Below, piece after piece: positions 1 through 56,014 of a stretch of DNA of 56,014 bases. The position numbers and the translations under genes are program-made. The notes beneath the pieces are model-generated. The model did no database searches, had not been told where the DNA came from, and was given only the letters and a program-made list of their open reading frames with translations. The DNA is from Alphaproteobacteria bacterium. GTDB lineage: Bacteria; Pseudomonadota; Alphaproteobacteria; Rs-D84. Every line of letters begins with the position of its first letter. Position 1 is the first letter of the stretch. The stretch covers positions 1 through 56,014 of the forward strand of contig JAGCYJ010000004.1 in assembly GCA_017960855.1 (NCBI GenBank), written 5' to 3'.

Positions 1-1477
1 CATCGCCCTCTTTTATAAGACCCATTGCGATACCTGCAACCGGACGTGTGATTGGCACACCACCGTCCATCATTGCCAATGTCGCACCGCATGTTGTTGC
101 CATAGACGAAGAACCATTTGATTCCAAAATGTCCGACACAACGCGGATAACATAGTCAAACTTTTCGCGACTTGGCACCATTGGATGCAACGCGCGCCAT
201 GCCAAATTACCATGACCCAATTCACGACGACCTGGGGATTTCAAACCTTTGGCTTCACCAACGGAATAGCCAGGGAAGTTATAGTTTAAAATAAAGTCGC
301 GTTCTTCGGCACCGTCCAAACTTTCGATTGGTAATGCATCTTTGCCGCCACCAAGTGTTAATGACACAAGTGCCTGTGTTTCGCCGCGTGTGAACAGTGC
401 GGAACCATGTGCGCGTGGCAAAACGCCCAATTCAATTTCAATCGGACGAACTGTTTTTGTATCACGACCATCAATACGTGGTTTGCCCGCCAAAATGTTG
501 CCACGCATAATACGCGCAGTAATGTTTTCAACGATTTCGTCGGCAGCCGATTCCAGTGTTGAAGTTGCAACCATTGTGTCTGGGAACAATTCAGGAATAC
601 GTGCCTTGGCGGTCGCATGAATATTGCCCAATGTTTCCAAACGAACCAATTTTTCTTTGATTTGCAACGCTTCTTCTATCTGTGGTGCAAATTGTTCAAA
701 GTCCTTTTCCATTGCAATATATTCAGCCGTCTTTTCCGGTGTTGCCCAACGTTCTTTTCCGGCTTTTTCAGTCAATTCGTTAATTGCTTTGATAACAGTT
801 TGCTGTTGATCAAAACCGAATTTAACTGCGCCCAAAGTTGTCGCTTCGTCTAATTCACCAATTTCAGATTCAACCATCAAAACGCCATCTTTGGTTGCGG
901 CAACAACCAAATCCATTTCAGATTCTTCTGTTTCCTTCTTTGAAGGGTTCAACAGATATTGACCGTTTGCGTAACCGACACGTGCCGCACCAATTGGCCC
1001 CGCAAAAGGAACACCAGATAACGCCAATGCTGCGGATGATGCAATCATTGCGACAATGTCTGGTTGATTCTTTTTATCGTATGAAAATGTTTGTGCGATA
1101 ATCTGAACTTTGTTCTTGAATGTTTCTGGGAACAAAGGACGGATTGGACGGTCAATAAGGCGCGCAATCAAAGTTTCTGCGGTTGATGCCTTGCCTTCGC
1201 GACGATCACGTGAACCCGGAATACGACCGGCGGACGCGAACTTTTCTTGGTAATCAACGGTCAAAGGGAAGAAATCTTGACCCTCGACCGCGGTTTTTTC
1301 GGCGCACACAGTTGCCAAAACCATTGTGCCACCCATTGTTGCCAATACTGCACCATTGGCTTGTTTTGCCATACGGCCCGTTTCCAAACGCAGTGTTTCA
1401 TCGCCATATTTAACTTCTACTACGACTGGGTTATTTAAATGTTTTTTTTCGTCTTTATTCAATAAACCGAATAACAT
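1..1477 (-). CDS. pnp: Polynucleotide phosphorylase (PNPase), 5' part only; the gene runs off the left edge
   Basis: My reverse-strand translation from the ATG at 1477-1475 (SD aggag at 1484-1488) gives MLFGLLNKDEKK...VKYGDETLRLETGRMAKQANGAVLATMGGTMVLATV...DYQEKFASAGRIPG...RPIRPLFP...GHGNLAWRAL. This is the typical PNPase N-terminal RNase PH domains. It is absent from the ORF track because it is open-ended. Confidence 0.9.
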   Translation of the reverse strand, partial: MLFGLLNKDEKKHLNNPVVVEVKYGDETLRLETGRMAKQANGAVLATMGGTMVLATVCAEKTAVEGQDFFPLTVDYQEKFASAGRIPGSRDRREGKASTAETLIARLIDRPIRPLFPETFKNKVQIIAQTFSYDKKNQPDIVAMIASSAALALSGVPFAGPIGAARVGYANGQYLLNPSKKETEESEMDLVVAATKDGVLMVESEIGELDEATTLGAVKFGFDQQQTVIKAINELTEKAGKERWATPEKTAEYIAMEKDFEQFAPQIEEALQIKEKLVRLETLGNIHATAKARIPELFPDTMVATSTLESAADEIVENITARIMRGNILAGKPRIDGRDTKTVRPIEIELGVLPRAHGSALFTRGETQALVSLTLGGGKDALPIESLDGAEERDFILNYNFPGYSVGEAKGLKSPGRRELGHGNLAWRALHPMVPSREKFDYVIRVVSDILESNGSSSMATTCGATLAMMDGGVPITRPVAGIAMGLIKEGD

Positions 1478-1638
1478 ACTATTATCTCCTGTTTTATTAA
1501 GGTTATTTAACTCAATTTGACGGAGAAAAATCATTCGTTTTTGCACTCTTTCGCGAAGCACAAAAATGAACAATTTACCCCCCGCCAAGTGCGATTATAA
1601 AGAATATTTATGTGTTTGCAAATATTTTAGTTGGCTTT

Positions 1639-2235
1639 TTATATCAAACACGCCAATGCTGCGCTGGCATTTTTCAACATAAACCAACCAATACGATAGT
1701 TTGTCATATACACCGTTGCCATAAATAGCCCCAGCATAGCGACAACCATTATAACATTGGACTTTTTACCACGCATACAATACGCACCAATGTTATAGAA
1801 CAAGAACAGCAAATATGCATCACACAATATACTGATTATCCACAAGGAAGTGCAATTAAATGCCAAGGCGTTCAAGACCAGTACCACCGGGTATATAAAC
1901 ATGGTTGATGCCAAACCCTTGATCGCAATTTCCCAATCGCGTTCGCCGCCGGTGATTTCAGACACCAACATCAGCAGACCGCCACCCACAAACAGCAGTG
2001 CCACCGCCAATACCGGCATGATAATGATTGCGGTAAATACAGAACCGATTGTGATGGTTGCGCCACCGATTAAGCGAATTGCCAACACCAAACAGCCACC
2101 AATCAAGCCATAGATAAATGCCTTGAACATAGATTCATCTAAATTGCCATCGGCGACAATTTTAGAAAAATAACGCTTTGGGCGTGTGATAATGTCCCAA
2201 ATATGATTACGGCTGGCGTTCTTCTTTTGCTTCAT
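1639..2235 (-). CDS. Yip1-domain-like polytopic inner membrane protein
   Basis: 198 aa. The short hydrophilic N-terminus (WDIITRPKRYF) is followed by about five hydrophobic helices, which is Yip1/DUF1282-like architecture. Confidence 0.55.
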   Translation of the reverse strand: MKQKKNASRNHIWDIITRPKRYFSKIVADGNLDESMFKAFIYGLIGGCLVLAIRLIGGATITIGSVFTAIIIMPVLAVALLFVGGGLLMLVSEITGGERDWEIAIKGLASTMFIYPVVLVLNALAFNCTSLWIISILCDAYLLFLFYNIGAYCMRGKKSNVIMVVAMLGLFMATVYMTNYRIGWFMLKNASAALACLI

Positions 2236-2252
2236 GTACTTTCTTCCTTTGT

Positions 2253-2280
2253 TTGATTATTTATATTTTTGCTTTATAAT
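2253..2280 (+). promoter_or_regulatory. Sigma70-like promoter for der (TTGATT-16 nt-TATAAT)
   Basis: TTGATT at 2253-2258, a 16 nt spacer, and a perfect TATAAT at 2275-2280, about 25 nt upstream of the der ATG. Confidence 0.4.
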
Positions 2281-2305
2281 TGCAAAAAAGCAACGAGAAA
2301 ATAAC

Positions 2306-3637
2306 ATGAAAATAGTAATAGCTGGCCGGCCAAATACCGGTAAATCTACTTTATTCAACGCGCTAACGGGCACGCGTGATGCGCTGGTTCATGATCGGCC
2401 GGGGGTCACACGTGACACCATCGGGGGCGTGGTTGCGAATCGTGATTGGGAAATCATGGATACCGCGGGTCTGGAAAACGCGCGGACTGGTATTGCACAT
2501 GATTCGACCGATATGGCGGTTGCGGCGATTGCCGAATCTGATGCTGTTTTATTCGTTGTTGATGGTCGTGTGGGATTGACCGATGAAGATTTAAATTGGG
2601 CGCGTATGGTTCGCCGTAAAACTAAATCACCGGTATTACTGGTGGTGAATAAATCCGAATCGGCATCACGCATGGCGGACTTAAATGATTTTTATAAATT
2701 AGGTTTTGGGGAACCTGTTTTAATTTCCGCTGAACATAAACGCGGTTTTGATGCACTGTATGAATTTATGGATAAAATTGCCGGTGAAAATAGTGAAAAA
2801 AAGCCGGGAAATGCCGGTAATAATTCGCGTATTAAAATCGCTGTTTTGGGTCAGCCAAATGTTGGAAAATCAACATTTGTAAATCGTGTGTTGGGGCAAA
2901 AAAGACAAATTGTTGAAGATGCGCCGGGTATTACGCGCGATACCGTTAAAATCCCAACCAAATTCTATGGTCGCGACATTGTTATAATGGATACCGCGGG
3001 TCTGCGTCGCAAAGCGGGGGTGACAGATGATGTTGAAACATTGTCTGCGTTGAAATCACTGGATGCGATTGAAAAAGCAGATGTCGTTATTTTGATGGTT
3101 GATGCAACACGCGATATTGAAAATCAAGCATTGGGAATTGCGGGGCGTGTTTACGATGCGGGCAAGATTTTGTGTGTTGCGCTGAATAAATGGGACTTGG
3201 TTGAACCAGAATTGCGTGATGAAAAGTTGTTAAAGTTAAAGCATCAATTTACAAATTCTTTCCATCAGATTATAAAACCGATGATTTTGGCTGTGTCGGC
3301 CGAGACGGGAACCGGTGTTCAAAATATGTTTCGCCGCATCTATGAACAATATGATTTGGCGAACGCGACCGTGCCGACAAGTTTATTGAACAGAATTGTT
3401 GAAAAATTGGTTGAAACGCGACAGCCACCAATGTCGCGCCTTAAACGCCCCATGAAGATTAAGTTTGCACGTCAAATTGGTCGTCACCCGATGCGGATTG
3501 CGATAAATGTTGGTGGTGCGTCTGATATTCCAGAATCTTATACGCGTTATTTGCGGCGCGGAATCGCAACCGAATTAAAATGGGAACACTTGCCGATTGT
3601 GATTGAATATAAAAAGGCAGAAAATCCGTTTGATTAA
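2306..3637 (+). CDS. der: Ribosome-associated GTPase Der/EngA (double GTPase domains)
   Basis: MKIVIAGRPNTGKSTLFNALTG...DTAG, then a second G domain KIAVLGQPNVGKSTFVNRVLG...DTAGLRRK...NKWDL plus a KH-like C-terminus. I chose the internal ATG at 2306 because the upstream ORF extension overlaps the divergent gene. Confidence 0.9.
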   Translation: MKIVIAGRPNTGKSTLFNALTGTRDALVHDRPGVTRDTIGGVVANRDWEIMDTAGLENARTGIAHDSTDMAVAAIAESDAVLFVVDGRVGLTDEDLNWARMVRRKTKSPVLLVVNKSESASRMADLNDFYKLGFGEPVLISAEHKRGFDALYEFMDKIAGENSEKKPGNAGNNSRIKIAVLGQPNVGKSTFVNRVLGQKRQIVEDAPGITRDTVKIPTKFYGRDIVIMDTAGLRRKAGVTDDVETLSALKSLDAIEKADVVILMVDATRDIENQALGIAGRVYDAGKILCVALNKWDLVEPELRDEKLLKLKHQFTNSFHQIIKPMILAVSAETGTGVQNMFRRIYEQYDLANATVPTSLLNRIVEKLVETRQPPMSRLKRPMKIKFARQIGRHPMRIAINVGGASDIPESYTRYLRRGIATELKWEHLPIVIEYKKAENPFD

Positions 3638-3647
3638 ATAATACGAT

Positions 3648-3679
3648 AAAAAAATATCGGACAAGTGTCCGATATTTTT
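3648..3679. terminator. Bidirectional rho-independent terminator between der and infC
   Basis: A-run, 9 bp stem atatcggac/gtccgatat with a 4 nt loop, then T-run. It lies between convergent genes. Confidence 0.6.
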
Positions 3680-4226
3680 ATTTCGCAGGCGCGATAAGTA
3701 TAGATTTTGTTCTTTCGTCTGGCTTGGATTTGGATTCCAAGGTTCCGCGATTGCCAACAATTTCTACAATGCGTGCAAATAATTCCGGAACAGCATCTTT
3801 ACCACGTGCCAAAACCTTTTTATTACCGCGTGTCATAACGGCGATTTTAACCTTGTTCCCAGAATCCAAGAATTCGAAAACCTTTTTCATTTTGATGTTC
3901 AGGTCGTTTTCTTCAATAAATGGTTTAACCCAAACTTCCTTAACTTCTACTGTTTTTTGATTCTTGCGTGCTTCACTTGCGCGTTTTTTCTGTTCATATT
4001 TGAATTTGCCATAATCCATAATTTTTACAATTGGTGGCGTATTGGAAGAATTGATTTCAACCAAGTCCAATCCGTCATCAGAAGCAATTTGCAATGCCTG
4101 TGGCGTTGGCATAACGCCCAAATTCTGACCAGTTGCGCTGATTACTTGAACCGTTTTCGCAAAGATTCGGTTATTCATACGCGGACCCATGTCGCGACGA
4201 TTATCATTATTAAATGCAGGTTTAAT
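3678..4226 (-). CDS. infC: Translation initiation factor IF-3, with a probable AUU start codon
   Basis: The ORF shows a typical IF-3 sequence (NNRIFAKTVQVISATGQNLGVMPTPQALQIASDDGLDLVEI...KIMDYGKFKYEQKK...). It stays open upstream of the first ATG (4190). An in-frame ATT at 4226-4224 lies 6 nt downstream of aaggag, adding IKPAFNNDNRRD. Confidence 0.85.
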   Translation of the reverse strand: MKPAFNNDNRRDMGPRMNNRIFAKTVQVISATGQNLGVMPTPQALQIASDDGLDLVEINSSNTPPIVKIMDYGKFKYEQKKRASEARKNQKTVEVKEVWVKPFIEENDLNIKMKKVFEFLDSGNKVKIAVMTRGNKKVLARGKDAVPELFARIVEIVGNRGTLESKSKPDERTKSILIAPAK

Positions 4227-4268
4227 GTTAAACTCCTTTGTTAAACATAAGTGAATTATTTATTATTT

Positions 4269-5057
4269 TTATACTGTTTTCAACAATTTTTGTGCATCTT
4301 GCAGTGCCGCCCATGCATCGCGTTTAGCAGACGGTTTAAGCATTATATAATTAGGATGATACATGGCGATAAGTTTCACGCCATTTGGTAAATCAACGAT
4401 TTTGCCATGATCACGCGCAATTTGTACCAATCCAACTTCTGCGGCTGGTAAAGAGCCCAGTGTCAAAATGACGCGTGGCAACAAAAATTCCAGCGCCCTA
4501 TCAACAAAAGGACGCGCCAAATCAATTTCTTCGCGTGTTGGTGTGCGGCCACCAGGTGTACGCCAAAACAGCATTGGCACGATTGACACATTGTCACGCG
4601 ACATTTCAATAGCAGACAACATTTTGTCCATAAGTTCGCCTGTTGCCCCTGATAGAATTTTTCCAGATGCATCATCATCTGCGCCAGGCATATCGGTTAG
4701 TATAACCATGCCATTCGGGTTTGGGGCAATCCATGGCAAAACAACGTTCGTTGCGCAATTGCGCAATGGATGGTTAAATTCAGAAATCATGCGACACAGT
4801 GAATCCATATCGCTGGGGCGCGACGCCATTGATACCGCGGTTGCTTGGGATACTGTTTGAGTTGGTGCGATTGGTGGTACAACAGCACCAGACATTTTCT
4901 GTGCGGTATTCTGGGCTTGCACTGTGGTTGGAGCGTCCAAACAGGTGGTTGATTTTTCACTTAATTCCCATTTTACACCACTTGATAATAGGTCTTGCAA
5001 CTGCTCTATATACATTTTTTTGTTTTTCCTTGATTTTTCAAATAGTTTATTATACAC
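4269..5057 (-). CDS. Uracil-DNA glycosylase superfamily protein (family 4-like) with an N-terminal extension
   Basis: The C-terminal roughly 170 aa (PGADDDASGKILSGATGELMDKMLSAI...FWRTPGGRTPTREEI...ILTLG...HPNYIMLKP) resemble the UDG family 4 / phage-type DNA polymerase N-terminal fold. Catalytic status is uncertain. Confidence 0.5.
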   Translation of the reverse strand: MYNKLFEKSRKNKKMYIEQLQDLLSSGVKWELSEKSTTCLDAPTTVQAQNTAQKMSGAVVPPIAPTQTVSQATAVSMASRPSDMDSLCRMISEFNHPLRNCATNVVLPWIAPNPNGMVILTDMPGADDDASGKILSGATGELMDKMLSAIEMSRDNVSIVPMLFWRTPGGRTPTREEIDLARPFVDRALEFLLPRVILTLGSLPAAEVGLVQIARDHGKIVDLPNGVKLIAMYHPNYIMLKPSAKRDAWAALQDAQKLLKTV

Positions 5058-5094
5058 TATACCACGAGCAACAGAAACTCAAGGGAGTATTTTC

Positions 5095-5517
5095 ATGAAA
5101 ATCAAAAACTTTGCTATGTTGGCGGGTGCAGCAGCTATTTTGGCGGCATGTCACCATCATTCTACATCAATCTCTGAACCAACAGATCTGAACGATCAAC
5201 GCGTGTTCTTTGCATTTAATTCTTCGGAAATTTCAGATGCAGCACGTGAAAACTTGTTGGGTCAGTCCATGTATTTGAAGAGTCACGAAGATGTCAAAGT
5301 CCAAATTGCTGGTAACTGCGACGAACGTGGATCAACAGAATACAACTTGGCTTTGGGCGCACGTCGTGCAAACGCTGCAAAAGCTGTCTTGGTCAAAGAC
5401 GGTGTTGATGCAAAGCGCGTTTCTACGATTTCCTATGGTAAAGAACGTCCATTGGTTCAAGGTTCTGGCGAAAACGCATGGAAGTGGAATCGTAACGCCA
5501 CAACAACAGTTAAATAA
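5095..5517 (+). CDS. pal: Peptidoglycan-associated lipoprotein Pal (OmpA-C domain)
   Basis: MKIKNFAMLAGAAAILAAC lipobox, then FFAFNSSEISDAARENL...VQIAGNCDERGSTEYNLALGARRANAAKAVL...ISYGKERP. SD aagggag lies 8 nt upstream of the ATG at 5095. Confidence 0.8.
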   Translation: MKIKNFAMLAGAAAILAACHHHSTSISEPTDLNDQRVFFAFNSSEISDAARENLLGQSMYLKSHEDVKVQIAGNCDERGSTEYNLALGARRANAAKAVLVKDGVDAKRVSTISYGKERPLVQGSGENAWKWNRNATTTVK

Positions 5518-5534
5518 TGATTTAATTGTAGTTT

Positions 5535-5567
5535 AAAAAACACCGGCGATTGCCGGTGTTTTTTTGT
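5535..5567. terminator. Bidirectional terminator, ACACCGGC hairpin family
   Basis: aaaaaacaccggc-gatt-gccggtgttttttt between convergent pal and parB. Confidence 0.7.
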
Positions 5568-5580
5568 TTTATTTTATCGT

Positions 5581-6456
5581 TTATTTCGTAAGTTTCTTTA
5601 TTAATTCATCCAGTTCAAGACGTGATGAATATTCTAAAACGATTCGCCCTGCTCCGCCACGGCGTTCAATAATTTTTGTGGGGACCTTTAATGACGACTT
5701 TATTTTTGATTCAAGCGTGCCAATTGTTTTTGGATCCATCGTGTGTATGGTATAAGAACGACTTTTCTTGGAACGGGTTGCGCCCTTTACCAAAGCATCT
5801 GTAGCGGCGACAGTCAAACCGTTATTAACAATTTCGTGTGCCAGTTTTTCCGGGTTTTCTGCAACCGCGATTGCACGCGCGTGTGATGCTGAAAGCTTGC
5901 CCTCTTTTACCATGTTTTTGACACTTTCCGGCAATTCCATCAAACGCATTGCGTTGCGGATATAACTTTCAGATTTACCAATAAGACGAACGATGTCCGA
6001 TAAAGTATAGCCACATTCGTGCATAAGGTTTTTATAGGCACCCGCCTCTTCTATTGGGTTCAGATTTTCGCGTTGGACATTTTCAATAAGGGCGATTTCC
6101 ATCGCGTTTTCATTTGTTAATGTCTTTATCAGGGCGGGAATATCAGTTTTTCCTGCTAATTTACTGGCGCGAAATCTGCGTTCACCGGCAACGATTTCAT
6201 ATAAATATGGTTGTCCTGTGACGCTGCGTAATAAAATTGGTTGTAAAACGCCCTTTTCTTTAATGGATGCCGCCAATTCTGCTAGTTCTGCATCAGAAAA
6301 AGTTTTACGTGGCTGATTAGGATTTGCGCCAATTTGATTTAGGGGTATTTGTTTTACAACAACGCGTTCTGTGCCGGTCAATACTGAAATGTCTGGTATT
6401 GAACCAATTTCTTTTTCCAAATCATCCAAACCACGTCCCAATCCAAACTTTGACAT
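5581..6456 (-). CDS. parB: Chromosome partitioning protein ParB
   Basis: GLGRGLDDL...NPNQPRKTF...LAASIKEKGVLQPILLR...YEIVAGERRFRASKLAG. These are the classic ParB boxes plus an HTH. Confidence 0.9.
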   Translation of the reverse strand: MSKFGLGRGLDDLEKEIGSIPDISVLTGTERVVVKQIPLNQIGANPNQPRKTFSDAELAELAASIKEKGVLQPILLRSVTGQPYLYEIVAGERRFRASKLAGKTDIPALIKTLTNENAMEIALIENVQRENLNPIEEAGAYKNLMHECGYTLSDIVRLIGKSESYIRNAMRLMELPESVKNMVKEGKLSASHARAIAVAENPEKLAHEIVNNGLTVAATDALVKGATRSKKSRSYTIHTMDPKTIGTLESKIKSSLKVPTKIIERRGGAGRIVLEYSSRLELDELIKKLTK

Positions 6457-6459
6457 TTT

Positions 6460-7233
6460 TTATACCCCCTGCTCTGTTTTTTGAATAACCTCGGTTGCAA
6501 CACGTAAATATGCCTGGGCACCCGGCGAATTAAAGTCATAGAACAATGCCGGTTTGCCGTAACTGGGCGCTTCGGATACACGAACATTGCGCGGAACAAC
6601 CGTTTTGAAAACAATATCGCCAAATTTTTTGCGTACATCTTCTTCAACTGCTTTAGTTAAAGCAAATTGTTTAGAGTACATTGTTAACAAAACACCTAAT
6701 ATCTCTAATTCTGGGTTCAAGCGATTTCTTATTTCTTGTATTGATTTTACCATGTGGGTTATCCCCTCTAGTGCATAAAACTCACACTGCATTGGGATAA
6801 GGACCGAATTTGCTGCCGTAAGCGCATTTATTGTCACCAAACCCAATGCCGGTGGACAATCCAACAATATATAATCATAATGAGGCGCAATATCAGCCAG
6901 TGCATCGCGCAAACGATATTGTGGCCGTTCAAGATCCATTAGTTCAGTATCCGCATCAGCCATTTGCATAGATGACGGCATAATATGTAAATTAGGAACC
7001 GCGGTTGTTAAAATGTTGTCTGCTGCACGCGCTGTTCCCATTAAAACCCCATATACACTTTGACGGTGTGCACTGCGCACAAAGCCAAGTCCAGTGCCGG
7101 CATTTCCCTGTGAATCAAGGTCAATCAACAGCACACGACGTTTAATTGTCGCCAACGATGCGCCTATATTTATGGCAGTTGTCGTTTTTCCAACCCCGCC
7201 CTTTTGATTAGCAAATGCGATAATTTGTGTCAT
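6460..7233 (-). CDS. parA: Chromosome partitioning ATPase ParA/Soj
   Basis: IIAFANQKGGVGKTTTAINIGASLA...LLIDLDSQGNA, a deviant Walker A. It sits directly upstream of parB. Confidence 0.9.
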   Translation of the reverse strand: MTQIIAFANQKGGVGKTTTAINIGASLATIKRRVLLIDLDSQGNAGTGLGFVRSAHRQSVYGVLMGTARAADNILTTAVPNLHIMPSSMQMADADTELMDLERPQYRLRDALADIAPHYDYILLDCPPALGLVTINALTAANSVLIPMQCEFYALEGITHMVKSIQEIRNRLNPELEILGVLLTMYSKQFALTKAVEEDVRKKFGDIVFKTVVPRNVRVSEAPSYGKPALFYDFNSPGAQAYLRVATEVIQKTEQGV

Positions 7234-7324
7234 TTTATCCTTCCGTTATAGTATAAGATAAAAAAAACACCGGTGTTGGTCAAGATATAAAATAAAAACG
7301 CCGTAAAAACAATGTATAATTAAA

Positions 7325-7340
7325 TATTTCATATGAAATA
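7325..7340. promoter_or_regulatory. Perfect 16 bp palindrome TATTTCATATGAAATA (distant parS-like)
   Basis: Self-complementary 16-mer in the AT-rich rsmG-parA spacer. It matches the TGTTTCACGTGAAACA consensus at 12 of 16 positions. Confidence 0.25.
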
Positions 7341-7422
7341 AAAACACAACGATTCGTTTTTGTTTTTATGCAAAACCATTGGTTGTGATTTATAAATATA
7401 CTAAAATCAATGTAATATGGTA

Positions 7423-7438
7423 TGTTTCATGTGAAATA
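7423..7438. promoter_or_regulatory. Candidate parS centromere site TGTTTCATGTGAAATA
   Basis: Matches the canonical parS TGTTTCACGTGAAACA at 14 of 16 positions. It lies between rsmG and parA, a typical parS location. Confidence 0.45.
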
Positions 7439-7444
7439 TAAAAA

Positions 7445-8005
7445 TTATTTTGTGATAATTGTTATAAAACCATCGCCGGTTTTTGATGGAATTAATTCAT
7501 ATTTGAATTTGTATTTTTGTTTTGCGGTCGCAATTTCAGATTCTATTTCCCGGCCTTTTAATAAAAAAAGCCGGCAATTTTTTGATTTTGTGTAATCTAA
7601 TATTTTGACCAATGGTGCAAACGCACGTGCGGTGAATACAAAATGTGAAGAATCAGCCGGCATTTGCCGGACAAAATCTTCTACGCGACCATGATATATT
7701 TCCAAGTTTTTTATTTTTAATTCGTCTTTTACAGCAGATAAAAATGAAACTTTTTTGCCGATTGATTCAATGCATGTGACGCGCCAACCTAAAAGAGATA
7801 ATACGACACCTGGGAACCCTGCACCGCTGCCAAGATCAATGATATGAACATTTTTAGGCAAGACATCGGCCAACTGGGCGGAATCGGCAAAGTGCCGCGT
7901 TTCAATGTCGGAAAGCGTGCTGGGGGCAACAAGATTCATGCGTCCCGACCATTCACGCAACATTTCGGCATAGCGATTAAAATTAACTTTATTATTCATG
8001 AACAA
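7445..8005 (-). CDS. rsmG: 16S rRNA (guanine527-N7)-methyltransferase RsmG/GidB
   Basis: LREWSGRMNLVAPSTL...HFADS...IIDLGSGAGFPGVVLS. It sits upstream of parAB, which is conserved synteny. Confidence 0.85.
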   Translation of the reverse strand: MFMNNKVNFNRYAEMLREWSGRMNLVAPSTLSDIETRHFADSAQLADVLPKNVHIIDLGSGAGFPGVVLSLLGWRVTCIESIGKKVSFLSAVKDELKIKNLEIYHGRVEDFVRQMPADSSHFVFTARAFAPLVKILDYTKSKNCRLFLLKGREIESEIATAKQKYKFKYELIPSKTGDGFITIITK

Positions 8006-8023
8006 TATTGTAGCATAGCGTTT

Positions 8024-9637
8024 ATGAAAAATACAGGAAGTTTATTTGTAAAAATAGTGCTGGTCGGTGCAATTGTGGCGACTGGTATAATCGTGTGGAA
8101 TGGCAATATTTTGCGTTCTGAAAACACGTCATCAATTCAACCAACAAAATATGGTGATTTTTTGGCGGCGCAACACGCGGTCTATGTCAATGATTTTGAT
8201 GCCGCTGCGGAATTTAGCAAGGACTTGGATGTGCCAGATGTTCCCGCTGTTCAGAATATAAAAATGATGTCAGCGTTTTTAAGCGGAAAAATGCCCGAAG
8301 GTGTTGAAGATTTAAAAAAAGAATCTGGAACCCCTGCTCGTCTGATTTATGATGCTTATTTGGTGAATAGCAATAATTGGGAAGAAATGTATTCTCGCCA
8401 CAAGAACGATAAATCTGCGTTGGCGGCACCGTTGCGTATATGGTCTGCGATTGCGGTAAACCACAAGACAGAAACCTTAAAATTCATAGATTCATTGGAA
8501 ACAAGTGATGCGTGGAAATCGTTTGTGCGCGGTCAAATCTATGCGGAAACGGACGAAATATCCAAAGCAGCAGACGCGTTTGCAAGTGTTAAACCAAGTT
8601 TTTTAAACATAAATGACTATCTGTACATAATGTCATTTTATAATCATAACGGCATGATGGAATTAGCAGATGCTTTGCGTGATGCTTTTACGGCACAGCC
8701 AGGTGGAATGTTTATGGCCGGGTTTGATAACATTCCAGATTGGTCTGAATATAGTGGGCTGAAAAACGCGTTAGCATTTAGTTTGGTTCAAAATGTATCG
8801 CATACCCAAGTTATGATGTATTCTGATTTAGCGGTTCTGTTGTTGCGCTTTTCCCAAATAATAGGGGACGATGGCGTGGCAAAGAGTGATGCAATATCAT
8901 ATTATTTGGGACAGTTTTTCTTTAATAATGGTGGTGATTACGAACCTTATTTTTCAAAGATACACGCGACAAGTCCGTTTTATCCGTTCGCAATGTTGCG
9001 TATCGCCGAAGGGGGACAAGATGTGTTAAAATTGCGTCGTGTGTTGAACGCATATCCGACATTTGTTCCGGCAATTAACAAATTGGCGGCATATTATATA
9101 TCACACGGTGATCGTCGTGCTGCGTTAAAGATAATAAATCGTGCGCTGGAAAACGAAGATTTGTCTGATGAAAATCATGCGTTTTTCTTAAAGAGCAGGG
9201 CGCAAGTGTATTTTGCCTTTGGTGATATGAATAATGCGCAATCTGATATTCGTGCAGCATCAGATGTCTTGGAATTGGATGCCGAGATATTGGCTTTACA
9301 GGCAAAAATATGGGCGGTGCAAAATCGCGAAATAGATACAGCTTATGAATATGCGATGACACTTGTTAAACGCAATCCATCGGATGTTTTTGCATGGGAT
9401 GTATTGGGACGTGTCGTTGCAGCACGTGAAGGTGATGAAGCGGCATTAGAGTTGATTGAACGTGTTGGTGAAGTTGCCAAAGAATGTTCTTCGTTATTTG
9501 ATAACTTGGGTGATTTATATATGCGCAGTGGCAATGATAAAATGGCACGGGATGCGTATTTGCGTGCCATAGAGTTATCTGGTGATGGTTTGGTTGTTGT
9601 GCCACATATTCGTCAAAAATTAAGGAAGATAAAATGA
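8024..9637 (+). CDS. TPR-repeat protein with an N-terminal membrane anchor
   Basis: MKNTGSLFVKIVLVGAIVATGIIVW TM helix, then a TPR-like helical repeat region (RAQVYFAFGDMNNAQSDI..., LGDLYMRSGNDKMARDAYLRAIEL). Start moved to 8024 because the longer ORF overlaps rsmG. The stop overlaps the gpsA start (ATGA). Confidence 0.6.
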   Translation: MKNTGSLFVKIVLVGAIVATGIIVWNGNILRSENTSSIQPTKYGDFLAAQHAVYVNDFDAAAEFSKDLDVPDVPAVQNIKMMSAFLSGKMPEGVEDLKKESGTPARLIYDAYLVNSNNWEEMYSRHKNDKSALAAPLRIWSAIAVNHKTETLKFIDSLETSDAWKSFVRGQIYAETDEISKAADAFASVKPSFLNINDYLYIMSFYNHNGMMELADALRDAFTAQPGGMFMAGFDNIPDWSEYSGLKNALAFSLVQNVSHTQVMMYSDLAVLLLRFSQIIGDDGVAKSDAISYYLGQFFFNNGGDYEPYFSKIHATSPFYPFAMLRIAEGGQDVLKLRRVLNAYPTFVPAINKLAAYYISHGDRRAALKIINRALENEDLSDENHAFFLKSRAQVYFAFGDMNNAQSDIRAASDVLELDAEILALQAKIWAVQNREIDTAYEYAMTLVKRNPSDVFAWDVLGRVVAAREGDEAALELIERVGEVAKECSSLFDNLGDLYMRSGNDKMARDAYLRAIELSGDGLVVVPHIRQKLRKIK

Positions 9638-10497
9638 AAGTAGGGGTAATTGGTGCTGGCGCGTGGGGAACAGCATTGGCTGTTGTGTCTTGTCGTGGTG
9701 GCGCAGATGTTGTGATGTGGTCTTTTGATGGACAATACGCATCTTTTGATGGTGTAAAGATGCCAAAAAAATTGCGTATGACCCAAGATATTTCCGAAAT
9801 GGAAAAAATGGACGCTTGGTTGGTCGCAACACCGGCGGCATTTTTCCGCGAAACACTTTTGCGTGCGCGTGATTTTTATCATGGTCAGCCAATTATTATT
9901 TGCACCAAAGGTGCAGAACCCACAACGGGCGAGTTTATGTCTGAAATATTGTCGGACGTTTTGCCAAAGTGTAAAAACTTTGGTGTGTTATCGGGACCAC
10001 AATTCGCAGCCGAGGTTGCGCGTGGTGTTCCAACAGGTTCAACACTGGCGGGAACAAAGGTTGCACGCAAGGCAGGACACGAAATATTAAACAAACTTTA
10101 TTTAAGCGACAGTGATGATGTTATTGGCGTACAAATGTGTGGCGTTGGTAAAAACGCAGTTGCGTTAATCTGTGGCTATAATTTTATTGCATCAAACGGT
10201 GAAAACGAACGCGCAATGATATTTACACGCGCGTGGAACGAAGTTGCCGCGGTTGGTAAAAAAATGGGCGCGAAAATAGAGACGTTTTTAGATTTGTGTG
10301 GAATAGGGGATTTGTTCTTGTCTGCAACATCTGAAACAAGTCGTAATTTTGCAGGTGGCATGGCGATTGCGCGTGGCGAAGCGATCGTTGGAACGGTCGA
10401 AGGAATATCGGCACTGCGGGGCATAATTTCGCGCGCAAAAGCGCTTAAAGTTCCAACACCAATACTGGAACAGATGCGCGATAAATTAAAAATATAA
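9634..10497 (+). CDS. gpsA: NAD(P)H-dependent glycerol-3-phosphate dehydrogenase (short form)
   Basis: MKVGVIGAGAWGTALA Rossmann motif...ICTKG...LSGPQFAAEVARGVPT...GVGKNAVALICG. Confidence 0.85.
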   Translation: MKVGVIGAGAWGTALAVVSCRGGADVVMWSFDGQYASFDGVKMPKKLRMTQDISEMEKMDAWLVATPAAFFRETLLRARDFYHGQPIIICTKGAEPTTGEFMSEILSDVLPKCKNFGVLSGPQFAAEVARGVPTGSTLAGTKVARKAGHEILNKLYLSDSDDVIGVQMCGVGKNAVALICGYNFIASNGENERAMIFTRAWNEVAAVGKKMGAKIETFLDLCGIGDLFLSATSETSRNFAGGMAIARGEAIVGTVEGISALRGIISRAKALKVPTPILEQMRDKLKI

Positions 10498-10527
10498 AAA
10501 AACACCGGTATTTGCCGGTGTTTTTAC
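10495..10527. terminator. Bidirectional terminator, ACACCGG hairpin family
   Basis: aaaaaaacaccggt-attt-gccggtgttttt between convergent gpsA and the sspB-like gene. Confidence 0.65.
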
Positions 10528-10991
10528 TGATTCTTTTTTCGTCTGAATTCGTCCAATGATACGATTCGTTTGTCGTCTGGGACGGAACCTGGTTTTTCTT
10601 CTAGCGGTAATTCCATGTCGTTGTCCGCCGCCGCCGGTGTGGATTTTGGATGAAACGACAAAATGAAATCTGTTGATGGATCCTTGAACTCAACCAGCGC
10701 AGAAAACGGCACACGAATAAAGAACGGACGACCATCAAAAGTTAATTGAACACCAAATTCACGATCTGAAACATTAAGGTTGTTATACGAATACTGCAAC
10801 ACAATCGTCATGATATCAGGATAACGCATACGCAAGAAGTCCGGCAAAACAACGCCCGGGTCGCGTGTTTTAAAGGTGATAAAAAAGTGTGTCCCATCAC
10901 CCAGCCCATTTATTTGAGCATAAATCAATGCTTCTTTGACGACCGATTTCAAAGCATTATCTAGTAATTCTTGATAATTTATTCTGCCCAT
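10524..10991 (-). CDS. SspB-like ClpXP adaptor (alphaproteobacterial stringent starvation protein B family)
   Basis: INYQELLDNALKSVVKEAL...THFFITFKTRDPGVVLPDFLRMRYPDIMTIVLQ...FGVQLTFDGRPFFIRVPFSALVEFKDPS, followed by an acidic/disordered tail. Confidence 0.6.
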   Translation of the reverse strand: MGRINYQELLDNALKSVVKEALIYAQINGLGDGTHFFITFKTRDPGVVLPDFLRMRYPDIMTIVLQYSYNNLNVSDREFGVQLTFDGRPFFIRVPFSALVEFKDPSTDFILSFHPKSTPAAADNDMELPLEEKPGSVPDDKRIVSLDEFRRKKNQ

Positions 10992-11002
10992 TTCTGTTCC
11001 CG

Positions 11003-12079
11003 TTATGAAACCAGTATATTACTTATATCGCCATCTGTGCAAGAAACAATTACAGCGTCCAAAATCCCGTCAAATGCAGATGCGTCCAATCCAGTTGCCC
11101 ACACTTGCGCGTCTGATTTGCCAAGTTCGGAAAATAATTTTGCGCGTGCGTTTGTGTCCAAGTGCGCAACCGCTTCGTCCAGCAAGATAAATGGTCGGCG
11201 ATTTGTTCGTGTATGCAGTAATTTTGCGTGTGCCAAAATCAGTTCCATCAAAGCGGTCTTTTGTTGACCGGTGCTGGTTAAGTGCGCAGGCAGATTTAGT
11301 TTTTTATTAAATACACCAAAGTCAGATTTATGCACACCGTCAACAACCATTTTGTCGGCAACAATTTCGCGTGTTTGCCCAAGGTATTCGCGATATGCGC
11401 GTTCTGCGTCCCCAGGGGTGCGACCGTCAATCAACATTTGTTCAATCATGCCAGATACAGAAACGGCGCAATTTTCCAAAAAATAATTCAGTTCGCCAGC
11501 ATATTTTATCCGTGCATCTGCTATTGCAACGGCGGTGGCGGCAATTTGGTCGTCCAACACGTCAACCCAGCGCATATCACGACCAGATTTTAATGCGATT
11601 GCGCGTTCCGAAAGCAGTTTTGTAAATCGCGCAACACGACCAGAGTGCATGGCATCAAAACTTGCCACCAATCTATCAAAAAACGCACGCCGATCCGCCG
11701 CAGAATCAACAAACAAACGATCTTCGCGGGGGGTAATCCAAACCATTGGCAAATAAGCAGTTAAATCAACCAATGGTGCATTATCGCCGTCTATTTTGGC
11801 GCGACGATTTGTGTCGCCTGCGTTGAACGATACAGCCAATTCGGTTTCATCAGATAATGTTGCAAAAACAGAAAATCCGCCGTTGCCACCAAATCGCGCA
11901 ATTTCGCCCATCTGTGCACCACGCATACCGCGGTCGCCCGATAAAATAGAAAGTGCTTCAAGAATGGCTGTTTTGCCCGCCCCGTTTGGACCAATTATAA
12001 TCACATTTCGCCGACCGTGCGTTTTGATTCTGCACATTGTGTGGTTACGGAAATCGGTGAGTACAAGTGTTTCAATCAT
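11003..12079 (-). CDS. recF: DNA replication and repair protein RecF
   Basis: MIETLVLTDFRNH...IIIGPNGAGKTAILEALSIL...LSTGQQKTALMELILAHAKL...ILLDEAVAHLD. Start set at 12079 because the longer ORF would read through tRNA-Cys. Confidence 0.85.
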   Translation of the reverse strand: MIETLVLTDFRNHTMCRIKTHGRRNVIIIGPNGAGKTAILEALSILSGDRGMRGAQMGEIARFGGNGGFSVFATLSDETELAVSFNAGDTNRRAKIDGDNAPLVDLTAYLPMVWITPREDRLFVDSAADRRAFFDRLVASFDAMHSGRVARFTKLLSERAIALKSGRDMRWVDVLDDQIAATAVAIADARIKYAGELNYFLENCAVSVSGMIEQMLIDGRTPGDAERAYREYLGQTREIVADKMVVDGVHKSDFGVFNKKLNLPAHLTSTGQQKTALMELILAHAKLLHTRTNRRPFILLDEAVAHLDTNARAKLFSELGKSDAQVWATGLDASAFDGILDAVIVSCTDGDISNILVS

Positions 12080-12091
12080 TATCAAAAAAAT

Positions 12092-12165
12092 TGGAGGCCA
12101 GGGTCGGAATCGAACCGGCATACAAGGATTTGCAGTCCTCTGCATAACCACTCTGCCACCTGGCC
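12092..12165 (-). tRNA. tRNA-Cys (GCA)
   Basis: The reverse complement ggccaggtggcagagtggttatgcagaggactGCAaatccttgtatgccggttcgattccgaccctggcctcca folds as a cloverleaf with a T-loop ggttcgattcc and an encoded CCA. Confidence 0.9.
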
Positions 12166-12252
12166 GTTAATTGTGTTCCAATCCTAGACAAAAAATGTTT
12201 GAAATTCAACATAAAAATTGTTATTCTTCCCTTATAAATGTTATAAGAGAGA

Positions 12253-13584
12253 ATGTTGATGAAAAAGCTTCTGATTTTATGCGGTTTTTTGCCATCTTTG
12301 GCGTTTGCGGCGGATGATTGTGCAAGTATGCGCACTGTTCCTGATAAAATATTCACTATTTCCGAGGTTGTTGACCTTGGCCTATGTCGGAATCCGCAAA
12401 CTGCGTCGGCGTATGCATCGTTGCGTGCCGCCCATTTTGATAAAAACGCCGCATATTCTGCCTATTTGCCGTCGGTTAACGCGGGGCTAAATGCCGGCAG
12501 AAATTATCAAAACGAAGCATGGGGCGATTGGTCATATGGTGCATCACTTTCGGCATCTTATTTGTTGTTTGATTTTGGGAAACGTTCTTCGGATATGGCG
12601 GCGACATTGGCGACATATCGCGCGACCGGTTTTGACTATGATGAAACAGTGCAAAACTATGTTTATGGTCTTATTGGCGCATATTATGGTCTGTTGAACG
12701 CGGATGCTGATGTGAAAAGTGCCGAATCGGCACAGTCGGTTGCACAAACCGCGCACGATACCGCAAAAAAGAAATATTCGGCGGGTGCCGTTGCGCGTGC
12801 TGATGTGTTAAAGGCGGAAACAACATTGGCAAGTCGTGATTTGGATCTTGAACGTGCAAAGAATAATCGTGAAATTGCCAAGGGGAAATTGTTAACACAA
12901 TTGGCTTTCCCAGCAGATCAAGAAATCACAATTGCCGATATGGAATCTACATTTGGCAGCGATACCGACATGAAAAGCATTGACGAATTGGTTGCAATTG
13001 CACAAAAGCAACGACCGGATTTGTTGCGTGCAAATGCAAGAAAAGATGCTGCATGGAATCGTCGTAATTCTGCGTTCCTAAAGAATTTGCCGTCTATATC
13101 TTTGTCGGGTTCGCTGGGGTGGAATGATGACAAGCTGGACAATATTTTTAGTCCCGATTCACAACAGATAAATGGCTCAATCGGTATTCGGGCATCTATG
13201 CCGATATTTGCAGGTTTTGCAAATTTGTATGGTGTACGTTCTGCGACGGCCAGTTATGAAAGTGCCAAGGAACAAGAACGCAATACTGTAAACAACGCAA
13301 TGTTGGATGTTTTCACCGCGTATCAAAATTATAAAACTGCACGCACAGTGTTGACCCAAACTGAAACTTTGTTGAAATCGGCAACGGAATCAGAACGCGT
13401 GACGGGTGGTATGTACAAAGTGGGCCGTGCAACAATGTTGGATTGGCAAACGTCGCAATCTGAATTGTTGACCGCGCAAAAACAAAACAATGCGGCAAAA
13501 TACGATTTGTATATCAAACGTGCGGCGGTTGCGCTGGCAATCGGTGATATCAAGGTAGAATTGGAGAAAGGGGGAAATAAGTAA
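12253..13584 (+). CDS. TolC-family outer membrane efflux channel
   Basis: Signal peptide MLMKKLLILCGFLPSLAFA, then two TolC-type repeats (SAYLPSVNAGLNAG..., ...LKNLPSISLSGSLGW...). Confidence 0.8.
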   Translation: MLMKKLLILCGFLPSLAFAADDCASMRTVPDKIFTISEVVDLGLCRNPQTASAYASLRAAHFDKNAAYSAYLPSVNAGLNAGRNYQNEAWGDWSYGASLSASYLLFDFGKRSSDMAATLATYRATGFDYDETVQNYVYGLIGAYYGLLNADADVKSAESAQSVAQTAHDTAKKKYSAGAVARADVLKAETTLASRDLDLERAKNNREIAKGKLLTQLAFPADQEITIADMESTFGSDTDMKSIDELVAIAQKQRPDLLRANARKDAAWNRRNSAFLKNLPSISLSGSLGWNDDKLDNIFSPDSQQINGSIGIRASMPIFAGFANLYGVRSATASYESAKEQERNTVNNAMLDVFTAYQNYKTARTVLTQTETLLKSATESERVTGGMYKVGRATMLDWQTSQSELLTAQKQNNAAKYDLYIKRAAVALAIGDIKVELEKGGNK

Positions 13585-14816
13585 TGGCAACAAGAAACGA
13601 AAATATTAATAAGCCACAAAAGCGTTCTTTTGTTCGTCGTGCGTTGTCATGGGTATGGCGCAAAAAATGGTGGATTGTTTTAATCGCTGTTCTGATTTTT
13701 GTTGTACCAATGTTTTTTGGTGGCAGCAAAAAAGCAACCAAAAGTGGTTATGCAACTGTTGAAATTACACGTGGCGACATGCGCCAAATTGTAAGCGCGA
13801 CGGGCGAGATTCAACCAGTAAATACCGTCAATATTGGTTCACAAGTTTCTGGAACAATTGACAATATTTATGTTGATTACAATTCCAAGGTTAAAAAAGG
13901 CGATATTTTGCTGACTATTGAACCGTCTGTATTAAAGGCGCAGGTGGAGGAAGCCAAGGCATCGCTTAGCAGTGCAGAATCAAAAGCGCGATTGGCAAAA
14001 AGTGAATACTTGCGTGAAAAAACATTATTTGAATCCGATTTTACTGCGCGGGCAGATTTGGAAAAGGCCCAGGCATCATATGAACAGGCACAGCAAGATG
14101 TTGTTCGTATGAAATCGCAATATGAACGTGCGCAAACTAATCTTGGTTATGCAACAATTACTTCGCCGGTTGACGGTACCGTTATTTCGCGCAAGGTTGA
14201 TGTTGGACAAACCGTCGCGGCATCTTTCCAAACGCCTGATTTGTTTGAAATTGCCGAGGACTTGTCCAAGATGCAGATAGAAACATCTGTATCCGAAGCG
14301 GACATTGGTGTTGTAAAAGAAGGTCAACGCGTCACATTTACTGTTGATGCATATCCGAACAAAACATTTGAAGGACGTGTTTATCAAATTCGCCTTTCGC
14401 CAACAACAACTTCAAACGTTGTCGTTTATACGGTTGTGATAGAAGTTGATAATTCAGATTTGGCGTTGATGCCGGGTATGACCGCGTTCGTGACGATTGT
14501 TGTTGAAGAACGGTTTAATACATTCAAGGTTCAAAACTCTGCGTTCTTGGTGCGGTCTTTTGATACACTGGGTGTGGAAACAAATGGCGCAACACCGGAA
14601 ACACATTTGGCGATTATGCGTAATGGTAAAATAACTTTTGTTGAATACAAAAAGGGTTTGGTTGGCGCAACTGAAACAGAAATTGTATCTGAAGATATAG
14701 TTGAAGGCGATAAGATTGTTGTCGGCAAGATGGGTGCAACGACACAACGCAGCGGAATCGGTATGGGCGGTAATCGTCGTAGTGGCGGAATGGGTGGCGG
14801 ACGTCCACCAATGTAA
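13584..14816 (+). CDS. HlyD/MacA-type periplasmic adaptor (membrane fusion protein)
   Basis: N-terminal TM, then ATGEIQPVNTVNIGSQVSGTI..., a coiled-coil hairpin, TSPVDGTVISR, and a Gly-rich tail. Its start overlaps the tolC-like stop (TAATG). Confidence 0.8.
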   Translation: MATRNENINKPQKRSFVRRALSWVWRKKWWIVLIAVLIFVVPMFFGGSKKATKSGYATVEITRGDMRQIVSATGEIQPVNTVNIGSQVSGTIDNIYVDYNSKVKKGDILLTIEPSVLKAQVEEAKASLSSAESKARLAKSEYLREKTLFESDFTARADLEKAQASYEQAQQDVVRMKSQYERAQTNLGYATITSPVDGTVISRKVDVGQTVAASFQTPDLFEIAEDLSKMQIETSVSEADIGVVKEGQRVTFTVDAYPNKTFEGRVYQIRLSPTTTSNVVVYTVVIEVDNSDLALMPGMTAFVTIVVEERFNTFKVQNSAFLVRSFDTLGVETNGATPETHLAIMRNGKITFVEYKKGLVGATETEIVSEDIVEGDKIVVGKMGATTQRSGIGMGGNRRSGGMGGGRPPM

Positions 14817-14838
14817 AGAAATCGCATTGGGGAATAAA

Positions 14839-15600
14839 ATGAAAAAGTTAGGGGGAAAACCCGAAAACGTTATCTGTATGAAAAAAATCTGTAAAAGTTT
14901 TCCACTGGAAATCGGTGGGCAGCAACAGGTTTTGTTTGATATTGATATAAAAATAAATGTTGGTGAATTTGTTGCGATTATGGGACCGTCGGGTTCTGGT
15001 AAATCAACATGTATGAACATTATTGGTGCGCTGGATTCTGCGACATCGGGCGTGTATGAATTATATGGTCGCGACATTACCACAATGGATTCCGATGAAC
15101 TTGCGCGTGTGCGGAATGAATTTATTGGCTTTGTTTTCCAGAACTTTAATTTGTTGCCGAAACGTAGTGTTTTGGACAATGTTATGTTGCCACTGATGTA
15201 TCGCGGATTGCCAATGGAAGAACGCATTCGTCGTGCGCGCGAAATGTTGAATTTGGTTGGTTTGGAAAAGTTTGAAACATATTTGCCAACGCAACTGTCG
15301 GGCGGTATGAAACAGCGTGTTGCGATTGCACGTGCTTTGGCGGGCGACCCAAAAATCATTTTGGCGGACGAACCAACGGGCGCGTTGGATTCTAAAATGG
15401 GTAATGAAATATTAAAGTTCTTTAACAAGTTAAACAAAGAACTGGGGATAACTATTGTTATGATTACCCACGAATTTGATATCGCCAGTTATGCAAACCG
15501 CATAATTCATATTTACGACGGTCATATTGCGTATGATGGGCCGGTTCCTAAATCAGAATCTGTATTGACTAAATCGGAATCAAAGGTGCGTTCAAAATGA
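14839..15600 (+). CDS. MacB/LolD-type ABC transporter ATP-binding protein
   Basis: GPSGSGKST Walker A, LSGGMKQRVAIARAL signature, ILADEPTGALD Walker B. The start could alternatively be 14878. Confidence 0.85.
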   Translation: MKKLGGKPENVICMKKICKSFPLEIGGQQQVLFDIDIKINVGEFVAIMGPSGSGKSTCMNIIGALDSATSGVYELYGRDITTMDSDELARVRNEFIGFVFQNFNLLPKRSVLDNVMLPLMYRGLPMEERIRRAREMLNLVGLEKFETYLPTQLSGGMKQRVAIARALAGDPKIILADEPTGALDSKMGNEILKFFNKLNKELGITIVMITHEFDIASYANRIIHIYDGHIAYDGPVPKSESVLTKSESKVRSK

Positions 15601-16814
15601 CATTTAACGACATTTTAAAAGAATCTTGGTTGTCAATCAGCGGAAATAAAGTTCGTTCATTTCTGACGGTGCTGGGTATCGTTATTGGTGTTATGGCGGT
15701 GGTGATAATGGTTGCCGTTGGTGAAACGGTGGAAAAACAAATCACTGATCAATTTTCATCGTTGGGGACGAACACAATTATAATTCGTGCCGGCATGGCG
15801 CAGAGTGCAGGTGTGCGTACTGGTAATCGTCAAACACTTACAATTGATGACGCGGAATACATTGCTCAATTGCCGGATGTTGCGGCGGTAAGCCCGGTGC
15901 AGAACAGTGCCGCCCAAGCGGTCTATGGAAACAAGAATCAATCAACATCACTGATTGGTGTTTATCCAGGGTATACAACGGTTCAAAACATTGAAATAGA
16001 GCAGGGCACATTTTTCAATTATTCTGCGGTGCGTAATGCGTCAACATATGCGGTCATTGGGCCTGAATTAGCAGAAGAGTTGGGTATGCCAAAAAATCCA
16101 GTTGGACAAACAATTCGCGTGCAAAATACTCCACTGACCGTTATTGGTGTGACCAAGGCCAAGGGTGATTCCGCCATGGGTTCCCAAGACGATATGATTT
16201 TAATCCCAATAACTACACTTAAAAAACGTATTCAGGGCAGTCGTTTTCCAAACTCGGTTTCCATGATAAGTATAAAGTTATATCAAGATGCCGATAACAA
16301 TCTGGTAATCGATCAAATAACATCACTTTTGCGTGAACGTCATAAATTAAAAGATGACGCCGAAGACGATTTCCAAATTCAAGATATGAAACAGATTATG
16401 GAAACAATGACAACCGTTACTGGTTATTTAAAACTGTTATTGGTTGCGATTGCGGCGGTGTCGCTTTTGGTGGGTGCCATTGGCATTATGAACATGATGT
16501 TAGTATCGGTGGCGGAACGCACCCGCGAAATTGGCATACGCAAGGCGATCGGTGCGCGTGAAAAACAGATAATAATTCAATTTTTGTCTGAATCTATCTT
16601 GATATCGTTTATCGGGTCAATGGCTGGATTGATTTTGGGTGTCGGTTTATCCCAAGGGGTCGGGCGTTTCGTATTGGGCTATAACGTTCCATTTTCCGCA
16701 TGGCCGGTTATATTGTCTGTGACGGTTGCGATTGTAGTCGGTTTGGCTTCTGGTGTGGTTCCGGCATTAAAGGCCGCAAAACTGAACCCAATTGATAGTT
16801 TGAGATACGAATAA
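15597..16814 (+). CDS. MacB-type ABC transporter permease (FtsX-like, with a large periplasmic domain)
   Basis: N-terminal TM, periplasmic domain, then C-terminal FtsX helices (AERTREIGIRKAIGAREKQII...). It overlaps the ATPase gene by 4 nt. Confidence 0.85.
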   Translation: MTFNDILKESWLSISGNKVRSFLTVLGIVIGVMAVVIMVAVGETVEKQITDQFSSLGTNTIIIRAGMAQSAGVRTGNRQTLTIDDAEYIAQLPDVAAVSPVQNSAAQAVYGNKNQSTSLIGVYPGYTTVQNIEIEQGTFFNYSAVRNASTYAVIGPELAEELGMPKNPVGQTIRVQNTPLTVIGVTKAKGDSAMGSQDDMILIPITTLKKRIQGSRFPNSVSMISIKLYQDADNNLVIDQITSLLRERHKLKDDAEDDFQIQDMKQIMETMTTVTGYLKLLLVAIAAVSLLVGAIGIMNMMLVSVAERTREIGIRKAIGAREKQIIIQFLSESILISFIGSMAGLILGVGLSQGVGRFVLGYNVPFSAWPVILSVTVAIVVGLASGVVPALKAAKLNPIDSLRYE

Positions 16815-16849
16815 AAATACCGGCAAATGCCGGTGTTTTTTTTATTGTT
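16813..16849. terminator. Bidirectional terminator, ACCGGC hairpin family
   Basis: aaaaataccggc-aaat-gccggtgtttttttt between the convergent permease and bamB-like genes. Confidence 0.65.
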
Positions 16850-17573
16850 TGTTTCCGGTTAAACCATCAAACTTTTGTCGGGCGACGGTGATTATGCCGT
16901 TTTCATATTTTGGGGCGGTTTGTTTATCTATTTCCGCCGACCAATATGCCGCGCCGTCATTATCACGCAGGGCATAAAGATGATTGTCCGTTGCAACAAC
17001 ATAAATTACGTCGCCAGCCAGAATAAAAGGTTCGGCGGTCCCGATTTCCACGCACCATTTTTTTGTGCCTGTGGTGGCATTTATTTTGCAGAAAGCATCA
17101 CCCAATCCGCCGGCATAGACATTTGCGCCACGAATCACAATCGGGGAAACAATATCCAGCACCGATGCGCCACCGGTCATATTGCTTGCGCGGTAAATAT
17201 CGGCAATCCAAACGATTTTGCGTGTCTTTGGGTTAAGTTTTATCAATTCGCCGGTTGTTAACCCCGCATACAGATAATTTCCGTTGCAAACGGGTTTTGC
17301 ATCATTCTTGACCGAATTACTGGTCGGGAATCCGGAAAACACCTTGCGTTCACCATCCCAAATAACATTAGACGAATCTTGGGTATATGGGCATTCTGTT
17401 TCCGCCATTTCAAATGCGGTGTCCGGCAGTGCCGCAATCTGCGTATCTGCCATTTTGACGGATTTTGTGTCAAAGATTGATTTACGCACGCCCGGCAAAA
17501 TCGGGTCATGCTTGCTGCACGCGGAAAGTGCCGCCAAACAAATCAAACCGCCAATAATCGCATTTTTACGCAT
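16842..17573 (-). CDS. Short BamB-like PQQ-repeat beta-propeller lipoprotein
   Basis: Lipobox LAALSAC, then repeated beta-propeller blade-like segments (YLYAGLTTGELIKLNPKTRKIVW, VYAGGLGDAFCKINATTGTKKW, IYVVATDNHLYALRDNDGAAYW). It lies directly downstream of a yfgM-like gene, as bamB does in many Proteobacteria. It is only 243 aa. Confidence 0.55.
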   Translation of the reverse strand: MRKNAIIGGLICLAALSACSKHDPILPGVRKSIFDTKSVKMADTQIAALPDTAFEMAETECPYTQDSSNVIWDGERKVFSGFPTSNSVKNDAKPVCNGNYLYAGLTTGELIKLNPKTRKIVWIADIYRASNMTGGASVLDIVSPIVIRGANVYAGGLGDAFCKINATTGTKKWCVEIGTAEPFILAGDVIYVVATDNHLYALRDNDGAAYWSAEIDKQTAPKYENGIITVARQKFDGLTGNKQ

Positions 17574-17586
17574 AGGGATTTATTCC

Positions 17587-18240
17587 TTATCTTAACATTT
17601 GTGCCGATGCCGAAACAGATGCCGGTGCATCTGCGTCATTGATGATTTTATCCAACCATTTGTTTGCAGCATCACGATTGTCTTCGGACAGATATTTCTG
17701 GGCGATAGTCAAGCATGCGGTATAGTAAAACGGTGAAGATTTTGTGTTAAGTGCAGACAGGTATTTTTCAACATCTGCGCCACTCATTTCATCACCACGA
17801 ATACCGACAACATGCAGTTTAGCCAAGTCGCGAAAATCGCGTGTGTCGCCATCTTTTGCTAATTTTTCAATTTTTTCGGTGTCGCCACTTAACAAATACG
17901 ATTGGAACAATGCCAAATCGGCCGTTGCCCCCGATGTGTTTTCACCAATTGCTGCCAGTGCGTTTGCATCAACATTTTCCACCGCGGTTTCATAGTTGAT
18001 TGCACGCGCAATCTGGCGCGCGCGATATTCACGAATACCGATTTGAATACCGGTGACAATAATCATGATAAGCAGTGCCGCCGCCACCATTTGACGATAA
18101 TATTTCTTTACAAAAGCGGTTGTTTTGTCGTTGTTGACTTCTTCCCAAACTTCGCGATAAAGGGCGTCTTGGGCATACTCTTCGCGGGTTTTCTTTTCTT
18201 TTGGTTTCAAGTCCTTGTTTCTTTGCAACATATTGGCCAT
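17587..18240 (-). CDS. YfgM-like membrane-anchored TPR-like protein
   Basis: Charged N-terminus, single TM (AAALLIMIIVTGIQIG), helical periplasmic domain, and synteny with the bamB-like gene. Confidence 0.5.
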   Translation of the reverse strand: MANMLQRNKDLKPKEKKTREEYAQDALYREVWEEVNNDKTTAFVKKYYRQMVAAALLIMIIVTGIQIGIREYRARQIARAINYETAVENVDANALAAIGENTSGATADLALFQSYLLSGDTEKIEKLAKDGDTRDFRDLAKLHVVGIRGDEMSGADVEKYLSALNTKSSPFYYTACLTIAQKYLSEDNRDAANKWLDKIINDADAPASVSASAQMLR

Positions 18241-18270
18241 AAATAATCTCCTGTTCTTTAAATGGTGCCC

Positions 18271-18298
18271 TTGATAATTCCTAATTTATTGCTATACT
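18271..18298 (+). promoter_or_regulatory. Sigma70-like promoter abutting the rpoH ATG (TTGATA-16 nt-TATACT)
   Basis: TTGATA at 18271-18276 and TATACT at 18293-18298. The ATG at 18308 leaves only 2-4 nt of leader. Confidence 0.4.
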
Positions 18299-18307
18299 AT
18301 AAATGTT

Positions 18308-19216
18308 ATGAAAAAGCAAATCAAGAACGCATTACCGGCAACCCAAAACACGAGTATCGTGGCCGCGCGTGGCGTAAGCGACGAAAATGGGTTGGCGCAG
18401 TATATTCAAACAATTCAGAAAATCCCTATTTTAAGTGCCGAAGAAGAATATGAATACGCAACACAATGGGCCAAAAAGCAGGACAGTGTTGCCGCTGAAA
18501 AATTGGTGGCAAGCCATTTGCGCCTGGTCGTGTCGGTTGCATATGATTTCAAGAACTATGGCGTGCCAATGGGGGAATTGATTGCCAGTGGTAATATGGG
18601 CTTGATGCAGGCATTACAAAAGTTTGATCCGGAAAAGGGATTCCGTTTTTCCACCTATGCTATGTTTTGGATCAAAGCGGAAATCTATGAAACAATTTTG
18701 AATAATTGGTCCATTGTCAAAATAGGAACTTCGGCCAATCAGAAACGTGTGTTCTTTAACTTGGCGCGTGCAAAACGTGCGTTGGGTATTATGGACAACA
18801 GTATGTCCGATGAACAGACGAAGCAGGTGGCGGAATATTTGGACGTTCCGGAAAATGATGTTAAACGCATGGCGACCCGTATTGGCGCGCGTGATGTTTC
18901 GCTTAATGCGCCAATGAGGGGTGACGAAGATTCGTTGGATATTCTGTCTAATATGTCGGACGGTCGCGAAAATATCGCCGATACGGTGGAAAAAATGGAA
19001 ATTCGCCGTATGGGATATGATTTGCTGAAAAAGCATTTGGCGGCATTACCTGAACGCGACCGCGAAATATTGCGTGCCCGCCGATTGACAGAGCCGGCAT
19101 TGACACTTGAAGCGTTGGCGCAAAAGTATAAAATTTCGCGTGAACGTGTTCGCCAAATTGAAGAACGCGCATTTAACAAATTGCGTGATGCAATTTTAAA
19201 AGAAACCCAAGGATAA
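18308..19216 (+). CDS. rpoH: RNA polymerase heat-shock sigma factor RpoH (sigma-32)
   Basis: YIQTIQKIPILSAEEEYEYA...SHLRLVVSVAYDFKNYG...GNMGLMQALQKFDPEKGFRFSTYAMFWIKAEI...SANQKRVFFNLARAK (RpoH box)...ISRERVRQIEERA. Confidence 0.85.
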   Translation: MKKQIKNALPATQNTSIVAARGVSDENGLAQYIQTIQKIPILSAEEEYEYATQWAKKQDSVAAEKLVASHLRLVVSVAYDFKNYGVPMGELIASGNMGLMQALQKFDPEKGFRFSTYAMFWIKAEIYETILNNWSIVKIGTSANQKRVFFNLARAKRALGIMDNSMSDEQTKQVAEYLDVPENDVKRMATRIGARDVSLNAPMRGDEDSLDILSNMSDGRENIADTVEKMEIRRMGYDLLKKHLAALPERDREILRARRLTEPALTLEALAQKYKISRERVRQIEERAFNKLRDAILKETQG

Positions 19217-19221
19217 TTTTT

Positions 19222-20250
19222 ATGAAAACAAGTATTATCGCAATCGTGTCATTTATCACCATGGTTTCCGCAGCAAGTGCGCGACCAATTGAATACAGAA
19301 ATGGCGGTTTTTCCGCGCGCGTATCTGGTTATGGAAATATCGGGTTGATTGAACCTGAATTTGAGGTGCCAAACGCAAGATTGATTGGTGATTGGTCTGC
19401 ACGTGCACAAATGACATACGATTTAAATGAAATTCATCGTTTAGGGTTGGTGTATTCTTTGAATCAGAAAACAATAGATGATGGCGATGAAATAGACGAC
19501 TTGTTTGCATTATGGCAGGTCAGAAATTATGGCCGTATAGAGGTTGGTTTAACCGATTCTGTGGCGGAAAAATTAGGGCTGGGATTGCCAGATGTTGGTG
19601 GTTTGCGTGTAAACGACGATCCTTTGTTTTATAAAAAGATTGAACCAAACGGCATGGTCGTTTCTGATACAACATTGGACACTGGTGACGGTGCGTTGCG
19701 TATAAATGCAGTATCAACCGCACAAAATGGTGTGCAATACGGTTTGTCGGTTGCAGGTATAACAGACAAATATGATTTTACCATTGATGGTGGAATCAAA
19801 ATTCGTCGTCCGTCGGGTAAAACAAAAACAGCATATTCTTTTGGTGCGTCTTTTATGAGCAAGCCCGATGATTTTCGTCAATCGCCATATACGCGTCATG
19901 TGACGGCTGATTGGCGTGCGCAAGCATCAGCGGCGGTGAACGTTCAATATAACAGTTGGATTTTTGCCCTTACTGGCCGCGTGATTTATGACAAGGACCC
20001 AATTGGCGAAGTGTCAGATGGTTTTATTGTTGGTACCGGTGTCAGTTATGATTTCTTGAAATACAGTGTATCATTAAGTTATTCGTTATCTGATACGGGT
20101 GTGTGGCAACATGATGTTGATGATTTCTTGAATCATATCGTTATGTCTTCGTTCAGATATAAATACAGTGAAAATGTTGATGGTTGGATGTCCATTGGTA
20201 TGACAACCGAAACGCCGTTCTTGTCTGCGGGAATGCGTGTGACATTTTAA
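19222..20250 (+). CDS. Putative outer-membrane beta-barrel (porin-like) protein
   Basis: Signal peptide MKTSIIAIVSFITMVSAASA, alternating amphipathic beta-strand pattern, C-terminal ...GMRVTF with a terminal Phe. It starts 5 nt after the rpoH stop. Confidence 0.5.
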   Translation: MKTSIIAIVSFITMVSAASARPIEYRNGGFSARVSGYGNIGLIEPEFEVPNARLIGDWSARAQMTYDLNEIHRLGLVYSLNQKTIDDGDEIDDLFALWQVRNYGRIEVGLTDSVAEKLGLGLPDVGGLRVNDDPLFYKKIEPNGMVVSDTTLDTGDGALRINAVSTAQNGVQYGLSVAGITDKYDFTIDGGIKIRRPSGKTKTAYSFGASFMSKPDDFRQSPYTRHVTADWRAQASAAVNVQYNSWIFALTGRVIYDKDPIGEVSDGFIVGTGVSYDFLKYSVSLSYSLSDTGVWQHDVDDFLNHIVMSSFRYKYSENVDGWMSIGMTTETPFLSAGMRVTF

Positions 20251-20257
20251 TTAAAGA

Positions 20258-20291
20258 ATAAAAAAACACCGGCAATCGCCGGTGTTTTTTA
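20258..20291. terminator. Bidirectional terminator, ACACCGGC hairpin family
   Basis: aaaaaaacaccggc-aatc-gccggtgtttttt between convergent genes. Confidence 0.7.
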
Positions 20292-20302
20292 TGTCTATAT
20301 TG

Positions 20303-21289
20303 TTATTGTAATTCTGCGATTAAACCATTCAATCGATCGATGGTATCCGCATCGTTCAATGCGGTCGCAATTGTACGCGCAGATTCCAAATCATTCAAAG
20401 CGGCACTTTCGTTGCCCAGTTGCAAATTCAGTGCAGCGGACTTTTCAAAATACGACATCGCATTTGAAGACATCGATTCGCGTTCGCCGGCGGTTGGTGC
20501 GCCCTGAATCTGTTCAGAGATAACACGAACAGCCGCAGAATAATCATTGATTGCCGCGGTGTAGTCGCCGATTGCAGTATATGCTTCGGCGCGTTCAGCA
20601 TAAACTGTTGGATTGACGATGCCATCTGGACGTGCCAAGGAATTGGTATAGTCAGCAATCGCACCTTCCCAATTCTTTAACCATAAATTCAACTGACCAC
20701 GTTTTGCATACAAATCGCGCATCTGTAAAATATCTTCGTCTGTGGTTGCACGTGCAGCCAAAGCGTTGTTGATATCGGCCAATGCCGCTTCGTAATTTTC
20801 AAGACGTGTGTTCAACAATGCACGATCGTAATAAGCAACAGAACTTGTTGGGTTCATATCCAACGCTGCGTTGAAATCAACCAATGCACCAGCATAGTTT
20901 GCGGTCTGCATATATGCTTCACCACGCAAGACATACATATCAACCGTTGGATTGCCGGCATCAATTGCTGTTGTTAAATCGGCAATAGCATCTTCGACAT
21001 CACCAGACAATAATTTTGTTTTACCTGATTCGTAATAGTCAGATGCTTGCAATAATGCTTCTTCTGAAACAGATGCGGTATTATTTAATGGAACACGATG
21101 ATTTAAAATACCGTGGCTACGACCCAAAATATAAAAAGTTGCAGCAATAAAGAACAAAATTATGAACCAATAGACATAGATAGAAAACGACCATGGATTG
21201 TAGGATTGTTTTGTTTCTGTCTTTACCACAGGCGCGGTTTTCGTGGCCTTGGTGGTCTTTGTTGTCCGTATTGTGGTGGTTTTTTTCAT
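20303..21289 (-). CDS. Membrane-anchored TPR-repeat protein
   Basis: K/T-rich N-terminus, TM (FSIYVYWFIILFFIAATFYIL), then about six TPR-like repeats (RGEAYMQTANYAGALVDFNAALDMNP... and others). Confidence 0.6.
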   Translation of the reverse strand: MKKTTTIRTTKTTKATKTAPVVKTETKQSYNPWSFSIYVYWFIILFFIAATFYILGRSHGILNHRVPLNNTASVSEEALLQASDYYESGKTKLLSGDVEDAIADLTTAIDAGNPTVDMYVLRGEAYMQTANYAGALVDFNAALDMNPTSSVAYYDRALLNTRLENYEAALADINNALAARATTDEDILQMRDLYAKRGQLNLWLKNWEGAIADYTNSLARPDGIVNPTVYAERAEAYTAIGDYTAAINDYSAAVRVISEQIQGAPTAGERESMSSNAMSYFEKSAALNLQLGNESAALNDLESARTIATALNDADTIDRLNGLIAELQ

Positions 21290-21317
21290 GTAAATCTCCC
21301 TTCCTATTACTTCAATA

Positions 21318-22013
21318 TTAGAAAGATTTTAAAATTAGGTCAATTGTTTTCTGATTTATTTCACGAATTTTTGTTGGTGGCAGGTTTCCTAATTCAATTT
21401 TTCCAAAAGATATGCGGTGTAATTTTTTTACAGGTGCGCCAATCGCGCCTAAAACAATGCGAACTTCGTTCTTTTTTCCTTCTGTGATTTCAACGCGTAA
21501 AGTTTTGTTGTCAATAACATCAATTTTCATTGGTGCATATCTAATTCCCTTTACCGTTATACCACGACGTGCCGAATCGAGTTTTGATAAATCACCGTAT
21601 ACGGTTGCAATATATGTGCGCGGAATGTGTGATGACGGCAGTGTCATTTTGCGCGCCAATTCGCCATCATTTGTCATCAATAATAATCCCGTCGTTTTGT
21701 AATCAAGACGCCCAATGTATTTAAGATTTTTATATTGTTGTGGTAAATAATCGTAAATAGTTTTACGACCCATTGGGTCGGTACGCGTTGTCATTGTGTT
21801 CGCCGGTTTATGAAACGCATAAACTTTGATTTCTTTTTTAGCAGATATTTTTTTCCCGTCTACAATAACGATGTCGCCATCATTAACAAAAAACACAGGC
21901 GTATCTATTTTTTCGCCATTAACAGAAACTAAACCGCGCGCAATTAAACTTTCGGCAACGCGTCGCGAAGCGATTCCAGAATCTGCGATAAACTTTGCGA
22001 TACGTGTTTTCAT
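21318..22013 (-). CDS. rRNA pseudouridine synthase, RsuA/RluB family (S4 domain plus catalytic domain)
   Basis: MKTRIAKFIADSGIASRRVAESLIARGLVSVNG (S4)...YAFHKPANTMTT...GRLDYKTTGLLLMTNDGELA. Confidence 0.8.
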   Translation of the reverse strand: MKTRIAKFIADSGIASRRVAESLIARGLVSVNGEKIDTPVFFVNDGDIVIVDGKKISAKKEIKVYAFHKPANTMTTRTDPMGRKTIYDYLPQQYKNLKYIGRLDYKTTGLLLMTNDGELARKMTLPSSHIPRTYIATVYGDLSKLDSARRGITVKGIRYAPMKIDVIDNKTLRVEITEGKKNEVRIVLGAIGAPVKKLHRISFGKIELGNLPPTKIREINQKTIDLILKSF

Positions 22014-22663
22014 TCTTGTATGCGTGATATTGCAATTGCGGCCGCCAATTCAGCGCGCAAAATTGTTTTTCCCAGTGATATTCCAACCGCACCCGCATTA
22101 TCCAAAGCAGCAAATTCGGAATCGGAAAAGCCACCTTCGGGTCCAATCAGAACCGATTTTATTTTTGTTGTTATTTGGCGTGTTGCGCCGTATGCCGCAC
22201 GTTCATCTGCAAATGCGATTTTTGATAAATCTATTTCAGAAAAACGTAGTGGTGTGGCAATTTCAGGAACACTGTTGCGATTTGATTGCTCGGCTGCCTC
22301 GGTCGCGATTTTTTTCATGCGTTCCCAATTTATGTGTTGGGCAACAGTGTGTTCTGTTATAACTGGAACAATTTTTTTAACCCCCATTTGTGTCGCCAAA
22401 TTTATTAAGTCATCGGTGCGCTTAATCGGTGCAAAATACAGAGTTATATCGCTGGTTGGGTCTGGGTGTTTTGTATCCTTGCCAACAATGATATTTTTAC
22501 CAGCATCGTCCAGTGTTGCGCTATATTCATGACCACCACCAAATACGATTGCATCTTTGCGTCGCATAACATGTGTCAAATAGTGTGCGATTTCACGTGG
22601 TGCCGGTATTATCATACCGGACTTTATTTCGTCACCGATAAAGATTCTGGGTATATTTTTCAT
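22010..22663 (-). CDS. rsmE: 16S rRNA (uracil1498-N3)-methyltransferase RsmE
   Basis: MKNIPRIFIGDEI...HYLTHVMRRKDAIVFGGG...VLIGPEGGFSDSEF...ISLGKTILRAELAA. The longer start at 22714 would leave only 6 bp to the divergent gene. Confidence 0.8.
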   Translation of the reverse strand: MKNIPRIFIGDEIKSGMIIPAPREIAHYLTHVMRRKDAIVFGGGHEYSATLDDAGKNIIVGKDTKHPDPTSDITLYFAPIKRTDDLINLATQMGVKKIVPVITEHTVAQHINWERMKKIATEAAEQSNRNSVPEIATPLRFSEIDLSKIAFADERAAYGATRQITTKIKSVLIGPEGGFSDSEFAALDNAGAVGISLGKTILRAELAAAIAISRIQE

Positions 22664-22720
22664 AATTTCTTTGCGATTGTGATTTATTAAATGCTTTTTT
22701 TCTGATATAATCATAACACA

Positions 22721-24997
22721 ATGGCTGAACAGTTCAAGATTTTATCCGCGGGGGGCAAAGGTAAGGGGCTGAATATTTTTAATTCGGCATCTTACAAGGA
22801 ACACGAACGCATACCTATGGCGCGCATATTTTGGGAGTTGCGCTGGGTCATTGGTATATGGTTGATTTGTGCGGTGGCATTTGGTTTCTCGTTTATATTG
22901 GAACATGTTTGGCGTTATGGCTGGAATATTGCAAGTGGTGTTTGGACGCGGATATATCTGTATAACGCTTTTGCAACACTTGGAATGTCTGTGGTTGCGG
23001 AAATACCAGGATGGTTGTGGCGGTGCTTGCTTTATACCGATATGGCGTGTATGGCGCCACTATTTCCGATAATCGCATATTACTTTATGGCGGACAGCGA
23101 ATTGGTCAAAGAATTTAATCCAAACGGTAAAGACAAACTGGATGAAAAATCTTCGCGCAAGGCAACCGCCGAAGATATTAAAAAAATGGGACAAAACTTT
23201 AAAAACAAAGAAGGTTTGTTCAATGGTTTTATGATGGTTCTGGGGTATTTCAAGGACAAAGGGAAAAACCGACCATTGATGTTTGATGAATCTTTGTCTG
23301 CGTTGTGTTTGGCGCCTCCGGGAACCGGTAAAACCGCCGGTGTTGTTGTTCCAACAATTCTGGAATGCAATAACGTTTCAATGATTATAAATGACCCGAA
23401 ACCCGAATTAAAACAGAAAACGTCTGCGTATCGTGCGAAAATAGGGCCAGTGTTTATTATGAACTGGGCGGGTCAGGATGATCCAGCGCGCGGTATTTAT
23501 TATCCGTCTTGGAACCCATTGTCACCGGAACACGTACCATTTAATTCGGAACAACGCGATTTGTACATTGATACGATTTGTAATGTGTTGGTGCCGGATG
23601 CAACGGGATCTTCGGCTGATCCGCACTGGACAATAACTGGTCGTGCCGCATTGTCGGGTATGGTTCATTTTATTGTGTCCAAGGTTGAACGTGCCAAGGC
23701 CAATGATTATTTCTATTCTCGTCTTAAAAGCGGAACATTTAACGCAGATGATGCAGCGGTATTAAGTGATTATTACCTGTCTATGATGGACGATCCAAAT
23801 GCTTATGCAGCATTGGCGATTTTGAAACGTAATGAATTGACGGTTGATAATTATGTTCATGTTGGAACGTGGGAAAATATCCCACCTGCTTGGGTCGGAC
23901 GCGAAGCATCGCTTTCTATGATTCTAGATTGGTTGAATGCGGCGCAAATTTCCATTGCAAATGAATTAGAAGAACGTCGTCGTGCCGGTGATCAAATGGT
24001 CATGATGGAAGATAATTTGCAAAAACTGTTTTTGAATGCAGTTGATGAAGCGCGCAGATATTCGTATTCTCATCGTGCTGTTTTGGAATTGACCCAGTTG
24101 GCAAATACACCGGACAAGGAACGCGGATCCATCATATCAACCGCATTGTCTGGGTTGTCCATATTCCGTAATTCTGCGGTGCGTAATAGAACCAGCCATT
24201 CTGATTTTCACTTTTCAGATTTGCGTGGTATGGTTGACCCACGTGATGGACAGATTAAACCTGTTTCTGTATATTTGTCGGTAAATATGGTTGATGCCCA
24301 GGCGTTAAATCCGATTACCGGTATATTCATTGAATTGATGTCTAATTTCTTGCTGGCTAATGCACCAGATTCCGAACATGATGGTAAAAAGATGGGACCG
24401 TATCCGGTACTTTTTGTGTTGGACGAAATGCCAAAAATGCAAAAGTTGCAGGCGGTTATCCAAGGGCCCGATTTGGGACGTGGGCAAAAGATTTCTTACC
24501 TGATTATCGGTCAGGATATTCACCAAATTCGTGAAAAGTATGGTGCCGATGCGGCCGATACAATTATATCAACCACCGCGGCAAAAATCGTGTTGCGTCA
24601 AAATGACCCTGAAACAGCACGACGTTTCTCGGATATGATGGGTAAAAAGATTGAAATGAAAAAGGTCAAGGGACCCGACGGTAAAGAGACGGAAGAAAAG
24701 AAGGAATCATTGTTGTATTCTGAAATGGACATTATGAAACTGGAAGACAGTAAGCAGTTAGTTATTTACCAGGGATTCTATAATCGTCCAATAGAAGCAT
24801 CACAAGAAAGATATTTCTTGAATAAGACACCGATACAGCAAGAATTGTATGCCAAGGTTTCTATGGGTGAATCGTCGCCGTTGCCAGAGTTCTTGATACC
24901 ATCGCATCATGCGATAATGGGTTATTCGGGTAACCCGCGTATGTATAACCCAGCCACAGGTGAATTGGTAGAGTTTGTAAGCAATAACAAGCAATAA
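22721..24997 (+). CDS. Type IV secretion coupling protein (VirD4/TraG/DotL-like T4CP)
   Basis: N-terminal TM helices, Walker A LAPPGTGKTAGVVVPT, a long all-alpha insertion, Walker B-like VLFVLDEMPKMQKL, then IIGQDIHQIREKYG and KIVLRQNDPETA, typical of TraG/VirD4 NTPases. The start could be later (M at 22817). Confidence 0.7.
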   Translation: MAEQFKILSAGGKGKGLNIFNSASYKEHERIPMARIFWELRWVIGIWLICAVAFGFSFILEHVWRYGWNIASGVWTRIYLYNAFATLGMSVVAEIPGWLWRCLLYTDMACMAPLFPIIAYYFMADSELVKEFNPNGKDKLDEKSSRKATAEDIKKMGQNFKNKEGLFNGFMMVLGYFKDKGKNRPLMFDESLSALCLAPPGTGKTAGVVVPTILECNNVSMIINDPKPELKQKTSAYRAKIGPVFIMNWAGQDDPARGIYYPSWNPLSPEHVPFNSEQRDLYIDTICNVLVPDATGSSADPHWTITGRAALSGMVHFIVSKVERAKANDYFYSRLKSGTFNADDAAVLSDYYLSMMDDPNAYAALAILKRNELTVDNYVHVGTWENIPPAWVGREASLSMILDWLNAAQISIANELEERRRAGDQMVMMEDNLQKLFLNAVDEARRYSYSHRAVLELTQLANTPDKERGSIISTALSGLSIFRNSAVRNRTSHSDFHFSDLRGMVDPRDGQIKPVSVYLSVNMVDAQALNPITGIFIELMSNFLLANAPDSEHDGKKMGPYPVLFVLDEMPKMQKLQAVIQGPDLGRGQKISYLIIGQDIHQIREKYGADAADTIISTTAAKIVLRQNDPETARRFSDMMGKKIEMKKVKGPDGKETEEKKESLLYSEMDIMKLEDSKQLVIYQGFYNRPIEASQERYFLNKTPIQQELYAKVSMGESSPLPEFLIPSHHAIMGYSGNPRMYNPATGELVEFVSNNKQ

Positions 24998-25028
24998 AAA
25001 AACACCGGCATTAGCCGGCGTTTTTTTG
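24995..25028. terminator. Bidirectional terminator, ACACCGGC hairpin family (one stem mismatch)
   Basis: aaaaaaacaccggc-atta-gccggcgttttttt between the convergent T4CP gene and infB. Confidence 0.65.
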
Positions 25029-25033
25029 TTTTC

Positions 25034-27412
25034 TTATAACTGTGTCTTTACTTCTTGGACTTCATAGCATTCAACACGGTCGCCTTCTTTCAGGTCATTA
25101 TACTTTTCAAAACTCATACCGAATTCAACGCCACCAGATACTTCTTTTACTTCGTTCTTTTCGCGGCGCAGTTGTCCAATTTTGCCATCGTAAATAACGA
25201 CATTGTTGCGCAACAAGCGAACAAAGGCATCTTTCTTGATAACACCTTCGCTGACACGACAACCGGCAACGCGGATACCCTTGCCAACGGTAAACAACGC
25301 GATAACATCGGCATAGCCAATGAAGTTTTCCTTCTTTTCTGGTGCCAATTTACCAGACAAGATTTCTTTGATTTCATCGGTAATACGATACACAACACTG
25401 TGATAGCGAATATCAACACCTGCGCTGCGTGCCATATCGCGAACCGCCGCATCCGCACGAACATTAAAGGCGATTATGACAGCGTTTGAAGCCGCCGCCA
25501 ATCTGATGTCGCCTTCGGTAATTTGGCCAACTCCAGCCGATAATACTTCCACAGCGGCCTTATCTGAATTGATGTCTTTTAACATATCGTTGATGGCTTC
25601 GACACTGCCTTGGACGTCGGCACGCAAGATAATTGGCAAAGTCAATTTCTTGGTCGCATCGCGTTTCGCAAACAATTCTTCCAGTGAAGAACGTTTAACG
25701 GCATTTGCTTTATCTTTTGCCTGTTGCACACGATATGCCGCAACTTCACGTGTTTGTGCCTCGGTCTCCATAACATGTAATTCGTCACCCGCCAATGGCA
25801 CAGAATCAAGCCCCAAGACGATTGCTGGTTGACCCGGGCCCATAGATTTGACACGTTCACCAACTGAATTTATAAGTCCACGAACGCGACCAAATGTTTC
25901 GCCAACAACAAACACATCACCAATTTTCAATGTACCTTGGCGAACCAGAACGGTTGCGACCGCACCCAGTCCGCGTTCCATTTTCGCTTCTACTACGTGG
26001 GCGACGGCCGGCATTTCTGGGTCTGCTTTCAGATCCATAATGCTTGCTTGCAACAAAATGGCTTCTTCTAATTTATCCAAACCAATTTTGTTCTTGGCAG
26101 AGATTTCAACACATTGAACATCGCCACCCATTTCTTCGACTTGGACTTCTTGTTGCAACAAATCTGTTTTTACGCGCTGTGGGTTTGCTTCGGGTAAATC
26201 AATTTTGTTAATCGCAACAATAAATGGCACCTGGGCGGCACGAATATGGTTAATCGCTTCAATGGTCTGCGGCATTATGGAATCGTTCGCAGCAACGACC
26301 AATACAACGATATCGGCCATCTGGGCACCACGTGCACGCATTGCGGTAAATGTTTCGTGTCCCGGTGTGTCCAAGAAGGTTATCATTGGACCGGACTTTG
26401 TTTTAACTTCGTATGCAGAAACATGCTGGGTAATACCACCGGCTTCGCCCGCCGCAACATTTGCATTGCGGAAAGCGTCCAACAGTGAAGTTTTACCATG
26501 ATCAACGTGTCCCACAACGGTCACAACCGGTGGACGTGGTTGTAATTTCGCTGGATCAGGTAACCGTTCCAACTGTTCGGCATATGGCTTTACAACAACA
26601 CGCTTTACAGTTGCACCAAATTCGGTCGCAATCAGTTCGGCAGTATCGGCATCAATAGATTGATTAACCGACGCCATCATACCCATTTCCATCAATTTCT
26701 TGATAACATTGCCGACTTTTTCAGCCATGGCCGCCGCCAAATCTTTGACGGTAATTGTTTCGCCAATGGTCACTTCGTGGGCAACCTTTTGCGGGGCGGT
26801 AAATATTGCGCGTGCTTTTTCGCGGAAACGTTTTAACGATGCTTCGGATCTGCGGCGGTTTGCACCACGAATACCGATTTCTTCGTCATCGTCTTCGCCA
26901 CCAATAACAATGTCATGGATGGAAATCTTGCCAGATTTTTTGAAATCTTTTTTAAAGTTGTTCTTTTGTGGGCGGTCGTCATCCATTTCGCCACGATTTT
27001 GATTACCGCGAGAACGCCCGGAATTATTGTTTTGTGATTTTCTGGAATTATTGGATGGTTTTTCTTCTATATCAGATGCATCGGTAATATTTTCACGTGT
27101 AGCCAACTTGGACTTTACTTGTTCATATTCATCTGCTTCGCGTGCGATTTCCGCTTCGCGTGCAGCGCGTGCGGCTTCTTCGGCGGCTTCGCGTGCTTTG
27201 CGTTCCTCTTCGCGTGCACGTGCAGCTTCCAAAACTGCGCGAAGTTTTTCGTCCGCTGCACTATGTGGCTGCGTCGGCTTAACCGGCTCTTCGCGTAATT
27301 CCTTGCTGCCGGGGGCAACAATACGACGACGGCGTTCAACAAAAACGGAATCGCCCTTTTTGCTTTGCACCGCATCAATCGTCACAGATTTTCCAAGTGT
27401 TAATGTCGCCAT
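25034..27412 (-). CDS. infB: Translation initiation factor IF-2
   Basis: Charged E/A/R-rich N-terminal region, then G domain [19 protein letters not shown]...DTPGHETFT...NKIDL and C-terminal domains. Confidence 0.95.
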
Positions 27413-27467
27413 TCAATACTCCGTATGTTTTGGTTAGGGGTGCGAAAAACGCACCCTGATTTAACCC

Positions 27468-29003
27468 TTATTCTTCTGTTGTTATGCCGTACGCTAATTC
27501 ACGCGCCTTCATAATAACACGACCGGCCAAGCGTTCACTCATTGTGTCTTCGCCGATAATTTCAACCAATTCATCAGATGACAAGTCGGCCAAATCGTCC
27601 AGTGATTTAATACCGTTTTCACCCAATTTCATGATGATTGGACGTTTAATGAAATCAAAGTTTAACAAGTCATCAGACATACCCATTTTATGTCCGTTTT
27701 CAATGTAATCTTGTTCAACCTTGGTCAGATAATCCTTGGCGCGTTTTTGCAATTCAGCCGCCAATTCAGATGTGAATCCTTCGATTGATTCCAATTCCTT
27801 GATTTCAACAAAGGCAACTTCTTCAACAGTACGGAAACCTTCGGTAATCAACAAGTGGGCAATCATTTCATCAACATCTAACGCCTTGATAAACAATTCT
27901 GTCTTTTCTTTGAATTCCTTGGCACGACGTTCTTGTTCTTCGGCTTCGTTCATAACGTCAATGTTCCAGCCCGTAAGTTGTGATGCCAAGCGGACATTTT
28001 GACCACGACGACCGATTGCCAAAGATTGTTGATCTTCGTTCACAACAACGGCGGCTGTGCGTGTATCTTCGTCAACGATAATCTTGGCGACCTTGGCAGG
28101 TTGCATTGCATTGACGATAAACACAGCAGGATCTTCGGAATACAAAATAACGTCAATCTTTTCACCGTGGCATTCGTTGATAACCGGCTGAATACGTGTA
28201 CCCTTGATACCAACGGTCATACCAACCGCATCAATTGACGGATCGTCTGTTTCAACCGCGATTTTTGCGTGTGAACCCGGCGCACGTGCCACAGATTTAA
28301 TTTTAATTAACCCTTCATAGATTTCAGGCACTTCTTGAACAAACAATTTTTCCATGAACAATGGGTGTGTGCGGGTTAAAAAGATTTGTGGACCCGAATT
28401 AGAACGTGTGACGTCCATAATCAATGCACGCACGCGGTCGCCAACGCCCAAACGTTCGCCTGGGATAAGTTCTGTGCCCTTGATATAACCTTCGGCTTTG
28501 CCATTGATATCAACAAACACATTACCAAATTCAATGTGTTTAACAACGCCAGAAACGATATCACCAATATTGTCTTTGAATTCTTCGTATTGACGACCTT
28601 TTTCTGCATCACGCACACGTGCGGTCATAATTTGTTTTGCTGTCTGGAAAGCCATACGACCAAATTCAGGTTCTGGTAATGGATCTTCGACCACGTCGCC
28701 AACAGACGGGTTTTTAGCATATTTTTTCGCCGCTGCCACTGTCAACATGGTGTTTGCATCATATTCTTCGCCGACGCTTTCCGGTGATTCAATAACAGTA
28801 AACAAACGTTTTACATGAATAGCCCCGTTTTTGCGGTCAATATTTGCAACAATATTAAACTCTTCACCATATTTGTGTTTGGCGATTTTTGCGATGGCCG
28901 CTTCCAGCGATTCAATAACAATTTCCCGTTCGATTTGCTTTTCCTGGGCCAGCGAGTCAATGGCCAATAACAAATCTTGACGTGGCATAGATTCAAAAGA
29001 CAT
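27468..29003 (-). CDS. nusA: Transcription termination/antitermination factor NusA
   Basis: LLAIDSLAQEKQIEREIVIESLEAAIAK..., S1 domain (GDIVSGVVKHIEFGNVFVDI), KH domains (AIGRRGQNVRLASQLTGWNIDV), C-terminal HhH repeats. Confidence 0.95.
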   Translation of the reverse strand: MSFESMPRQDLLLAIDSLAQEKQIEREIVIESLEAAIAKIAKHKYGEEFNIVANIDRKNGAIHVKRLFTVIESPESVGEEYDANTMLTVAAAKKYAKNPSVGDVVEDPLPEPEFGRMAFQTAKQIMTARVRDAEKGRQYEEFKDNIGDIVSGVVKHIEFGNVFVDINGKAEGYIKGTELIPGERLGVGDRVRALIMDVTRSNSGPQIFLTRTHPLFMEKLFVQEVPEIYEGLIKIKSVARAPGSHAKIAVETDDPSIDAVGMTVGIKGTRIQPVINECHGEKIDVILYSEDPAVFIVNAMQPAKVAKIIVDEDTRTAAVVVNEDQQSLAIGRRGQNVRLASQLTGWNIDVMNEAEEQERRAKEFKEKTELFIKALDVDEMIAHLLITEGFRTVEEVAFVEIKELESIEGFTSELAAELQKRAKDYLTKVEQDYIENGHKMGMSDDLLNFDFIKRPIIMKLGENGIKSLDDLADLSSDELVEIIGEDTMSERLAGRVIMKARELAYGITTEE

Positions 29004-29156
29004 ATCATTCTCCTTGGTGTTTATCGTCTTTCTTTACTGAAAGAGCGGGGTTTTGCAACCCCGCCCTTAAAAAAACTTCTAAGAACAAGCGTATTATTAA
29101 CGCCGAATCGTGAAAATGCAAGCGAAAAATATATATCGCAAATTACTATCACATAA

Positions 29157-29185
29157 TTGACAGTTGGGCCAATGCGTTTTATACT
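29157..29185 (+). promoter_or_regulatory. Strong sigma70-like promoter abutting the lptF/G ATG (TTGACA-17 nt-TATACT)
   Basis: Perfect -35 TTGACA at 29157-29162, a 17 nt spacer, and TATACT at 29180-29185. The ATG at 29193 is 7 nt after the -10 and has no SD. Confidence 0.45.
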
Positions 29186-29192
29186 GCGTATT

Positions 29193-30251
29193 ATGAGTAT
29201 CATAGATAAGTATTTTTCGCGCCAATTGGTGATAATTTTTGTCATGTTATTGGCGGTTTTGGCGGGTTTGGCGTGGATGGTTCAAATGATGTCCATGATG
29301 AAATTCGTCCTGAATTATGGCGTAAAGGTCAGCAGTTTTATCGGTCTGACTATGCTTATGATACCGTTTATTGTGTCTATCATTGTTCCTTTTGTCACAT
29401 TTATTGCGATTATTTTTGTGTATAACAAGTTGATTTCTGACAACGAAGTGACGGTTATGGCATCTGTGGGACTGTCGCCGCGTCAAATTGCGCGCCCAGC
29501 GTTAAGGTTTGCCACGATTATGACATTGTTGAACTTGGTGTTGAATATATTTATCGTGCCATCAACACAGGTAAAGTTCTATGATACACAATGGAATCTG
29601 CGTTATGGCTTGGCGCATTTGAAATTGCAAGAATCGGCTTTCACAGAATTGTCGTCCGGCTTGGTCGTATATGTTGACAAGGTGTCGGGTTATGATTTAT
29701 CCCAGGTTATGCTGTCAGATATGCGCAATAAAAAATCAGAAATGATTATTTTTGCAGAAAAGGGCAAATTGGTTGCGACTGTGCGCGGATTGTCAATTGT
29801 TATGAGTAATGGGTCCATCCAGGGACGCGGGGATATGATGGTTTCGGGGACATTTGATACATTTGATATGGATTTAAATGTCTCGGACAAGGGGGGTATG
29901 ACATCATATCGTGTGCGCAGTATTTCAACGGCGCAATTGTTAAAAGATTTACGTGATTCACCGACGGCCAAACGGCATCGTACCGTCTTGACGGAATTAG
30001 CAACAAGATTTCTAGAACCGTTTATGAATATCATTTTGGCGGCATTGTGTTTGGCGATATTGTTGCGTTCTTCGTTGTTGCGTCGCCGCGCCAGTTTTGC
30101 ACCAGCAATGGCGGTTGCTGTTATGGCAGTTGTAATGGCGGTATTTATGTCCGCAACAAACATGATGAACAGTTTAACTGATTTTGTCATATTTGCGGTG
30201 GGTGTGTTTGGAATGTTGGTTCTATCCATATTTGGGCTGTGTAGAAAATAA
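29193..30251 (+). CDS. LPS export ABC permease, LptF/LptG family
   Basis: MSIIDKYFSRQLVIIFVMLLAVLAGL... is a typical YjgP/YjgQ N-terminus. It has six TM segments with a periplasmic beta-jellyroll region and lies directly upstream of lptD. Confidence 0.8.
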   Translation: MSIIDKYFSRQLVIIFVMLLAVLAGLAWMVQMMSMMKFVLNYGVKVSSFIGLTMLMIPFIVSIIVPFVTFIAIIFVYNKLISDNEVTVMASVGLSPRQIARPALRFATIMTLLNLVLNIFIVPSTQVKFYDTQWNLRYGLAHLKLQESAFTELSSGLVVYVDKVSGYDLSQVMLSDMRNKKSEMIIFAEKGKLVATVRGLSIVMSNGSIQGRGDMMVSGTFDTFDMDLNVSDKGGMTSYRVRSISTAQLLKDLRDSPTAKRHRTVLTELATRFLEPFMNIILAALCLAILLRSSLLRRRASFAPAMAVAVMAVVMAVFMSATNMMNSLTDFVIFAVGVFGMLVLSIFGLCRK

Positions 30252-30254
30252 TAC

Positions 30255-32273
30255 ATGAAAAAAGCATTAGCATTTTTATCGATGTTATTTGCAGCAACTG
30301 TACATGCGTTGCCATTGGATGTTAATTCACCAAAAACAATCAAAACAGAAAAAATAGAATATGATGTTAAAAGCGGAACTGTAAAGACAACTGGTAAAAC
30401 AGAAATAACAAATGCCGCGGGACAGCGTATGACACTAAAAGATTCTTACTTAAGTCAACGTGGCGAATACTTGTCGGGTGATGATATAAAAATTTGGCTG
30501 GGTCAGCATGTTTATATTGAATCAGACAATATAACCCATGACGGTGATGATACTGTTGCAAAGAATGCGATGTTTACCGCTTGTGCTAACTGCGACAGTT
30601 ATGGTGATGCGTGGGAAATTCATGCAAGCAAGATTATACACGACATGGCGGATCGTATGTTAAGTTTTTATAACATGGTTTTCCGGGTTTATGATGTGCC
30701 TGTTATGTATTTTCCTTATTACACGATGCCAGACCCAGGTGTAAAACACAAAAGCGGTTTGTTGATGCCGAATTTGGAATCAACTAACAAGATGGGAACC
30801 CAAATAAACTTGCCGGTTTATTTCTCGTTTTCTGATACGCACGATGCCACATTGACTTTGTCATATTTGACCAAAGAAAATCCATTGTTTCAGTTGGAGC
30901 ACCGATTGAACTTGGCGCATTCTGAATACAGAACGCGTGGGTCATACACACATAATCGTGAAGGCGAAGACCGTTGGCATTTGTTTAACAATGATGTTAT
31001 TGAAATGGGCGAATACGCACGTGCATCTGTGTATATTGCGCGGGCTTCTGATAAAACATACTTGCAGAAATATGGGTTCTATGAAGACCAACCGTATTTG
31101 GATTCCGGGGCCAAGGTAGAATTGTTCGGTCAATCGGGCTATGCTGTTGCAGATACACACATCTTCCAAGAATTGCGTAATAATCGTTATCGTGGACACC
31201 AAGCGTCTGTGCCAAGTGGTAATATTTTGCCAAATATTCGTGGTGTGTATCAAACAAATCCGTTGTTCGCAGAAACATATATGACACTGTCTGGTGATGT
31301 GTTAAGTATTGTTGGTGATGGTACTTCATCACAACGTATGATTGGGGAAACCCGAATAACAAGTCCATGGACATTGTGGGGCGGCAATCGTTTAACCGCA
31401 TCACTTGCAGCGCGGTATGATTTGTACAACTTTGATAACATTGATATGGTTGATGGCGATAAGTATTCTGGTTTTAAAAATCGTTTCTTGCCCAGTGGTT
31501 ATGTTGAATGGGGGTTGCCATTTATCAAACCGGGTGGAACATGGTCGCAAACAATAGAGCCACGTGCGCGTTTAACAATGATGCGCAGAATACACGATGA
31601 CCAGTTCGCGTTGAACAACGATTCTGCGGGTACTTTCTTGTCGGATACCGTGTTGTTTTCCGATAATCGTTTCGCAGGATATGATTTATGGGAAAACGGA
31701 ACTTTTGCTGACTATGGTGTGCGCTGGTCTGCGTTCAATACAGATGGTCGTGTAGTAGAGGTGTTTCTTGGTCAATCATATGATTTTACAGATAGAGCAG
31801 ATACTGACTTGAACAGTGGGTTCCACAATGGTGGTTCGGACTATGTTGGTCGTATAGGTTTTAATAATTCAAGTTGGTTGGATATTTCCAGTCGTTTTAG
31901 ATTTGATCGCGACAGTTTTGATTTGCGCCATGCGGAAACATCTGCGGTTATTGGTTCGTCATCAAATTATTTTACACTTGGGCATATTTGGGCACGTCAA
32001 TTTATAGATGCGCAAACACTGGCACCAGATATCAACGAAGCAATGGCTGGGATCGGATTAAAGTTGAGTGATCGTTGGTCTGTACGTTTCTCGGCAATAT
32101 ATAATTGGACCGAAGATACATTTTTGCGTCATACGGGAACATTGTATTATAATCATCCTTGCTATTACCTGTCATTTGGTTATCGTCGCGATAATGCGGT
32201 TCGCGAAGATTACCAAGGGAACACTACGTTCCAGTTCCGTTTCGGAATGACGATAGAAGGGCAACATTATTAA
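30255..32273 (+). CDS. lptD: LPS-assembly outer membrane protein LptD (OstA)
   Basis: Signal peptide, OstA-like N-domain (IEYDVKSGTVKTTGKTEITN...), then a large beta-barrel (FTACANCD...GLLMPN...). The context is lptF/G-lptD-surA. Confidence 0.85.
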   Translation: MKKALAFLSMLFAATVHALPLDVNSPKTIKTEKIEYDVKSGTVKTTGKTEITNAAGQRMTLKDSYLSQRGEYLSGDDIKIWLGQHVYIESDNITHDGDDTVAKNAMFTACANCDSYGDAWEIHASKIIHDMADRMLSFYNMVFRVYDVPVMYFPYYTMPDPGVKHKSGLLMPNLESTNKMGTQINLPVYFSFSDTHDATLTLSYLTKENPLFQLEHRLNLAHSEYRTRGSYTHNREGEDRWHLFNNDVIEMGEYARASVYIARASDKTYLQKYGFYEDQPYLDSGAKVELFGQSGYAVADTHIFQELRNNRYRGHQASVPSGNILPNIRGVYQTNPLFAETYMTLSGDVLSIVGDGTSSQRMIGETRITSPWTLWGGNRLTASLAARYDLYNFDNIDMVDGDKYSGFKNRFLPSGYVEWGLPFIKPGGTWSQTIEPRARLTMMRRIHDDQFALNNDSAGTFLSDTVLFSDNRFAGYDLWENGTFADYGVRWSAFNTDGRVVEVFLGQSYDFTDRADTDLNSGFHNGGSDYVGRIGFNNSSWLDISSRFRFDRDSFDLRHAETSAVIGSSSNYFTLGHIWARQFIDAQTLAPDINEAMAGIGLKLSDRWSVRFSAIYNWTEDTFLRHTGTLYYNHPCYYLSFGYRRDNAVREDYQGNTTFQFRFGMTIEGQHY

Positions 32274-32292
32274 AATTGAAAGGGGGAAAATA

Positions 32293-33117
32293 ATGAAACG
32301 GTATTTGGTGTTATTTTTGTGCGGTATGTTTGCGATTTCGCCGGCATTTTGTGCCAGTGTTGTTGCAACAGTCAATGGCACACCGATAACCGATACAGAT
32401 ATTACTGCGCGCACAAAACTTATGGCGCGTCAGGGTAAGACATCAACGGATAATCGTCGCGTTGCATTGCAAAGCATAATTGATGACTCTGTGAAATTAA
32501 ATTATGCGGCGAATTTTGGTGTAAAACCAACAGACCAAGATGCAACGGCCGAATTAAAGCGTATGAATATGTCAGACCTGTCTGCATCGGAACGCGCGAT
32601 GGCGATTTCAGCAATAAAAGCAGAAATGGCATGGCAGGTTATTGTTGCACGAACAATTTTGCCGACGGTTGATGTTTCAAAAGAAGATGTTTCTTCTATG
32701 AAAAACGAATTGGCGCGCGAACAAGGGTTGCCGATTGAAATGGAAATTGTGCGACTTACCGATATTCCAGCGGACATTGCATCAAAATTAACAAAACCAA
32801 AATCTTGCGATGATGCGGTTAAAATGGCAGAAGATTTGGGTGGATATCCGCAAAGGTTTTCCGCCAAGCAGTATGAATTATCCGAAGATATTCGCAGTCG
32901 TGTGATTGGTTTGCCGACACTTACTTGGTCGCCAGTTGTTAATGATAGTGTGTTGTTGGTGTGCAGCAGCAAAAGAACATCTGAATATGGAAAGTTAGAT
33001 GAAATCATAAAACAAAACGCAACTTATAAACAGGCAATGTTCATAGCGGACCAGCAATTAAAACAATTACGTCGCAAAGCGGTTGTGGTTATAAATGACG
33101 ACAGATATAAATTATGA
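32293..33117 (+). CDS. SurA-like periplasmic chaperone (short; SurA N-terminal-type domain)
   Basis: Signal peptide, then SVVATVNGTPITDTDITARTKLM...; position downstream of lptD. At 274 aa it has little room for two parvulin domains. Confidence 0.55.
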   Translation: MKRYLVLFLCGMFAISPAFCASVVATVNGTPITDTDITARTKLMARQGKTSTDNRRVALQSIIDDSVKLNYAANFGVKPTDQDATAELKRMNMSDLSASERAMAISAIKAEMAWQVIVARTILPTVDVSKEDVSSMKNELAREQGLPIEMEIVRLTDIPADIASKLTKPKSCDDAVKMAEDLGGYPQRFSAKQYELSEDIRSRVIGLPTLTWSPVVNDSVLLVCSSKRTSEYGKLDEIIKQNATYKQAMFIADQQLKQLRRKAVVVINDDRYKL

Positions 33118-34223
33118 AGCCAGTATTATTTGATTTTACAGATTTAGAACTTGAAAAGTTTATAACGGATATGGGACAGCCGCGGTTCCGTGCAAAACAA
33201 ATTCGTGATTGGCTATCACGTGGTGCGCCCGATTTTGCATCTATGAAAAATGTGCCGGAAAAATTGCGTGTGGAACTGGACAAGGTTGCACAAACATTAC
33301 CGGTAAAAATTACAAAAAGGTTGGATTCGTCAGACGGGCAGACAACCAAGTTTTTGTTGGAATTAAACGATGGCGAACAAATAGAGTGTGTTTTAATGCG
33401 CACCAGTTATGGCAACAGTGTTTGTGTCAGTTCCCAAGCGGGCTGTGCCATGGGTTGTAAGTTTTGTGCCAGCACACTGTTGGGATTAAAACGCAATTTA
33501 ACCGTCAATGAAATGTTTGCACAAATATTGACGGCACAGTGGACATTGCGTGATAACGCGTCTGAAAAATCAATTCGTCCAAATGGTGATGCAAATAATA
33601 ATGATGTTTCGCATATCGTGATAATGGGAACTGGCGAACCTTTACAGAACACTGAAAATGTAATCGGATTTATGGAACGTGCAAATAGCGATATGGGAAT
33701 TGGTTGGCGTCGCATAACATTATCAACATGTGGCATTGTTCCGGGAATTCGTCGATTGATAGAGTGGGGGCGGCCGATAAACCTTGCAATATCATTACAT
33801 GCCCCAACGGACGAATTGCGTTCGCAAATCATGCCGATAAACAATAAATATAAACTGGGCGAAGTGTTGGCGGCGGCGGATGATTTTACCAATCTGCATA
33901 ATCGCCAGTTAATGATTGAATATATATTGCTGGGCAAGAAAGATGAAAACGGCGAAACAGTTTTATATAATGCTACCGAAGAATATGCAGAAAAATTATC
34001 TGCATTACTGCGTGGTAAAAATTGTATGGTGAATCTTATTCCATGGAACGCGGTTGATGAACGCGACTTTGCGTCACCGTCGGGTAATGCGGTTCACCGC
34101 TTCCAAGATATTTTAATTAAAAATGGTATTCATACGCGCATCCGGCGAGAGAGGGGAACCGACATCGGTTCGGCATGTGGACAATTGCGCCTTAAACACA
34201 AAAGGAAAGAAGATGTTTGTTAG
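33114..34223 (+). CDS. rlmN: 23S rRNA/tRNA (adenine-C2)-methyltransferase RlmN (radical SAM)
   Basis: GQPRFRAKQIRDWL...VCVSSQAGCAMGCKFCAST (CxxxCxxC)...IVIMGTGEPL...TLSTCG...SLHA...EYILL...NLIPWN...RRERGTDIGSACGQL. Confidence 0.9.
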   Translation: MKPVLFDFTDLELEKFITDMGQPRFRAKQIRDWLSRGAPDFASMKNVPEKLRVELDKVAQTLPVKITKRLDSSDGQTTKFLLELNDGEQIECVLMRTSYGNSVCVSSQAGCAMGCKFCASTLLGLKRNLTVNEMFAQILTAQWTLRDNASEKSIRPNGDANNNDVSHIVIMGTGEPLQNTENVIGFMERANSDMGIGWRRITLSTCGIVPGIRRLIEWGRPINLAISLHAPTDELRSQIMPINNKYKLGEVLAAADDFTNLHNRQLMIEYILLGKKDENGETVLYNATEEYAEKLSALLRGKNCMVNLIPWNAVDERDFASPSGNAVHRFQDILIKNGIHTRIRRERGTDIGSACGQLRLKHKRKEDVC

Positions 34224-34974
34224 ATATATAACTTGTTCGGATCCGCGTGACCATAATTCATTTCGTGAATTACATTCTTTGTGGTTTTTGGATGATAGGG
34301 TTGAAATTGCTGTTCAAATGCATCCTGGCAAGGTGTCCAAAGGAACACAAAGATACGAGTGGATTTCTGATGTAGTTCATTCTTTGGAACACGACTGCTG
34401 TAATGATTATAATTTGGCTATACATGTGAATTCAGGGTGGTGCGGAGAAATCTGTAATGGCAAGATACCGGAAGATTTATTGCCGTTGTTTAAAGCAAGC
34501 CATAGAATGCTTTACGAAAGTGTGCCAATTGTAAAACGTATACAATTAAACATGCCAAAAGGTGTAGCGGAATCTTTTAATCCGCAAAAATTGAAAACAG
34601 TGATAGATGCGTTCCCAAGACAAGAGTTTATCTTGCAATATAACAATGTGACCAAGCAAGCGGTTGATGCATTATATAAAACGGGCGCGTCATTCACATT
34701 GTTGTATGATTCGTCTGGTGGTCGTGGTATATCGCCAAATGCGTGGTCTAAGCCGGTGTATAATGGGCGGATGATGGGGTATTCCGGTGGATTAAGCCCT
34801 GAAAATATCGCGGATAATTTATCAAAAATAAGTCAGGTTACGTCTGCCGATGATATGATATGGATTGACGCCGAAGGAAAATTGAAAACAAATGATTTGT
34901 TTGATGTTGCGCGTGCGCGCGATTATATTAAAAACGTAAAAAATTGGGAGTATTTACAATCCCGCATTAGATAG
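34213..34974 (+). CDS. Hypothetical protein with a TrpF/PRAI-like TIM-barrel C-terminal signature
   Basis: 253 aa. LLYDSSGGRGISPNAW...GYSGGLSPENIADNL...IWIDAEGKLKTNDLFDVARARDYI resembles the phosphate-binding end of phosphoribosylanthranilate isomerase. It overlaps the rlmN stop by 11 nt. Confidence 0.35.
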   Translation: MFVRYITCSDPRDHNSFRELHSLWFLDDRVEIAVQMHPGKVSKGTQRYEWISDVVHSLEHDCCNDYNLAIHVNSGWCGEICNGKIPEDLLPLFKASHRMLYESVPIVKRIQLNMPKGVAESFNPQKLKTVIDAFPRQEFILQYNNVTKQAVDALYKTGASFTLLYDSSGGRGISPNAWSKPVYNGRMMGYSGGLSPENIADNLSKISQVTSADDMIWIDAEGKLKTNDLFDVARARDYIKNVKNWEYLQSRIR

Positions 34975-34975
34975 A

Positions 34976-35006
34976 AATAAAAAACGCCCGATTGGGCGTT
35001 TTTTAT
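34976..35006. terminator. Bidirectional terminator (AACGCCC hairpin)
   Basis: aaaaaacgccc-gatt-gggcgtttttt between convergent genes. Confidence 0.65.
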
Positions 35007-35019
35007 TCTTAAATCATCA

Positions 35020-35667
35020 TTATTTGTTTGGAACAATTTTGATTTCAACACGACGGTTCTGGGCGCGTCCAGCGGCTGTGCTGTTGGATGCGATTGGGTT
35101 TGATATACCCATGCCCATAACTTCAAAGCGTGAAGATTTTACACCTTGACCCATCAAGTAAGATGCAACAGATTGTGCGCGTTGTTGCGACAATGACTGA
35201 TTGTATGCAACTGTACCTGTGCTGTCGGTATAACCCATAACCATAACGGTTGAATTGCTGTATTTGTTCAACACTTTTGCGACCGAGTTCAACACTGGAT
35301 AGAACCCAGAATTGATGTCTGCGGAATCGCTGTTAAATGTGATGTTGCCCGGCATGACCAAGCGGATGCTGTCTGAATCACGAACAACGCGAACACCGGT
35401 TGATTCCAGTTCTGCACGCAATTCGGCTTCTTGTGTATCAAGGTAATAACCGACACCGCCACCGACGGCCGCACCAGTTGCAGCACCAATTAATGCACCA
35501 CGGCCATGGTTTTTATCAACCAAAGCACCAGTTGCAGCACCGGCCGCTGTACCCAACGCTGTGCCCCAAACCAATTTAGATGTTTGTTGTTCACCAGTAT
35601 ATGGATTTGTTGTTGTGCAGCCCGCCAACATTGCTGCCGCCAACAAGATAGGTAATGATTTTTTCAT
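35020..35667 (-). CDS. OmpA-family lipoprotein with a glycine-zipper region (YiaD-like)
   Basis: Lipobox LAGC, then the Gly-zipper GTALGTAAGAATGALV...GAATGAAVGGGVG, then OmpA-C (FNSDSADI...VMGYTDSTGTVAYNQSLSQQRAQSVASYL...GRAQNRRVEI). Confidence 0.8.
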   Translation of the reverse strand: MKKSLPILLAAAMLAGCTTTNPYTGEQQTSKLVWGTALGTAAGAATGALVDKNHGRGALIGAATGAAVGGGVGYYLDTQEAELRAELESTGVRVVRDSDSIRLVMPGNITFNSDSADINSGFYPVLNSVAKVLNKYSNSTVMVMGYTDSTGTVAYNQSLSQQRAQSVASYLMGQGVKSSRFEVMGMGISNPIASNSTAAGRAQNRRVEIKIVPNK

Positions 35668-35740
35668 TTTTTCTCCTTTGTCTGAACAAGAAAAATGCTA
35701 AACTAAAAAAACACAAAACACAATATGAAAAATATAAAAA

Positions 35741-35772
35741 GAAAACACCGGTATTTACCGGTGTTTTTTATT
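35741..35772. terminator. Terminator, ACACCGGT hairpin family
   Basis: aaaacaccggt-attt-accggtgtttttt immediately downstream of the 35781-36416 gene. Confidence 0.65.
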
Positions 35773-35780
35773 GTTTTTGC

Positions 35781-36416
35781 TTATCTTGTTTTATGACGAC
35801 CTGGGAACTTGCGACAGAAATAAAATTGCCAATCGCACGGTGTCCCTTTGCGAATACCTTTGCAATGAATACAAGTTTCGCCCTTGTGTTCGCATTCTTC
35901 GTCGCATGGGATCAGTTGGAATCCAACGAATGCGCTTGGATTTTGGTGAATATTTTCGGCATTGCGTCCCAAGATTTGTGATTTAAGTACGTTTTGTTTT
36001 TCGCCTGTTTCAAATTCAAATATGTATTCTATTGGCAGGCCACGACCATTTTTGATTACTTCAATGCTTTTAATACGACGGGCGCGTTGTTTCAACATAA
36101 TTGCAACTTTTGGGTGATCTTCTTTGAAACGACGTGGAAATTCTGGATAAATAAACTGTTCTTGGCAAACAGTGTCCGAAACGAACGGTTTGCGTTGTCC
36201 TTGGGGACGCAGCGAGCACATGCCGTTTTCGTCTGGGCCGGCGCAGCGCGTGCGGCAAGAAACGATGATTTTGCCCGGTTCAATGGCGGTATTGCCTTTT
36301 TTCTGGGCTTGTGCAATAAAGCGACAAGAACCATCCATAAAAACGACAGTCCACCCAGCTTTTTCGGGTGTGACGGTGGAAACAGTTCTTTTTGTTGTTT
36401 CGTTAAAACGTGTCAT
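35781..36416 (-). CDS. Hypothetical cysteine-rich cytoplasmic protein (211 aa)
   Basis: Strong SD (ggaggttgatATG) at 36416 and no signal peptide. Cys clusters are SCRTRCAGPDENGMC and a C-terminal CDEECEHKGETCIHCKG...PCDWQFYFC. The longer ORF start at 36527 overlaps tRNA-Val and was rejected. Confidence 0.5.
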   Translation of the reverse strand: MTRFNETTKRTVSTVTPEKAGWTVVFMDGSCRFIAQAQKKGNTAIEPGKIIVSCRTRCAGPDENGMCSLRPQGQRKPFVSDTVCQEQFIYPEFPRRFKEDHPKVAIMLKQRARRIKSIEVIKNGRGLPIEYIFEFETGEKQNVLKSQILGRNAENIHQNPSAFVGFQLIPCDEECEHKGETCIHCKGIRKGTPCDWQFYFCRKFPGRHKTR

Positions 36417-36526
36417 ATCAACCTCCGTTTGACTTGTTTTTGTAAAATATAACACAAAAGACGCGTTTGTCAAGCAGCGGGTTAAAGAAATAAAAAAATA
36501 CACCTTACGGTGCATTTTATTATTCA

Positions 36527-36603
36527 TGGTGGATGTTAAGGGACTCGAACCCCTGACCCTCTGCGTGTAAAGCAGATGCTCTAGCCAACTGAGCTAAACA
36601 TCC
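36527..36603 (-). tRNA. tRNA-Val (TAC)
   Basis: The reverse complement ggatgtttagctcagttggctagagcatctgcttTACacgcagagggtcaggggttcgagtcccttaacatccacca has a 7 bp acceptor stem, a T-loop and an encoded CCA. It is followed by a hairpin plus T-run at 36491-36519. Confidence 0.9.
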
Positions 36604-36657
36604 AAATCGTTTCGGCCGGCAAATCTTAAAGCATTTTTTCCGACCTGTCCAGTTTTT

Positions 36658-37095
36658 TTATTTTTGCCCTTCGTCCATAACCGCGGTAAATGTGGCTTCG
36701 GCAACTTTTTTGCCGGAAACCATCGCGATTCCGTGGAACTTGTACAGGCGCATCTTGGTCATTACCAATTCAACATGTAATTCCAGTGTGTCGCCTGGCA
36801 TAACCATGTGCGAAAACTTGATGCGTTCCATCGTGGTGAAATAGCCCAATGTTTTGCCATTGTCCAGGTGCAGATGTTTTAGCGCCAAAAAGCATGCGGT
36901 TTGCGCCAATGCCTCTATCTGTAAAACACCCGGCATAATCGGTTTGCCTGGGAAATGACCGGCACACCAAAATTCATCATCGCGGACATATTTAATACCG
37001 ACCGCGCTGGTCGGTGTGAATTCGCGAATTTCATCCACCATGCGCATATTGCCACGATGTGGAATTACCCCCTCTATTCCGCGTGCGTCTATCAT
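36658..37095 (-). CDS. fabZ: 3-hydroxyacyl-ACP dehydratase FabZ
   Basis: IPHRGNMRMVDEI...DEFWCAGHFPGKPIMPGVLQIEALAQ... Confidence 0.9.
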   Translation of the reverse strand: MIDARGIEGVIPHRGNMRMVDEIREFTPTSAVGIKYVRDDEFWCAGHFPGKPIMPGVLQIEALAQTACFLALKHLHLDNGKTLGYFTTMERIKFSHMVMPGDTLELHVELVMTKMRLYKFHGIAMVSGKKVAEATFTAVMDEGQK

Positions 37096-38150
37096 TTTTT
37101 CCCCGATGGTTTTTTATAGTTATTTTTAAGCCATGCGTATTGACGCCAAAACTCTAGCCCCGATACCGCTGGGAAACCCATTTGGCGATCGCCGTCTGGT
37201 ATGTTGCGGAATACGCCAGATTGGGCACCAACCTCGACATCATTACCGATATGGATGCCGTTTGCGATACCAACATGGCCACCCAATAGTGTGCGGTCGC
37301 CGATAACTGTTCCACCCGCCAATCCAACCCCGGCGGCCAAGAAACATTCAGACCCAATCACAACTCCATGCGCAATTTGGCACAGGTTATCTATCTTGGT
37401 GCCATCACCAACGCGTGTGTCGGTCATAACACCACGATCAATACAGGTGCTGGACCCTACAGAAACGCGGTCGCCCAAAACAACGCGACCGACATGCGGG
37501 ATAAACACATTGTGCCCTTCTTGACGGGTGTACCCAAAACCGTTTTTGCCGATAACAGCGTTTGCGTTAATCACGCAATCGGCGCCAATAGTCGCATTTT
37601 CAATATGTGCGCCCGAATGAACGATTGTGCCACGACCAATTGTCACATTGCGACCGATAAAGGCATTTGGATAAATCTTTACATCTGGTTCAATCACTGC
37701 ACCGCGTTCAACGACAGCAAATGGTCCAACATAAACAGTACTCTTTTTGCGGAAAAACACACCGCGATCAATATGGGCATCGTTGCTGATGCCGAAACGT
37801 GGTTTTTCGCGATATATTTCGCCCAATATTTTTACGATATAGCCACGTGGTGTGTCGGTAATCAACAGTGTACGACCCTTTGGCGCGTGCTTTGCCATTT
37901 CTGGTTGAACCAAAATTACCGATGCGCGCGTATTTTCCAATACAGATATCGGCAAAATCTTGAACGCATTACTGTTTTGTTCGGTTGAATAGAACGCCAG
38001 TTCCCCAGACCGTGCATCTGCGATTGGTGCAACACCACGCACAAGCGTGTTTTTATCACCACGCAATTCCAGTCCGAATTTTTCAGCCAACTGTCCGGCG
38101 GTCATTTTGGTGGCAGCCGGTGCAAATAAAGATCTAATTATTTTTAACAT
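37092..38150 (-). CDS. lpxD: UDP-3-O-acylglucosamine N-acyltransferase LpxD
   Basis: N-terminal LpxD domain, then a long left-handed beta-helix hexapeptide repeat region (IGRNVTIGRGTIVHSGAHIENATIGADCVI...). It overlaps fabZ by 4 nt. Confidence 0.9.
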   Translation of the reverse strand: MLKIIRSLFAPAATKMTAGQLAEKFGLELRGDKNTLVRGVAPIADARSGELAFYSTEQNSNAFKILPISVLENTRASVILVQPEMAKHAPKGRTLLITDTPRGYIVKILGEIYREKPRFGISNDAHIDRGVFFRKKSTVYVGPFAVVERGAVIEPDVKIYPNAFIGRNVTIGRGTIVHSGAHIENATIGADCVINANAVIGKNGFGYTRQEGHNVFIPHVGRVVLGDRVSVGSSTCIDRGVMTDTRVGDGTKIDNLCQIAHGVVIGSECFLAAGVGLAGGTVIGDRTLLGGHVGIANGIHIGNDVEVGAQSGVFRNIPDGDRQMGFPAVSGLEFWRQYAWLKNNYKKPSGKK

Positions 38151-38202
38151 AACTCGATTATAGACAATGAATTATCAAAATAAAAGAAAATATTATATAA
38201 AT

Positions 38203-38240
38203 GAAAAACGCCCCAATCGGGGCGTTTCTTGTTTTTTACA
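38203..38240 (-). terminator. Hairpin plus U-run between skp and lpxD (partial terminator or attenuator)
   Basis: On the minus strand: aaacgcccc-gatt-ggggcgttttt. Confidence 0.4.
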
Positions 38241-38246
38241 CTAGGA

Positions 38247-38909
38247 TTAGAAACCCTTTGGTGTTTCCATTTTGATTTTGGACACTTTTGTATCCAACGC
38301 AGAAACAACTTCGTCTGTGATATCCAAGTTTTCAACACCGGCACCCATACGTGCGAAACGGCCATCAATTACCAAAGACAAATTCTTTTTAGCAATGATT
38401 CCTTCAATAACAGGATCCAAGTGTTTTGTTTGGATTTCAGCCAATGCTTTTTGGAAAGACGCTTCAATGCTTTGTGCGCGTTCGTTCAAATCACGTTGCA
38501 ATTTTGTCACGCGGTTTTGATAGTCAACGACACGACGTTGCAACGCATCACGCGACAGAACATCTTGGGACTTTTCAATTTCGGCTTTTTCTTTTTCCAA
38601 TTTTTTCTGTTCAGCGGTCAATTCATCACGCAATCTTGTTTCGAATGATTCACGTTGTTTACGCAAATCTTGCAAAACGCGTGCGCCAGATTGAATTGCG
38701 TCCATACGGACAACTGCCATACGCAAATCGGCACCGGTCACGGCCTCGGCGGAAACGTTTTCAATCGCTTTATCCACAGACACTGTACCACGACCACTGA
38801 GTGCGGACACCGCCCAAACACCCAAAATCGCAACCACCACGACAATAGCCGCAATGATACCTGTTTTTGCATACTTTTTAGTTGCTGAGTTTTCTTTTGT
38901 TTGTACCAT
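38247..38909 (-). CDS. skp: Skp/OmpH-family periplasmic chaperone
   Basis: N-terminal TM/signal anchor and a long coiled-coil region (LRKQRESFETRLRDELTAEQKKLEKEKAEIEKSQ...). It sits upstream of lpxD-fabZ, which is conserved synteny. Confidence 0.7.
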   Translation of the reverse strand: MVQTKENSATKKYAKTGIIAAIVVVVAILGVWAVSALSGRGTVSVDKAIENVSAEAVTGADLRMAVVRMDAIQSGARVLQDLRKQRESFETRLRDELTAEQKKLEKEKAEIEKSQDVLSRDALQRRVVDYQNRVTKLQRDLNERAQSIEASFQKALAEIQTKHLDPVIEGIIAKKNLSLVIDGRFARMGAGVENLDITDEVVSALDTKVSKIKMETPKGF

Positions 38910-38983
38910 TTTCTTTCCTTTGTTTTTGTTCGAACTTACAATAGCAACAAAAAAAATAAAAATAAAGGGGAAAATTGACCGTT

Positions 38984-39676
38984 TTAACGCACCGGCGAAA
39001 TACGGATTTCAACGCGACGATTGGTCAGCCGGCCAATGTCATCCTGGGCGGCGATGGGACGTGCCGCACCACGACCAACCACAAATAACCGCTGGGGAAT
39101 AATTCCGTGTTGGGTCAGACATACCGCAGTGCGTGATGCCATGTCGCCAGATAATGCCGCTGCTGCACGTGTGTCGCGCATTGCGTCGGTATAGCCGGCA
39201 ACTTCTATGAAGGTTGCGTCGTATTTTTTCAATATCTTTGAAATTGTTTTTAATGTATCCGCCCCATCTGCTGAAATATCGGCGATGTTTAATTCCATTA
39301 TTGCGTCGCGCACTAAAATAACAACGACATCTGTGCCGGCACGCTGGACAGAAATGCCGGGCTTGCGTAAAGCATCATACAGTGCGAATTCCAATTCGGA
39401 CATATAAGCCACCGCCAATGCGTTGTCATTTGTTGTTTTGTCGCCATATTCTGATTTTGCGTTTGGTTCAGCGGTTTGACTAATTGTTCGACCACCTGCA
39501 CCCAAAAGTACAGGTTTCTTTGCGACACGTGATGTTTCGGTCATATCACCAAAACTGGCACCACGCAGATAGTTTGGCCATGTGCTGCGTTCTGGACTGT
39601 GATAAGTTGCACACCCAATCAGTGTGGCACAAATGAATACTGAAAAAACGCAAATAAATTTTTTCAATTTATTCAA
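38984..39676 (-). CDS. OmpA/MotB-C-domain lipoprotein
   Basis: Lipobox LIGC and a C-terminal OmpA-like domain (FIEVAGYTDAMRDTRAAAALSGDMASRTAVCL...GRLTNRRVEIRI). Its start overlaps the end of the upstream pilin gene by 8 nt. Confidence 0.7.
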   Translation of the reverse strand: MNKLKKFICVFSVFICATLIGCATYHSPERSTWPNYLRGASFGDMTETSRVAKKPVLLGAGGRTISQTAEPNAKSEYGDKTTNDNALAVAYMSELEFALYDALRKPGISVQRAGTDVVVILVRDAIMELNIADISADGADTLKTISKILKKYDATFIEVAGYTDAMRDTRAAAALSGDMASRTAVCLTQHGIIPQRLFVVGRGAARPIAAQDDIGRLTNRRVEIRISPVR

Positions 39677-40127
39677 CTATGAATGAAACTTGGTTTGTAT
39701 TTGTTGAAAAGCAACCCGATGTATTATTGGGTTCTTGACCGTTGATTAAAACGGCCGTTGCCCATTCTTGCTTTTTAACCGCAAAATATTCGCATTCGCC
39801 TGATGACAACCCGTTCAAACTAATGATGAAAGATTTTTCATCAAAACTTGGTGATACAGACCAATCATCGCTGCCGATTGGTGCCTTGGCAGATTTTAAT
39901 GCGCCCGCCTTTATCAAATATTCAACCGAAATGCCAGCATATGAATTGCGTGGTCCAGCAAGCAGTTTTACATTTTTTGCCAGTTGTTCTAGTTCGGTGG
40001 ACACTAAACTGCGTGTTTGACTTGCGCGGATTTGACCGTACATTTTAACAGCCGCCACAGAAATAATTGTGCCGATTGCCAACACCCCGATGATTTCTAT
40101 CAAGGAACGACCAGATTCTTGTTTCAT
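39669..40127 (-). CDS. Type IV pilin / pseudopilin-like protein (152 aa precursor)
   Basis: Class III leader MKQESG|RSLIEIIGVLAIGTIISVAAV with Glu at +5, a hydrophobic alpha1 helix, and a C-terminal Cys pair (SGECEY...SGCFS). SD gggggg lies upstream of the ATG at 40127, 20 nt after the dnaX stop. Confidence 0.65.
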   Translation of the reverse strand: MKQESGRSLIEIIGVLAIGTIISVAAVKMYGQIRASQTRSLVSTELEQLAKNVKLLAGPRNSYAGISVEYLIKAGALKSAKAPIGSDDWSVSPSFDEKSFIISLNGLSSGECEYFAVKKQEWATAVLINGQEPNNTSGCFSTNTNQVSFIVE

Positions 40128-40146
40128 GATTCCCCCCGTGTTTTTA

Positions 40147-41676
40147 TTATTTTGTTGAACCGACGATTTCGGCACCTTCAAACAAACTCATTGCGTCCGC
40201 AATAAGTGGATCTGATTTTAATTCTTCGCGTTTCTGTTCAGACACAGTTTGGACATGTTCAGATTTTTCTTCGCGAACCAATGTCCATGTATGTCCAGTT
40301 TTATCGTTTAACCACATCAATAATTTGTGTTCAAAGTCGGTATCTGTACCGCGGTCAAAATATGTTATTTTGCCGTCTGAAAAATCAGAAACTTCTATAT
40401 TGTTGGTATAGTATGAATACAGCAAGATTTCCTTGGCTGACTGTAATTCGGTTGCCAACTGTGCCGCCGTTGAAACAATTATATTTTTAGGTGTGCTTGG
40501 CGCGGGCTTTGCAACTGGCGCGACTGGTGCCGTTGGCTGCTTCTTGATTATTTCTGCAACCGAAGGCATTTCGGCAATATGCATCATGCGCACAATCAGC
40601 ATATCAAAACACTGTTTTGGATTTCCGGTTGCCTGCATTTCAGGAACAGATGCAACCATAACTTGCCATAATCTTGAAAGCGTATTCAATGTTATATGTG
40701 AATCAATTTCGCGAATCTTGGTGCGCTGGTCCGCGGTATATGGTGCATTTACAACATCGCCCATGCGAACAGACGGGTGCATACGTGTTGCCCAATGTGT
40801 CCATTCCATCATATCGGTAAGCAGCATAGATAAATCGGCACCGTTGTTGTAAATACTATCAATCTTTTCCAATGCGGTTGCGGTATCGCCACTTAAGACG
40901 GTTTCCATAACGTCCATCACGACACCGCGGTCGGCGCGCTTTAACATATTTAACACAGATGCTTCATCAACATGGCCACCGGTTTGTGCAATCGCTTGGT
41001 CCAGCAGAGACAGACCATCACGCACGGAACCATCGGCTGCACGCGCCAGCAATTCGTTTGCGCCATCGGACAATTCAATTTTTTCTTGTTCTGCAATCCA
41101 TGCAAAGTGCTTCTTTAAAATATCAACAGGAACACGAACCAAATCAAAACGTTGGCAACGCGACAAAATGGTGACTGGCACCTTACGAATTTCGGTGGTT
41201 GCCAGAATAAATATGACATGTGCTGGTGGTTCTTCTAGTGTTTTAAGCAACGCATTAAATGCGCTTTGCGACAACATGTGAACTTCGTCGATAATATAAA
41301 CCTTGTAGCGACCATTCGTTGGACGATATTGAACCGCATCCAATATTTCACGCATATTATCAACACCCGTATGAGATGCAGCGTCAATTTCCAAAACATC
41401 AATGTGTTGCCCCGCTGCAATCGCACGACAGTTTTCACAAACCCCGCATGGTGTTGCGGTTGGTCGGTCTGATGATAGGCAGTTTAACGCCTTGGCCAAA
41501 ATACGTGCCGTACTGGTTTTACCGGTACCGCGAATGCCCGTGAAAATATAGGCATGTGCAATACGCCCCGTGTTTATTGCGGTGGTAAGTGTTTTTACCA
41601 AAACATCTTGTCCAATAAGGGATTGAAAATCTTGACTGCGGTATTTTCGGGCTAAAACTGTATAACTGGTATCCAT
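40147..41676 (-). CDS. dnaX: DNA polymerase III subunit tau/gamma
   Basis: LARKYRSQDFQSLIGQD...HAYIFTGIRGTGKTSTARILAKALNC...CGVCENC...IDEVHMLS...TLEEPP...SRCQRFDL. Confidence 0.9.
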   Translation of the reverse strand: MDTSYTVLARKYRSQDFQSLIGQDVLVKTLTTAINTGRIAHAYIFTGIRGTGKTSTARILAKALNCLSSDRPTATPCGVCENCRAIAAGQHIDVLEIDAASHTGVDNMREILDAVQYRPTNGRYKVYIIDEVHMLSQSAFNALLKTLEEPPAHVIFILATTEIRKVPVTILSRCQRFDLVRVPVDILKKHFAWIAEQEKIELSDGANELLARAADGSVRDGLSLLDQAIAQTGGHVDEASVLNMLKRADRGVVMDVMETVLSGDTATALEKIDSIYNNGADLSMLLTDMMEWTHWATRMHPSVRMGDVVNAPYTADQRTKIREIDSHITLNTLSRLWQVMVASVPEMQATGNPKQCFDMLIVRMMHIAEMPSVAEIIKKQPTAPVAPVAKPAPSTPKNIIVSTAAQLATELQSAKEILLYSYYTNNIEVSDFSDGKITYFDRGTDTDFEHKLLMWLNDKTGHTWTLVREEKSEHVQTVSEQKREELKSDPLIADAMSLFEGAEIVGSTK

Positions 41677-41750
41677 GCTAAAACTTCCTTTTGGGAAAAG
41701 CATAGCAAACCGCATTCAAATTTCAACAACAAATATATCGCGTAAAACGA

Positions 41751-42047
41751 TTATTTAAGGTTTTCAATAAAGTCCGGTAATGGAATTTCTTCGTCTTCGG
41801 AAGAATCAACAGATTCCGGTGGAACATCTGGGATTTTGTCATTTGCACCACGCGAAGAATCAATCTTTTCTTGTTCGGCGTTTACAATACGACCATAGTG
41901 TTCAGCCGCTTGCAACAAGCGTTCGCGTTCAATTTCGTCAGATGTCTGACGCGCTTGGTCAATATATTGTTTTCTTTTCTGGCGCCATTTATGACAGCGC
42001 TGGATCATTTGCCCAACATTAGACGTTTGATTTTTTTTGTTTTGCAT
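41751..42047 (-). CDS. Small basic/acidic protein, DUF4167-like
   Basis: 98 aa. RQKRKQYIDQARQTSDEIERERLLQAAEHYGRIVN resembles the conserved alphaproteobacterial DUF4167 core, followed by an acidic tail. Confidence 0.35.
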   Translation of the reverse strand: MQNKKNQTSNVGQMIQRCHKWRQKRKQYIDQARQTSDEIERERLLQAAEHYGRIVNAEQEKIDSSRGANDKIPDVPPESVDSSEDEEIPLPDFIENLK

Positions 42048-42140
42048 GTTCTTTCTTTTTATACAAGGAAAACATTATTGCGGATTTTTACCATCGTCCG
42101 CGCTCTAAACATATCCAATATTAGTGTATCTTAAAACTGA

Positions 42141-42169
42141 TTGCAATATTTTTTTTCAATTGCTATTCT
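42141..42169 (+). promoter_or_regulatory. Sigma70-like promoter of the giant-pilin operon (TTGCAA-17 nt-TATTCT)
   Basis: TTGCAA at 42141-42146 and TATTCT at 42164-42169, followed by SD taggaggg (42178-42185) and TTG at 42192. Confidence 0.4.
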
Positions 42170-42191
42170 GACGGGTGTAGGAGGGAATCTT

Positions 42192-43550
42192 TTGCGAACG
42201 GAACGCGGGAACTTTTTATTACAAGCGTTATTGGCGCTGACGTTGCTGTTCGCGTTCATTCCCTTTATTGCGACAAAACTTTTGGGGCGCGAAAATGATG
42301 CTATGATGTATTCTACAACGCGTCAAATTGATAATGCGACAACCGCGGCGCGTATATATGTTCGTGAAAATGCGAATAATTTACCGTATGAACGCACAAT
42401 ACTTTCGGGTAATTCTTTTTCCGATACGCTGGAAGCATATGGTTTGCCGTTGGGTTTTGTTCCAAAAACAGCACTGGGACAGGATATCTCGCTTGTTATC
42501 GATAAAGATACAGAATCTGTTTCGGCTTATTTGGAATTAAAGGGTGGAAAACTAAATAGGCTGAAACGGGCTGAATTGGTGCGTCGTATCGGTTTTTATG
42601 CAGCGGATGCTGGCGATGAAACGGTACATGTTGGAATTGTTTTAGACGATATGTATTCTGATGTTGTGCGTCGCAATGAAACAAATGTTGATGCGGGCGC
42701 ATTTTTGGTTGATTTGGATATGGGCGGTTTTGAATTGTCTGGTGCGGGGCGTATTTCAACGCGCCGTGGCGAATTTGATGGTGCGGAAATTGGGTTGCTT
42801 ACCATAAATGGTGTAGAAGCGGGACGCAAGGTACGAAACAATATTTCTGTTATGGTTGCGGATAAAACAATATTTCAATCACAGACAGGTGAAAGCGCGC
42901 TTACATTGACACGTGGTTCGTTGATTGTGGGTGGCATAAATGGAAAAACGATATCGGCTTATGGTGATACGGGGAACATAACAACGAACAATGCAGCGGT
43001 TTATAATTTTTCTATGACGGCTGGGCGAACTGGGTTCAGTGGACCGCCGAAATGGAATATTCATGGTGATGTTGTCACCAGTAAAATAAATTTTAATGTA
43101 GAAAGATTGGATGTTAGTTCGTTTATAAATGTCGCGCGCGGTCAAGATGCGTATATTGAATCTGACGAGATAGAATACAGCAGCAGCAGCGGTATTGACA
43201 CAAATGTAATTCATACATCAAACATAACGTTACGCGACCAGACATCTGATGCTTTGTCGCGTGGCGGTTCGGGCGCGGTGGTGTTGGATATTCGTCCGGC
43301 GGGAACATCTTTGTTGCCCGATGCGCTGGTTTCAACGATTGATAATGGAACATTTGAGATACTTGCAAAACCATCAGATAGTGGTGCAAATACGGTTGAT
43401 TGCAAAACGATAATTTCGTCATTACAGGGTGTTTATAATCAACATTCTTTGTCGCAATATCTGATATGCCAGTATGTTTATTGGCAACGGTTGGAAAAAA
43501 GAATAGATATTAAACAATGTTTATTGGCAGGAAGAAGTGGCTGTATTTAA
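42192..43550 (+). CDS. Giant pilin-like protein A (452 aa), prepilin-type N-terminus lacking Glu5
   Basis: A TTG start 6 nt after aggaggg gives MRTERG|NFLLQALLALTLLFAFIPFI (Gln at +5). The internal motif FLVDLDMGGFELSGAG is shared with the next two genes. The C-terminus is Cys-containing. Confidence 0.55.
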   Translation: MRTERGNFLLQALLALTLLFAFIPFIATKLLGRENDAMMYSTTRQIDNATTAARIYVRENANNLPYERTILSGNSFSDTLEAYGLPLGFVPKTALGQDISLVIDKDTESVSAYLELKGGKLNRLKRAELVRRIGFYAADAGDETVHVGIVLDDMYSDVVRRNETNVDAGAFLVDLDMGGFELSGAGRISTRRGEFDGAEIGLLTINGVEAGRKVRNNISVMVADKTIFQSQTGESALTLTRGSLIVGGINGKTISAYGDTGNITTNNAAVYNFSMTAGRTGFSGPPKWNIHGDVVTSKINFNVERLDVSSFINVARGQDAYIESDEIEYSSSSGIDTNVIHTSNITLRDQTSDALSRGGSGAVVLDIRPAGTSLLPDALVSTIDNGTFEILAKPSDSGANTVDCKTIISSLQGVYNQHSLSQYLICQYVYWQRLEKRIDIKQCLLAGRSGCI

Positions 43551-44760
43551 AACAAAAATTTTTGATGAAACAAATCGTGGTGCCAGTGTGCTTGAGGTCA
43601 TATTGTCTATGGCCATTGTCGCCATGGCTGCGCCACTGGTTTATTCACAGATATCTGAAACAAATCGCAATATTCGTGATATGGCAACTGCGCATAATAT
43701 AACAGAATTGCGGGGTGGCGTGTTAAACTTTATTCGTTTGAACCAAGACGAATGGCCAGATGTTGCACAAATTCGTATGACTGATGAAGAATTGGAAATA
43801 ATTTCCGAAGGTGCGCATGCGGGCTTTATAGATAAATACGGTACACACGGAACAACAATTACGGATGTGTATTTGGCATTTAACATAGATTCACCGATGT
43901 TGCGTGTTGCAAATATTGCACATCATATTGGTGAAGATGCTGCTATTGTTGGTGCGGATGGCATCGCATATGGTCGTACATGGGCGGTTAGTGCGCCGGA
44001 ATTTAATCAGGGTGATTTGATATACCGCATATCACGCAGTACGTTTGGTGAAGATAACACTAAATATTTACATCGTGGCACATCAGGCGATGATGATTTA
44101 AATGTTATGCATCGCGATTTGAATATGGGCGGAAATGACATGTTAAGTGTTGGTGGTGTTTCGGCGGCCGCAGTACGAATCCAAGATGCAACGGCGACAT
44201 TTGTTAAAAGTGAAGATTTGGTTGCGCAATCAATATATTTTTCCAATGGCGCAAATTTGACGGGTGGTGATGTATCTATTGATTCTTTGCGTGTGACTGG
44301 TGATATTATCGGGTTTAGAAATATATATGCCGATAACTTAAATGGGGCAAATTATACGACATCTGGTCGAATTATTACCGATCGTGCAACCGTGACTAAT
44401 TCTGTAAATGTCGGACGAGAGTTTGTGTTGAAATCTGATTCTGCCCGTACAATAAGTGGTTTCACCGGTATTAAATCAGGTTCTGTTTATACGTCATATT
44501 TGACAACAGACGAAATTATATTTTACGAAGATTTTGGACTTACCGTATCTGGCGAATTGATGGTATCAACTAATAACAAACCGTTAAAATTGGGTAATTG
44601 GTCGTTCCCATCAACAACGCCACCTACTTTTTCTGTACTGAATCTGACACGCGCAACAACACCAAAGATGCCAAGTAAATCAGAATTTGGTGTTTTGATG
44701 ACAAGCGATTGGCAAACATATGTTCCGCCACAAGCAGTTGGGGGGCCAAATGAGTTTTAA
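43537..44760 (+). CDS. Giant pilin-like protein B (407 aa), prepilin-type N-terminus with Glu5
   Basis: A GTG start gives MAVFKTKIFDETNRG|ASVLEVILSMAIVAMAAPLV. The internal motif KYLHRGTSGDDDLNVMHRDLNMGGNDMLSVGG is PilV/shufflon-N-like. It overlaps gene A by 14 nt. Confidence 0.6.
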   Translation: MAVFKTKIFDETNRGASVLEVILSMAIVAMAAPLVYSQISETNRNIRDMATAHNITELRGGVLNFIRLNQDEWPDVAQIRMTDEELEIISEGAHAGFIDKYGTHGTTITDVYLAFNIDSPMLRVANIAHHIGEDAAIVGADGIAYGRTWAVSAPEFNQGDLIYRISRSTFGEDNTKYLHRGTSGDDDLNVMHRDLNMGGNDMLSVGGVSAAAVRIQDATATFVKSEDLVAQSIYFSNGANLTGGDVSIDSLRVTGDIIGFRNIYADNLNGANYTTSGRIITDRATVTNSVNVGREFVLKSDSARTISGFTGIKSGSVYTSYLTTDEIIFYEDFGLTVSGELMVSTNNKPLKLGNWSFPSTTPPTFSVLNLTRATTPKMPSKSEFGVLMTSDWQTYVPPQAVGGPNEF

Positions 44761-44782
44761 TTGTCGTATCTTTTCAAATCGT

Positions 44783-46066
44783 ATGTCGCAGCATGGTGGT
44801 ATGCTGGTTGAATTGTTGATGAGTGTCGCGATTGTTGCGGTTGTTTTGCCGTTCTTGTTCCGGTACCAAGAAGATTCAATAATGCGTGTTGAAAATATTG
44901 CTGTGGCGCGTCAAATGCAAGATGTGCAAAGTGCACTGGAACGTTATATTATAACGAACCGCGATAAATTGCTGACGGTTGCGGGTAAATCTATAAAACG
45001 CGTTGATATTGACGAATTGTTGCCGTATGGGATTCCGGAAAGTATAGCAGAAGATCATTCAGATAAATACCAGTTGCGTATATTGAAATCGTCTGATGCC
45101 ACGGGGCAGGCAACGCTTCAAGGTGTTGTTATTATGAACGATGATTCAATATCACCAATGCGTACGCGTGAAATAGTTGCGGTTGGTGGCAGTGATATGG
45201 GATTTGTCGAAGGAACACATGCATACGGAACATTTGGTGCGTGGCACGCGGATACAATTGATTTAGGTATAGAAGCAACCAATGGCATTGTTGGAACGAC
45301 GGAGGTAAATCGTGATAATGCGTTATACCTGTGGCGTGTTCCATCAGAAGATTCGTCAGATGCAACAATGTTGAGTGCGTTAAGTTTGGGCGGGCATGAC
45401 ATAGTAAATGTTTCAAAATTGAGTACTGTGGCCGCTGGATTTGATGAAACTTTGCAATCTATCAGTGTTGCTGCGGACAAGGTTGTTTTTACCAGTCGTA
45501 CTACTATTGACAGTGCGTTTGAAACCAAAAACGCGACCTGTGTTGGTTCGTTGTCTGCTGATGCTAAAACAATGGAAGTTGCCGGTGCATTAACATTGTC
45601 TGATTTGGGAAAGTTTTCCAGTTTTAATACCGCGAATTTGTGGGTGACCAACTTGGAATTATCTGGTGTTTCCATCGCGGACACAAGCAAAGTGACCGTT
45701 TTAGATATCAATCAAGCATTGGATATGACGGGTGGGCGTATAAGTGCATTATTTACGACTGTGAGTTTCGCGGGGTCTATTACACCGCGCTTGGTTGTTC
45801 ATAACAGAATAGAAGATTCTGTTCAATCTGGTTTTTATTGGGATTTTAAAAGCAATGCCGCAAACTTTGCTGATCTTTCATTGGTGGAATTAAATCGTAT
45901 GGCTACATTGGCGACCAAGAAAGAGGGCAACTCTTCTACTGTCACGACACAGGTTTTTGGTGCCGTTGTCGCAAACCCAAATGCAACCGCGGCTGATTTT
46001 ATGAACGCAATAAACGAAATCCAAACAAAAGTGCGTGCGAAATATCGCCTGTTGAATTTGGAATAA
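44783..46066 (+). CDS. Giant pilin-like protein C (about 427 aa), prepilin-type N-terminus with Glu5
   Basis: MSQHG|GMLVELLMSVAIVAVVLPFLF. The internal motif is ALYLWRVPSEDSSDATMLSALSLGGHDIVNVSKL. An alternative start at 44750 overlaps the stop of gene B. Confidence 0.6.
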   Translation: MSQHGGMLVELLMSVAIVAVVLPFLFRYQEDSIMRVENIAVARQMQDVQSALERYIITNRDKLLTVAGKSIKRVDIDELLPYGIPESIAEDHSDKYQLRILKSSDATGQATLQGVVIMNDDSISPMRTREIVAVGGSDMGFVEGTHAYGTFGAWHADTIDLGIEATNGIVGTTEVNRDNALYLWRVPSEDSSDATMLSALSLGGHDIVNVSKLSTVAAGFDETLQSISVAADKVVFTSRTTIDSAFETKNATCVGSLSADAKTMEVAGALTLSDLGKFSSFNTANLWVTNLELSGVSIADTSKVTVLDINQALDMTGGRISALFTTVSFAGSITPRLVVHNRIEDSVQSGFYWDFKSNAANFADLSLVELNRMATLATKKEGNSSTVTTQVFGAVVANPNATAADFMNAINEIQTKVRAKYRLLNLE

Positions 46067-46086
46067 ATTATGGTATAAATGAAATC

Positions 46087-46596
46087 ATGAAAATAAAATG
46101 CGATTTTTGTAAGACAGAATATTCGGTGGATAAATCACCGACTACACCGGTAAAGTGTGCGGTTTGTGGTCATGTTTGGACCGCAACAACCCCGACACAT
46201 CGTGGTGCGTGGATGATGTTTATTGCGTCCCTGTGTGCGTTATTGTCGGCGGCGGTTTTTGCAACTGCCGTAATTGTGCGTTCAAAGATAGAAAATGCGA
46301 ACAAACAACCGATTGTTGCGCAACTTACAGAAATTAAAACAGTTACTGATGATAACGGTGTTCCACGGTTTTCTGTTCGTGGCGCGATTATAAACCAATC
46401 AACAGAAATATATGGCGTGCCTGATTTGGTGGTTGTTTCACGTGATGCGTCGGGGCGTGAAATTGCGCGTCAAAAGTTTATGCCATCGGCAACATTAGTG
46501 GAAGCAGGTGCATCTGTTGAATTTTATCATGTTTTAAGTACTGCGACCGATGGGGTAAAAAAGATAACTGTTGAATTACAAACGGGGGATAAGTAA
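46087..46596 (+). CDS. ZitP-like protein: MJ0042-type zinc ribbon + TM + DUF3426-like domain
   Basis: MKIKCDFCKTEYSVDKSPTTPVKCAVCGHVWTA (CxxC...CxxC), TM MMFIASLCALLSAAVFATAVIV, and a C-terminal beta-rich domain. Confidence 0.6.
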   Translation: MKIKCDFCKTEYSVDKSPTTPVKCAVCGHVWTATTPTHRGAWMMFIASLCALLSAAVFATAVIVRSKIENANKQPIVAQLTEIKTVTDDNGVPRFSVRGAIINQSTEIYGVPDLVVVSRDASGREIARQKFMPSATLVEAGASVEFYHVLSTATDGVKKITVELQTGDK

Positions 46597-47075
46597 TGAA
46601 AAAGTTTTTAGCCACTTTGGGTATTGTGTTATGTACATTTGGTGCATCTTTTGCCGATACAACGCCACCACCACCGGCACTGGTTCGTAGGGTTAGTATT
46701 TTTTCAACCAGTACTGATTGGCAGGCGATAACAGGTTTGCTTTTGAACGAATACCGCGGAAGTTTTAAGCCAGATTCTAAACTTATTGGAACCAAAGGGT
46801 TGGAACTGTATTATTTGGACGGTTTCCCATGCTATGGTTTGGGTGAAGGTGTTCGTGTTTGGTTGGGACCAAATAACAAGCATGATGGGGAATTGCGTAT
46901 CGCTTGTGTCTATGCGCCGGAAACAATAAACTTTTCATGGCGAAATGCCACCCGTGATGCTGATGATGGTACGGGTACTGGTTTGATTACATGCCCAGTT
47001 GATGCCGATGGTCGCGATTTGACGATTGATTTATCAAAGTGCGACAAGGGCAAAGATTGGGACGAATATAGATAG
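46596..47075 (+). CDS. Small secreted hypothetical protein (159 aa)
   Basis: Signal peptide MKKFLATLGIVLCTFGASFA, a PPPP stretch and several Cys. Its start overlaps the preceding stop (TAATG). Confidence 0.5.
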   Translation: MKKFLATLGIVLCTFGASFADTTPPPPALVRRVSIFSTSTDWQAITGLLLNEYRGSFKPDSKLIGTKGLELYYLDGFPCYGLGEGVRVWLGPNNKHDGELRIACVYAPETINFSWRNATRDADDGTGTGLITCPVDADGRDLTIDLSKCDKGKDWDEYR

Positions 47076-47083
47076 GTTTTGTT

Positions 47084-48040
47084 GTGTTGCGTGAATTTGT
47101 CGTTGATGATTTAAATGCTGGGGTGCGCTTGGACAAGTTTTTGGTGGGCGTAATGCCAGAGTTTTCACGCAGTGAAATCCAAAAGTTTACTGTTTTGCGT
47201 GCTGGGGTGCCGGTGCGCTTTTCCGATCGTGTGAAAAGTGGCGACAAAATATCTGTGGAAATACCAGATGCGCCAAAAACAACGGTTGCAGCAGACAATA
47301 TTTCTTCGGATTTTGATTTGGACATTTTGTACGAAGACGACGATATTATCGTGATAAACAAACCGCGTGGTGTCGTGATGTACCCGTCTGCGGGAAACAA
47401 AACGGGAACATTGGTTCAAAATATTTTGGCACATACCCCATTGGCATCGGCGGGTGGCGCAATACGACCGGGGGTGGTGCACCGTTTGGACAAAGATACC
47501 AGTGGCGTTATGGTTTTTGCGAAATCTAATGCGGCATACAATGGTTTGGTGAAAACTTTTATGGCGCATGATTTAACACGAAAATATGTCGCGTTTGTTT
47601 GGGGCGTTCCGAATTGGGAAACGGCAACAATTACGGGTAATATTGCGCGTTCTTCACGCAATCGCCAAAAAATGAGCATGGTAAAGAGTGGTGGCAAACC
47701 AGCAACAACTTTGGTGGCGGTTATGGATACTTGGGGTCGTGCGGGGGTCAGTGCGTTTCGTTGCACATTATTGACGGGTCGCACGCATCAAATTCGTGTT
47801 CATTTATCGGCACATGGTTTCCCAGTTTTGTGTGATACGGTTTATGGTCGTACTGGTGCACGATTGGGCTCGGTCAAGAACGCAGATTTGTTGGATTTCT
47901 TGAAAACACATAATGGTCAAATGTTGCATGCAGAGGTGCTTGATTTTGTGCATCCAGTAACGGGTGAAAAAATGCATTTTCGTGCCCCACTGCCCGACGA
48001 TATGGTCGAATTAAAATATTTGCTTGATAATTTTAGTTAA
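47084..48040 (+). CDS. rluD: 23S rRNA pseudouridine synthase, RluD/RluA family
   Basis: GTG start, S4-like N-terminus (RLDKFL...SRSEIQK), then ILYEDDDIIVINKPRGVVMYP...VHRLDKDTSGVMVFAK...GRTHQIRVHL. Confidence 0.85.
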   Translation: MLREFVVDDLNAGVRLDKFLVGVMPEFSRSEIQKFTVLRAGVPVRFSDRVKSGDKISVEIPDAPKTTVAADNISSDFDLDILYEDDDIIVINKPRGVVMYPSAGNKTGTLVQNILAHTPLASAGGAIRPGVVHRLDKDTSGVMVFAKSNAAYNGLVKTFMAHDLTRKYVAFVWGVPNWETATITGNIARSSRNRQKMSMVKSGGKPATTLVAVMDTWGRAGVSAFRCTLLTGRTHQIRVHLSAHGFPVLCDTVYGRTGARLGSVKNADLLDFLKTHNGQMLHAEVLDFVHPVTGEKMHFRAPLPDDMVELKYLLDNFS

Positions 48041-48066
48041 TCTGTGTGATTTCATTACTTTTTCAT

Positions 48067-48094
48067 TTGTCTAAATCTGAAAATATGTTATAAT
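48067..48094 (+). promoter_or_regulatory. Extended -10 promoter for the Cys-rich protein P1 gene
   Basis: TTGTCT at 48067-48072, a 16 nt spacer, and TGtTATAAT at 48086-48094. Confidence 0.4.
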
Positions 48095-48120
48095 AAAATA
48101 ACAATAATGGAGTGAGACAA

Positions 48121-51100
48121 ATGCATTTCTTCAATAAAACGATTGGTTTAATGGCTGTTTTGTGCGCTATGCCGGCGGCGTTTGCTGCGACTGCGCGTCC
48201 AAGTATAGTTTCTGCAACTGTTGGTTCGCGTATGCCGACGATGGTTGTAAAGACATCCACCGCCAGCAGTACCAGTACAACGACAACATCTTCTGCGTTG
48301 CTTGCAAACGCAGAATGTATTGATGCGTACACCGAATGTATCAAGGACGCAGATTCCTGTGGTGAAAACTTTGAAGAATGCACAAATAAGGTCTTGTTCC
48401 ACGGAAAAATGCCAAACTGCTTGGGTACATTGGCACAATGTTCCACGTCTGGTGTAAACAGTTTGTTTGGAACATCAAATATTTCCGCTTTGTCTAATAT
48501 CGCGACTAAAAACACTTATGGCGAAGTGACCGATTATACATACCCGACCGATGGCAGTGTTTTGGGTCAAATGATAACTGCAGCGGCGATTTCTAATCGT
48601 TATGACACTTCAACCTGTGTTCGCCGTTATACATCGTGTTTGCGTAAAGATACTGTTTGTGGCGATGATTTTGAACTTTGCACAACGAACAAAGAATTCC
48701 GTAAGCAACGCGTATTTTGTGATTCAACATTGGCGCGTTGCCAATCTGATGGTGTGATTGAATTATTGGGTTCGTCAAATCGTACCGCAATGCCAACTGC
48801 GTCATCTCGTATTGGTGAAATGATTACCGAAGGTGCGGCATTGGCGGCAATTGCGTCCGTTTCCACATGCTATAAGGTTGTTGAACAGTGCTTCCTTGGT
48901 GCGTGTGCGGCAAACCCGTACAAGTGCTATGAAAACAGCAACCAATCTGTTGTTGAAATTGTTGAAGCAATCAACAATGGTACAGAAATCACAACCGAAA
49001 TGGTTGATGGTGTAATCAACAAATCGTCCATTTCTTCTTACCTGAAGAACAGTTGTTTGGACACAATTGGTTCAAACAAGTATTGTTATGCGACATTCTT
49101 GGGCAATGGCCAGATGCCAACAAATGCCCAGTTGCGTGATGAAGATAACCAAGAAGAAATATTTGATTTGGCATATTCGTCCCGTATGAATGACGCGATG
49201 AAGGCAAAGATTGCCGACTTGGTTGATAAATTTGATACCAAGGCAAAGCAGAAATGTACCGAAACAATTAAATCTTGCGCAATGCGTGTTTGTGGTGGTG
49301 GTGTTGGCTCGGCATGCTATGCGGCGGTGTTCGGTAATTCCGATAAAAGTATCAACGGTGCGGCTACATACGAAGAAATCAAGACGGGTTGTGCGCCAAT
49401 CGTCAATACCGATACATATTGCAAATATGCGGCGGCGAATCCAAATTCAACGGGTACATATTCTTATACATATATAAATCGCGAAGCATTTGATGTTTTG
49501 TTCCCAGAATATGACAATGGTGCTGAAATTGATGCAATTGGCGTTGTTGCATCTTTGAATTCTGCGTTGGCAACAAATTACAGCGATGCCGCAATTGCCC
49601 AGTTGAAAAAACAATGTCAATCAGTGGCCAGCAGCTGTGTTAAATCTATGTGCGGATCTGACTATGTCAATTGCTATCGCACACGTACCGATGTTGCGTC
49701 CAGTTTGACAAACACCGGCAACAGCACATTTGATGCATCCATGAACAAGGTTGGTGGTGTGCTTGATTACACAATCGTTTTGGGCTTGTGCTTGGACACC
49801 GTTAAAAATGCATCTGTTTGTGAAGAACACTTGGCGATTGAAGCGAACAAGATAAAAATCGCAGAGAAAGGTACATCTTCTTGGGGCGATGCGACATCTG
49901 TCCGTGAAGGTTGGATTGATGCAGGTGCAACTACAAAAATCACTGGTGAAACAGAAACAGTTGCGCTGACCGATGCGTATGGCAACAAGTTGTGCAGAAC
50001 CCAAGATGGCGACGAAGGTATCTGCTATACAGTAAGCGAAAGCGGCAAAGTGTATGATATTGAAGAAACAATAGATTACACCACATATGTCCAGAACCAA
50101 GCGGCTTCTACTTTGTTCAAAGATTTAATCTATGACATTGAAAAAGAAGCCCAGGCAAAATATAACTCTAAACTGACACATGAACAACAAATGTGCTATT
50201 CTGCAAATTCGGGTGGTATCGTTGGTAATAAAGATATGGGCAGCACATTTATGTGGGCTAAATTGAACGGTAACCGTGTTCCAAAAGATTACACTGTCAA
50301 TGGTTTGAAACAAACCGCGTTCAAGGCCAGCAACGATTTGTACGGTTCGTTCTGTCGTGTGCGTGTGACATTGCAATCTGATGATAAAAAGATTCAGGAT
50401 GCGATAAAGGGTAAATCTTGGAACACAGCATACTTTGCAGTTGGTGATTCGTTCACATGTGGTTCTTGGATTCCAGACGATGAATTGGAAGATTTGGCAA
50501 ATGCTGCGGCCGGCAAGGCAACCGAAGGTATGGCCGCGGATCAGAAACGTCTGCGCACATGGACAACGATTTTGGGCGCATTGGGCGGCAGTTTGGGCGG
50601 ATATGAATTGGGCGAAAGCATCCGCAAAGGCAAAGCATTAACTGGTTTGACTAAATGGAATACCACAAAAATGCAGTCCAAGAAAGATTTACAGGAATCA
50701 TGTGTAAGAATTGTAAATGCTTTGACTAATGATGATGCAAAACAACTGTATGATCATTCTGGCGACCTTTATAATACAGCCAGTGAGTTGCTGGGCAATA
50801 CAACGGATATGACTACATTAAATACTGCAAGAGAAGCGTTGTGGAATGCGTATATAAAGTGCTTGAATGACAAGACCAATAACCCCTGTGTTGCAGAAAG
50901 TGAGCTAGCAAAAGCAAAAAGCGAAGTTAGGTTAGTAGCCGGCAGAATCAAAAACGCGTGCAATAGTGCGGATATCAAGGATTCCGACGATGGTAAATCA
51001 CCTTGGTGGACAGTGGCCAGCACAATCGCATTGGGTACGGGTGGCGCATTGTTGGTGAACAAGGCAACACGCGATATTCAAAATTCTGAATTGTCCGCAG

Positions 51101-51216
51101 CCGAAAAAGCGGCATACGAAGAATGGATGAACAGTGTTGGTCGTCATGTTTCCTGCTATATCGGCGCAGATGAAGCCGGTAACTATGGCGATGTAATTAC
51201 AACCAGTTTGGAATAA
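48121..51216 (+). CDS. Giant secreted cysteine-rich protein P1 (1031 aa) with C-terminal hydrophobic segments
   Basis: SD ggag 8 nt before the ATG at 48121. Signal peptide MHFFNKTIGLMAVLCAMPAAFA, an S/T-rich linker, and about 40 Cys by my count, arranged in recurring C-x6-C-x4/6-C-x4-7-C modules. There are two hydrophobic segments near the C-terminus (TWTTILGALGGSLGG, WWTVASTIALGTGGALLV). Confidence 0.6.
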   Translation: MHFFNKTIGLMAVLCAMPAAFAATARPSIVSATVGSRMPTMVVKTSTASSTSTTTTSSALLANAECIDAYTECIKDADSCGENFEECTNKVLFHGKMPNCLGTLAQCSTSGVNSLFGTSNISALSNIATKNTYGEVTDYTYPTDGSVLGQMITAAAISNRYDTSTCVRRYTSCLRKDTVCGDDFELCTTNKEFRKQRVFCDSTLARCQSDGVIELLGSSNRTAMPTASSRIGEMITEGAALAAIASVSTCYKVVEQCFLGACAANPYKCYENSNQSVVEIVEAINNGTEITTEMVDGVINKSSISSYLKNSCLDTIGSNKYCYATFLGNGQMPTNAQLRDEDNQEEIFDLAYSSRMNDAMKAKIADLVDKFDTKAKQKCTETIKSCAMRVCGGGVGSACYAAVFGNSDKSINGAATYEEIKTGCAPIVNTDTYCKYAAANPNSTGTYSYTYINREAFDVLFPEYDNGAEIDAIGVVASLNSALATNYSDAAIAQLKKQCQSVASSCVKSMCGSDYVNCYRTRTDVASSLTNTGNSTFDASMNKVGGVLDYTIVLGLCLDTVKNASVCEEHLAIEANKIKIAEKGTSSWGDATSVREGWIDAGATTKITGETETVALTDAYGNKLCRTQDGDEGICYTVSESGKVYDIEETIDYTTYVQNQAASTLFKDLIYDIEKEAQAKYNSKLTHEQQMCYSANSGGIVGNKDMGSTFMWAKLNGNRVPKDYTVNGLKQTAFKASNDLYGSFCRVRVTLQSDDKKIQDAIKGKSWNTAYFAVGDSFTCGSWIPDDELEDLANAAAGKATEGMAADQKRLRTWTTILGALGGSLGGYELGESIRKGKALTGLTKWNTTKMQSKKDLQESCVRIVNALTNDDAKQLYDHSGDLYNTASELLGNTTDMTTLNTAREALWNAYIKCLNDKTNNPCVAESELAKAKSEVRLVAGRIKNACNSADIKDSDDGKSPWWTVASTIALGTGGALLVNKATRDIQNSELSAAEKAAYEEWMNSVGRHVSCYIGADEAGNYGDVITTSLE

Positions 51217-51235
51217 TCCTTGCTAATTAAAAAGA

Positions 51236-51257
51236 CCGCCCACACGGGCGGTTTTTT
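51236..51257 (+). terminator. Rho-independent terminator after P1 (CCGCCC/GGGCGG stem)
   Basis: ccgccc-acac-gggcgg followed by tttttt. Confidence 0.7.
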
Positions 51258-51270
51258 GTTGTCTTTCCCC

Positions 51271-51299
51271 TTGCTAGAACATGTTTTTTATGTTAAAAT
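51271..51299 (+). promoter_or_regulatory. Extended -10 promoter for the P2 gene (TTGCTA-17 nt-TGtTAAAAT)
   Basis: TTGCTA at 51271-51276 and TGtTAAAAT at 51291-51299. SD aagagag lies upstream of the ATG at 51317. Confidence 0.4.
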
Positions 51300-51316
51300 T
51301 AAAGGTAAGAGAGAAT

Positions 51317-53689
51317 ATGAAATATCTTGCCAGATTTTTGTTGGCGGTGCTGTGTGTCGTGCCTTTTGGCGCGCAGGGTTCTAATGTTCCGACAACGCGT
51401 GGAAATAATTTAACCGCGTATAATGGCGCATCGGGTTCAACAAATAATAATAACTGGAACGCGTTGATGAATGTGCGTTCGGGTTCTGATGCGGCTGATA
51501 TGCCGGTTGCTGATTTTGGTAATTGTAATGCGATTGTTTTGCGCTGTGCACAACCGAAGTGCGCGAATGGCGGTTGTACAGATATGAATATTGCCGCGAC
51601 AATCGTAAATGGCTGTGTGCAATCTAACGAAGCGTGTAAAGAATATGGCGACGATTTAATTGGGTATATTGCGGCGCAATTGGTGGCTAATTCCACCGCC
51701 AAGGCAAATGCTGCACAAAATGCCGCTGCCCAGGCCGCTGCGGAACAAAACGCCCAGCAAATGCAACAAATGCAGGCGCAAATGCAACAACAGATGCAAC
51801 AAATGGCGGCACAAAATGCCGAAACCGTTGCACAATTACAAAGTGCGCTGGATGAACAAAAACAAATGACTGCCCAGGCAATCGCAGATGCCACTGCATC
51901 GCGTTCCGCGCCGGTTGCAACAACGACCACAAGCAGCAGTTCAAATAACGATTTAACAACGCAACAACAAGCGGCGGCGGGCGCATTGACCACCGCACAA
52001 CAAATAGCAGCGCAAAACGGTGTTTCGCCGGATATTTTGGCACGTGAACAGATTACCGGTCAAATCATGTCATCGCTTGAAAATGCGGAAACACAGTTAA
52101 AAACATTAAAAACCACAATGGCAGACACGTTTGAATACGCGGGTTGTGATACAAAGGGTTCTAATTGTACCGGTCCAAAACGGGTAAAGGTTTTTAAACA
52201 AAAGGCAATGTCGTTCTTTGACCCGTATGAAAATGTTTTGGACGAATTGTATGACGCTTTAATTACTGCCCAGGCGGTTGGTGTTGACATTACTGATATC
52301 TACATGATGCTGAATGGTTCATGCAATGTGTGGGGAAAATATCTGTGTAATTTAGGGGCGACCATCAAAGAAAGAGTTTGTGATGAACCTATTGTAACAG
52401 TAGTTGGCACAGGTATTTCTGTTACATGTAAGGATAATTTGTACCACTATGAGACAAGGGTAAAAAATACGGATACTTACGATGATACTTCGTGTCCAAA
52501 TAATACCAGGTCTGTGCAATCTGGTCGCGCCCGTGGCGGACATGAATGTATCCAGGGTCAAGTGATACCCCCAGAAGATGATATTGCATGCACATTGCAA
52601 AAAATGATTGTTGACAGTGATGATGACCCAGTGCAACGTGATTGGTTGTGGAATGAAACAGATGAAGAGGGATCAAATATTCGTGTCGGTTGTGCATCGT
52701 CTGCACTGGAAGCATCTAAATTCTTCCGTAATCGTAAAAAGGGTACAAATCTGGACATAGAAATTTTGGAACGCATTGTGGAACAAGATGCGCCAAGTTC
52801 CTTTGGGGCTATTTGGGGAAATAGCAACAATACCACATCACCAAAGCCAGATGGTGTAAAGTACTGTGCTGTAAGCGGTGATACAATCGGTGAATTGGAA
52901 AAAATAGTTTCATTAAAAACACTGCCGAAACCCGTGTGTGTAAAAGATGGTAGTTTAGAACAAATATTCAATGACGATAATGGCAAGGTGACCACGTCGA
53001 ATGGTATGGATTGCGAAAATGACGATAATAATCGTATAAATCCGCTAATCGCACTGTGTTCAACACATGTCTATAATATTGGTGAAGCGCAAAATCAATC
53101 TGATGAATCGCGTAAACAACAGATGCGGCAAGTTATTGCTTTAAAGACAACATTTATGACGCAACAGATGTATAAGCAATACGAATACATGGAAACGATG
53201 ATTCGTCGGTTTAAAACCCAATTGGAAAAAGCAGTTTTGACAACTAAACTTCAGGCCGCCAGTGGTGGCAACACCAGTGGTTCGTCATCTTCTTCAACAG
53301 GCGGTTCTGTGTCCGGTGGTTCGGTACAGCGTAGTCGTGATGTCTATGCCGTCGTTGATGGTGCTCAAGATTGTAATTTAATTGAAACAGGAACCGCAGA
53401 TGCTTTGCAGTGTGTTCAAGGAAATATAACCGCCGCACTTAGAGCATTGGACGAAGGTAAAAACGCCGAAGCAAGAAGACAACTGCAAAAAGATTTAGAA
53501 GTAGCAAAAAGATATGGTAGAAGTTATAACGATGATTTAAAAAATAATAAAGTTACGAGTTGCAATACAATAGCATCCAGTTCAAATCCATCAACATTAC
53601 GCACCTGTGCATACGATTTGCGTTCCGCGGTGGCGCTTGCGATAACCAAGTATAATAATGAGTCAAGTCGCACGCGCGCCACACCATAA
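51317..53689 (+). CDS. Large secreted cysteine-rich protein P2 (790 aa) with a Q/M/A-rich low-complexity region
   Basis: Signal peptide MKYLARFLLAVLCVVPFGAQG, the module NCNAIVLRCAQPKCANGGC matching P1 modules, the AQNAAAQAAAEQNAQQMQQMQAQMQQQMQQMAAQ stretch, and about 25 Cys by my count. Confidence 0.6.
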   Translation: MKYLARFLLAVLCVVPFGAQGSNVPTTRGNNLTAYNGASGSTNNNNWNALMNVRSGSDAADMPVADFGNCNAIVLRCAQPKCANGGCTDMNIAATIVNGCVQSNEACKEYGDDLIGYIAAQLVANSTAKANAAQNAAAQAAAEQNAQQMQQMQAQMQQQMQQMAAQNAETVAQLQSALDEQKQMTAQAIADATASRSAPVATTTTSSSSNNDLTTQQQAAAGALTTAQQIAAQNGVSPDILAREQITGQIMSSLENAETQLKTLKTTMADTFEYAGCDTKGSNCTGPKRVKVFKQKAMSFFDPYENVLDELYDALITAQAVGVDITDIYMMLNGSCNVWGKYLCNLGATIKERVCDEPIVTVVGTGISVTCKDNLYHYETRVKNTDTYDDTSCPNNTRSVQSGRARGGHECIQGQVIPPEDDIACTLQKMIVDSDDDPVQRDWLWNETDEEGSNIRVGCASSALEASKFFRNRKKGTNLDIEILERIVEQDAPSSFGAIWGNSNNTTSPKPDGVKYCAVSGDTIGELEKIVSLKTLPKPVCVKDGSLEQIFNDDNGKVTTSNGMDCENDDNNRINPLIALCSTHVYNIGEAQNQSDESRKQQMRQVIALKTTFMTQQMYKQYEYMETMIRRFKTQLEKAVLTTKLQAASGGNTSGSSSSSTGGSVSGGSVQRSRDVYAVVDGAQDCNLIETGTADALQCVQGNITAALRALDEGKNAEARRQLQKDLEVAKRYGRSYNDDLKNNKVTSCNTIASSSNPSTLRTCAYDLRSAVALAITKYNNESSRTRATP

Positions 53690-53697
53690 TTATTTAT

Positions 53698-53719
53698 CCG
53701 CCCGTTTGGGCGGTTTTTT
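53698..53719 (+). terminator. Rho-independent terminator after P2 (same CCGCCC/GGGCGG stem as the P1 terminator)
   Basis: ccgccc-gttt-gggcgg followed by tttttt. Confidence 0.7.
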
Positions 53720-53737
53720 GTTGAAGCATGCAGAGTG

Positions 53738-53837
53738 TTGTCATCCCGGGCTTGCCCCGGGATCCAGGTAATAGAAAAGCACGCGCCAATAGCGCGACAT
53801 AAATACCTGGACCACGGCTCTGGGGCCGGGGTGACAA
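53738..53837. repeat. Roughly 100 bp imperfect palindromic element (MITE / RPE-like) between two terminators
   Basis: The left arm ttgtcatcccgggcttgccccgggatccaggta pairs with the right arm tacctggaccacggctctggggccggggtgacaa. The terminal ttgtca(t/c)cccgg and tccaggta blocks are complementary, and there is an internal cccggg-cttgc-cccggg hairpin. Confidence 0.4.
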
Positions 53838-53878
53838 AATAGTATGGGGGCGGGGCAAGGAATAGATGTTACTTTATT

Positions 53879-53908
53879 AAAAAAACGCCCCGTGGGGCGT
53901 TGTTTTTT
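53879..53908. terminator. Terminator after the P3 gene (AACGCCC hairpin, A- and T-runs on both sides)
   Basis: aaaaaaacgccc-cgtg-gggcgttgtttttt. Confidence 0.6.
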
Positions 53909-53916
53909 GTTTTTGC

Positions 53917-55299
53917 TTATGGACATAGCTCTAGCTGTCTTAACACATTCCGGACGTCATTATTTACCGATACCATTGTCTTGCGACCCAGACCGTCTGT
54001 GTATGTGTAAAAGAACTTCTGTTCGGCAAAATCTGGTGCGGCTTCATACACTTGTTGGAACGGTGCCAACATAGCTGCAAACCATTGACGGCCACGGCAC
54101 AGGCATCCATTACGTACGTCCGCAGCAACCGCAGCCGTTGCAGTGTTTGGATACTTGCTGTCCAATTCTTCGTCCGTCATCATCAGACAACGAGAACCGA
54201 ATCCATAGAAGTTTGCGTCATCAGACATGAATTTATATATCAAACCATCTGATGCACCCGCGCGCTTCAACGAATATACTAAACCGTCTGTGCAACATGC
54301 ATTAGCGGAACGCATCAGCATTTTATAGCGGTCAAGCAACGGCGCAGAAATCGGATCGTTTGCAGTGATTGATGGGTTGCGGTCAGCAACATATACAAAC
54401 GCGTTTAATGAGTCAGCACGAATAACTGGGCTGCGTGGTGAAACTGTTTCGCGAATAATCGGCTTGCGACGCCATATTTCGCATTCTGTTTCAGAATCAA
54501 ATGGACAACCATCGGAACGACCAAATGTATAAGATACAACCTGGGTTAAATCTTGGGCTGTATATTTTGGTGCCGGTGCGTAAACTGGGTGTGATACAAC
54601 CGCAGGGGCAACCGCCACTTCGTCATTGCATCCTTCATCCGCCCAGAAATTAAATTGTGGACGTTGTGGTTCCAACAGTTCGTCAATGCGTGCGCGTGTC
54701 GCAGCGGCATCGGCCATATTCTGATTATACAGCGCAATAGCTGGATCTGTCTGATACGACTGAACCGCAGGATATGCAGGATATGTCTGGTATGTTGCTT
54801 GTGCTTGGTATCTTTGCTGCGATGGCGCATCAACTTCGCGTAAATATATTTCTGGCGATGGTTCCAAGAACCAGTCCGAGAAATCTTTACGACGATAGTG
54901 TGCAATCGAATCGTCCCAAATTGGAACGCCGTCGCGCCAGTCAACAGTTTTATCGTTGGTATAACGCACCTGTTTGCCACGTACAGTACCGTCCCACACC
55001 GCCGGACGCGTATCTTCGGGCACTGGTTTAATTGTCAGTGTCTTGACAGAACGCATCGGTATTTGCGTTGCATAGATGTATTCAGTTGGTTGCTGATATT
55101 GTGCGACCGGTGTTGGCGCAACATATCCAACCGGTTCCGAATAGGTATAACCCATCGGTGCCGGCGCGTATCTTGTGCCAGTGTCAGCATACATCATTTC
55201 CATAAAATCACATTCTGCCCCCGTACAATCGGACGCCAGGGCAGGTGCAATCCCGCATATTACAAGCAGGGATGCGAAAGCATATTTATTCTTTTTCAT
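53917..55299 (-). CDS. Secreted hypothetical protein P3 (460 aa), Pro/Tyr/Gln-rich with Cys pairs
   Basis: Signal peptide MKKNKYAFASLLVICGIAPALA, a P/Y/Q-rich middle (YQAQATYQTYPAYPAVQSYQTDP), and a Cys-containing C-terminal domain (ANACCTDG...GSRCLMM...NGCLCRG). Confidence 0.55.
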   Translation of the reverse strand: MKKNKYAFASLLVICGIAPALASDCTGAECDFMEMMYADTGTRYAPAPMGYTYSEPVGYVAPTPVAQYQQPTEYIYATQIPMRSVKTLTIKPVPEDTRPAVWDGTVRGKQVRYTNDKTVDWRDGVPIWDDSIAHYRRKDFSDWFLEPSPEIYLREVDAPSQQRYQAQATYQTYPAYPAVQSYQTDPAIALYNQNMADAAATRARIDELLEPQRPQFNFWADEGCNDEVAVAPAVVSHPVYAPAPKYTAQDLTQVVSYTFGRSDGCPFDSETECEIWRRKPIIRETVSPRSPVIRADSLNAFVYVADRNPSITANDPISAPLLDRYKMLMRSANACCTDGLVYSLKRAGASDGLIYKFMSDDANFYGFGSRCLMMTDEELDSKYPNTATAAVAADVRNGCLCRGRQWFAAMLAPFQQVYEAAPDFAEQKFFYTYTDGLGRKTMVSVNNDVRNVLRQLELCP

Positions 55300-55306
55300 G
55301 CCTTAA

Positions 55307-55315
55307 ATTATACCA
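55307..55315 (-). promoter_or_regulatory. Extended -10 element (TGgTATAAT) 7 nt upstream of the P3 ATG
   Basis: The reverse complement of 55307-55315 is TGGTATAAT, followed by ttaaggc and then the ATG at 55299. There is no SD. Confidence 0.35.
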
Positions 55316-55564
55316 CAAAATATCAGGATAAAAAACAGATTTTTTATGGTTGTTGTCTTTTTTGTAAAATTATGTGTTTTGGGTGGTGTTCGTAATCACG
55401 AATCGGGCTTTTTGTCGCAACGAATCGCTAAAATAGATAAAAATCGAATCGTAATAATGGGTGGCAAAAGTCAAAAGGTTATAAAAACAAGAAAAATAAA
55501 ATGGCGGATTTCTGCGCTTTTTTATTTTTTAACAACTTTTTTAAAATTATTTTGGAAAAAACGC

Positions 55565-55595
55565 TTGACTTTTTTTTGATTTCAATTCATACTAT
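55565..55595 (+). promoter_or_regulatory. Candidate rRNA operon promoter with an A/T-rich UP-like region
   Basis: TTGACT at 55565-55570, then CATACT (17 nt spacer) or TACTAT (19 nt spacer) at 55588-55595. It is preceded by ttttttaaaattattttggaaaaaa. A boxA-like tgctctcaac lies at 55628-55637. Confidence 0.4.
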
Positions 55596-55929
55596 GCGGG
55601 CTTTCAAGTTGGGAACCAATTAAATCATGCTCTCAACCCCTGAAATTCGGCGGTTTACGGAACAAACGCTAAGAACGGGGTACCGGTTAAACTGCAAACA
55701 TTGTGAATAAAAGCAGCTCATCAAAATTCAAGAAGGGATGTGCAGACAGTTGAATTTGGATTATCCAAACTTTGACTAAGTCAAATGTGCATATCCTAGA
55801 CAGGTAGTAGGTTTACATATTAAACCTCGTTAAAAACTTGTCTTGCGAATAATCATATATGTAAAGACGAACTGAATTAAAGTCAGCTTTGTTTAAATAT
55901 GCACAGGACTTAAACCACAAGTTTTTTAA

Positions 55930-56014
55930 AACTTGAGAGTTTGATCCTGGCTCAGAACGAACGCTGGCGGCAGGTCTTAGGCATGCAAGTCGAACGGACG
56001 AAGCGAAAGCTTGC
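55930..56014 (+). rRNA. rrs: 16S rRNA gene, 5' end (partial; runs off the right edge)
   Basis: aacttgAGAGTTTGATCCTGGCTCAGAACGAACGCTGGCGGCAGG...CATGCAAGTCGAACGG contains the universal 27F site and an alphaproteobacteria-type AACGAACGCTGGCGGCAGG. Confidence 0.95.

Follow-up and report, generated by a model that had tools for sequence, protein, structure and literature searches.

The closest described relatives of the locus reported here are the type IVb 'thin' pili of the IncI1/IncI2 plasmids (R64, TP114) and of PAPI-1/SPI-7, in which PilV (PF04917) acts as an adhesin (PMC9045228). PilV is a protein of ~400-480 aa with a class III signal, in which an N-terminal region of ~230 residues carrying LHR...LNxM..DLNMGGN is followed by a divergent C-terminal domain. 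It is encoded by one gene, with shufflon segments and Rci, in the company of a PilS-like pilin, PilO, a PilQ-type ATPase, a PilR-type platform and a conjugation-type T4SS. In type II secretion, GspI-J-K / XcpV-W-X are three different, tandem-encoded minor (pseudo)pilins that form one tip complex, and GspK is without Glu at +5. Members of the CofB/TcpB class are large minor pilins combining a pilin domain with bulky C-terminal domains, and their proposed place is at the tip, where they would prime assembly. These type IVb minor pilins have been described as homotrimeric tip initiators (Kawahara 2016, as cited in PMC9045228).

The locus lies in a 56-kb stretch of DNA (56,014 nucleotides, the window) from the gut alphaproteobacterium Candidatus Enterousia (order Rs-D84), whose genome is <1 Mb in size. 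Three genes on the + strand, A (42192..43550, 452 aa), B (43537..44760, 407 aa) and C (44750..46066, 438 aa), follow one another, with an A/B overlap of 14 nt and a B/C overlap of 11 nt when C starts at 44750. The reading frame of A can open at 42141 or at 42192, the latter a TTG with AGGAGG upstream (42179-42184), and that of C at 44720, 44750 or 44783. The preliminary description of three consecutive, overlapping genes agrees with the ORF map, in which they overlap or abut; for C, gene prediction in four metagenome contigs took the start at 44750, 44783 (427 aa) being also possible, and the G|xxxxE motif is N-terminal with either. Downstream on the + strand lie the gene for a ZitP-like protein of 169 aa (46087..46596), 20 nt after C; sec, encoding a small secreted protein of 159 aa with a signal peptide (46596..47075), which overlaps it by 1 nt; and, after a gap of 8 nt, the gene for an RluD-type pseudouridine synthase (47084..48040; PseudoU_synth_2 E 4.3e-29). 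We observed the order A-B-C-Zn-sec-rluD in 84/84 loci, and A-B-C is retained in three distant lineages (L088, L089, L092; n=3).

The N-termini of A, B and C had been read as prepilin-like, and this reading was confirmed across ~80 species, in which the class III signal is near-invariant; its conservation exceeds chance by a wide margin. In A, the leader MRTERG| precedes NFLLQ, which puts Gln at +5, while the leaders of B (...NRG|) and C (...SQHG|) precede ASVLE and GMLVE, with Glu at +5. A small pilin encoded on the - strand (39669..40127, 152 aa) has the leader MKQESG| followed by RSLIE. The motif pattern is fitted by 81/82 orthologues of A, 83/84 of C and 75/75 of the small pilin, and a stricter pattern by 71/81 of B, Gly(-1) being present in all those matched. 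In the matched orthologues, residue +5 is Gln in 81/81 A proteins and Glu in 70/71 B proteins, 83/83 C proteins and 75/75 small pilins; an alignment of 21 B sequences has G15, A16 and E20 invariant. The Gln(+5) of A is specific to the Enterousia clade; the A-position orthologues of L088 and L089 have Glu.

Judged by sequence, PilV (Pfam Shufflon_N) has genuine though remote homologues in B and C, A being a more diverged paralogue, and it is highly probable that all three are PilV-class type IVb minor pilins. When the B profile was run against 1.84 billion representatives, only 144 proteins were retrieved, C-like proteins included; the Shufflon_N scores of five among them run from 1e-12 to 4.5e-56, and three of the five also exceed the N_methyl cut-off, a fourth matching N_methyl weakly (E 0.006). 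One of these, P0246, is encoded in a TcpQ / secretin / PilO / ATPase / T2SSF / PilS / PilM / PilV operon beside a T4SS. The earlier suggestion of a PilV resemblance was borne out by hhalign, in which B matched the PilV set at 99.6% (E 1.7e-22) and, with its N-terminal helix removed, at 97.3% (E 2.5e-11). C matched PilV at 99.3%, and its residues 12-229 aligned with PilV 2-229 at 98.7% (E 1.8e-16). Between the paralogues, B-C reached 98.9%, A-C 95.5% and A-B only 56%, and A matched PilV at 94% over its full length but at just 14% once the N-terminal helix was removed. In a plasmid tblastn with B, 11 of the top 15 hits lay under annotated pilV tip-adhesin genes and 1 under 'Shufflon protein B', though at E values no better than 0.09-0.4. 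On their own, A, B and C of the window fall below the Pfam cut-offs (B Shufflon_N 15.1 bits vs 27.5), but distant orthologues match Shufflon_N: the A-position protein of L089 scores 29.5 bits (cut-off 27.5), that of L088 scores 26.6 bits, short of the cut-off, and the C-like protein of L089 has E 3.2e-5. A has 941 homologues, all without a name, and four Cys near its C-terminus (404, 426, 443, 451) are invariant. The AF2 structure of B bears out an N-terminal pilin helix (18-72), which together with a beta-sheet forms a predicted pilin fold at residues 18-170 (pLDDT ~90). In the PDB, its sole geometric match is to a T2SS minor pseudopilin in full length (9a1f_R of the XcpGHIJK model; TM 0.57, probability 0.96); the C-terminal half of B was predicted at pLDDT 55-70 and gave no significant structural neighbours.

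PilV, B and C have in common the motif K[YF]LHR...LNxMxxDLNMGGN, which aligns among them and reads KYLHRGTSGDDDLNVMHRDLNMGGNDM in B (residues 176-202, nt 44062-44142) and LYLWRVPSEDSSDATMLSALSLGGHDI in C (residues 192-218, nt 45323-45403). A carries DLDMGG at residues 174-179. The GG motif attributed to all three proteins is real and is detectable even at the DNA level: 42711-42757 in A and 44116-44162 in B, which encode DLDMGG and DLNMGG, are 70% identical over 47 nt.

The small pilin is a PilS-like type IVb major prepilin. The window copy matches Pfam PilS at E 0.0018 and 10/11 orthologues match this family (best E 2.6e-5), a Cys112-Cys139 pair is conserved, and a PDB profile search found the toxin-coregulated pilin at E 0.035. 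Its stop overlaps by 8 nt the start of a gene for an OmpA-family lipoprotein (38984..39676, - strand; OmpA E 3.7e-13), which may anchor the machine to peptidoglycan. That no pilus machinery lies nearby holds for the window, in which no ATPase, platform, secretin or prepilin peptidase was found, but not for the lineage: the genus encodes PilO, a PilP-like protein, a PilQ-type T2SSE ATPase and a PilR-type T2SSF platform. The ABC system is not an orphan. In two species (L044/L097 and L057) these four genes directly follow pilS-ompA-skp in a ~13 kb locus shared with A-B-C, the ompA gene of L044/L097 standing between the pilin gene and skp-PilO-PilP-PilQ-PilR; in most species the pilus genes are divided between two loci. 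Members of the PilQ-type ATPase family have 85-100% identity among the best 120 clusters listed, and a conjugation-type T4SS co-occurs with these pilus genes in the same genomes. We infer that PilO, PilP, PilQ and PilR are also present in this particular genome.

The ABC system is a chromosomal, shufflon-less variant of the R64/IncI type IVb pilus. In contrast to PilV of the known systems, it has three fixed tandem paralogues in place of one gene, is without shufflon segments or Rci, lies on the chromosome amid the housekeeping genes of a <1 Mb genome, has sequences diverged past the Pfam cut-offs with Gln at +5 in A, and in most species has its pilus genes in two loci. The preliminary view that this is not a described system goes too far: its parts are those of the known R64/IncI kind of type IVb pilus, and what is new is the triplicated, shufflon-less, chromosomal form. 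Such a pilus had gone unannotated in a lineage without reported pili, the published Rs-D84 genome survey mentioning type IV pili just for another lineage (PMC12306168).

We lean towards a model in which A, B and C are anciently duplicated, fixed PilV paralogues in one tip/initiator complex with an adhesive head; taken separately, a heteromeric tip and a role in adhesion stand at about even chances. In this model, A, B and C would be made as prepilins, cut after the conserved Gly and kept in the inner membrane by their hydrophobic helix. Their pilin domains would probably join into one tip/initiator complex, beneath which the PilS-like subunits would be polymerised by the PilQ-type ATPase, the PilR-type platform and PilO, whose genes would lie elsewhere in the genome. 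The three unrelated, conserved C-terminal domains would build a composite adhesive head that binds a surface structure on a partner cell or host, and positioning of the machine may fall to the ZitP-like protein. As A, B and C are relatives of PilV, the Enterousia lineage probably builds a pilus for gripping other cells; the lifestyle of Rs-D84 is partner-dependent (PMC12306168).

The preliminary description had instead taken the three proteins for alternative tip modules. A, B and C would then be interchangeable adhesins, with a single one used in each pilus, and three hard-wired specificities would stand in for a shufflon. As had been claimed, the C-terminal halves are mutually unrelated (no profile similarity by hhalign, probability <3%), and together with a common PilV-like N-terminal region this layout parallels the division of shufflon PilV into a constant and a variable part (PMC9045228). 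The reported absence of a shufflon also stands, with no Rci recombinase, shufflon segments or sfx-like repeats in the 56-kb window. We nevertheless consider interchangeable adhesins unlikely. Their order and copy number are fixed in all the loci and distant lineages above, and the C-terminal halves match the N-terminal halves in conservation (0.6-0.8 column identity) and thus show no trace of diversification. Moreover, the strong divergence of the N-terminal regions, seen in the A-B comparison and in the Gln(+5) of A, suggests distinct structural roles. Thus, the fixed order and copy number and the conserved C-terminal halves favor an obligate multi-subunit complex over alternative adhesins. 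The CofB/TcpB class resembles A, B and C in its large minor pilins with bulky C-terminal domains, and three subunits per tip would fit three genes; however, its homotrimer comes from one gene product, whereas the tip proposed here would be a heterotrimer, and no sequence similarity between A, B, C and this class was detected.

Less probable still is that the filament serves chiefly for secretion or as a piston (T2SS-like or TCP/CFA-III-like), exporting the sec protein or other cargo, with A, B and C as a pseudopilus tip. Type IVb systems do export soluble proteins (TcpF, CofJ), and the sec protein, with Cys 79, 104, 133 and 149 invariant, is co-encoded in 84/84 loci. For the pilin domain of B, too, the best match is the T2SS minor pseudopilin model given above. 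However, the homology is to PilV, PilS and PilO rather than to GspH-K, and A, B and C gave no Gsp family match beyond the N-terminal helix (XpsI E 0.0025). The GspI-J-K / XcpV-W-X proteins are much smaller, and the neighbouring genes here are of the PilS/PilO/PilQ/PilR type; Gsp-type components and a secretin were not seen in the loci examined. The sec protein, for which Pfam and NCBIfam searches returned no family, was undetected beside A-B-C in L088, L089 and L092.

Many bacteria use type IV filaments for competence, and a pilus taking up DNA as a nucleotide source, in which A, B and C would bind DNA or act as initiator minor pilins, is a further reading that we hold to be improbable. Rs-D84 is without nucleotide biosynthesis (PMC12306168), but pili of the PilV/PilS type are known for conjugative cell-cell adhesion instead (PMC9045228), genes for ComEA, ComEC and DprA are absent from the loci examined, and A, B and C show no resemblance to known DNA-binding pilins. 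There is only a very slight chance that A, B and C have kept a pilin-like anchor as bitopic proteins of the membrane or surface, outside any pilus, and that the pilus genes of relatives are unrelated neighbours: neither an A24 prepilin peptidase nor a secretin was found in the loci examined and the window is without machinery, but the genus encodes PilS, PilO, PilQ and PilR together, adjacently in two species, and the invariant Gly(-1) and Glu(+5) would have no easy explanation if the proteins were neither processed nor packed into a filament.

[quoted passage not shown] The ZitP-like architecture proposed earlier was confirmed: an MJ0042-type CxxC...CxxC zinc ribbon (Cys 5, 8, 24, 27), a TM helix at ~41-63 and a DUF3426-like periplasmic domain, with Trp31, four residues past the last Cys, positioned as W35 of ZitP (PMC5182065). 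The Cys residues and W31 are invariant. The window copy scores E 4.6e-6 for Zn_ribbon_4 and 25.1 bits for TIGR02098 (cut-off 20.9), its DUF3426 score being under the cut-off; in the family, Zn_ribbon_4 is found in 11/11 and DUF3426 in 9/11 (best E 2.7e-6). Both this protein and ZitP of Caulobacter crescentus are alphaproteobacterial. In contrast to ZitP, the protein has 169 rather than 245 aa, a very short linker and a basic patch reduced to the residue preceding the third Cys (K23 for R27), and the Caulobacter pilus is Tad/Cpa, not type IVb. Its tie to A-B-C, present in 84/84 loci, is clade-specific: the gene went undetected at the loci of L088 and L092, and in L089 it is paired with rluD on the opposite strand, ~3 kb from A-B-C. 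rluD itself is no pilus part, and in the window it is probably co-transcribed with the preceding genes.

Six genes lie tightly packed on the + strand between 42.1 and 48.0 kb of the window. The first three, A (42192-43550; 452 aa, with a TTG start after an AGGAGG box), B (43537-44760; 407 aa) and C (44750-46066; 438 aa), encode tandem PilV-like prepilins, and they are followed by genes for a ZitP-like zinc-ribbon protein (46087-46596; 169 aa), a small secreted protein (46596-47075; 159 aa) and an RluD-type pseudouridine synthase (47084-48040). The overlap is 14 nt between A and B and 11 nt between B and C, and the later spacings are 20 nt (C to the zinc-ribbon gene), -1 nt (zinc-ribbon to secreted protein gene) and 8 nt (to rluD). 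The starts were identical in gene calls on four metagenome contigs carrying an identical B, and promoter and terminator scans gave nothing better than on shuffled sequence. The opposite strand carries a string of dnaX, a 152-aa small pilin gene (39669-40127), an OmpA lipoprotein gene, skp, lpxD and fabZ. All genes of the pilus set are currently annotated as 'hypothetical'.

A, B, C and the small pilin all carry class III prepilin signals. Gly(-1) was present in every pattern-matched orthologue of the four proteins, and Glu occupied position +5 in 70 of 71 B, 83 of 83 C and 75 of 75 small pilin orthologues. In A, this position was Gln in all 81 matched Enterousia orthologues and Glu in the A-position proteins of two distant relatives (loci L088 and L089); thus, Gln at +5 is a feature of the clade. 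Neither the window nor about 100 loci showed an A24 prepilin peptidase, the enzyme that would cleave and N-methylate such proteins, and the leader cleavage of A, B and C is a prediction. For B, an AF2 model built on a 58-sequence alignment placed residues 18-170 at a pLDDT of ~90, with a 55-residue N-terminal helix (18-72) predicted to pack on a beta-sheet (strands 77-168), as in the pilin fold. This alignment, which took in relatives of 25-40% identity, fixed the pilin domain and not the beta-rich C-terminal half, whose pLDDT was only 55-70; an earlier run with 21 close homologues had modelled only residues 30-168, with a pLDDT of 42 overall.

We then asked which known family these proteins belong to. 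Scans of the window's A, B and C against Pfam and NCBIfam returned nothing above the cut-off, the match of B to Shufflon_N (PF04917), the family of the PilV constant region, being sub-threshold (E 0.017, 15.1 bits; cut-off 27.5). A B profile searched against 1.84 billion representative proteins retrieved 144 proteins in all. C-type proteins were among them, indicating that B and C are homologous, and five of the 144 scored against Shufflon_N at 1e-12 to 4.5e-56. Three of these five exceeded the N_methyl cut-off and a fourth matched N_methyl weakly; one is the PilV of an R64-type operon (TcpQ, secretin, PilO, ATPase, T2SSF, PilS, ATPase, PilM, PilV) that lies beside a VirB/Trb T4SS. In profile-profile comparisons with a PilV set, B reached 99.6% (E 1.7e-22), C 99.3% and A 94%; once the hydrophobic helix was removed, B and C still reached 97% (E about 1e-10 to 1e-11) and A fell to 14%. 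The alignment placed the B segment KYLHRGTS-GDDDLNVMHRDLNMGGNDM on the PilV segment KFLHRAAEPGRPELNTMSTDLNMGANDI, and the alignment of C took in the entire constant region of PilV (residues 2-229). A shares the DL[DN]MGG core with B, even as DNA, and the A-position protein of L089 (26% identity to A over 487 aa) scored 29.5 bits against Shufflon_N, above the 27.5 cut-off, with the C-position protein of the same locus at E 3e-5. A tblastn search of B against 72,556 plasmids gave weak matches (E 0.09-0.4); of the best 15, 11 overlapped genes that carry the annotation 'pilV tip adhesin' and one overlapped 'Shufflon protein B'. Thus, the likeness to PilV proposed in the preliminary description is borne out by the profile-profile comparisons, by the reverse retrieval of Shufflon_N proteins and by the A orthologue of L089. 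The genes are best regarded as a variant of the pilin set of R64/IncI-type type IVb pili that is diverged, chromosomal and triplicated and lacks a shufflon.

The minor pseudopilins of type II secretion (GspH/I/J/K) were the other family considered. The only geometrically sensible PDB neighbour of B found by Foldseek was a full-length minor pseudopilin, 9a1f_R of an XcpGHIJK model (TM 0.57, probability 0.96, E 0.097), and the B models had no PDB match at E <= 0.001. At the sequence level, only the N-terminal helix of B matched XpsI (E 0.0025; 17.8 bits, where the cut-off is 150), and no gsp genes were seen; we do not place A, B and C in the Gsp family. PDB sequence searches, whether started from a true PilV or from the B profile, turned up no relative of solved structure, and the PDB holds no PilV structure.

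Several proteins from unknown organisms (P0221, P0229, P0230, P0235, P0240 and others) combine a PilV-like N-terminal region of ~200 aa and a class III signal, QKGS|LMVEA..., with total lengths of 1000-1236 aa. One of them (L087, 2477-5488) is encoded near fliL on a short contig.

The R64-type pilus genes that accompany PilV are those of PilS, PilO, the PilQ ATPase, the PilR platform, the PilN secretin and the PilU peptidase. The small pilin (39669-40127, - strand) is PilS-like: 10 of 11 orthologues matched Pfam PilS, a disulfide pair is conserved, and the TCP pilin was among its matches in PDB profile searches. Pfam scans of nearly all the remaining ORFs in the window identified housekeeping genes and a VirD4-type coupling protein, and they gave no match for a pilus ATPase, a platform, a secretin, a peptidase or a recombinase. 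Using proteins of the plasmid-type operon as queries, we searched all recovered loci, each extending up to 10 kb on either side of the match. PilO (E 1e-16), the assembly ATPase (E 5e-82) and the T2SSF platform (E 2e-42) were found in two Enterousia species (L044 and L057), where they directly continue the dnaX-pilS-ompA-skp string. In L044/L097, a region of ~13 kb reads C-B-A / DUF4167-dnaX-PilS-OmpA-Skp-PilO-(218-aa PilP-like)-ATPase-platform; in other species, the PilO / PilP-like / ATPase / platform block lies between lpxC and gyrB. ATPase identity was 85-100% across the best 120 clusters listed. Consequently, a core for type IVb assembly exists in the lineage and would, in the window's own genome, lie outside the window, and the preliminary description, which reported no pilus machinery nearby, was correct for this stretch and not for the lineage.

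As with the A24 peptidase, no secretin was seen in any recovered locus. Genes for a 138-aa lipoprotein (L094, 6437-6853) and a 321-aa beta-barrel-like outer-membrane protein (7004-7969) lie ahead of PilO, at the place of the secretin gene in R64. We considered the 321-aa product as a reduced secretin, but it resembles an outer-membrane beta-barrel protein and did not match any secretin; similarly, we considered as prepilin peptidases the product of the 218-aa gene that follows pilV in L085 and its homologues in Enterousia, which are outer-membrane beta-barrel proteins. This family, ending in ...YRF or ...YKF, is common to a plasmid-type pilV/T4SS island and many Enterousia loci (among others L085, 11522-12178; L044, 18249-19316 and 19394-20203; L057, 18006-18815). 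The OmpA-family lipoprotein gene of the window (38984-39676, - strand) overlaps the stop of the PilS-like gene by 8 nt, and in L044/L097 this string runs on into PilO, PilP-like, PilQ and PilR; the lipoprotein may be a peptidoglycan anchor of the pilus machine.

Next, we examined how the three prepilins differ. Their C-terminal halves had a mutual profile probability below 3%, yet across species they are conserved as well as the N-terminal halves (0.6-0.8 column identity), and A ends with four invariant Cys. In shufflons, sfx repeats and the Rci recombinase generate a variable PilV C-terminus; no multi-copy inverted repeats that would indicate a shufflon were found in 41700-48100, nor a recombinase in the window. 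The unrelated halves had suggested interchangeable alternative tip modules; the fixed number and order of the genes, their distinct orthogroups and the even conservation of both halves argue against this and for three non-redundant subunits of a single structure. By analogy with GspI-J-K and with homotrimeric type IVb tip pilins such as CofB (PMC9045228), A, B and C would form a heteromeric tip or initiator complex, and we infer for this tip a putative role in adhesion. Residues 228-333 of B (44218-44535) weakly match a phage tail-fibre chain in B-family profile searches (9cuy_g, E 0.011), a hint of a fibre-like or beta-helical fold for receptor binding.

Rumen, gut and faeces were the sources of the MAGs that gave the homologues, and these MAGs are assigned to uncultured 'Alphaproteobacteria bacterium' and to 'Candidatus Enterousia'. 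The genomes of Enterousia (order Rs-D84) are below 1 Mb and lack most biosynthesis; Enterousia is thought to be partner-dependent, and a survey of Rs-D84 reports type IV pili only for another lineage and lists none for Enterousia (PMC12306168). The pilin set thus belongs to a reduced-genome gut lineage without a previously reported pilus. The order ompA-pilin-dnaX-DUF4167 / A-B-C-zinc-ribbon-secreted protein-rluD was kept in 84 of 84 recovered loci, 80 of which represent different species genomes, with B identity down to 55%. Three other lineages also carry three tandem genes in A-B-C order (L088: 487, 423 and 544 aa; L089: 498, 476 and 426 aa; L092: 410, 433 and 490 aa), all amid housekeeping genes and, in L092, adjoining VirD4. 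One contig with the complete Enterousia gene order (L058, CAVGNU010000002.1) is deposited as a 'Bacteroides fragilis' bin and is probably mis-binned.

The fourth gene resembles that of Caulobacter ZitP, a protein that binds PopZ and takes up a polar position and whose DUF3426 domain is needed for pilus biogenesis (PMC5182065). All 11 family members tested matched Zn_ribbon_4 (the ZitP ribbon is of the PF13717/PF13719 kind). Nine of the 11 matched DUF3426, with E values up to 0.1 and 2.7e-6 as the best; for the window copy the score was sub-threshold (15.1 against 27.7 bits). With a hydrophobic stretch at ~residues 41-63, this points to the zinc ribbon-TM-DUF3426 plan of ZitP. Cys 5, 8, 24 and 27 and Trp31 are invariant; Trp31 stands four residues after the last Cys, as does the PopZ-binding W35 of ZitP (C31 + 4), and K23 matches ZitP R27, whereas the remaining basic patch is not kept. 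In L089, the ZitP-like gene and rluD form a pair ~3 kb away from the triad and on the other strand, and the ZitP-like gene was undetected in the L088 and L092 loci. The zinc-ribbon part of the proposed ZitP architecture is supported and the DUF3426 part is probable; the tie of this protein to the pilins is suggestive and not established.

T4SS genes of VirD4 and VirB4 type also occur in the lineage: VirD4 in the window (22721-24997), VirB4 in L094 (1-1873), ~6 kb upstream of the PilO gene that starts the PilO-R block, and VirD4 in L092 (12772-14940), abutting the triad. Their presence alongside pilus genes echoes the pairing of thin pilus and T4SS in IncI plasmids. One bold reading, which we regard as unlikely, is that Enterousia and its relatives are episymbiotic or parasitic alphaproteobacteria that have domesticated a conjugation-type mating-pair device for attachment: a chromosomal type IVb pilus with an obligate hetero-trimeric PilV-type tip (A+B+C, A being the Glu5-less cap) would latch onto a partner cell and work with the VirB/VirD4 system as in IncI plasmids, the ZitP-like protein fixing the pilus at a pole. 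Rs-D84/Enterousia is widespread in human and animal guts, and the PilS/PilV-type set with its ATPase, platform and PilO is a concrete, testable candidate for a partner-attachment apparatus. The set also shows that PilV-class adhesins are not confined to plasmids or genomic islands; the form seen here, with three fixed genes, may help to explain the construction of type IVb tip complexes. Shufflon_N gains a deep branch, with about 1,000 proteins for each paralogue.

The small secreted protein (46596-47075), with invariant Cys 79, 104, 133 and 149, was present in 84 of 84 Enterousia loci and undetected in the L088, L089 and L092 loci; it could be a pilus cargo or accessory. After rluD, two very large Cys-rich proteins of 1034 and 802 aa (48112-51216 and 51281-53689) with signal peptides and no family match are encoded, which may be surface proteins, and the 1034-aa protein is kept downstream in most loci.

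Follow-up and report, generated by a model that had tools for sequence, protein, structure and literature searches.

Two large cysteine-rich exported proteins of Candidatus Enterousia: putative disulfide-stapled scaffolds with hypervariable inserts

Two adjacent genes in a 56,014 bp stretch of DNA (the window) from Candidatus Enterousia, an uncultured gut lineage of the alphaproteobacterial order Rs-D84 with genomes of less than 1 Mb, encode large exported proteins, here P1 and P2, that appear to form a previously undescribed family specific to this lineage. Both combine a conserved, Cys-rich scaffold with a hypervariable insert, and the inserts are their most informative feature, as a conserved scaffold with a small, sharply varying patch is the usual look of cell-surface contact or antigen proteins. 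We put at about 0.5 the probability that P1 and P2 are disulfide-stapled, exposed envelope or cell-surface proteins that display variable modules.

Genes and export signals

P1 (positions 48121–51216, 1031 aa; all positions are on the plus strand unless stated otherwise) contains 41 Cys (4.0%) and P2 (51317–53689, 790 aa) contains 25 (3.2%). These counts agree with the approximately 40 and 25 given in the first-pass annotation; the share of Cys in the remaining proteins of the window is approximately 0.8%, and its other envelope proteins are not Cys-rich. The ATG start codons of P1 (48121) and P2 (51317) are backed by GGAG-type ribosome-binding sites and by the consensus of homologues, and both ORFs are real genes with the boundaries originally assigned to them. 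P2 is a fusion of P2a (aa 1–548) and P2b (aa 558–776), which are separate ORFs in relatives, the second with its own signal peptide.

Sec signal peptides had been claimed for both proteins and, judged by eye, the N-termini are indeed signal-peptide-like, with a K-rich n-region, a hydrophobic core and AFA-A (P1) and AQG-S (P2) cleavage sites. Neither N-terminus contains a twin-arginine motif, and export looks Sec-type. In the homologue alignment, the P1 signal peptide (aa 1–23) is followed by a conserved post-cleavage motif (aa 24–41; together 48121–48243), A-T-A-R-P-S-[VI]-x(9)-R-M-P-T, in which R26, R37 and P39 are invariant among 34 homologues. The motif is also visible in relatives from termite guts, and is disordered in the structural model described below.

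An intrinsic terminator with a CCGCCC...GGGCGG stem lies behind each gene, at 51230–51257 (P1, followed by a T run) and 53698–53713 (P2). Within the 56 kb, CCGCCC-N4-GGGCGG is present in these two terminators and nowhere else, as expected from the claim that each gene has its own terminator with a common stem. The same claim was made for extended -10 promoters. TG-extended consensus matches precede both P1 (TTGTCT, 16 nt spacer, TG-TATAAT; 48067–48094) and P2 (TTGCTA, 17 nt spacer, TG-TAAAAT; 51271–51299). However, promoter-like matches in general are at least as frequent after shuffling, which leaves these sites consistent with promoters without proving them.

Distribution and conservation

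More than 881 homologues of P1 were found in a large collection. The family comprises 262 clusters at 50% identity, and P1 is conserved in at least 242 species and in relatives from termite guts. As a core gene, P1 is single-copy and keeps a fixed chromosomal position, and approximately 74 of 83 related loci share a strongly conserved block consisting of dnaX, three pilin-like genes, a Zn-ribbon gene, the gene for a small secreted protein (sp159; 46596–47075, 159 aa, 5 Cys), rluD and P1. Sequence conservation is moderate overall, with a median identity of 59%. The Cys spacing, on whose retention in orthologues the first-pass annotation had staked its case, holds in sequences as little as 21% identical to P1. 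Across 82 homologues 31 alignment columns are invariant and 27 of these are Cys, so that at 21–30% identity the scaffold is conserved chiefly at its Cys. Searches of Pfam, NCBIfam, PHROGs and PDB sequences with P1 and P2 returned no significant match, nor did a Foldseek search of PDB and BFVD with the P1 model, in line with the original failure to recognise a known domain.

Cys modules and the relationship of P1 to P2

The first-pass annotation had described a recurring Cys module, present at least five times in P1 and once in P2. All copies were found letter for letter, at residues 66, 166, 250, 379 and 499 of P1 and residue 70 of P2, where 0.022 and 0.006, respectively, are expected by chance. 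None of 20,000 shuffles of P1 reached five copies, and Cys–Cys gaps of exactly 7 number 13 in P1 against 1.2 expected. The tandem duplication of approximately 100 aa is also real: residues 63–120 (48307–48480) and 163–220 (48607–48780) are identical at 22 of 58 positions, and profile–profile comparison of the two repeats, A1 and A2, gave an hhalign E-value of 1e-17. A1 and A2 are six-Cys helical domains (aa 63–120 and 163–245; 48307–48855) with Cys gaps of 7, 7, 7, 13 and 7. In the model, two Cys lie seven apart on helix 1, two in a loop and two on or just past helix 2. A1 is missing altogether from distant relatives. Three B modules follow (aa 246–372, 373–492 and 493–611; 48856–49953), each with C-x6-C-x4-C-x6/7-C and then C-x9-C. 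All 18 of their Cys are invariant and they share a helix layout, while the sequence similarity among them is not significant (hhalign E = 0.009–0.14).

The N-terminal module of P2 (aa 70–107; 51524–51637) also has six Cys, with gaps of 7, 5, 5, 13 and 7, and a framework common to both proteins can be written as C-x6-C-x4-6-C-x4-6-C-x12-C-x6-C. Each P1 orthologue has it twice, except that distant members from termite guts, in which A1 is missing, have it once; each P2 orthologue detected in the 83 loci has it once, and no other real ORF among the 2,330 scanned has it. Its occurrence in P2 has a chance probability of approximately 3e-6, for a pattern that was widened after P2 had been seen. P1 and P2 have no detectable sequence similarity by BLASTP (E > 3) or hhalign (E = 0.06–0.4). 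Thus, the shared module stands as a common framework, while homology of the two proteins is not demonstrable.

Fold of P1 and the Gly-rich segments

An AlphaFold2 model of P1, built from an 82-sequence alignment, has a pLDDT of 77.4; 775 residues reach at least 70. The N-terminal 550 residues are helical. They are followed by a mixed alpha/beta domain, C (aa 612–800; 49954–50520; block-mean pLDDT approximately 67–93), which contains C625, C635, C692, C745 and C780 and is joined by strands from the C-terminal tail. Between domain C and the tail, the model places a four-helix bundle flanked by two low-confidence Gly-rich linkers. Segment 1 (aa 801–848; 50521–50664) is glycine-zipper-like; segment 2 (aa 953–985) leads into the conserved tail (aa 986–1031; together 50977–51213), which forms beta strands at high pLDDT and contains the invariant C1012, its single Cys in 79 of 82 homologues.

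These two segments are the hydrophobic C-terminal stretches that had been proposed as an anchor. They exist, and are Gly-rich and weakly hydrophobic, ranking below the signal peptide and an internal segment at residue 544 in 19-residue hydropathy windows. Like the Glycine zipper 2TM domain (PF05433; Rickettsia 17-kDa antigen, SlyB/Pcp type), they are rich in GxxxG and moderately hydrophobic, and weak PF05433 matches map to both of them. However, the best match scored 17.1 bits, below the 24.2-bit cut-off. Sub-threshold matches occurred in five of 34 P1 members, in two of which they were located to segment 1. P1 also differs in not being a lipoprotein and in having its segments approximately 130 residues apart rather than in one hairpin. 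A short transmembrane helix is nevertheless conceivable for segment 2 (TVASTIALGTGGALLV, which lies between WW and NK). The proposal of an anchor is weakened by the parity of the Cys between the segments, which indicates that this region shares an oxidising compartment with the remainder of P1.

Cys parity

The number of Cys in mature P1 is even in 79 of 82 and 111 of 119 homologues, and that in mature P2 in 113 of 120, or approximately 94% for both proteins, though related homologues are not independent trials. Counts change by two (38, 40, 42, 44, 46). As Cys are even in number and are gained or lost in pairs, they are probably consumed in intramolecular bonds rather than in an intermolecular lattice. 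Parity also holds by region. In P1, 80 of 82 homologues have an odd count up to residue 800, 79 of 82 have just one Cys in the tail, and 81 of 82 have an even count (2, 4, 6 or 8) in the middle (aa 836–962). This pattern implies that the whole of P1 lies outside the cytoplasm, and the Gly-rich segments are therefore probably not inner-membrane anchors. No DsbA/DsbB-type oxidase was found in 1.4 Mb of related loci, which cover the genomes in part; a pilin-like neighbour has the C-terminal Cys pair usual in type IV pilins, which suggests that the organism makes periplasmic disulfides.

Hypervariable inserts

The four-helix bundle of P1 (aa 849–952; 50665–50976) has a mean pairwise identity of 0.12, compared with 0.66–0.79 for the scaffold, and varies from 67 to 264 aa among homologues. 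It differs by approximately 40% between strains whose 738-aa scaffolds are identical, and in the 357 pairs whose scaffolds share 98% identity or more its median identity is 0.56. A strain pair with approximately 1% background divergence has 0–2 differences per 500 nt along P1 and 103 in the 500 nt containing the bundle. In this pair dS is 0.57 and dN 0.26 in the patch, while upstream of it dS is 0.007 and dN is 0; comparison of the window with its nearest strain revealed a like pattern. As both dS and dN are strongly raised, the diversity of the bundle points to allele replacement by recombination. No donor copy of the variable part was found in the 56-kb window. P2 has a corresponding patch bounded by Cys (aa approximately 355–405; 52379–52531; identity 0.19), which has been replaced between two near-identical strains.

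Proposed role and alternatives

In our favoured reading, both proteins leave the cytoplasm by the Sec pathway and then adopt long scaffolds, predominantly alpha-helical, that would be held by approximately 20 (P1) and 12 (P2) intramolecular disulfides, many of them formed by Cys one heptad apart on neighbouring helices. The P1 tail would fold back and be disulfide-linked to the alpha/beta domain, so that the bundle is looped out between Gly-rich segments that may be flexible or membrane-active. Alleles of the bundle and of the Cys-bounded loop of P2 would be exchanged between strains by homologous recombination and their diversity kept by selection. In this way a conserved, protease-resistant stalk might expose a variable module, for contact or as an antigen, to a partner cell, the host immune system or phages.

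P1 could instead be an inner-membrane protein, with its Gly-rich segments as a C-terminal hairpin, a 780-aa periplasmic scaffold belonging to an envelope machine, and the bundle in the cytoplasm. Two hydrophobic stretches of approximately 17 residues with Trp and charged flanks would suit this arrangement, as would the position of P1 in the conserved block, and its moderate conservation is as expected of a structural envelope protein. A beta-barrel, lipobox or known sorting signal for the outer membrane was not found in P1 or P2, which also weighs against surface display. We consider an inner-membrane P1 unlikely, as a cytoplasmic domain would have no reason to keep its Cys even in 81 of 82 homologues and would not usually be hypervariable; the two segments do not rank with the most hydrophobic 19-residue windows of P1, and the glycine-zipper matches are all sub-threshold. 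Release from the cell is more doubtful again. P1 and P2 might, for example, be substrates of a type II-like secretion system built from the pilin-like genes upstream, and act at a distance as toxins or effectors, with target specificity set by the variable module and the zippers inserting into target membranes. Proteins secreted by type II systems generally fold and form their disulfides in the periplasm, and glycine zippers are known from membrane-inserting toxins. The conserved block just upstream includes four ORFs with prepilin-type N-termini, and a conserved body with a variable module recalls polymorphic toxins. Against this, the window contains no secretin, ATPase or platform gene, type IV pili are reported in a published genome survey for another lineage alone, rluD lies between the pilin-like genes and P1, and conserved synteny says little about functional links in reduced genomes. 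P1 is also single-copy, core and fixed in position, unlike an accessory toxin cassette, and the variable module is internal rather than C-terminal, with no co-varying immunity-like gene after it.

Regularly spaced Cys clusters can also be metal sites (Zn or Fe-S clusters), and in its anoxic habitat the lineage has no respiratory chain that could reoxidise a DsbB-type enzyme. Metal binding is nonetheless very unlikely given export that looks Sec-type, counts that step by two rather than by threes or fours, Cys seven apart on one helix face that in the model appear to aim at a partner helix rather than a common centre, and the Cys pair of the pilin-like neighbour. We give least credence to the suggestion in the first-pass annotation of an intermolecularly cross-linked outer envelope lattice stiffening a resistant stage, by analogy with chlamydial OmcB and OmcA. 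Those are likewise Cys-rich exported proteins of a reduced-genome bacterium, Candidatus Enterousia (genome <1 Mb, no respiration, few recognisable transporters) is probably partner-dependent (PMC12306168), and several Cys-rich secreted families are clustered here. Yet no homology of P1 or P2 to them was found, no Pfam model, chlamydial families included, having matched at E ≤ 1, and their Cys parity argues for intramolecular bonds. The organism also keeps a conventional envelope: the window encodes LpxD, LptD, LptF/G, Skp, BamB-like and OmpA/Pal-type proteins, and MreB, RodA and MrdA have been reported in the literature.

Comparison with known proteins

The Helicobacter Hcp family (Sel1-like repeats) is comparable in that its members are secreted, all-helical repeat proteins from a gut-associated bacterium, and in HcpB and HcpC structures disulfides between regularly spaced Cys staple each helical repeat. 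However, P1 and P2 have no detected Sel1 or other Pfam repeat, the Cys frameworks of P1 differ (six-Cys 7,7,7,13,7 and 7,5,7...10), and P1 is three to four times larger, with an alpha/beta domain and a hypervariable insert. The helical-hairpin principle, in which two Cys on one helix face pair with two on an antiparallel helix, is probably shared with the CHCH (twin Cx9C) and small Tim (twin Cx3C) proteins of the mitochondrial intermembrane space, judging from the predicted helices of P1. P1 differs in its Cx6C spacing, in being bacterial and exported, and in matching neither by sequence nor by Foldseek. Anaplasma Msp2/P44 and the Neisseria porins and Opa likewise have a conserved framework with a sharply bounded hypervariable segment, and alleles that differ at synonymous and non-synonymous sites as a result of recombinational replacement. 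These are outer-membrane beta-barrels and often have silent donor cassettes, whereas the variable part of P1 is a helical bundle that would contain disulfides, its 56-kb surroundings are donor-free and its surface exposure is putative. TraN of F-type conjugation systems is also a large, exported outer-membrane protein with many conserved Cys, and the window encodes a VirD4-type coupling protein; but there is no Pfam TraN match, and P1 belongs to the chromosomal core and lies a long way from the VirD4 gene.

Other features of the region

P3 (53917–55299, minus strand; 460 aa, 12 Cys), a third Cys-containing neighbour, is secreted, has no known domain and is found close to P1 in 42 of the 83 related loci. 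Like the hypervariable inserts and the fused nature of P2, it does not appear in the first-pass annotation. The neighbourhood in relatives, which favours an exposed role, has further surface-type genes, for an LRR_5 protein and for a third family of Cys-rich secreted proteins. A Gln/Ala-rich, low-complexity and probably coiled-coil region of P2 (aa approximately 120–235; 51674–52021) accounts for a spurious match to TFIIA and for a Cys-rich antisense ORF at 51274–51993.

Two neighbouring genes for cysteine-rich, probably exported proteins

P1 (48121–51216, +; 1031 aa) and P2 (51317–53689, +; 790 aa) were recovered as open reading frames on the same strand, with the coordinates first claimed for them, and their ATG starts are backed by GGAG/AGAGAG-type ribosome-binding sites and by the N-terminal consensus of the homologues. 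Cysteine accounts for 4.0% of P1 (41/1031 residues) and 3.2% of P2 (25/790), which bears out the claim of unusual cysteine richness, as the average is 1.2% over all 45 proteins of the window and approximately 0.8% when these genes are left out. The LptD, TolC-like and porin-like proteins encoded in the window, which are bona fide envelope proteins, have 0–3 cysteines each. The five cysteine modules quoted for P1 in the first-pass annotation and the single one quoted for P2 are all exact, and five were reached in none of 20,000 shuffles of P1, where the expectation was 0.022. Consecutive cysteines exactly seven residues apart occur 13 times in P1 versus 1.2 expected from shuffles. The tandem duplication reported in P1 is also real, with aa 63–120 and 163–220 identical at 22/58 positions and matching in a profile–profile comparison at E = 1e-17.

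As had been proposed, P1 and P2 are each followed by a terminator of their own, a strong hairpin with a T-run, and the stem common to both (CCGCCC-N4-GGGCGG) is found at these two places only within the 56 kb. Extended -10 promoter-like sites are present 5′ of P1 and P2, but shuffled sequence contains no fewer matches of this kind. The 227 nt spacer that separates P2 from the convergent gene for P3, a third secreted protein, contains several further G+C-rich palindromes in addition to the two terminators (53714–53900), for example CCCGGGCTTGCCCCGGG and CGCGCCAATAGCGCG; this segment had no match in Rfam. On the strand opposite the Gln/Ala-rich part of P2, a 239 aa ORF with 24 cysteines (51274–51993, −) is a by-product of CAG/GCA-rich sequence. 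The same artefact is found opposite P2 in many related loci, where it can inflate counts of cysteine-rich ORFs.

The N-termini of P1 and P2 have a typical n-region, a hydrophobic core and an AXA-type site, all of which are kept in the homologues, and both proteins are predicted to be exported by Sec. Lipoprotein identity was rejected for P1, P2 and P3, as L or I precedes the cysteine in the signal peptide; in P1 this cysteine, C15, is found in merely a third of homologues. The motif that follows the P1 signal peptide was considered as a general sorting signal and rejected, because it is essentially P1-specific, with loose echoes in one other cysteine-rich family.

Searches for known relatives

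No significant match to Pfam or NCBIfam was returned for P1, P2, P3 or their neighbours, nor to PHROGs for P1, P2, P3, the small secreted protein sp159 encoded upstream of P1 (46596–47075) and three pilin-like ORFs. When P1, P2 and 65 homologues (alignments of 34 and 33 sequences) were used to query Pfam-A at E ≤ 1, no family was identified. The sole signals were a sub-threshold glycine zipper in P1 homologues and TFIIA on a Gln-rich stretch of P2, the latter a low-complexity artefact. The glycine zipper 2TM family (PF05433) was matched on the Gly-rich segments of 5 of the 34 P1 family members, with a best score of 17.1 bits against a gathering threshold of 24.2, and the P1 of the window was not among them. 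Profiles of P1 and P2 returned low-complexity or chance matches only from the PDB sequences, as did P3 and two of the pilin-like ORFs.

AlphaFold gave a poor model of P1 (pLDDT 57.8) when the 34 close homologues were supplied; an alignment of 82 sequences, distant relatives among them, raised pLDDT to 77.4 (pTM 0.55; 376 residues at ≥90). When this second model was used to query PDB and BFVD with Foldseek, nothing was found at E < 0.001, the top matches being four-helix bundles of a generic kind and chains of bundles of the vinculin type. No description of P1 or P2 was found in the literature. The novelty claimed at first pass is upheld, as no homology to a known family emerged from profile, PDB-sequence or, for P1, structure searches, and we conclude that P1 and P2 lie outside all characterised families.

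Domain organization of P1

P1 consists of a series of helical domains and an alpha/beta domain that follows them. The signal peptide (aa 1–23) is followed by a motif that is conserved yet disordered, A-T-A-R-P-S-[VI]...R-M-P-T (aa 24–41), and by a Ser/Thr-rich linker (aa 42–62). Two A domains of six cysteines each, with gaps of 7, 7, 7, 13 and 7 (aa 63–120 and 163–245), precede three B modules in which C-x6-C-x4-C-x6/7-C is followed by C-x9-C (aa 246–611). The alpha/beta domain (aa 612–800) is followed by a four-helix bundle (aa 849–952) that is flanked by Gly-rich segment 1 (aa 801–848) and Gly-rich segment 2 (aa 953–985), and the protein ends in a conserved tail of beta strands (aa 986–1031). 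Distant relatives of P1 have a single A domain. The three B modules are alike in helix layout and cysteine placement, and the sequence similarity among them is not significant (hhalign, E = 0.009–0.14).

In the model, cysteines 1 and 2 of each A domain are on one helix, seven residues apart, cysteines 3 and 4 are in the connecting loop that forms the CG..FE.C core, and cysteines 5 and 6 are on or just past the next helix. Because cysteines at i and i+7 are on the same side of a helix, the modelled A domain would be a disulfide-stapled antiparallel hairpin, a ‘twin Cx6C’ that is analogous in principle to the twin Cx9C hairpins. CHCH and twin-CxnC proteins carry Cx9C or Cx3C on antiparallel helices, whereas the spacing in P1 is Cx6C and no CHCH family was matched in Pfam, and the principle alone may be common to them and P1/P2. 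The Helicobacter cysteine-rich proteins consist of tandem Sel1-like repeats, unlike P1 and P2, which have no Sel1 or TPR-type match. The profile of TraN, the F-type mating-pair stabilisation protein, also had no match in P1 or P2.

Conservation and pairing of the cysteines

Among 82 homologues with identities to P1 as low as 21%, 27 of the 31 invariant alignment columns are cysteine; the cysteine spacing is thus kept in orthologues, as the original claim of a conserved module implied. The number of cysteines after the signal peptide is even in 79/82 homologues, in 111/119 close P1 matches and in 113/120 P2 matches, counts that are not independent trials, as the sequences are related. Totals change in steps of two, from 38 through 40, 42 and 44 to 46 in P1 and over a range of 18 to 38 in P2. 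The parity also differs between parts of P1. Residues 30–800 contain an odd number of cysteines in 80/82 homologues, the tail contains exactly one, the invariant C1012, in 79/82, and the stretch between the Gly-rich segments contains an even number (2, 4, 6 or 8) in 81/82. The simplest explanation is that a disulfide joins the tail to the alpha/beta domain and that the bundle cysteines pair among themselves. The first of these links agrees with the model, where the strands of the tail are docked on the alpha/beta domain at high confidence. If the cysteines of the conserved scaffold and those of the bundle and the tail are all paired, all three parts would lie in an oxidising compartment.

We conclude that the cysteine frameworks of P1 and P2 are under very strong constraint and bear the statistical signature of complete intramolecular pairing; the actual bonds and their pairing pattern are inferred. 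No gene for a thiol oxidase of the DsbA/DsbB or VKOR type was found in the window, and E. coli DsbA and DsbB, used as queries against all frames of the window and 87 related loci (1.4 Mb in total, with a small part of any one genome sampled), returned no match.

Variable modules are replaced by recombination

Mean pairwise identity among the 34 close P1 homologues is 0.66–0.79 in the scaffold domains and 0.64 in the tail, and falls to 0.12 in the bundle, which ranges in length from 67 to 264 residues over all 82 aligned homologues. In 357 pairs with 738-residue scaffolds that are ≥98% identical, the bundle has a median identity of 0.56 and a minimum of 0.27, and pairs with identical scaffolds differ in approximately 40% of the bundle. 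Between the window and the nearest strain, where rluD is 99.3% identical at the nucleotide level, dS and dN are 0.105 and 0.010 in the scaffold and 0.515 and 0.204 in the bundle. Two further strains with a background divergence of approximately 1% show 0–2 differences per 500 nt over 2.5 kb of P1, then 103 in the 500 nt that hold the bundle. In this patch dS is 0.57 and dN 0.26, versus 0.007 and 0 upstream, so that dS is raised approximately 80-fold; the changes include all substitution classes and an indel, and the four cysteines are kept.

As dS is raised like dN and the boundaries are sharp, the bundle appears to have been replaced, through recombination, by old, divergent alleles, and the same two features rule out hypermutation in place. 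No second copy of the bundle-coding segment (nt 50665–50976) was found in the window, and an origin from silent cassettes was rejected for the window on this ground. A diversity-generating retroelement was also rejected, there being no template copy in the window and substitutions not being confined to adenines. P2 has an analogous cysteine-bounded patch at approximately aa 355–405, where identity in the alignment is 0.19, and this too was replaced between the same two strains. We conclude that small modules of P1 and P2 are replaced by recombination between strains that are otherwise near-identical. Sharply bounded hypervariable segments with raised synonymous divergence, the hallmark of recombining variable surface antigens, are present in both proteins, and the variable modules may be exposed to a selective agent on the outside.

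P2 and the surrounding genes

The first-pass annotation had described one module as common to P1 and P2. The six-cysteine framework is indeed common to both, but no similarity of sequence or profile was found with BLASTP or hhalign, the hhalign comparison of the A domain with the P2 module not reaching significance. The first six cysteines of P2 have gaps of 7, 5, 5, 13 and 7 and fit the framework of the A domains in P1, down to the Thr that follows cysteine 4. All P1 orthologues, and the P2 orthologues of the 83 related loci, contain the pattern C-x6-C-x4-6-C-x4-6-C-x12-C-x6-C, which no other genuine ORF among 2,330 scanned has. Random placement of the P2 cysteines reproduced this pattern in 1 of 300,000 trials, with a pattern tolerance that was set after P2 had been seen. 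We consider the common framework credible and shared ancestry unproven.

P2 in the window is an in-frame fusion of what are two genes in relatives, corresponding to aa 1–548 and 558–776. Where the genes are separate, the second has its own signal peptide and each product has an even number of cysteines; in many relatives they overlap by a few nucleotides (e.g. L001 13357–16076 and L037 13046–15681). Two parts of the separate products were lost in the fusion, namely the signal peptide of the second and a cysteine-rich C-terminal extension of the first.

Upstream of P1, approximately 74 of the 83 loci retain a block composed of dnaX, three pilin-like genes, a Zn-ribbon gene, sp159 and rluD. Downstream the content is fluid, with P2 in 30 and P3 in 42 of the 83 loci, often with extra genes between. 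With a median identity of 59%, compared with 74–77% for its housekeeping neighbours, P1 evolves faster and is still a stable core gene. Among the extra genes near P1 are one for an LRR protein and those of an unrelated third family of secreted cysteine-rich proteins. The LRR_5 (BspA-like) gene is inserted between P1 and P2 in some species (L086 13152–14909, −; L087 13139–14893, −), and its 5′ part is a further hot spot of divergence between near-identical strains. In the two strains compared above, where the gene is likewise inserted, it holds further hot spots. Members of the third family (L011 11404–13680; L041 12567–15113, −; L053 1945–4074) are 709–848 aa long with 30–39 cysteines and many Cx6C pairs, and adjoin P1 in some species. 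They were not detected by P1 or P2 profiles, and their N-terminal region contains a loose echo of the P1 ‘ARPSV...SRMPT’ motif.

P3 (53917–55299, −) is a secreted protein of 460 aa with 12 cysteines. Its N-terminal half is rich in Pro, Tyr and Gln, and CC and CxC motifs are found close to the C-terminus. P3 has neither a known domain nor a PDB relative, and lies on either strand in the loci where it accompanies P1. Four ORFs in the window have prepilin-type (class III) N-termini (39669–40181, −; 42141–43550, 43537–44760 and 44720–46066, +), namely G|RSLIE..., G|NFLLQ..., G|ASVLE... and G|GMLVE.... One has the size of a pilin (170 aa) and a cysteine pair at its C-terminal end, and the other three are unusually large (407–469 aa), two of them paralogous. 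As a block upstream of P1 these ORFs are kept in approximately 70 of the 83 loci. None belongs to a Pfam family, and a weak match to the XpsI N-terminus and a weak match to PilS were the only ones obtained. No secretin, ATPase or platform gene was found in the window.

Distribution

P1 homologues are all annotated as hypothetical proteins of Alphaproteobacteria metagenome-assembled genomes (MAGs) from guts. In a scan of one genome per species, relatives were found in at least 242 species. Their titles are Candidatus Enterousia, uncultured Rickettsiales or Alphaproteobacteria, and their hosts include humans, ruminants, birds and rodents; a circular genome of 958,618 bp is among the carriers. 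An exhaustive profile search of 1.84 billion representatives returned 262 P1 clusters. Of the ten most divergent full-length clusters, five have a source name, ‘Rickettsiales bacterium’ or ‘Alphaproteobacteria bacterium’; these are MAGs that we take, from their locus-tag series, to be from termite guts. P1 and P2 are real, conserved and lineage-restricted genes. Two P1-homologue records, L009 (CAVGNU010000002.1) and the protein P0092, are labelled Bacteroides fragilis and Muribaculaceae, and look mis-binned or mislabelled, as the gene order is of the Enterousia type.

Enterousia and the order Rs-D84 are rods with genomes of <1 Mb that have no TCA cycle or respiratory chain, an incomplete glycolysis and few recognisable transporters, and their lifestyle is probably partner-dependent (PMC12306168). 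They are present in termites with and without flagellates (PMC11257099).

Possible roles of P1 and P2

A conserved, protease-resistant scaffold that carries a recombining hypervariable module resembles the contact and antigenic surface proteins of host-associated microbes, which favours an exposed envelope or surface role. Such a role also agrees with the partner-dependent lifestyle supposed for the organism. On this comparison we put the probability that P1 and P2 are exposed envelope or surface proteins, taken as a whole statement, at approximately 0.5, with the structural part standing higher and surface exposure lower; no outer-membrane targeting feature was recognised in either protein. 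An alternative is that P1 is a periplasmic scaffold anchored in the inner membrane. The two hydrophobic C-terminal segments proposed at first pass as an anchor are present, and are Gly-rich, but the hydropathy of both is low and cysteine parity would place all three parts of P1 in an oxidising compartment, which argue against an inner-membrane hairpin with a cytoplasmic loop. A lattice cross-linked like that of chlamydiae was suggested by the early analogy to their cysteine-rich envelope proteins. That analogy found no backing, as Chlam_OMP6 and Chlam_OMP3 were not matched in the Pfam-A search with P1, P2 and the 65 homologues, and the chlamydial lattice is held by intermolecular cross-links, whereas the even cysteine counts of P1 and P2 argue for intramolecular pairing. 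The cysteines might instead bind metal; being conserved and even in number, they have the character of those in disulfide-bonded extracytoplasmic proteins generally. P1 and P2 could also be secreted effectors or toxins tied to the pilin-like genes.

Beyond an exposed surface role, a fuller reading, which we hold to be speculative and rather unlikely as a whole, would make P1, with P2 and the neighbouring surface-type genes, the organ by which a gut alphaproteobacterium that obligately depends on a partner makes contact. P1 would form a stalk with a new, all-helical fold of approximately 20 disulfides. Two glycine-zipper segments would take the looped-out bundle through the outer membrane or onto it, and the bundle would set the partner cell or host surface that is attached to, or would evade IgA or phages. 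Produced in an anoxic habitat without a respiratory chain, P1 would depend on unconventional thiol oxidation.

Disulfide-stabilised exported proteins with variable modules are a known kind. What appears to be new is a P1/P2 family with no named homologue, no match to the P1 fold and no published description. Enterousia and Rs-D84 occur widely in human, livestock, bird and termite guts, and we know of nothing on how they make contact with other cells. Throughout the order P1 belongs to the core genes, and it has no known relative or fold. Its dense, strictly conserved disulfide scaffold and recombining module make it a concrete candidate for an interface with a partner, host immunity or phages, and P1 and P2 offer a testable lead into a widespread yet unstudied gut lineage. 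They also pose a biochemical question, namely how approximately 20 disulfides per molecule are made in the anoxic gut by a lineage without a respiratory chain. If merely periplasmic, P1 and P2 would still represent a new family of disulfide-stapled helical folds.

Other genes in the window

The remaining genes include ordinary bacterial housekeeping genes (engA, infC, parAB, a recF-like gene, dnaX, nusA and infB), envelope genes (lpxD, skp, lptD, lptF/G and OmpA-family genes), two tRNAs and, at the window edge, the 5′ end of a 16S rRNA gene (55929–56014, +). A MacAB-TolC-type pump is encoded by an operon (12253–16814, +) for tripartite efflux or type I-like export, whose products are a TolC-like outer-membrane factor, an HlyD-type adaptor, a MacB-type permease and an ABC ATPase. 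The gene for a 758 aa coupling protein of type IV secretion, of the VirD4/TraG type (22721–24997, +), stands on its own among housekeeping genes, which suggests that the lineage has a scattered type IV secretion system of the Rickettsiales style. Adjoining tRNA-Val, a 248 aa ORF (35781–36527, −) has no signal peptide and no Pfam family, and contains 12 cysteines (4.8%) with a C-terminal cluster, CDEECEH...CIHCKG...C; it may encode a zinc-binding protein or be a mis-called ORF.
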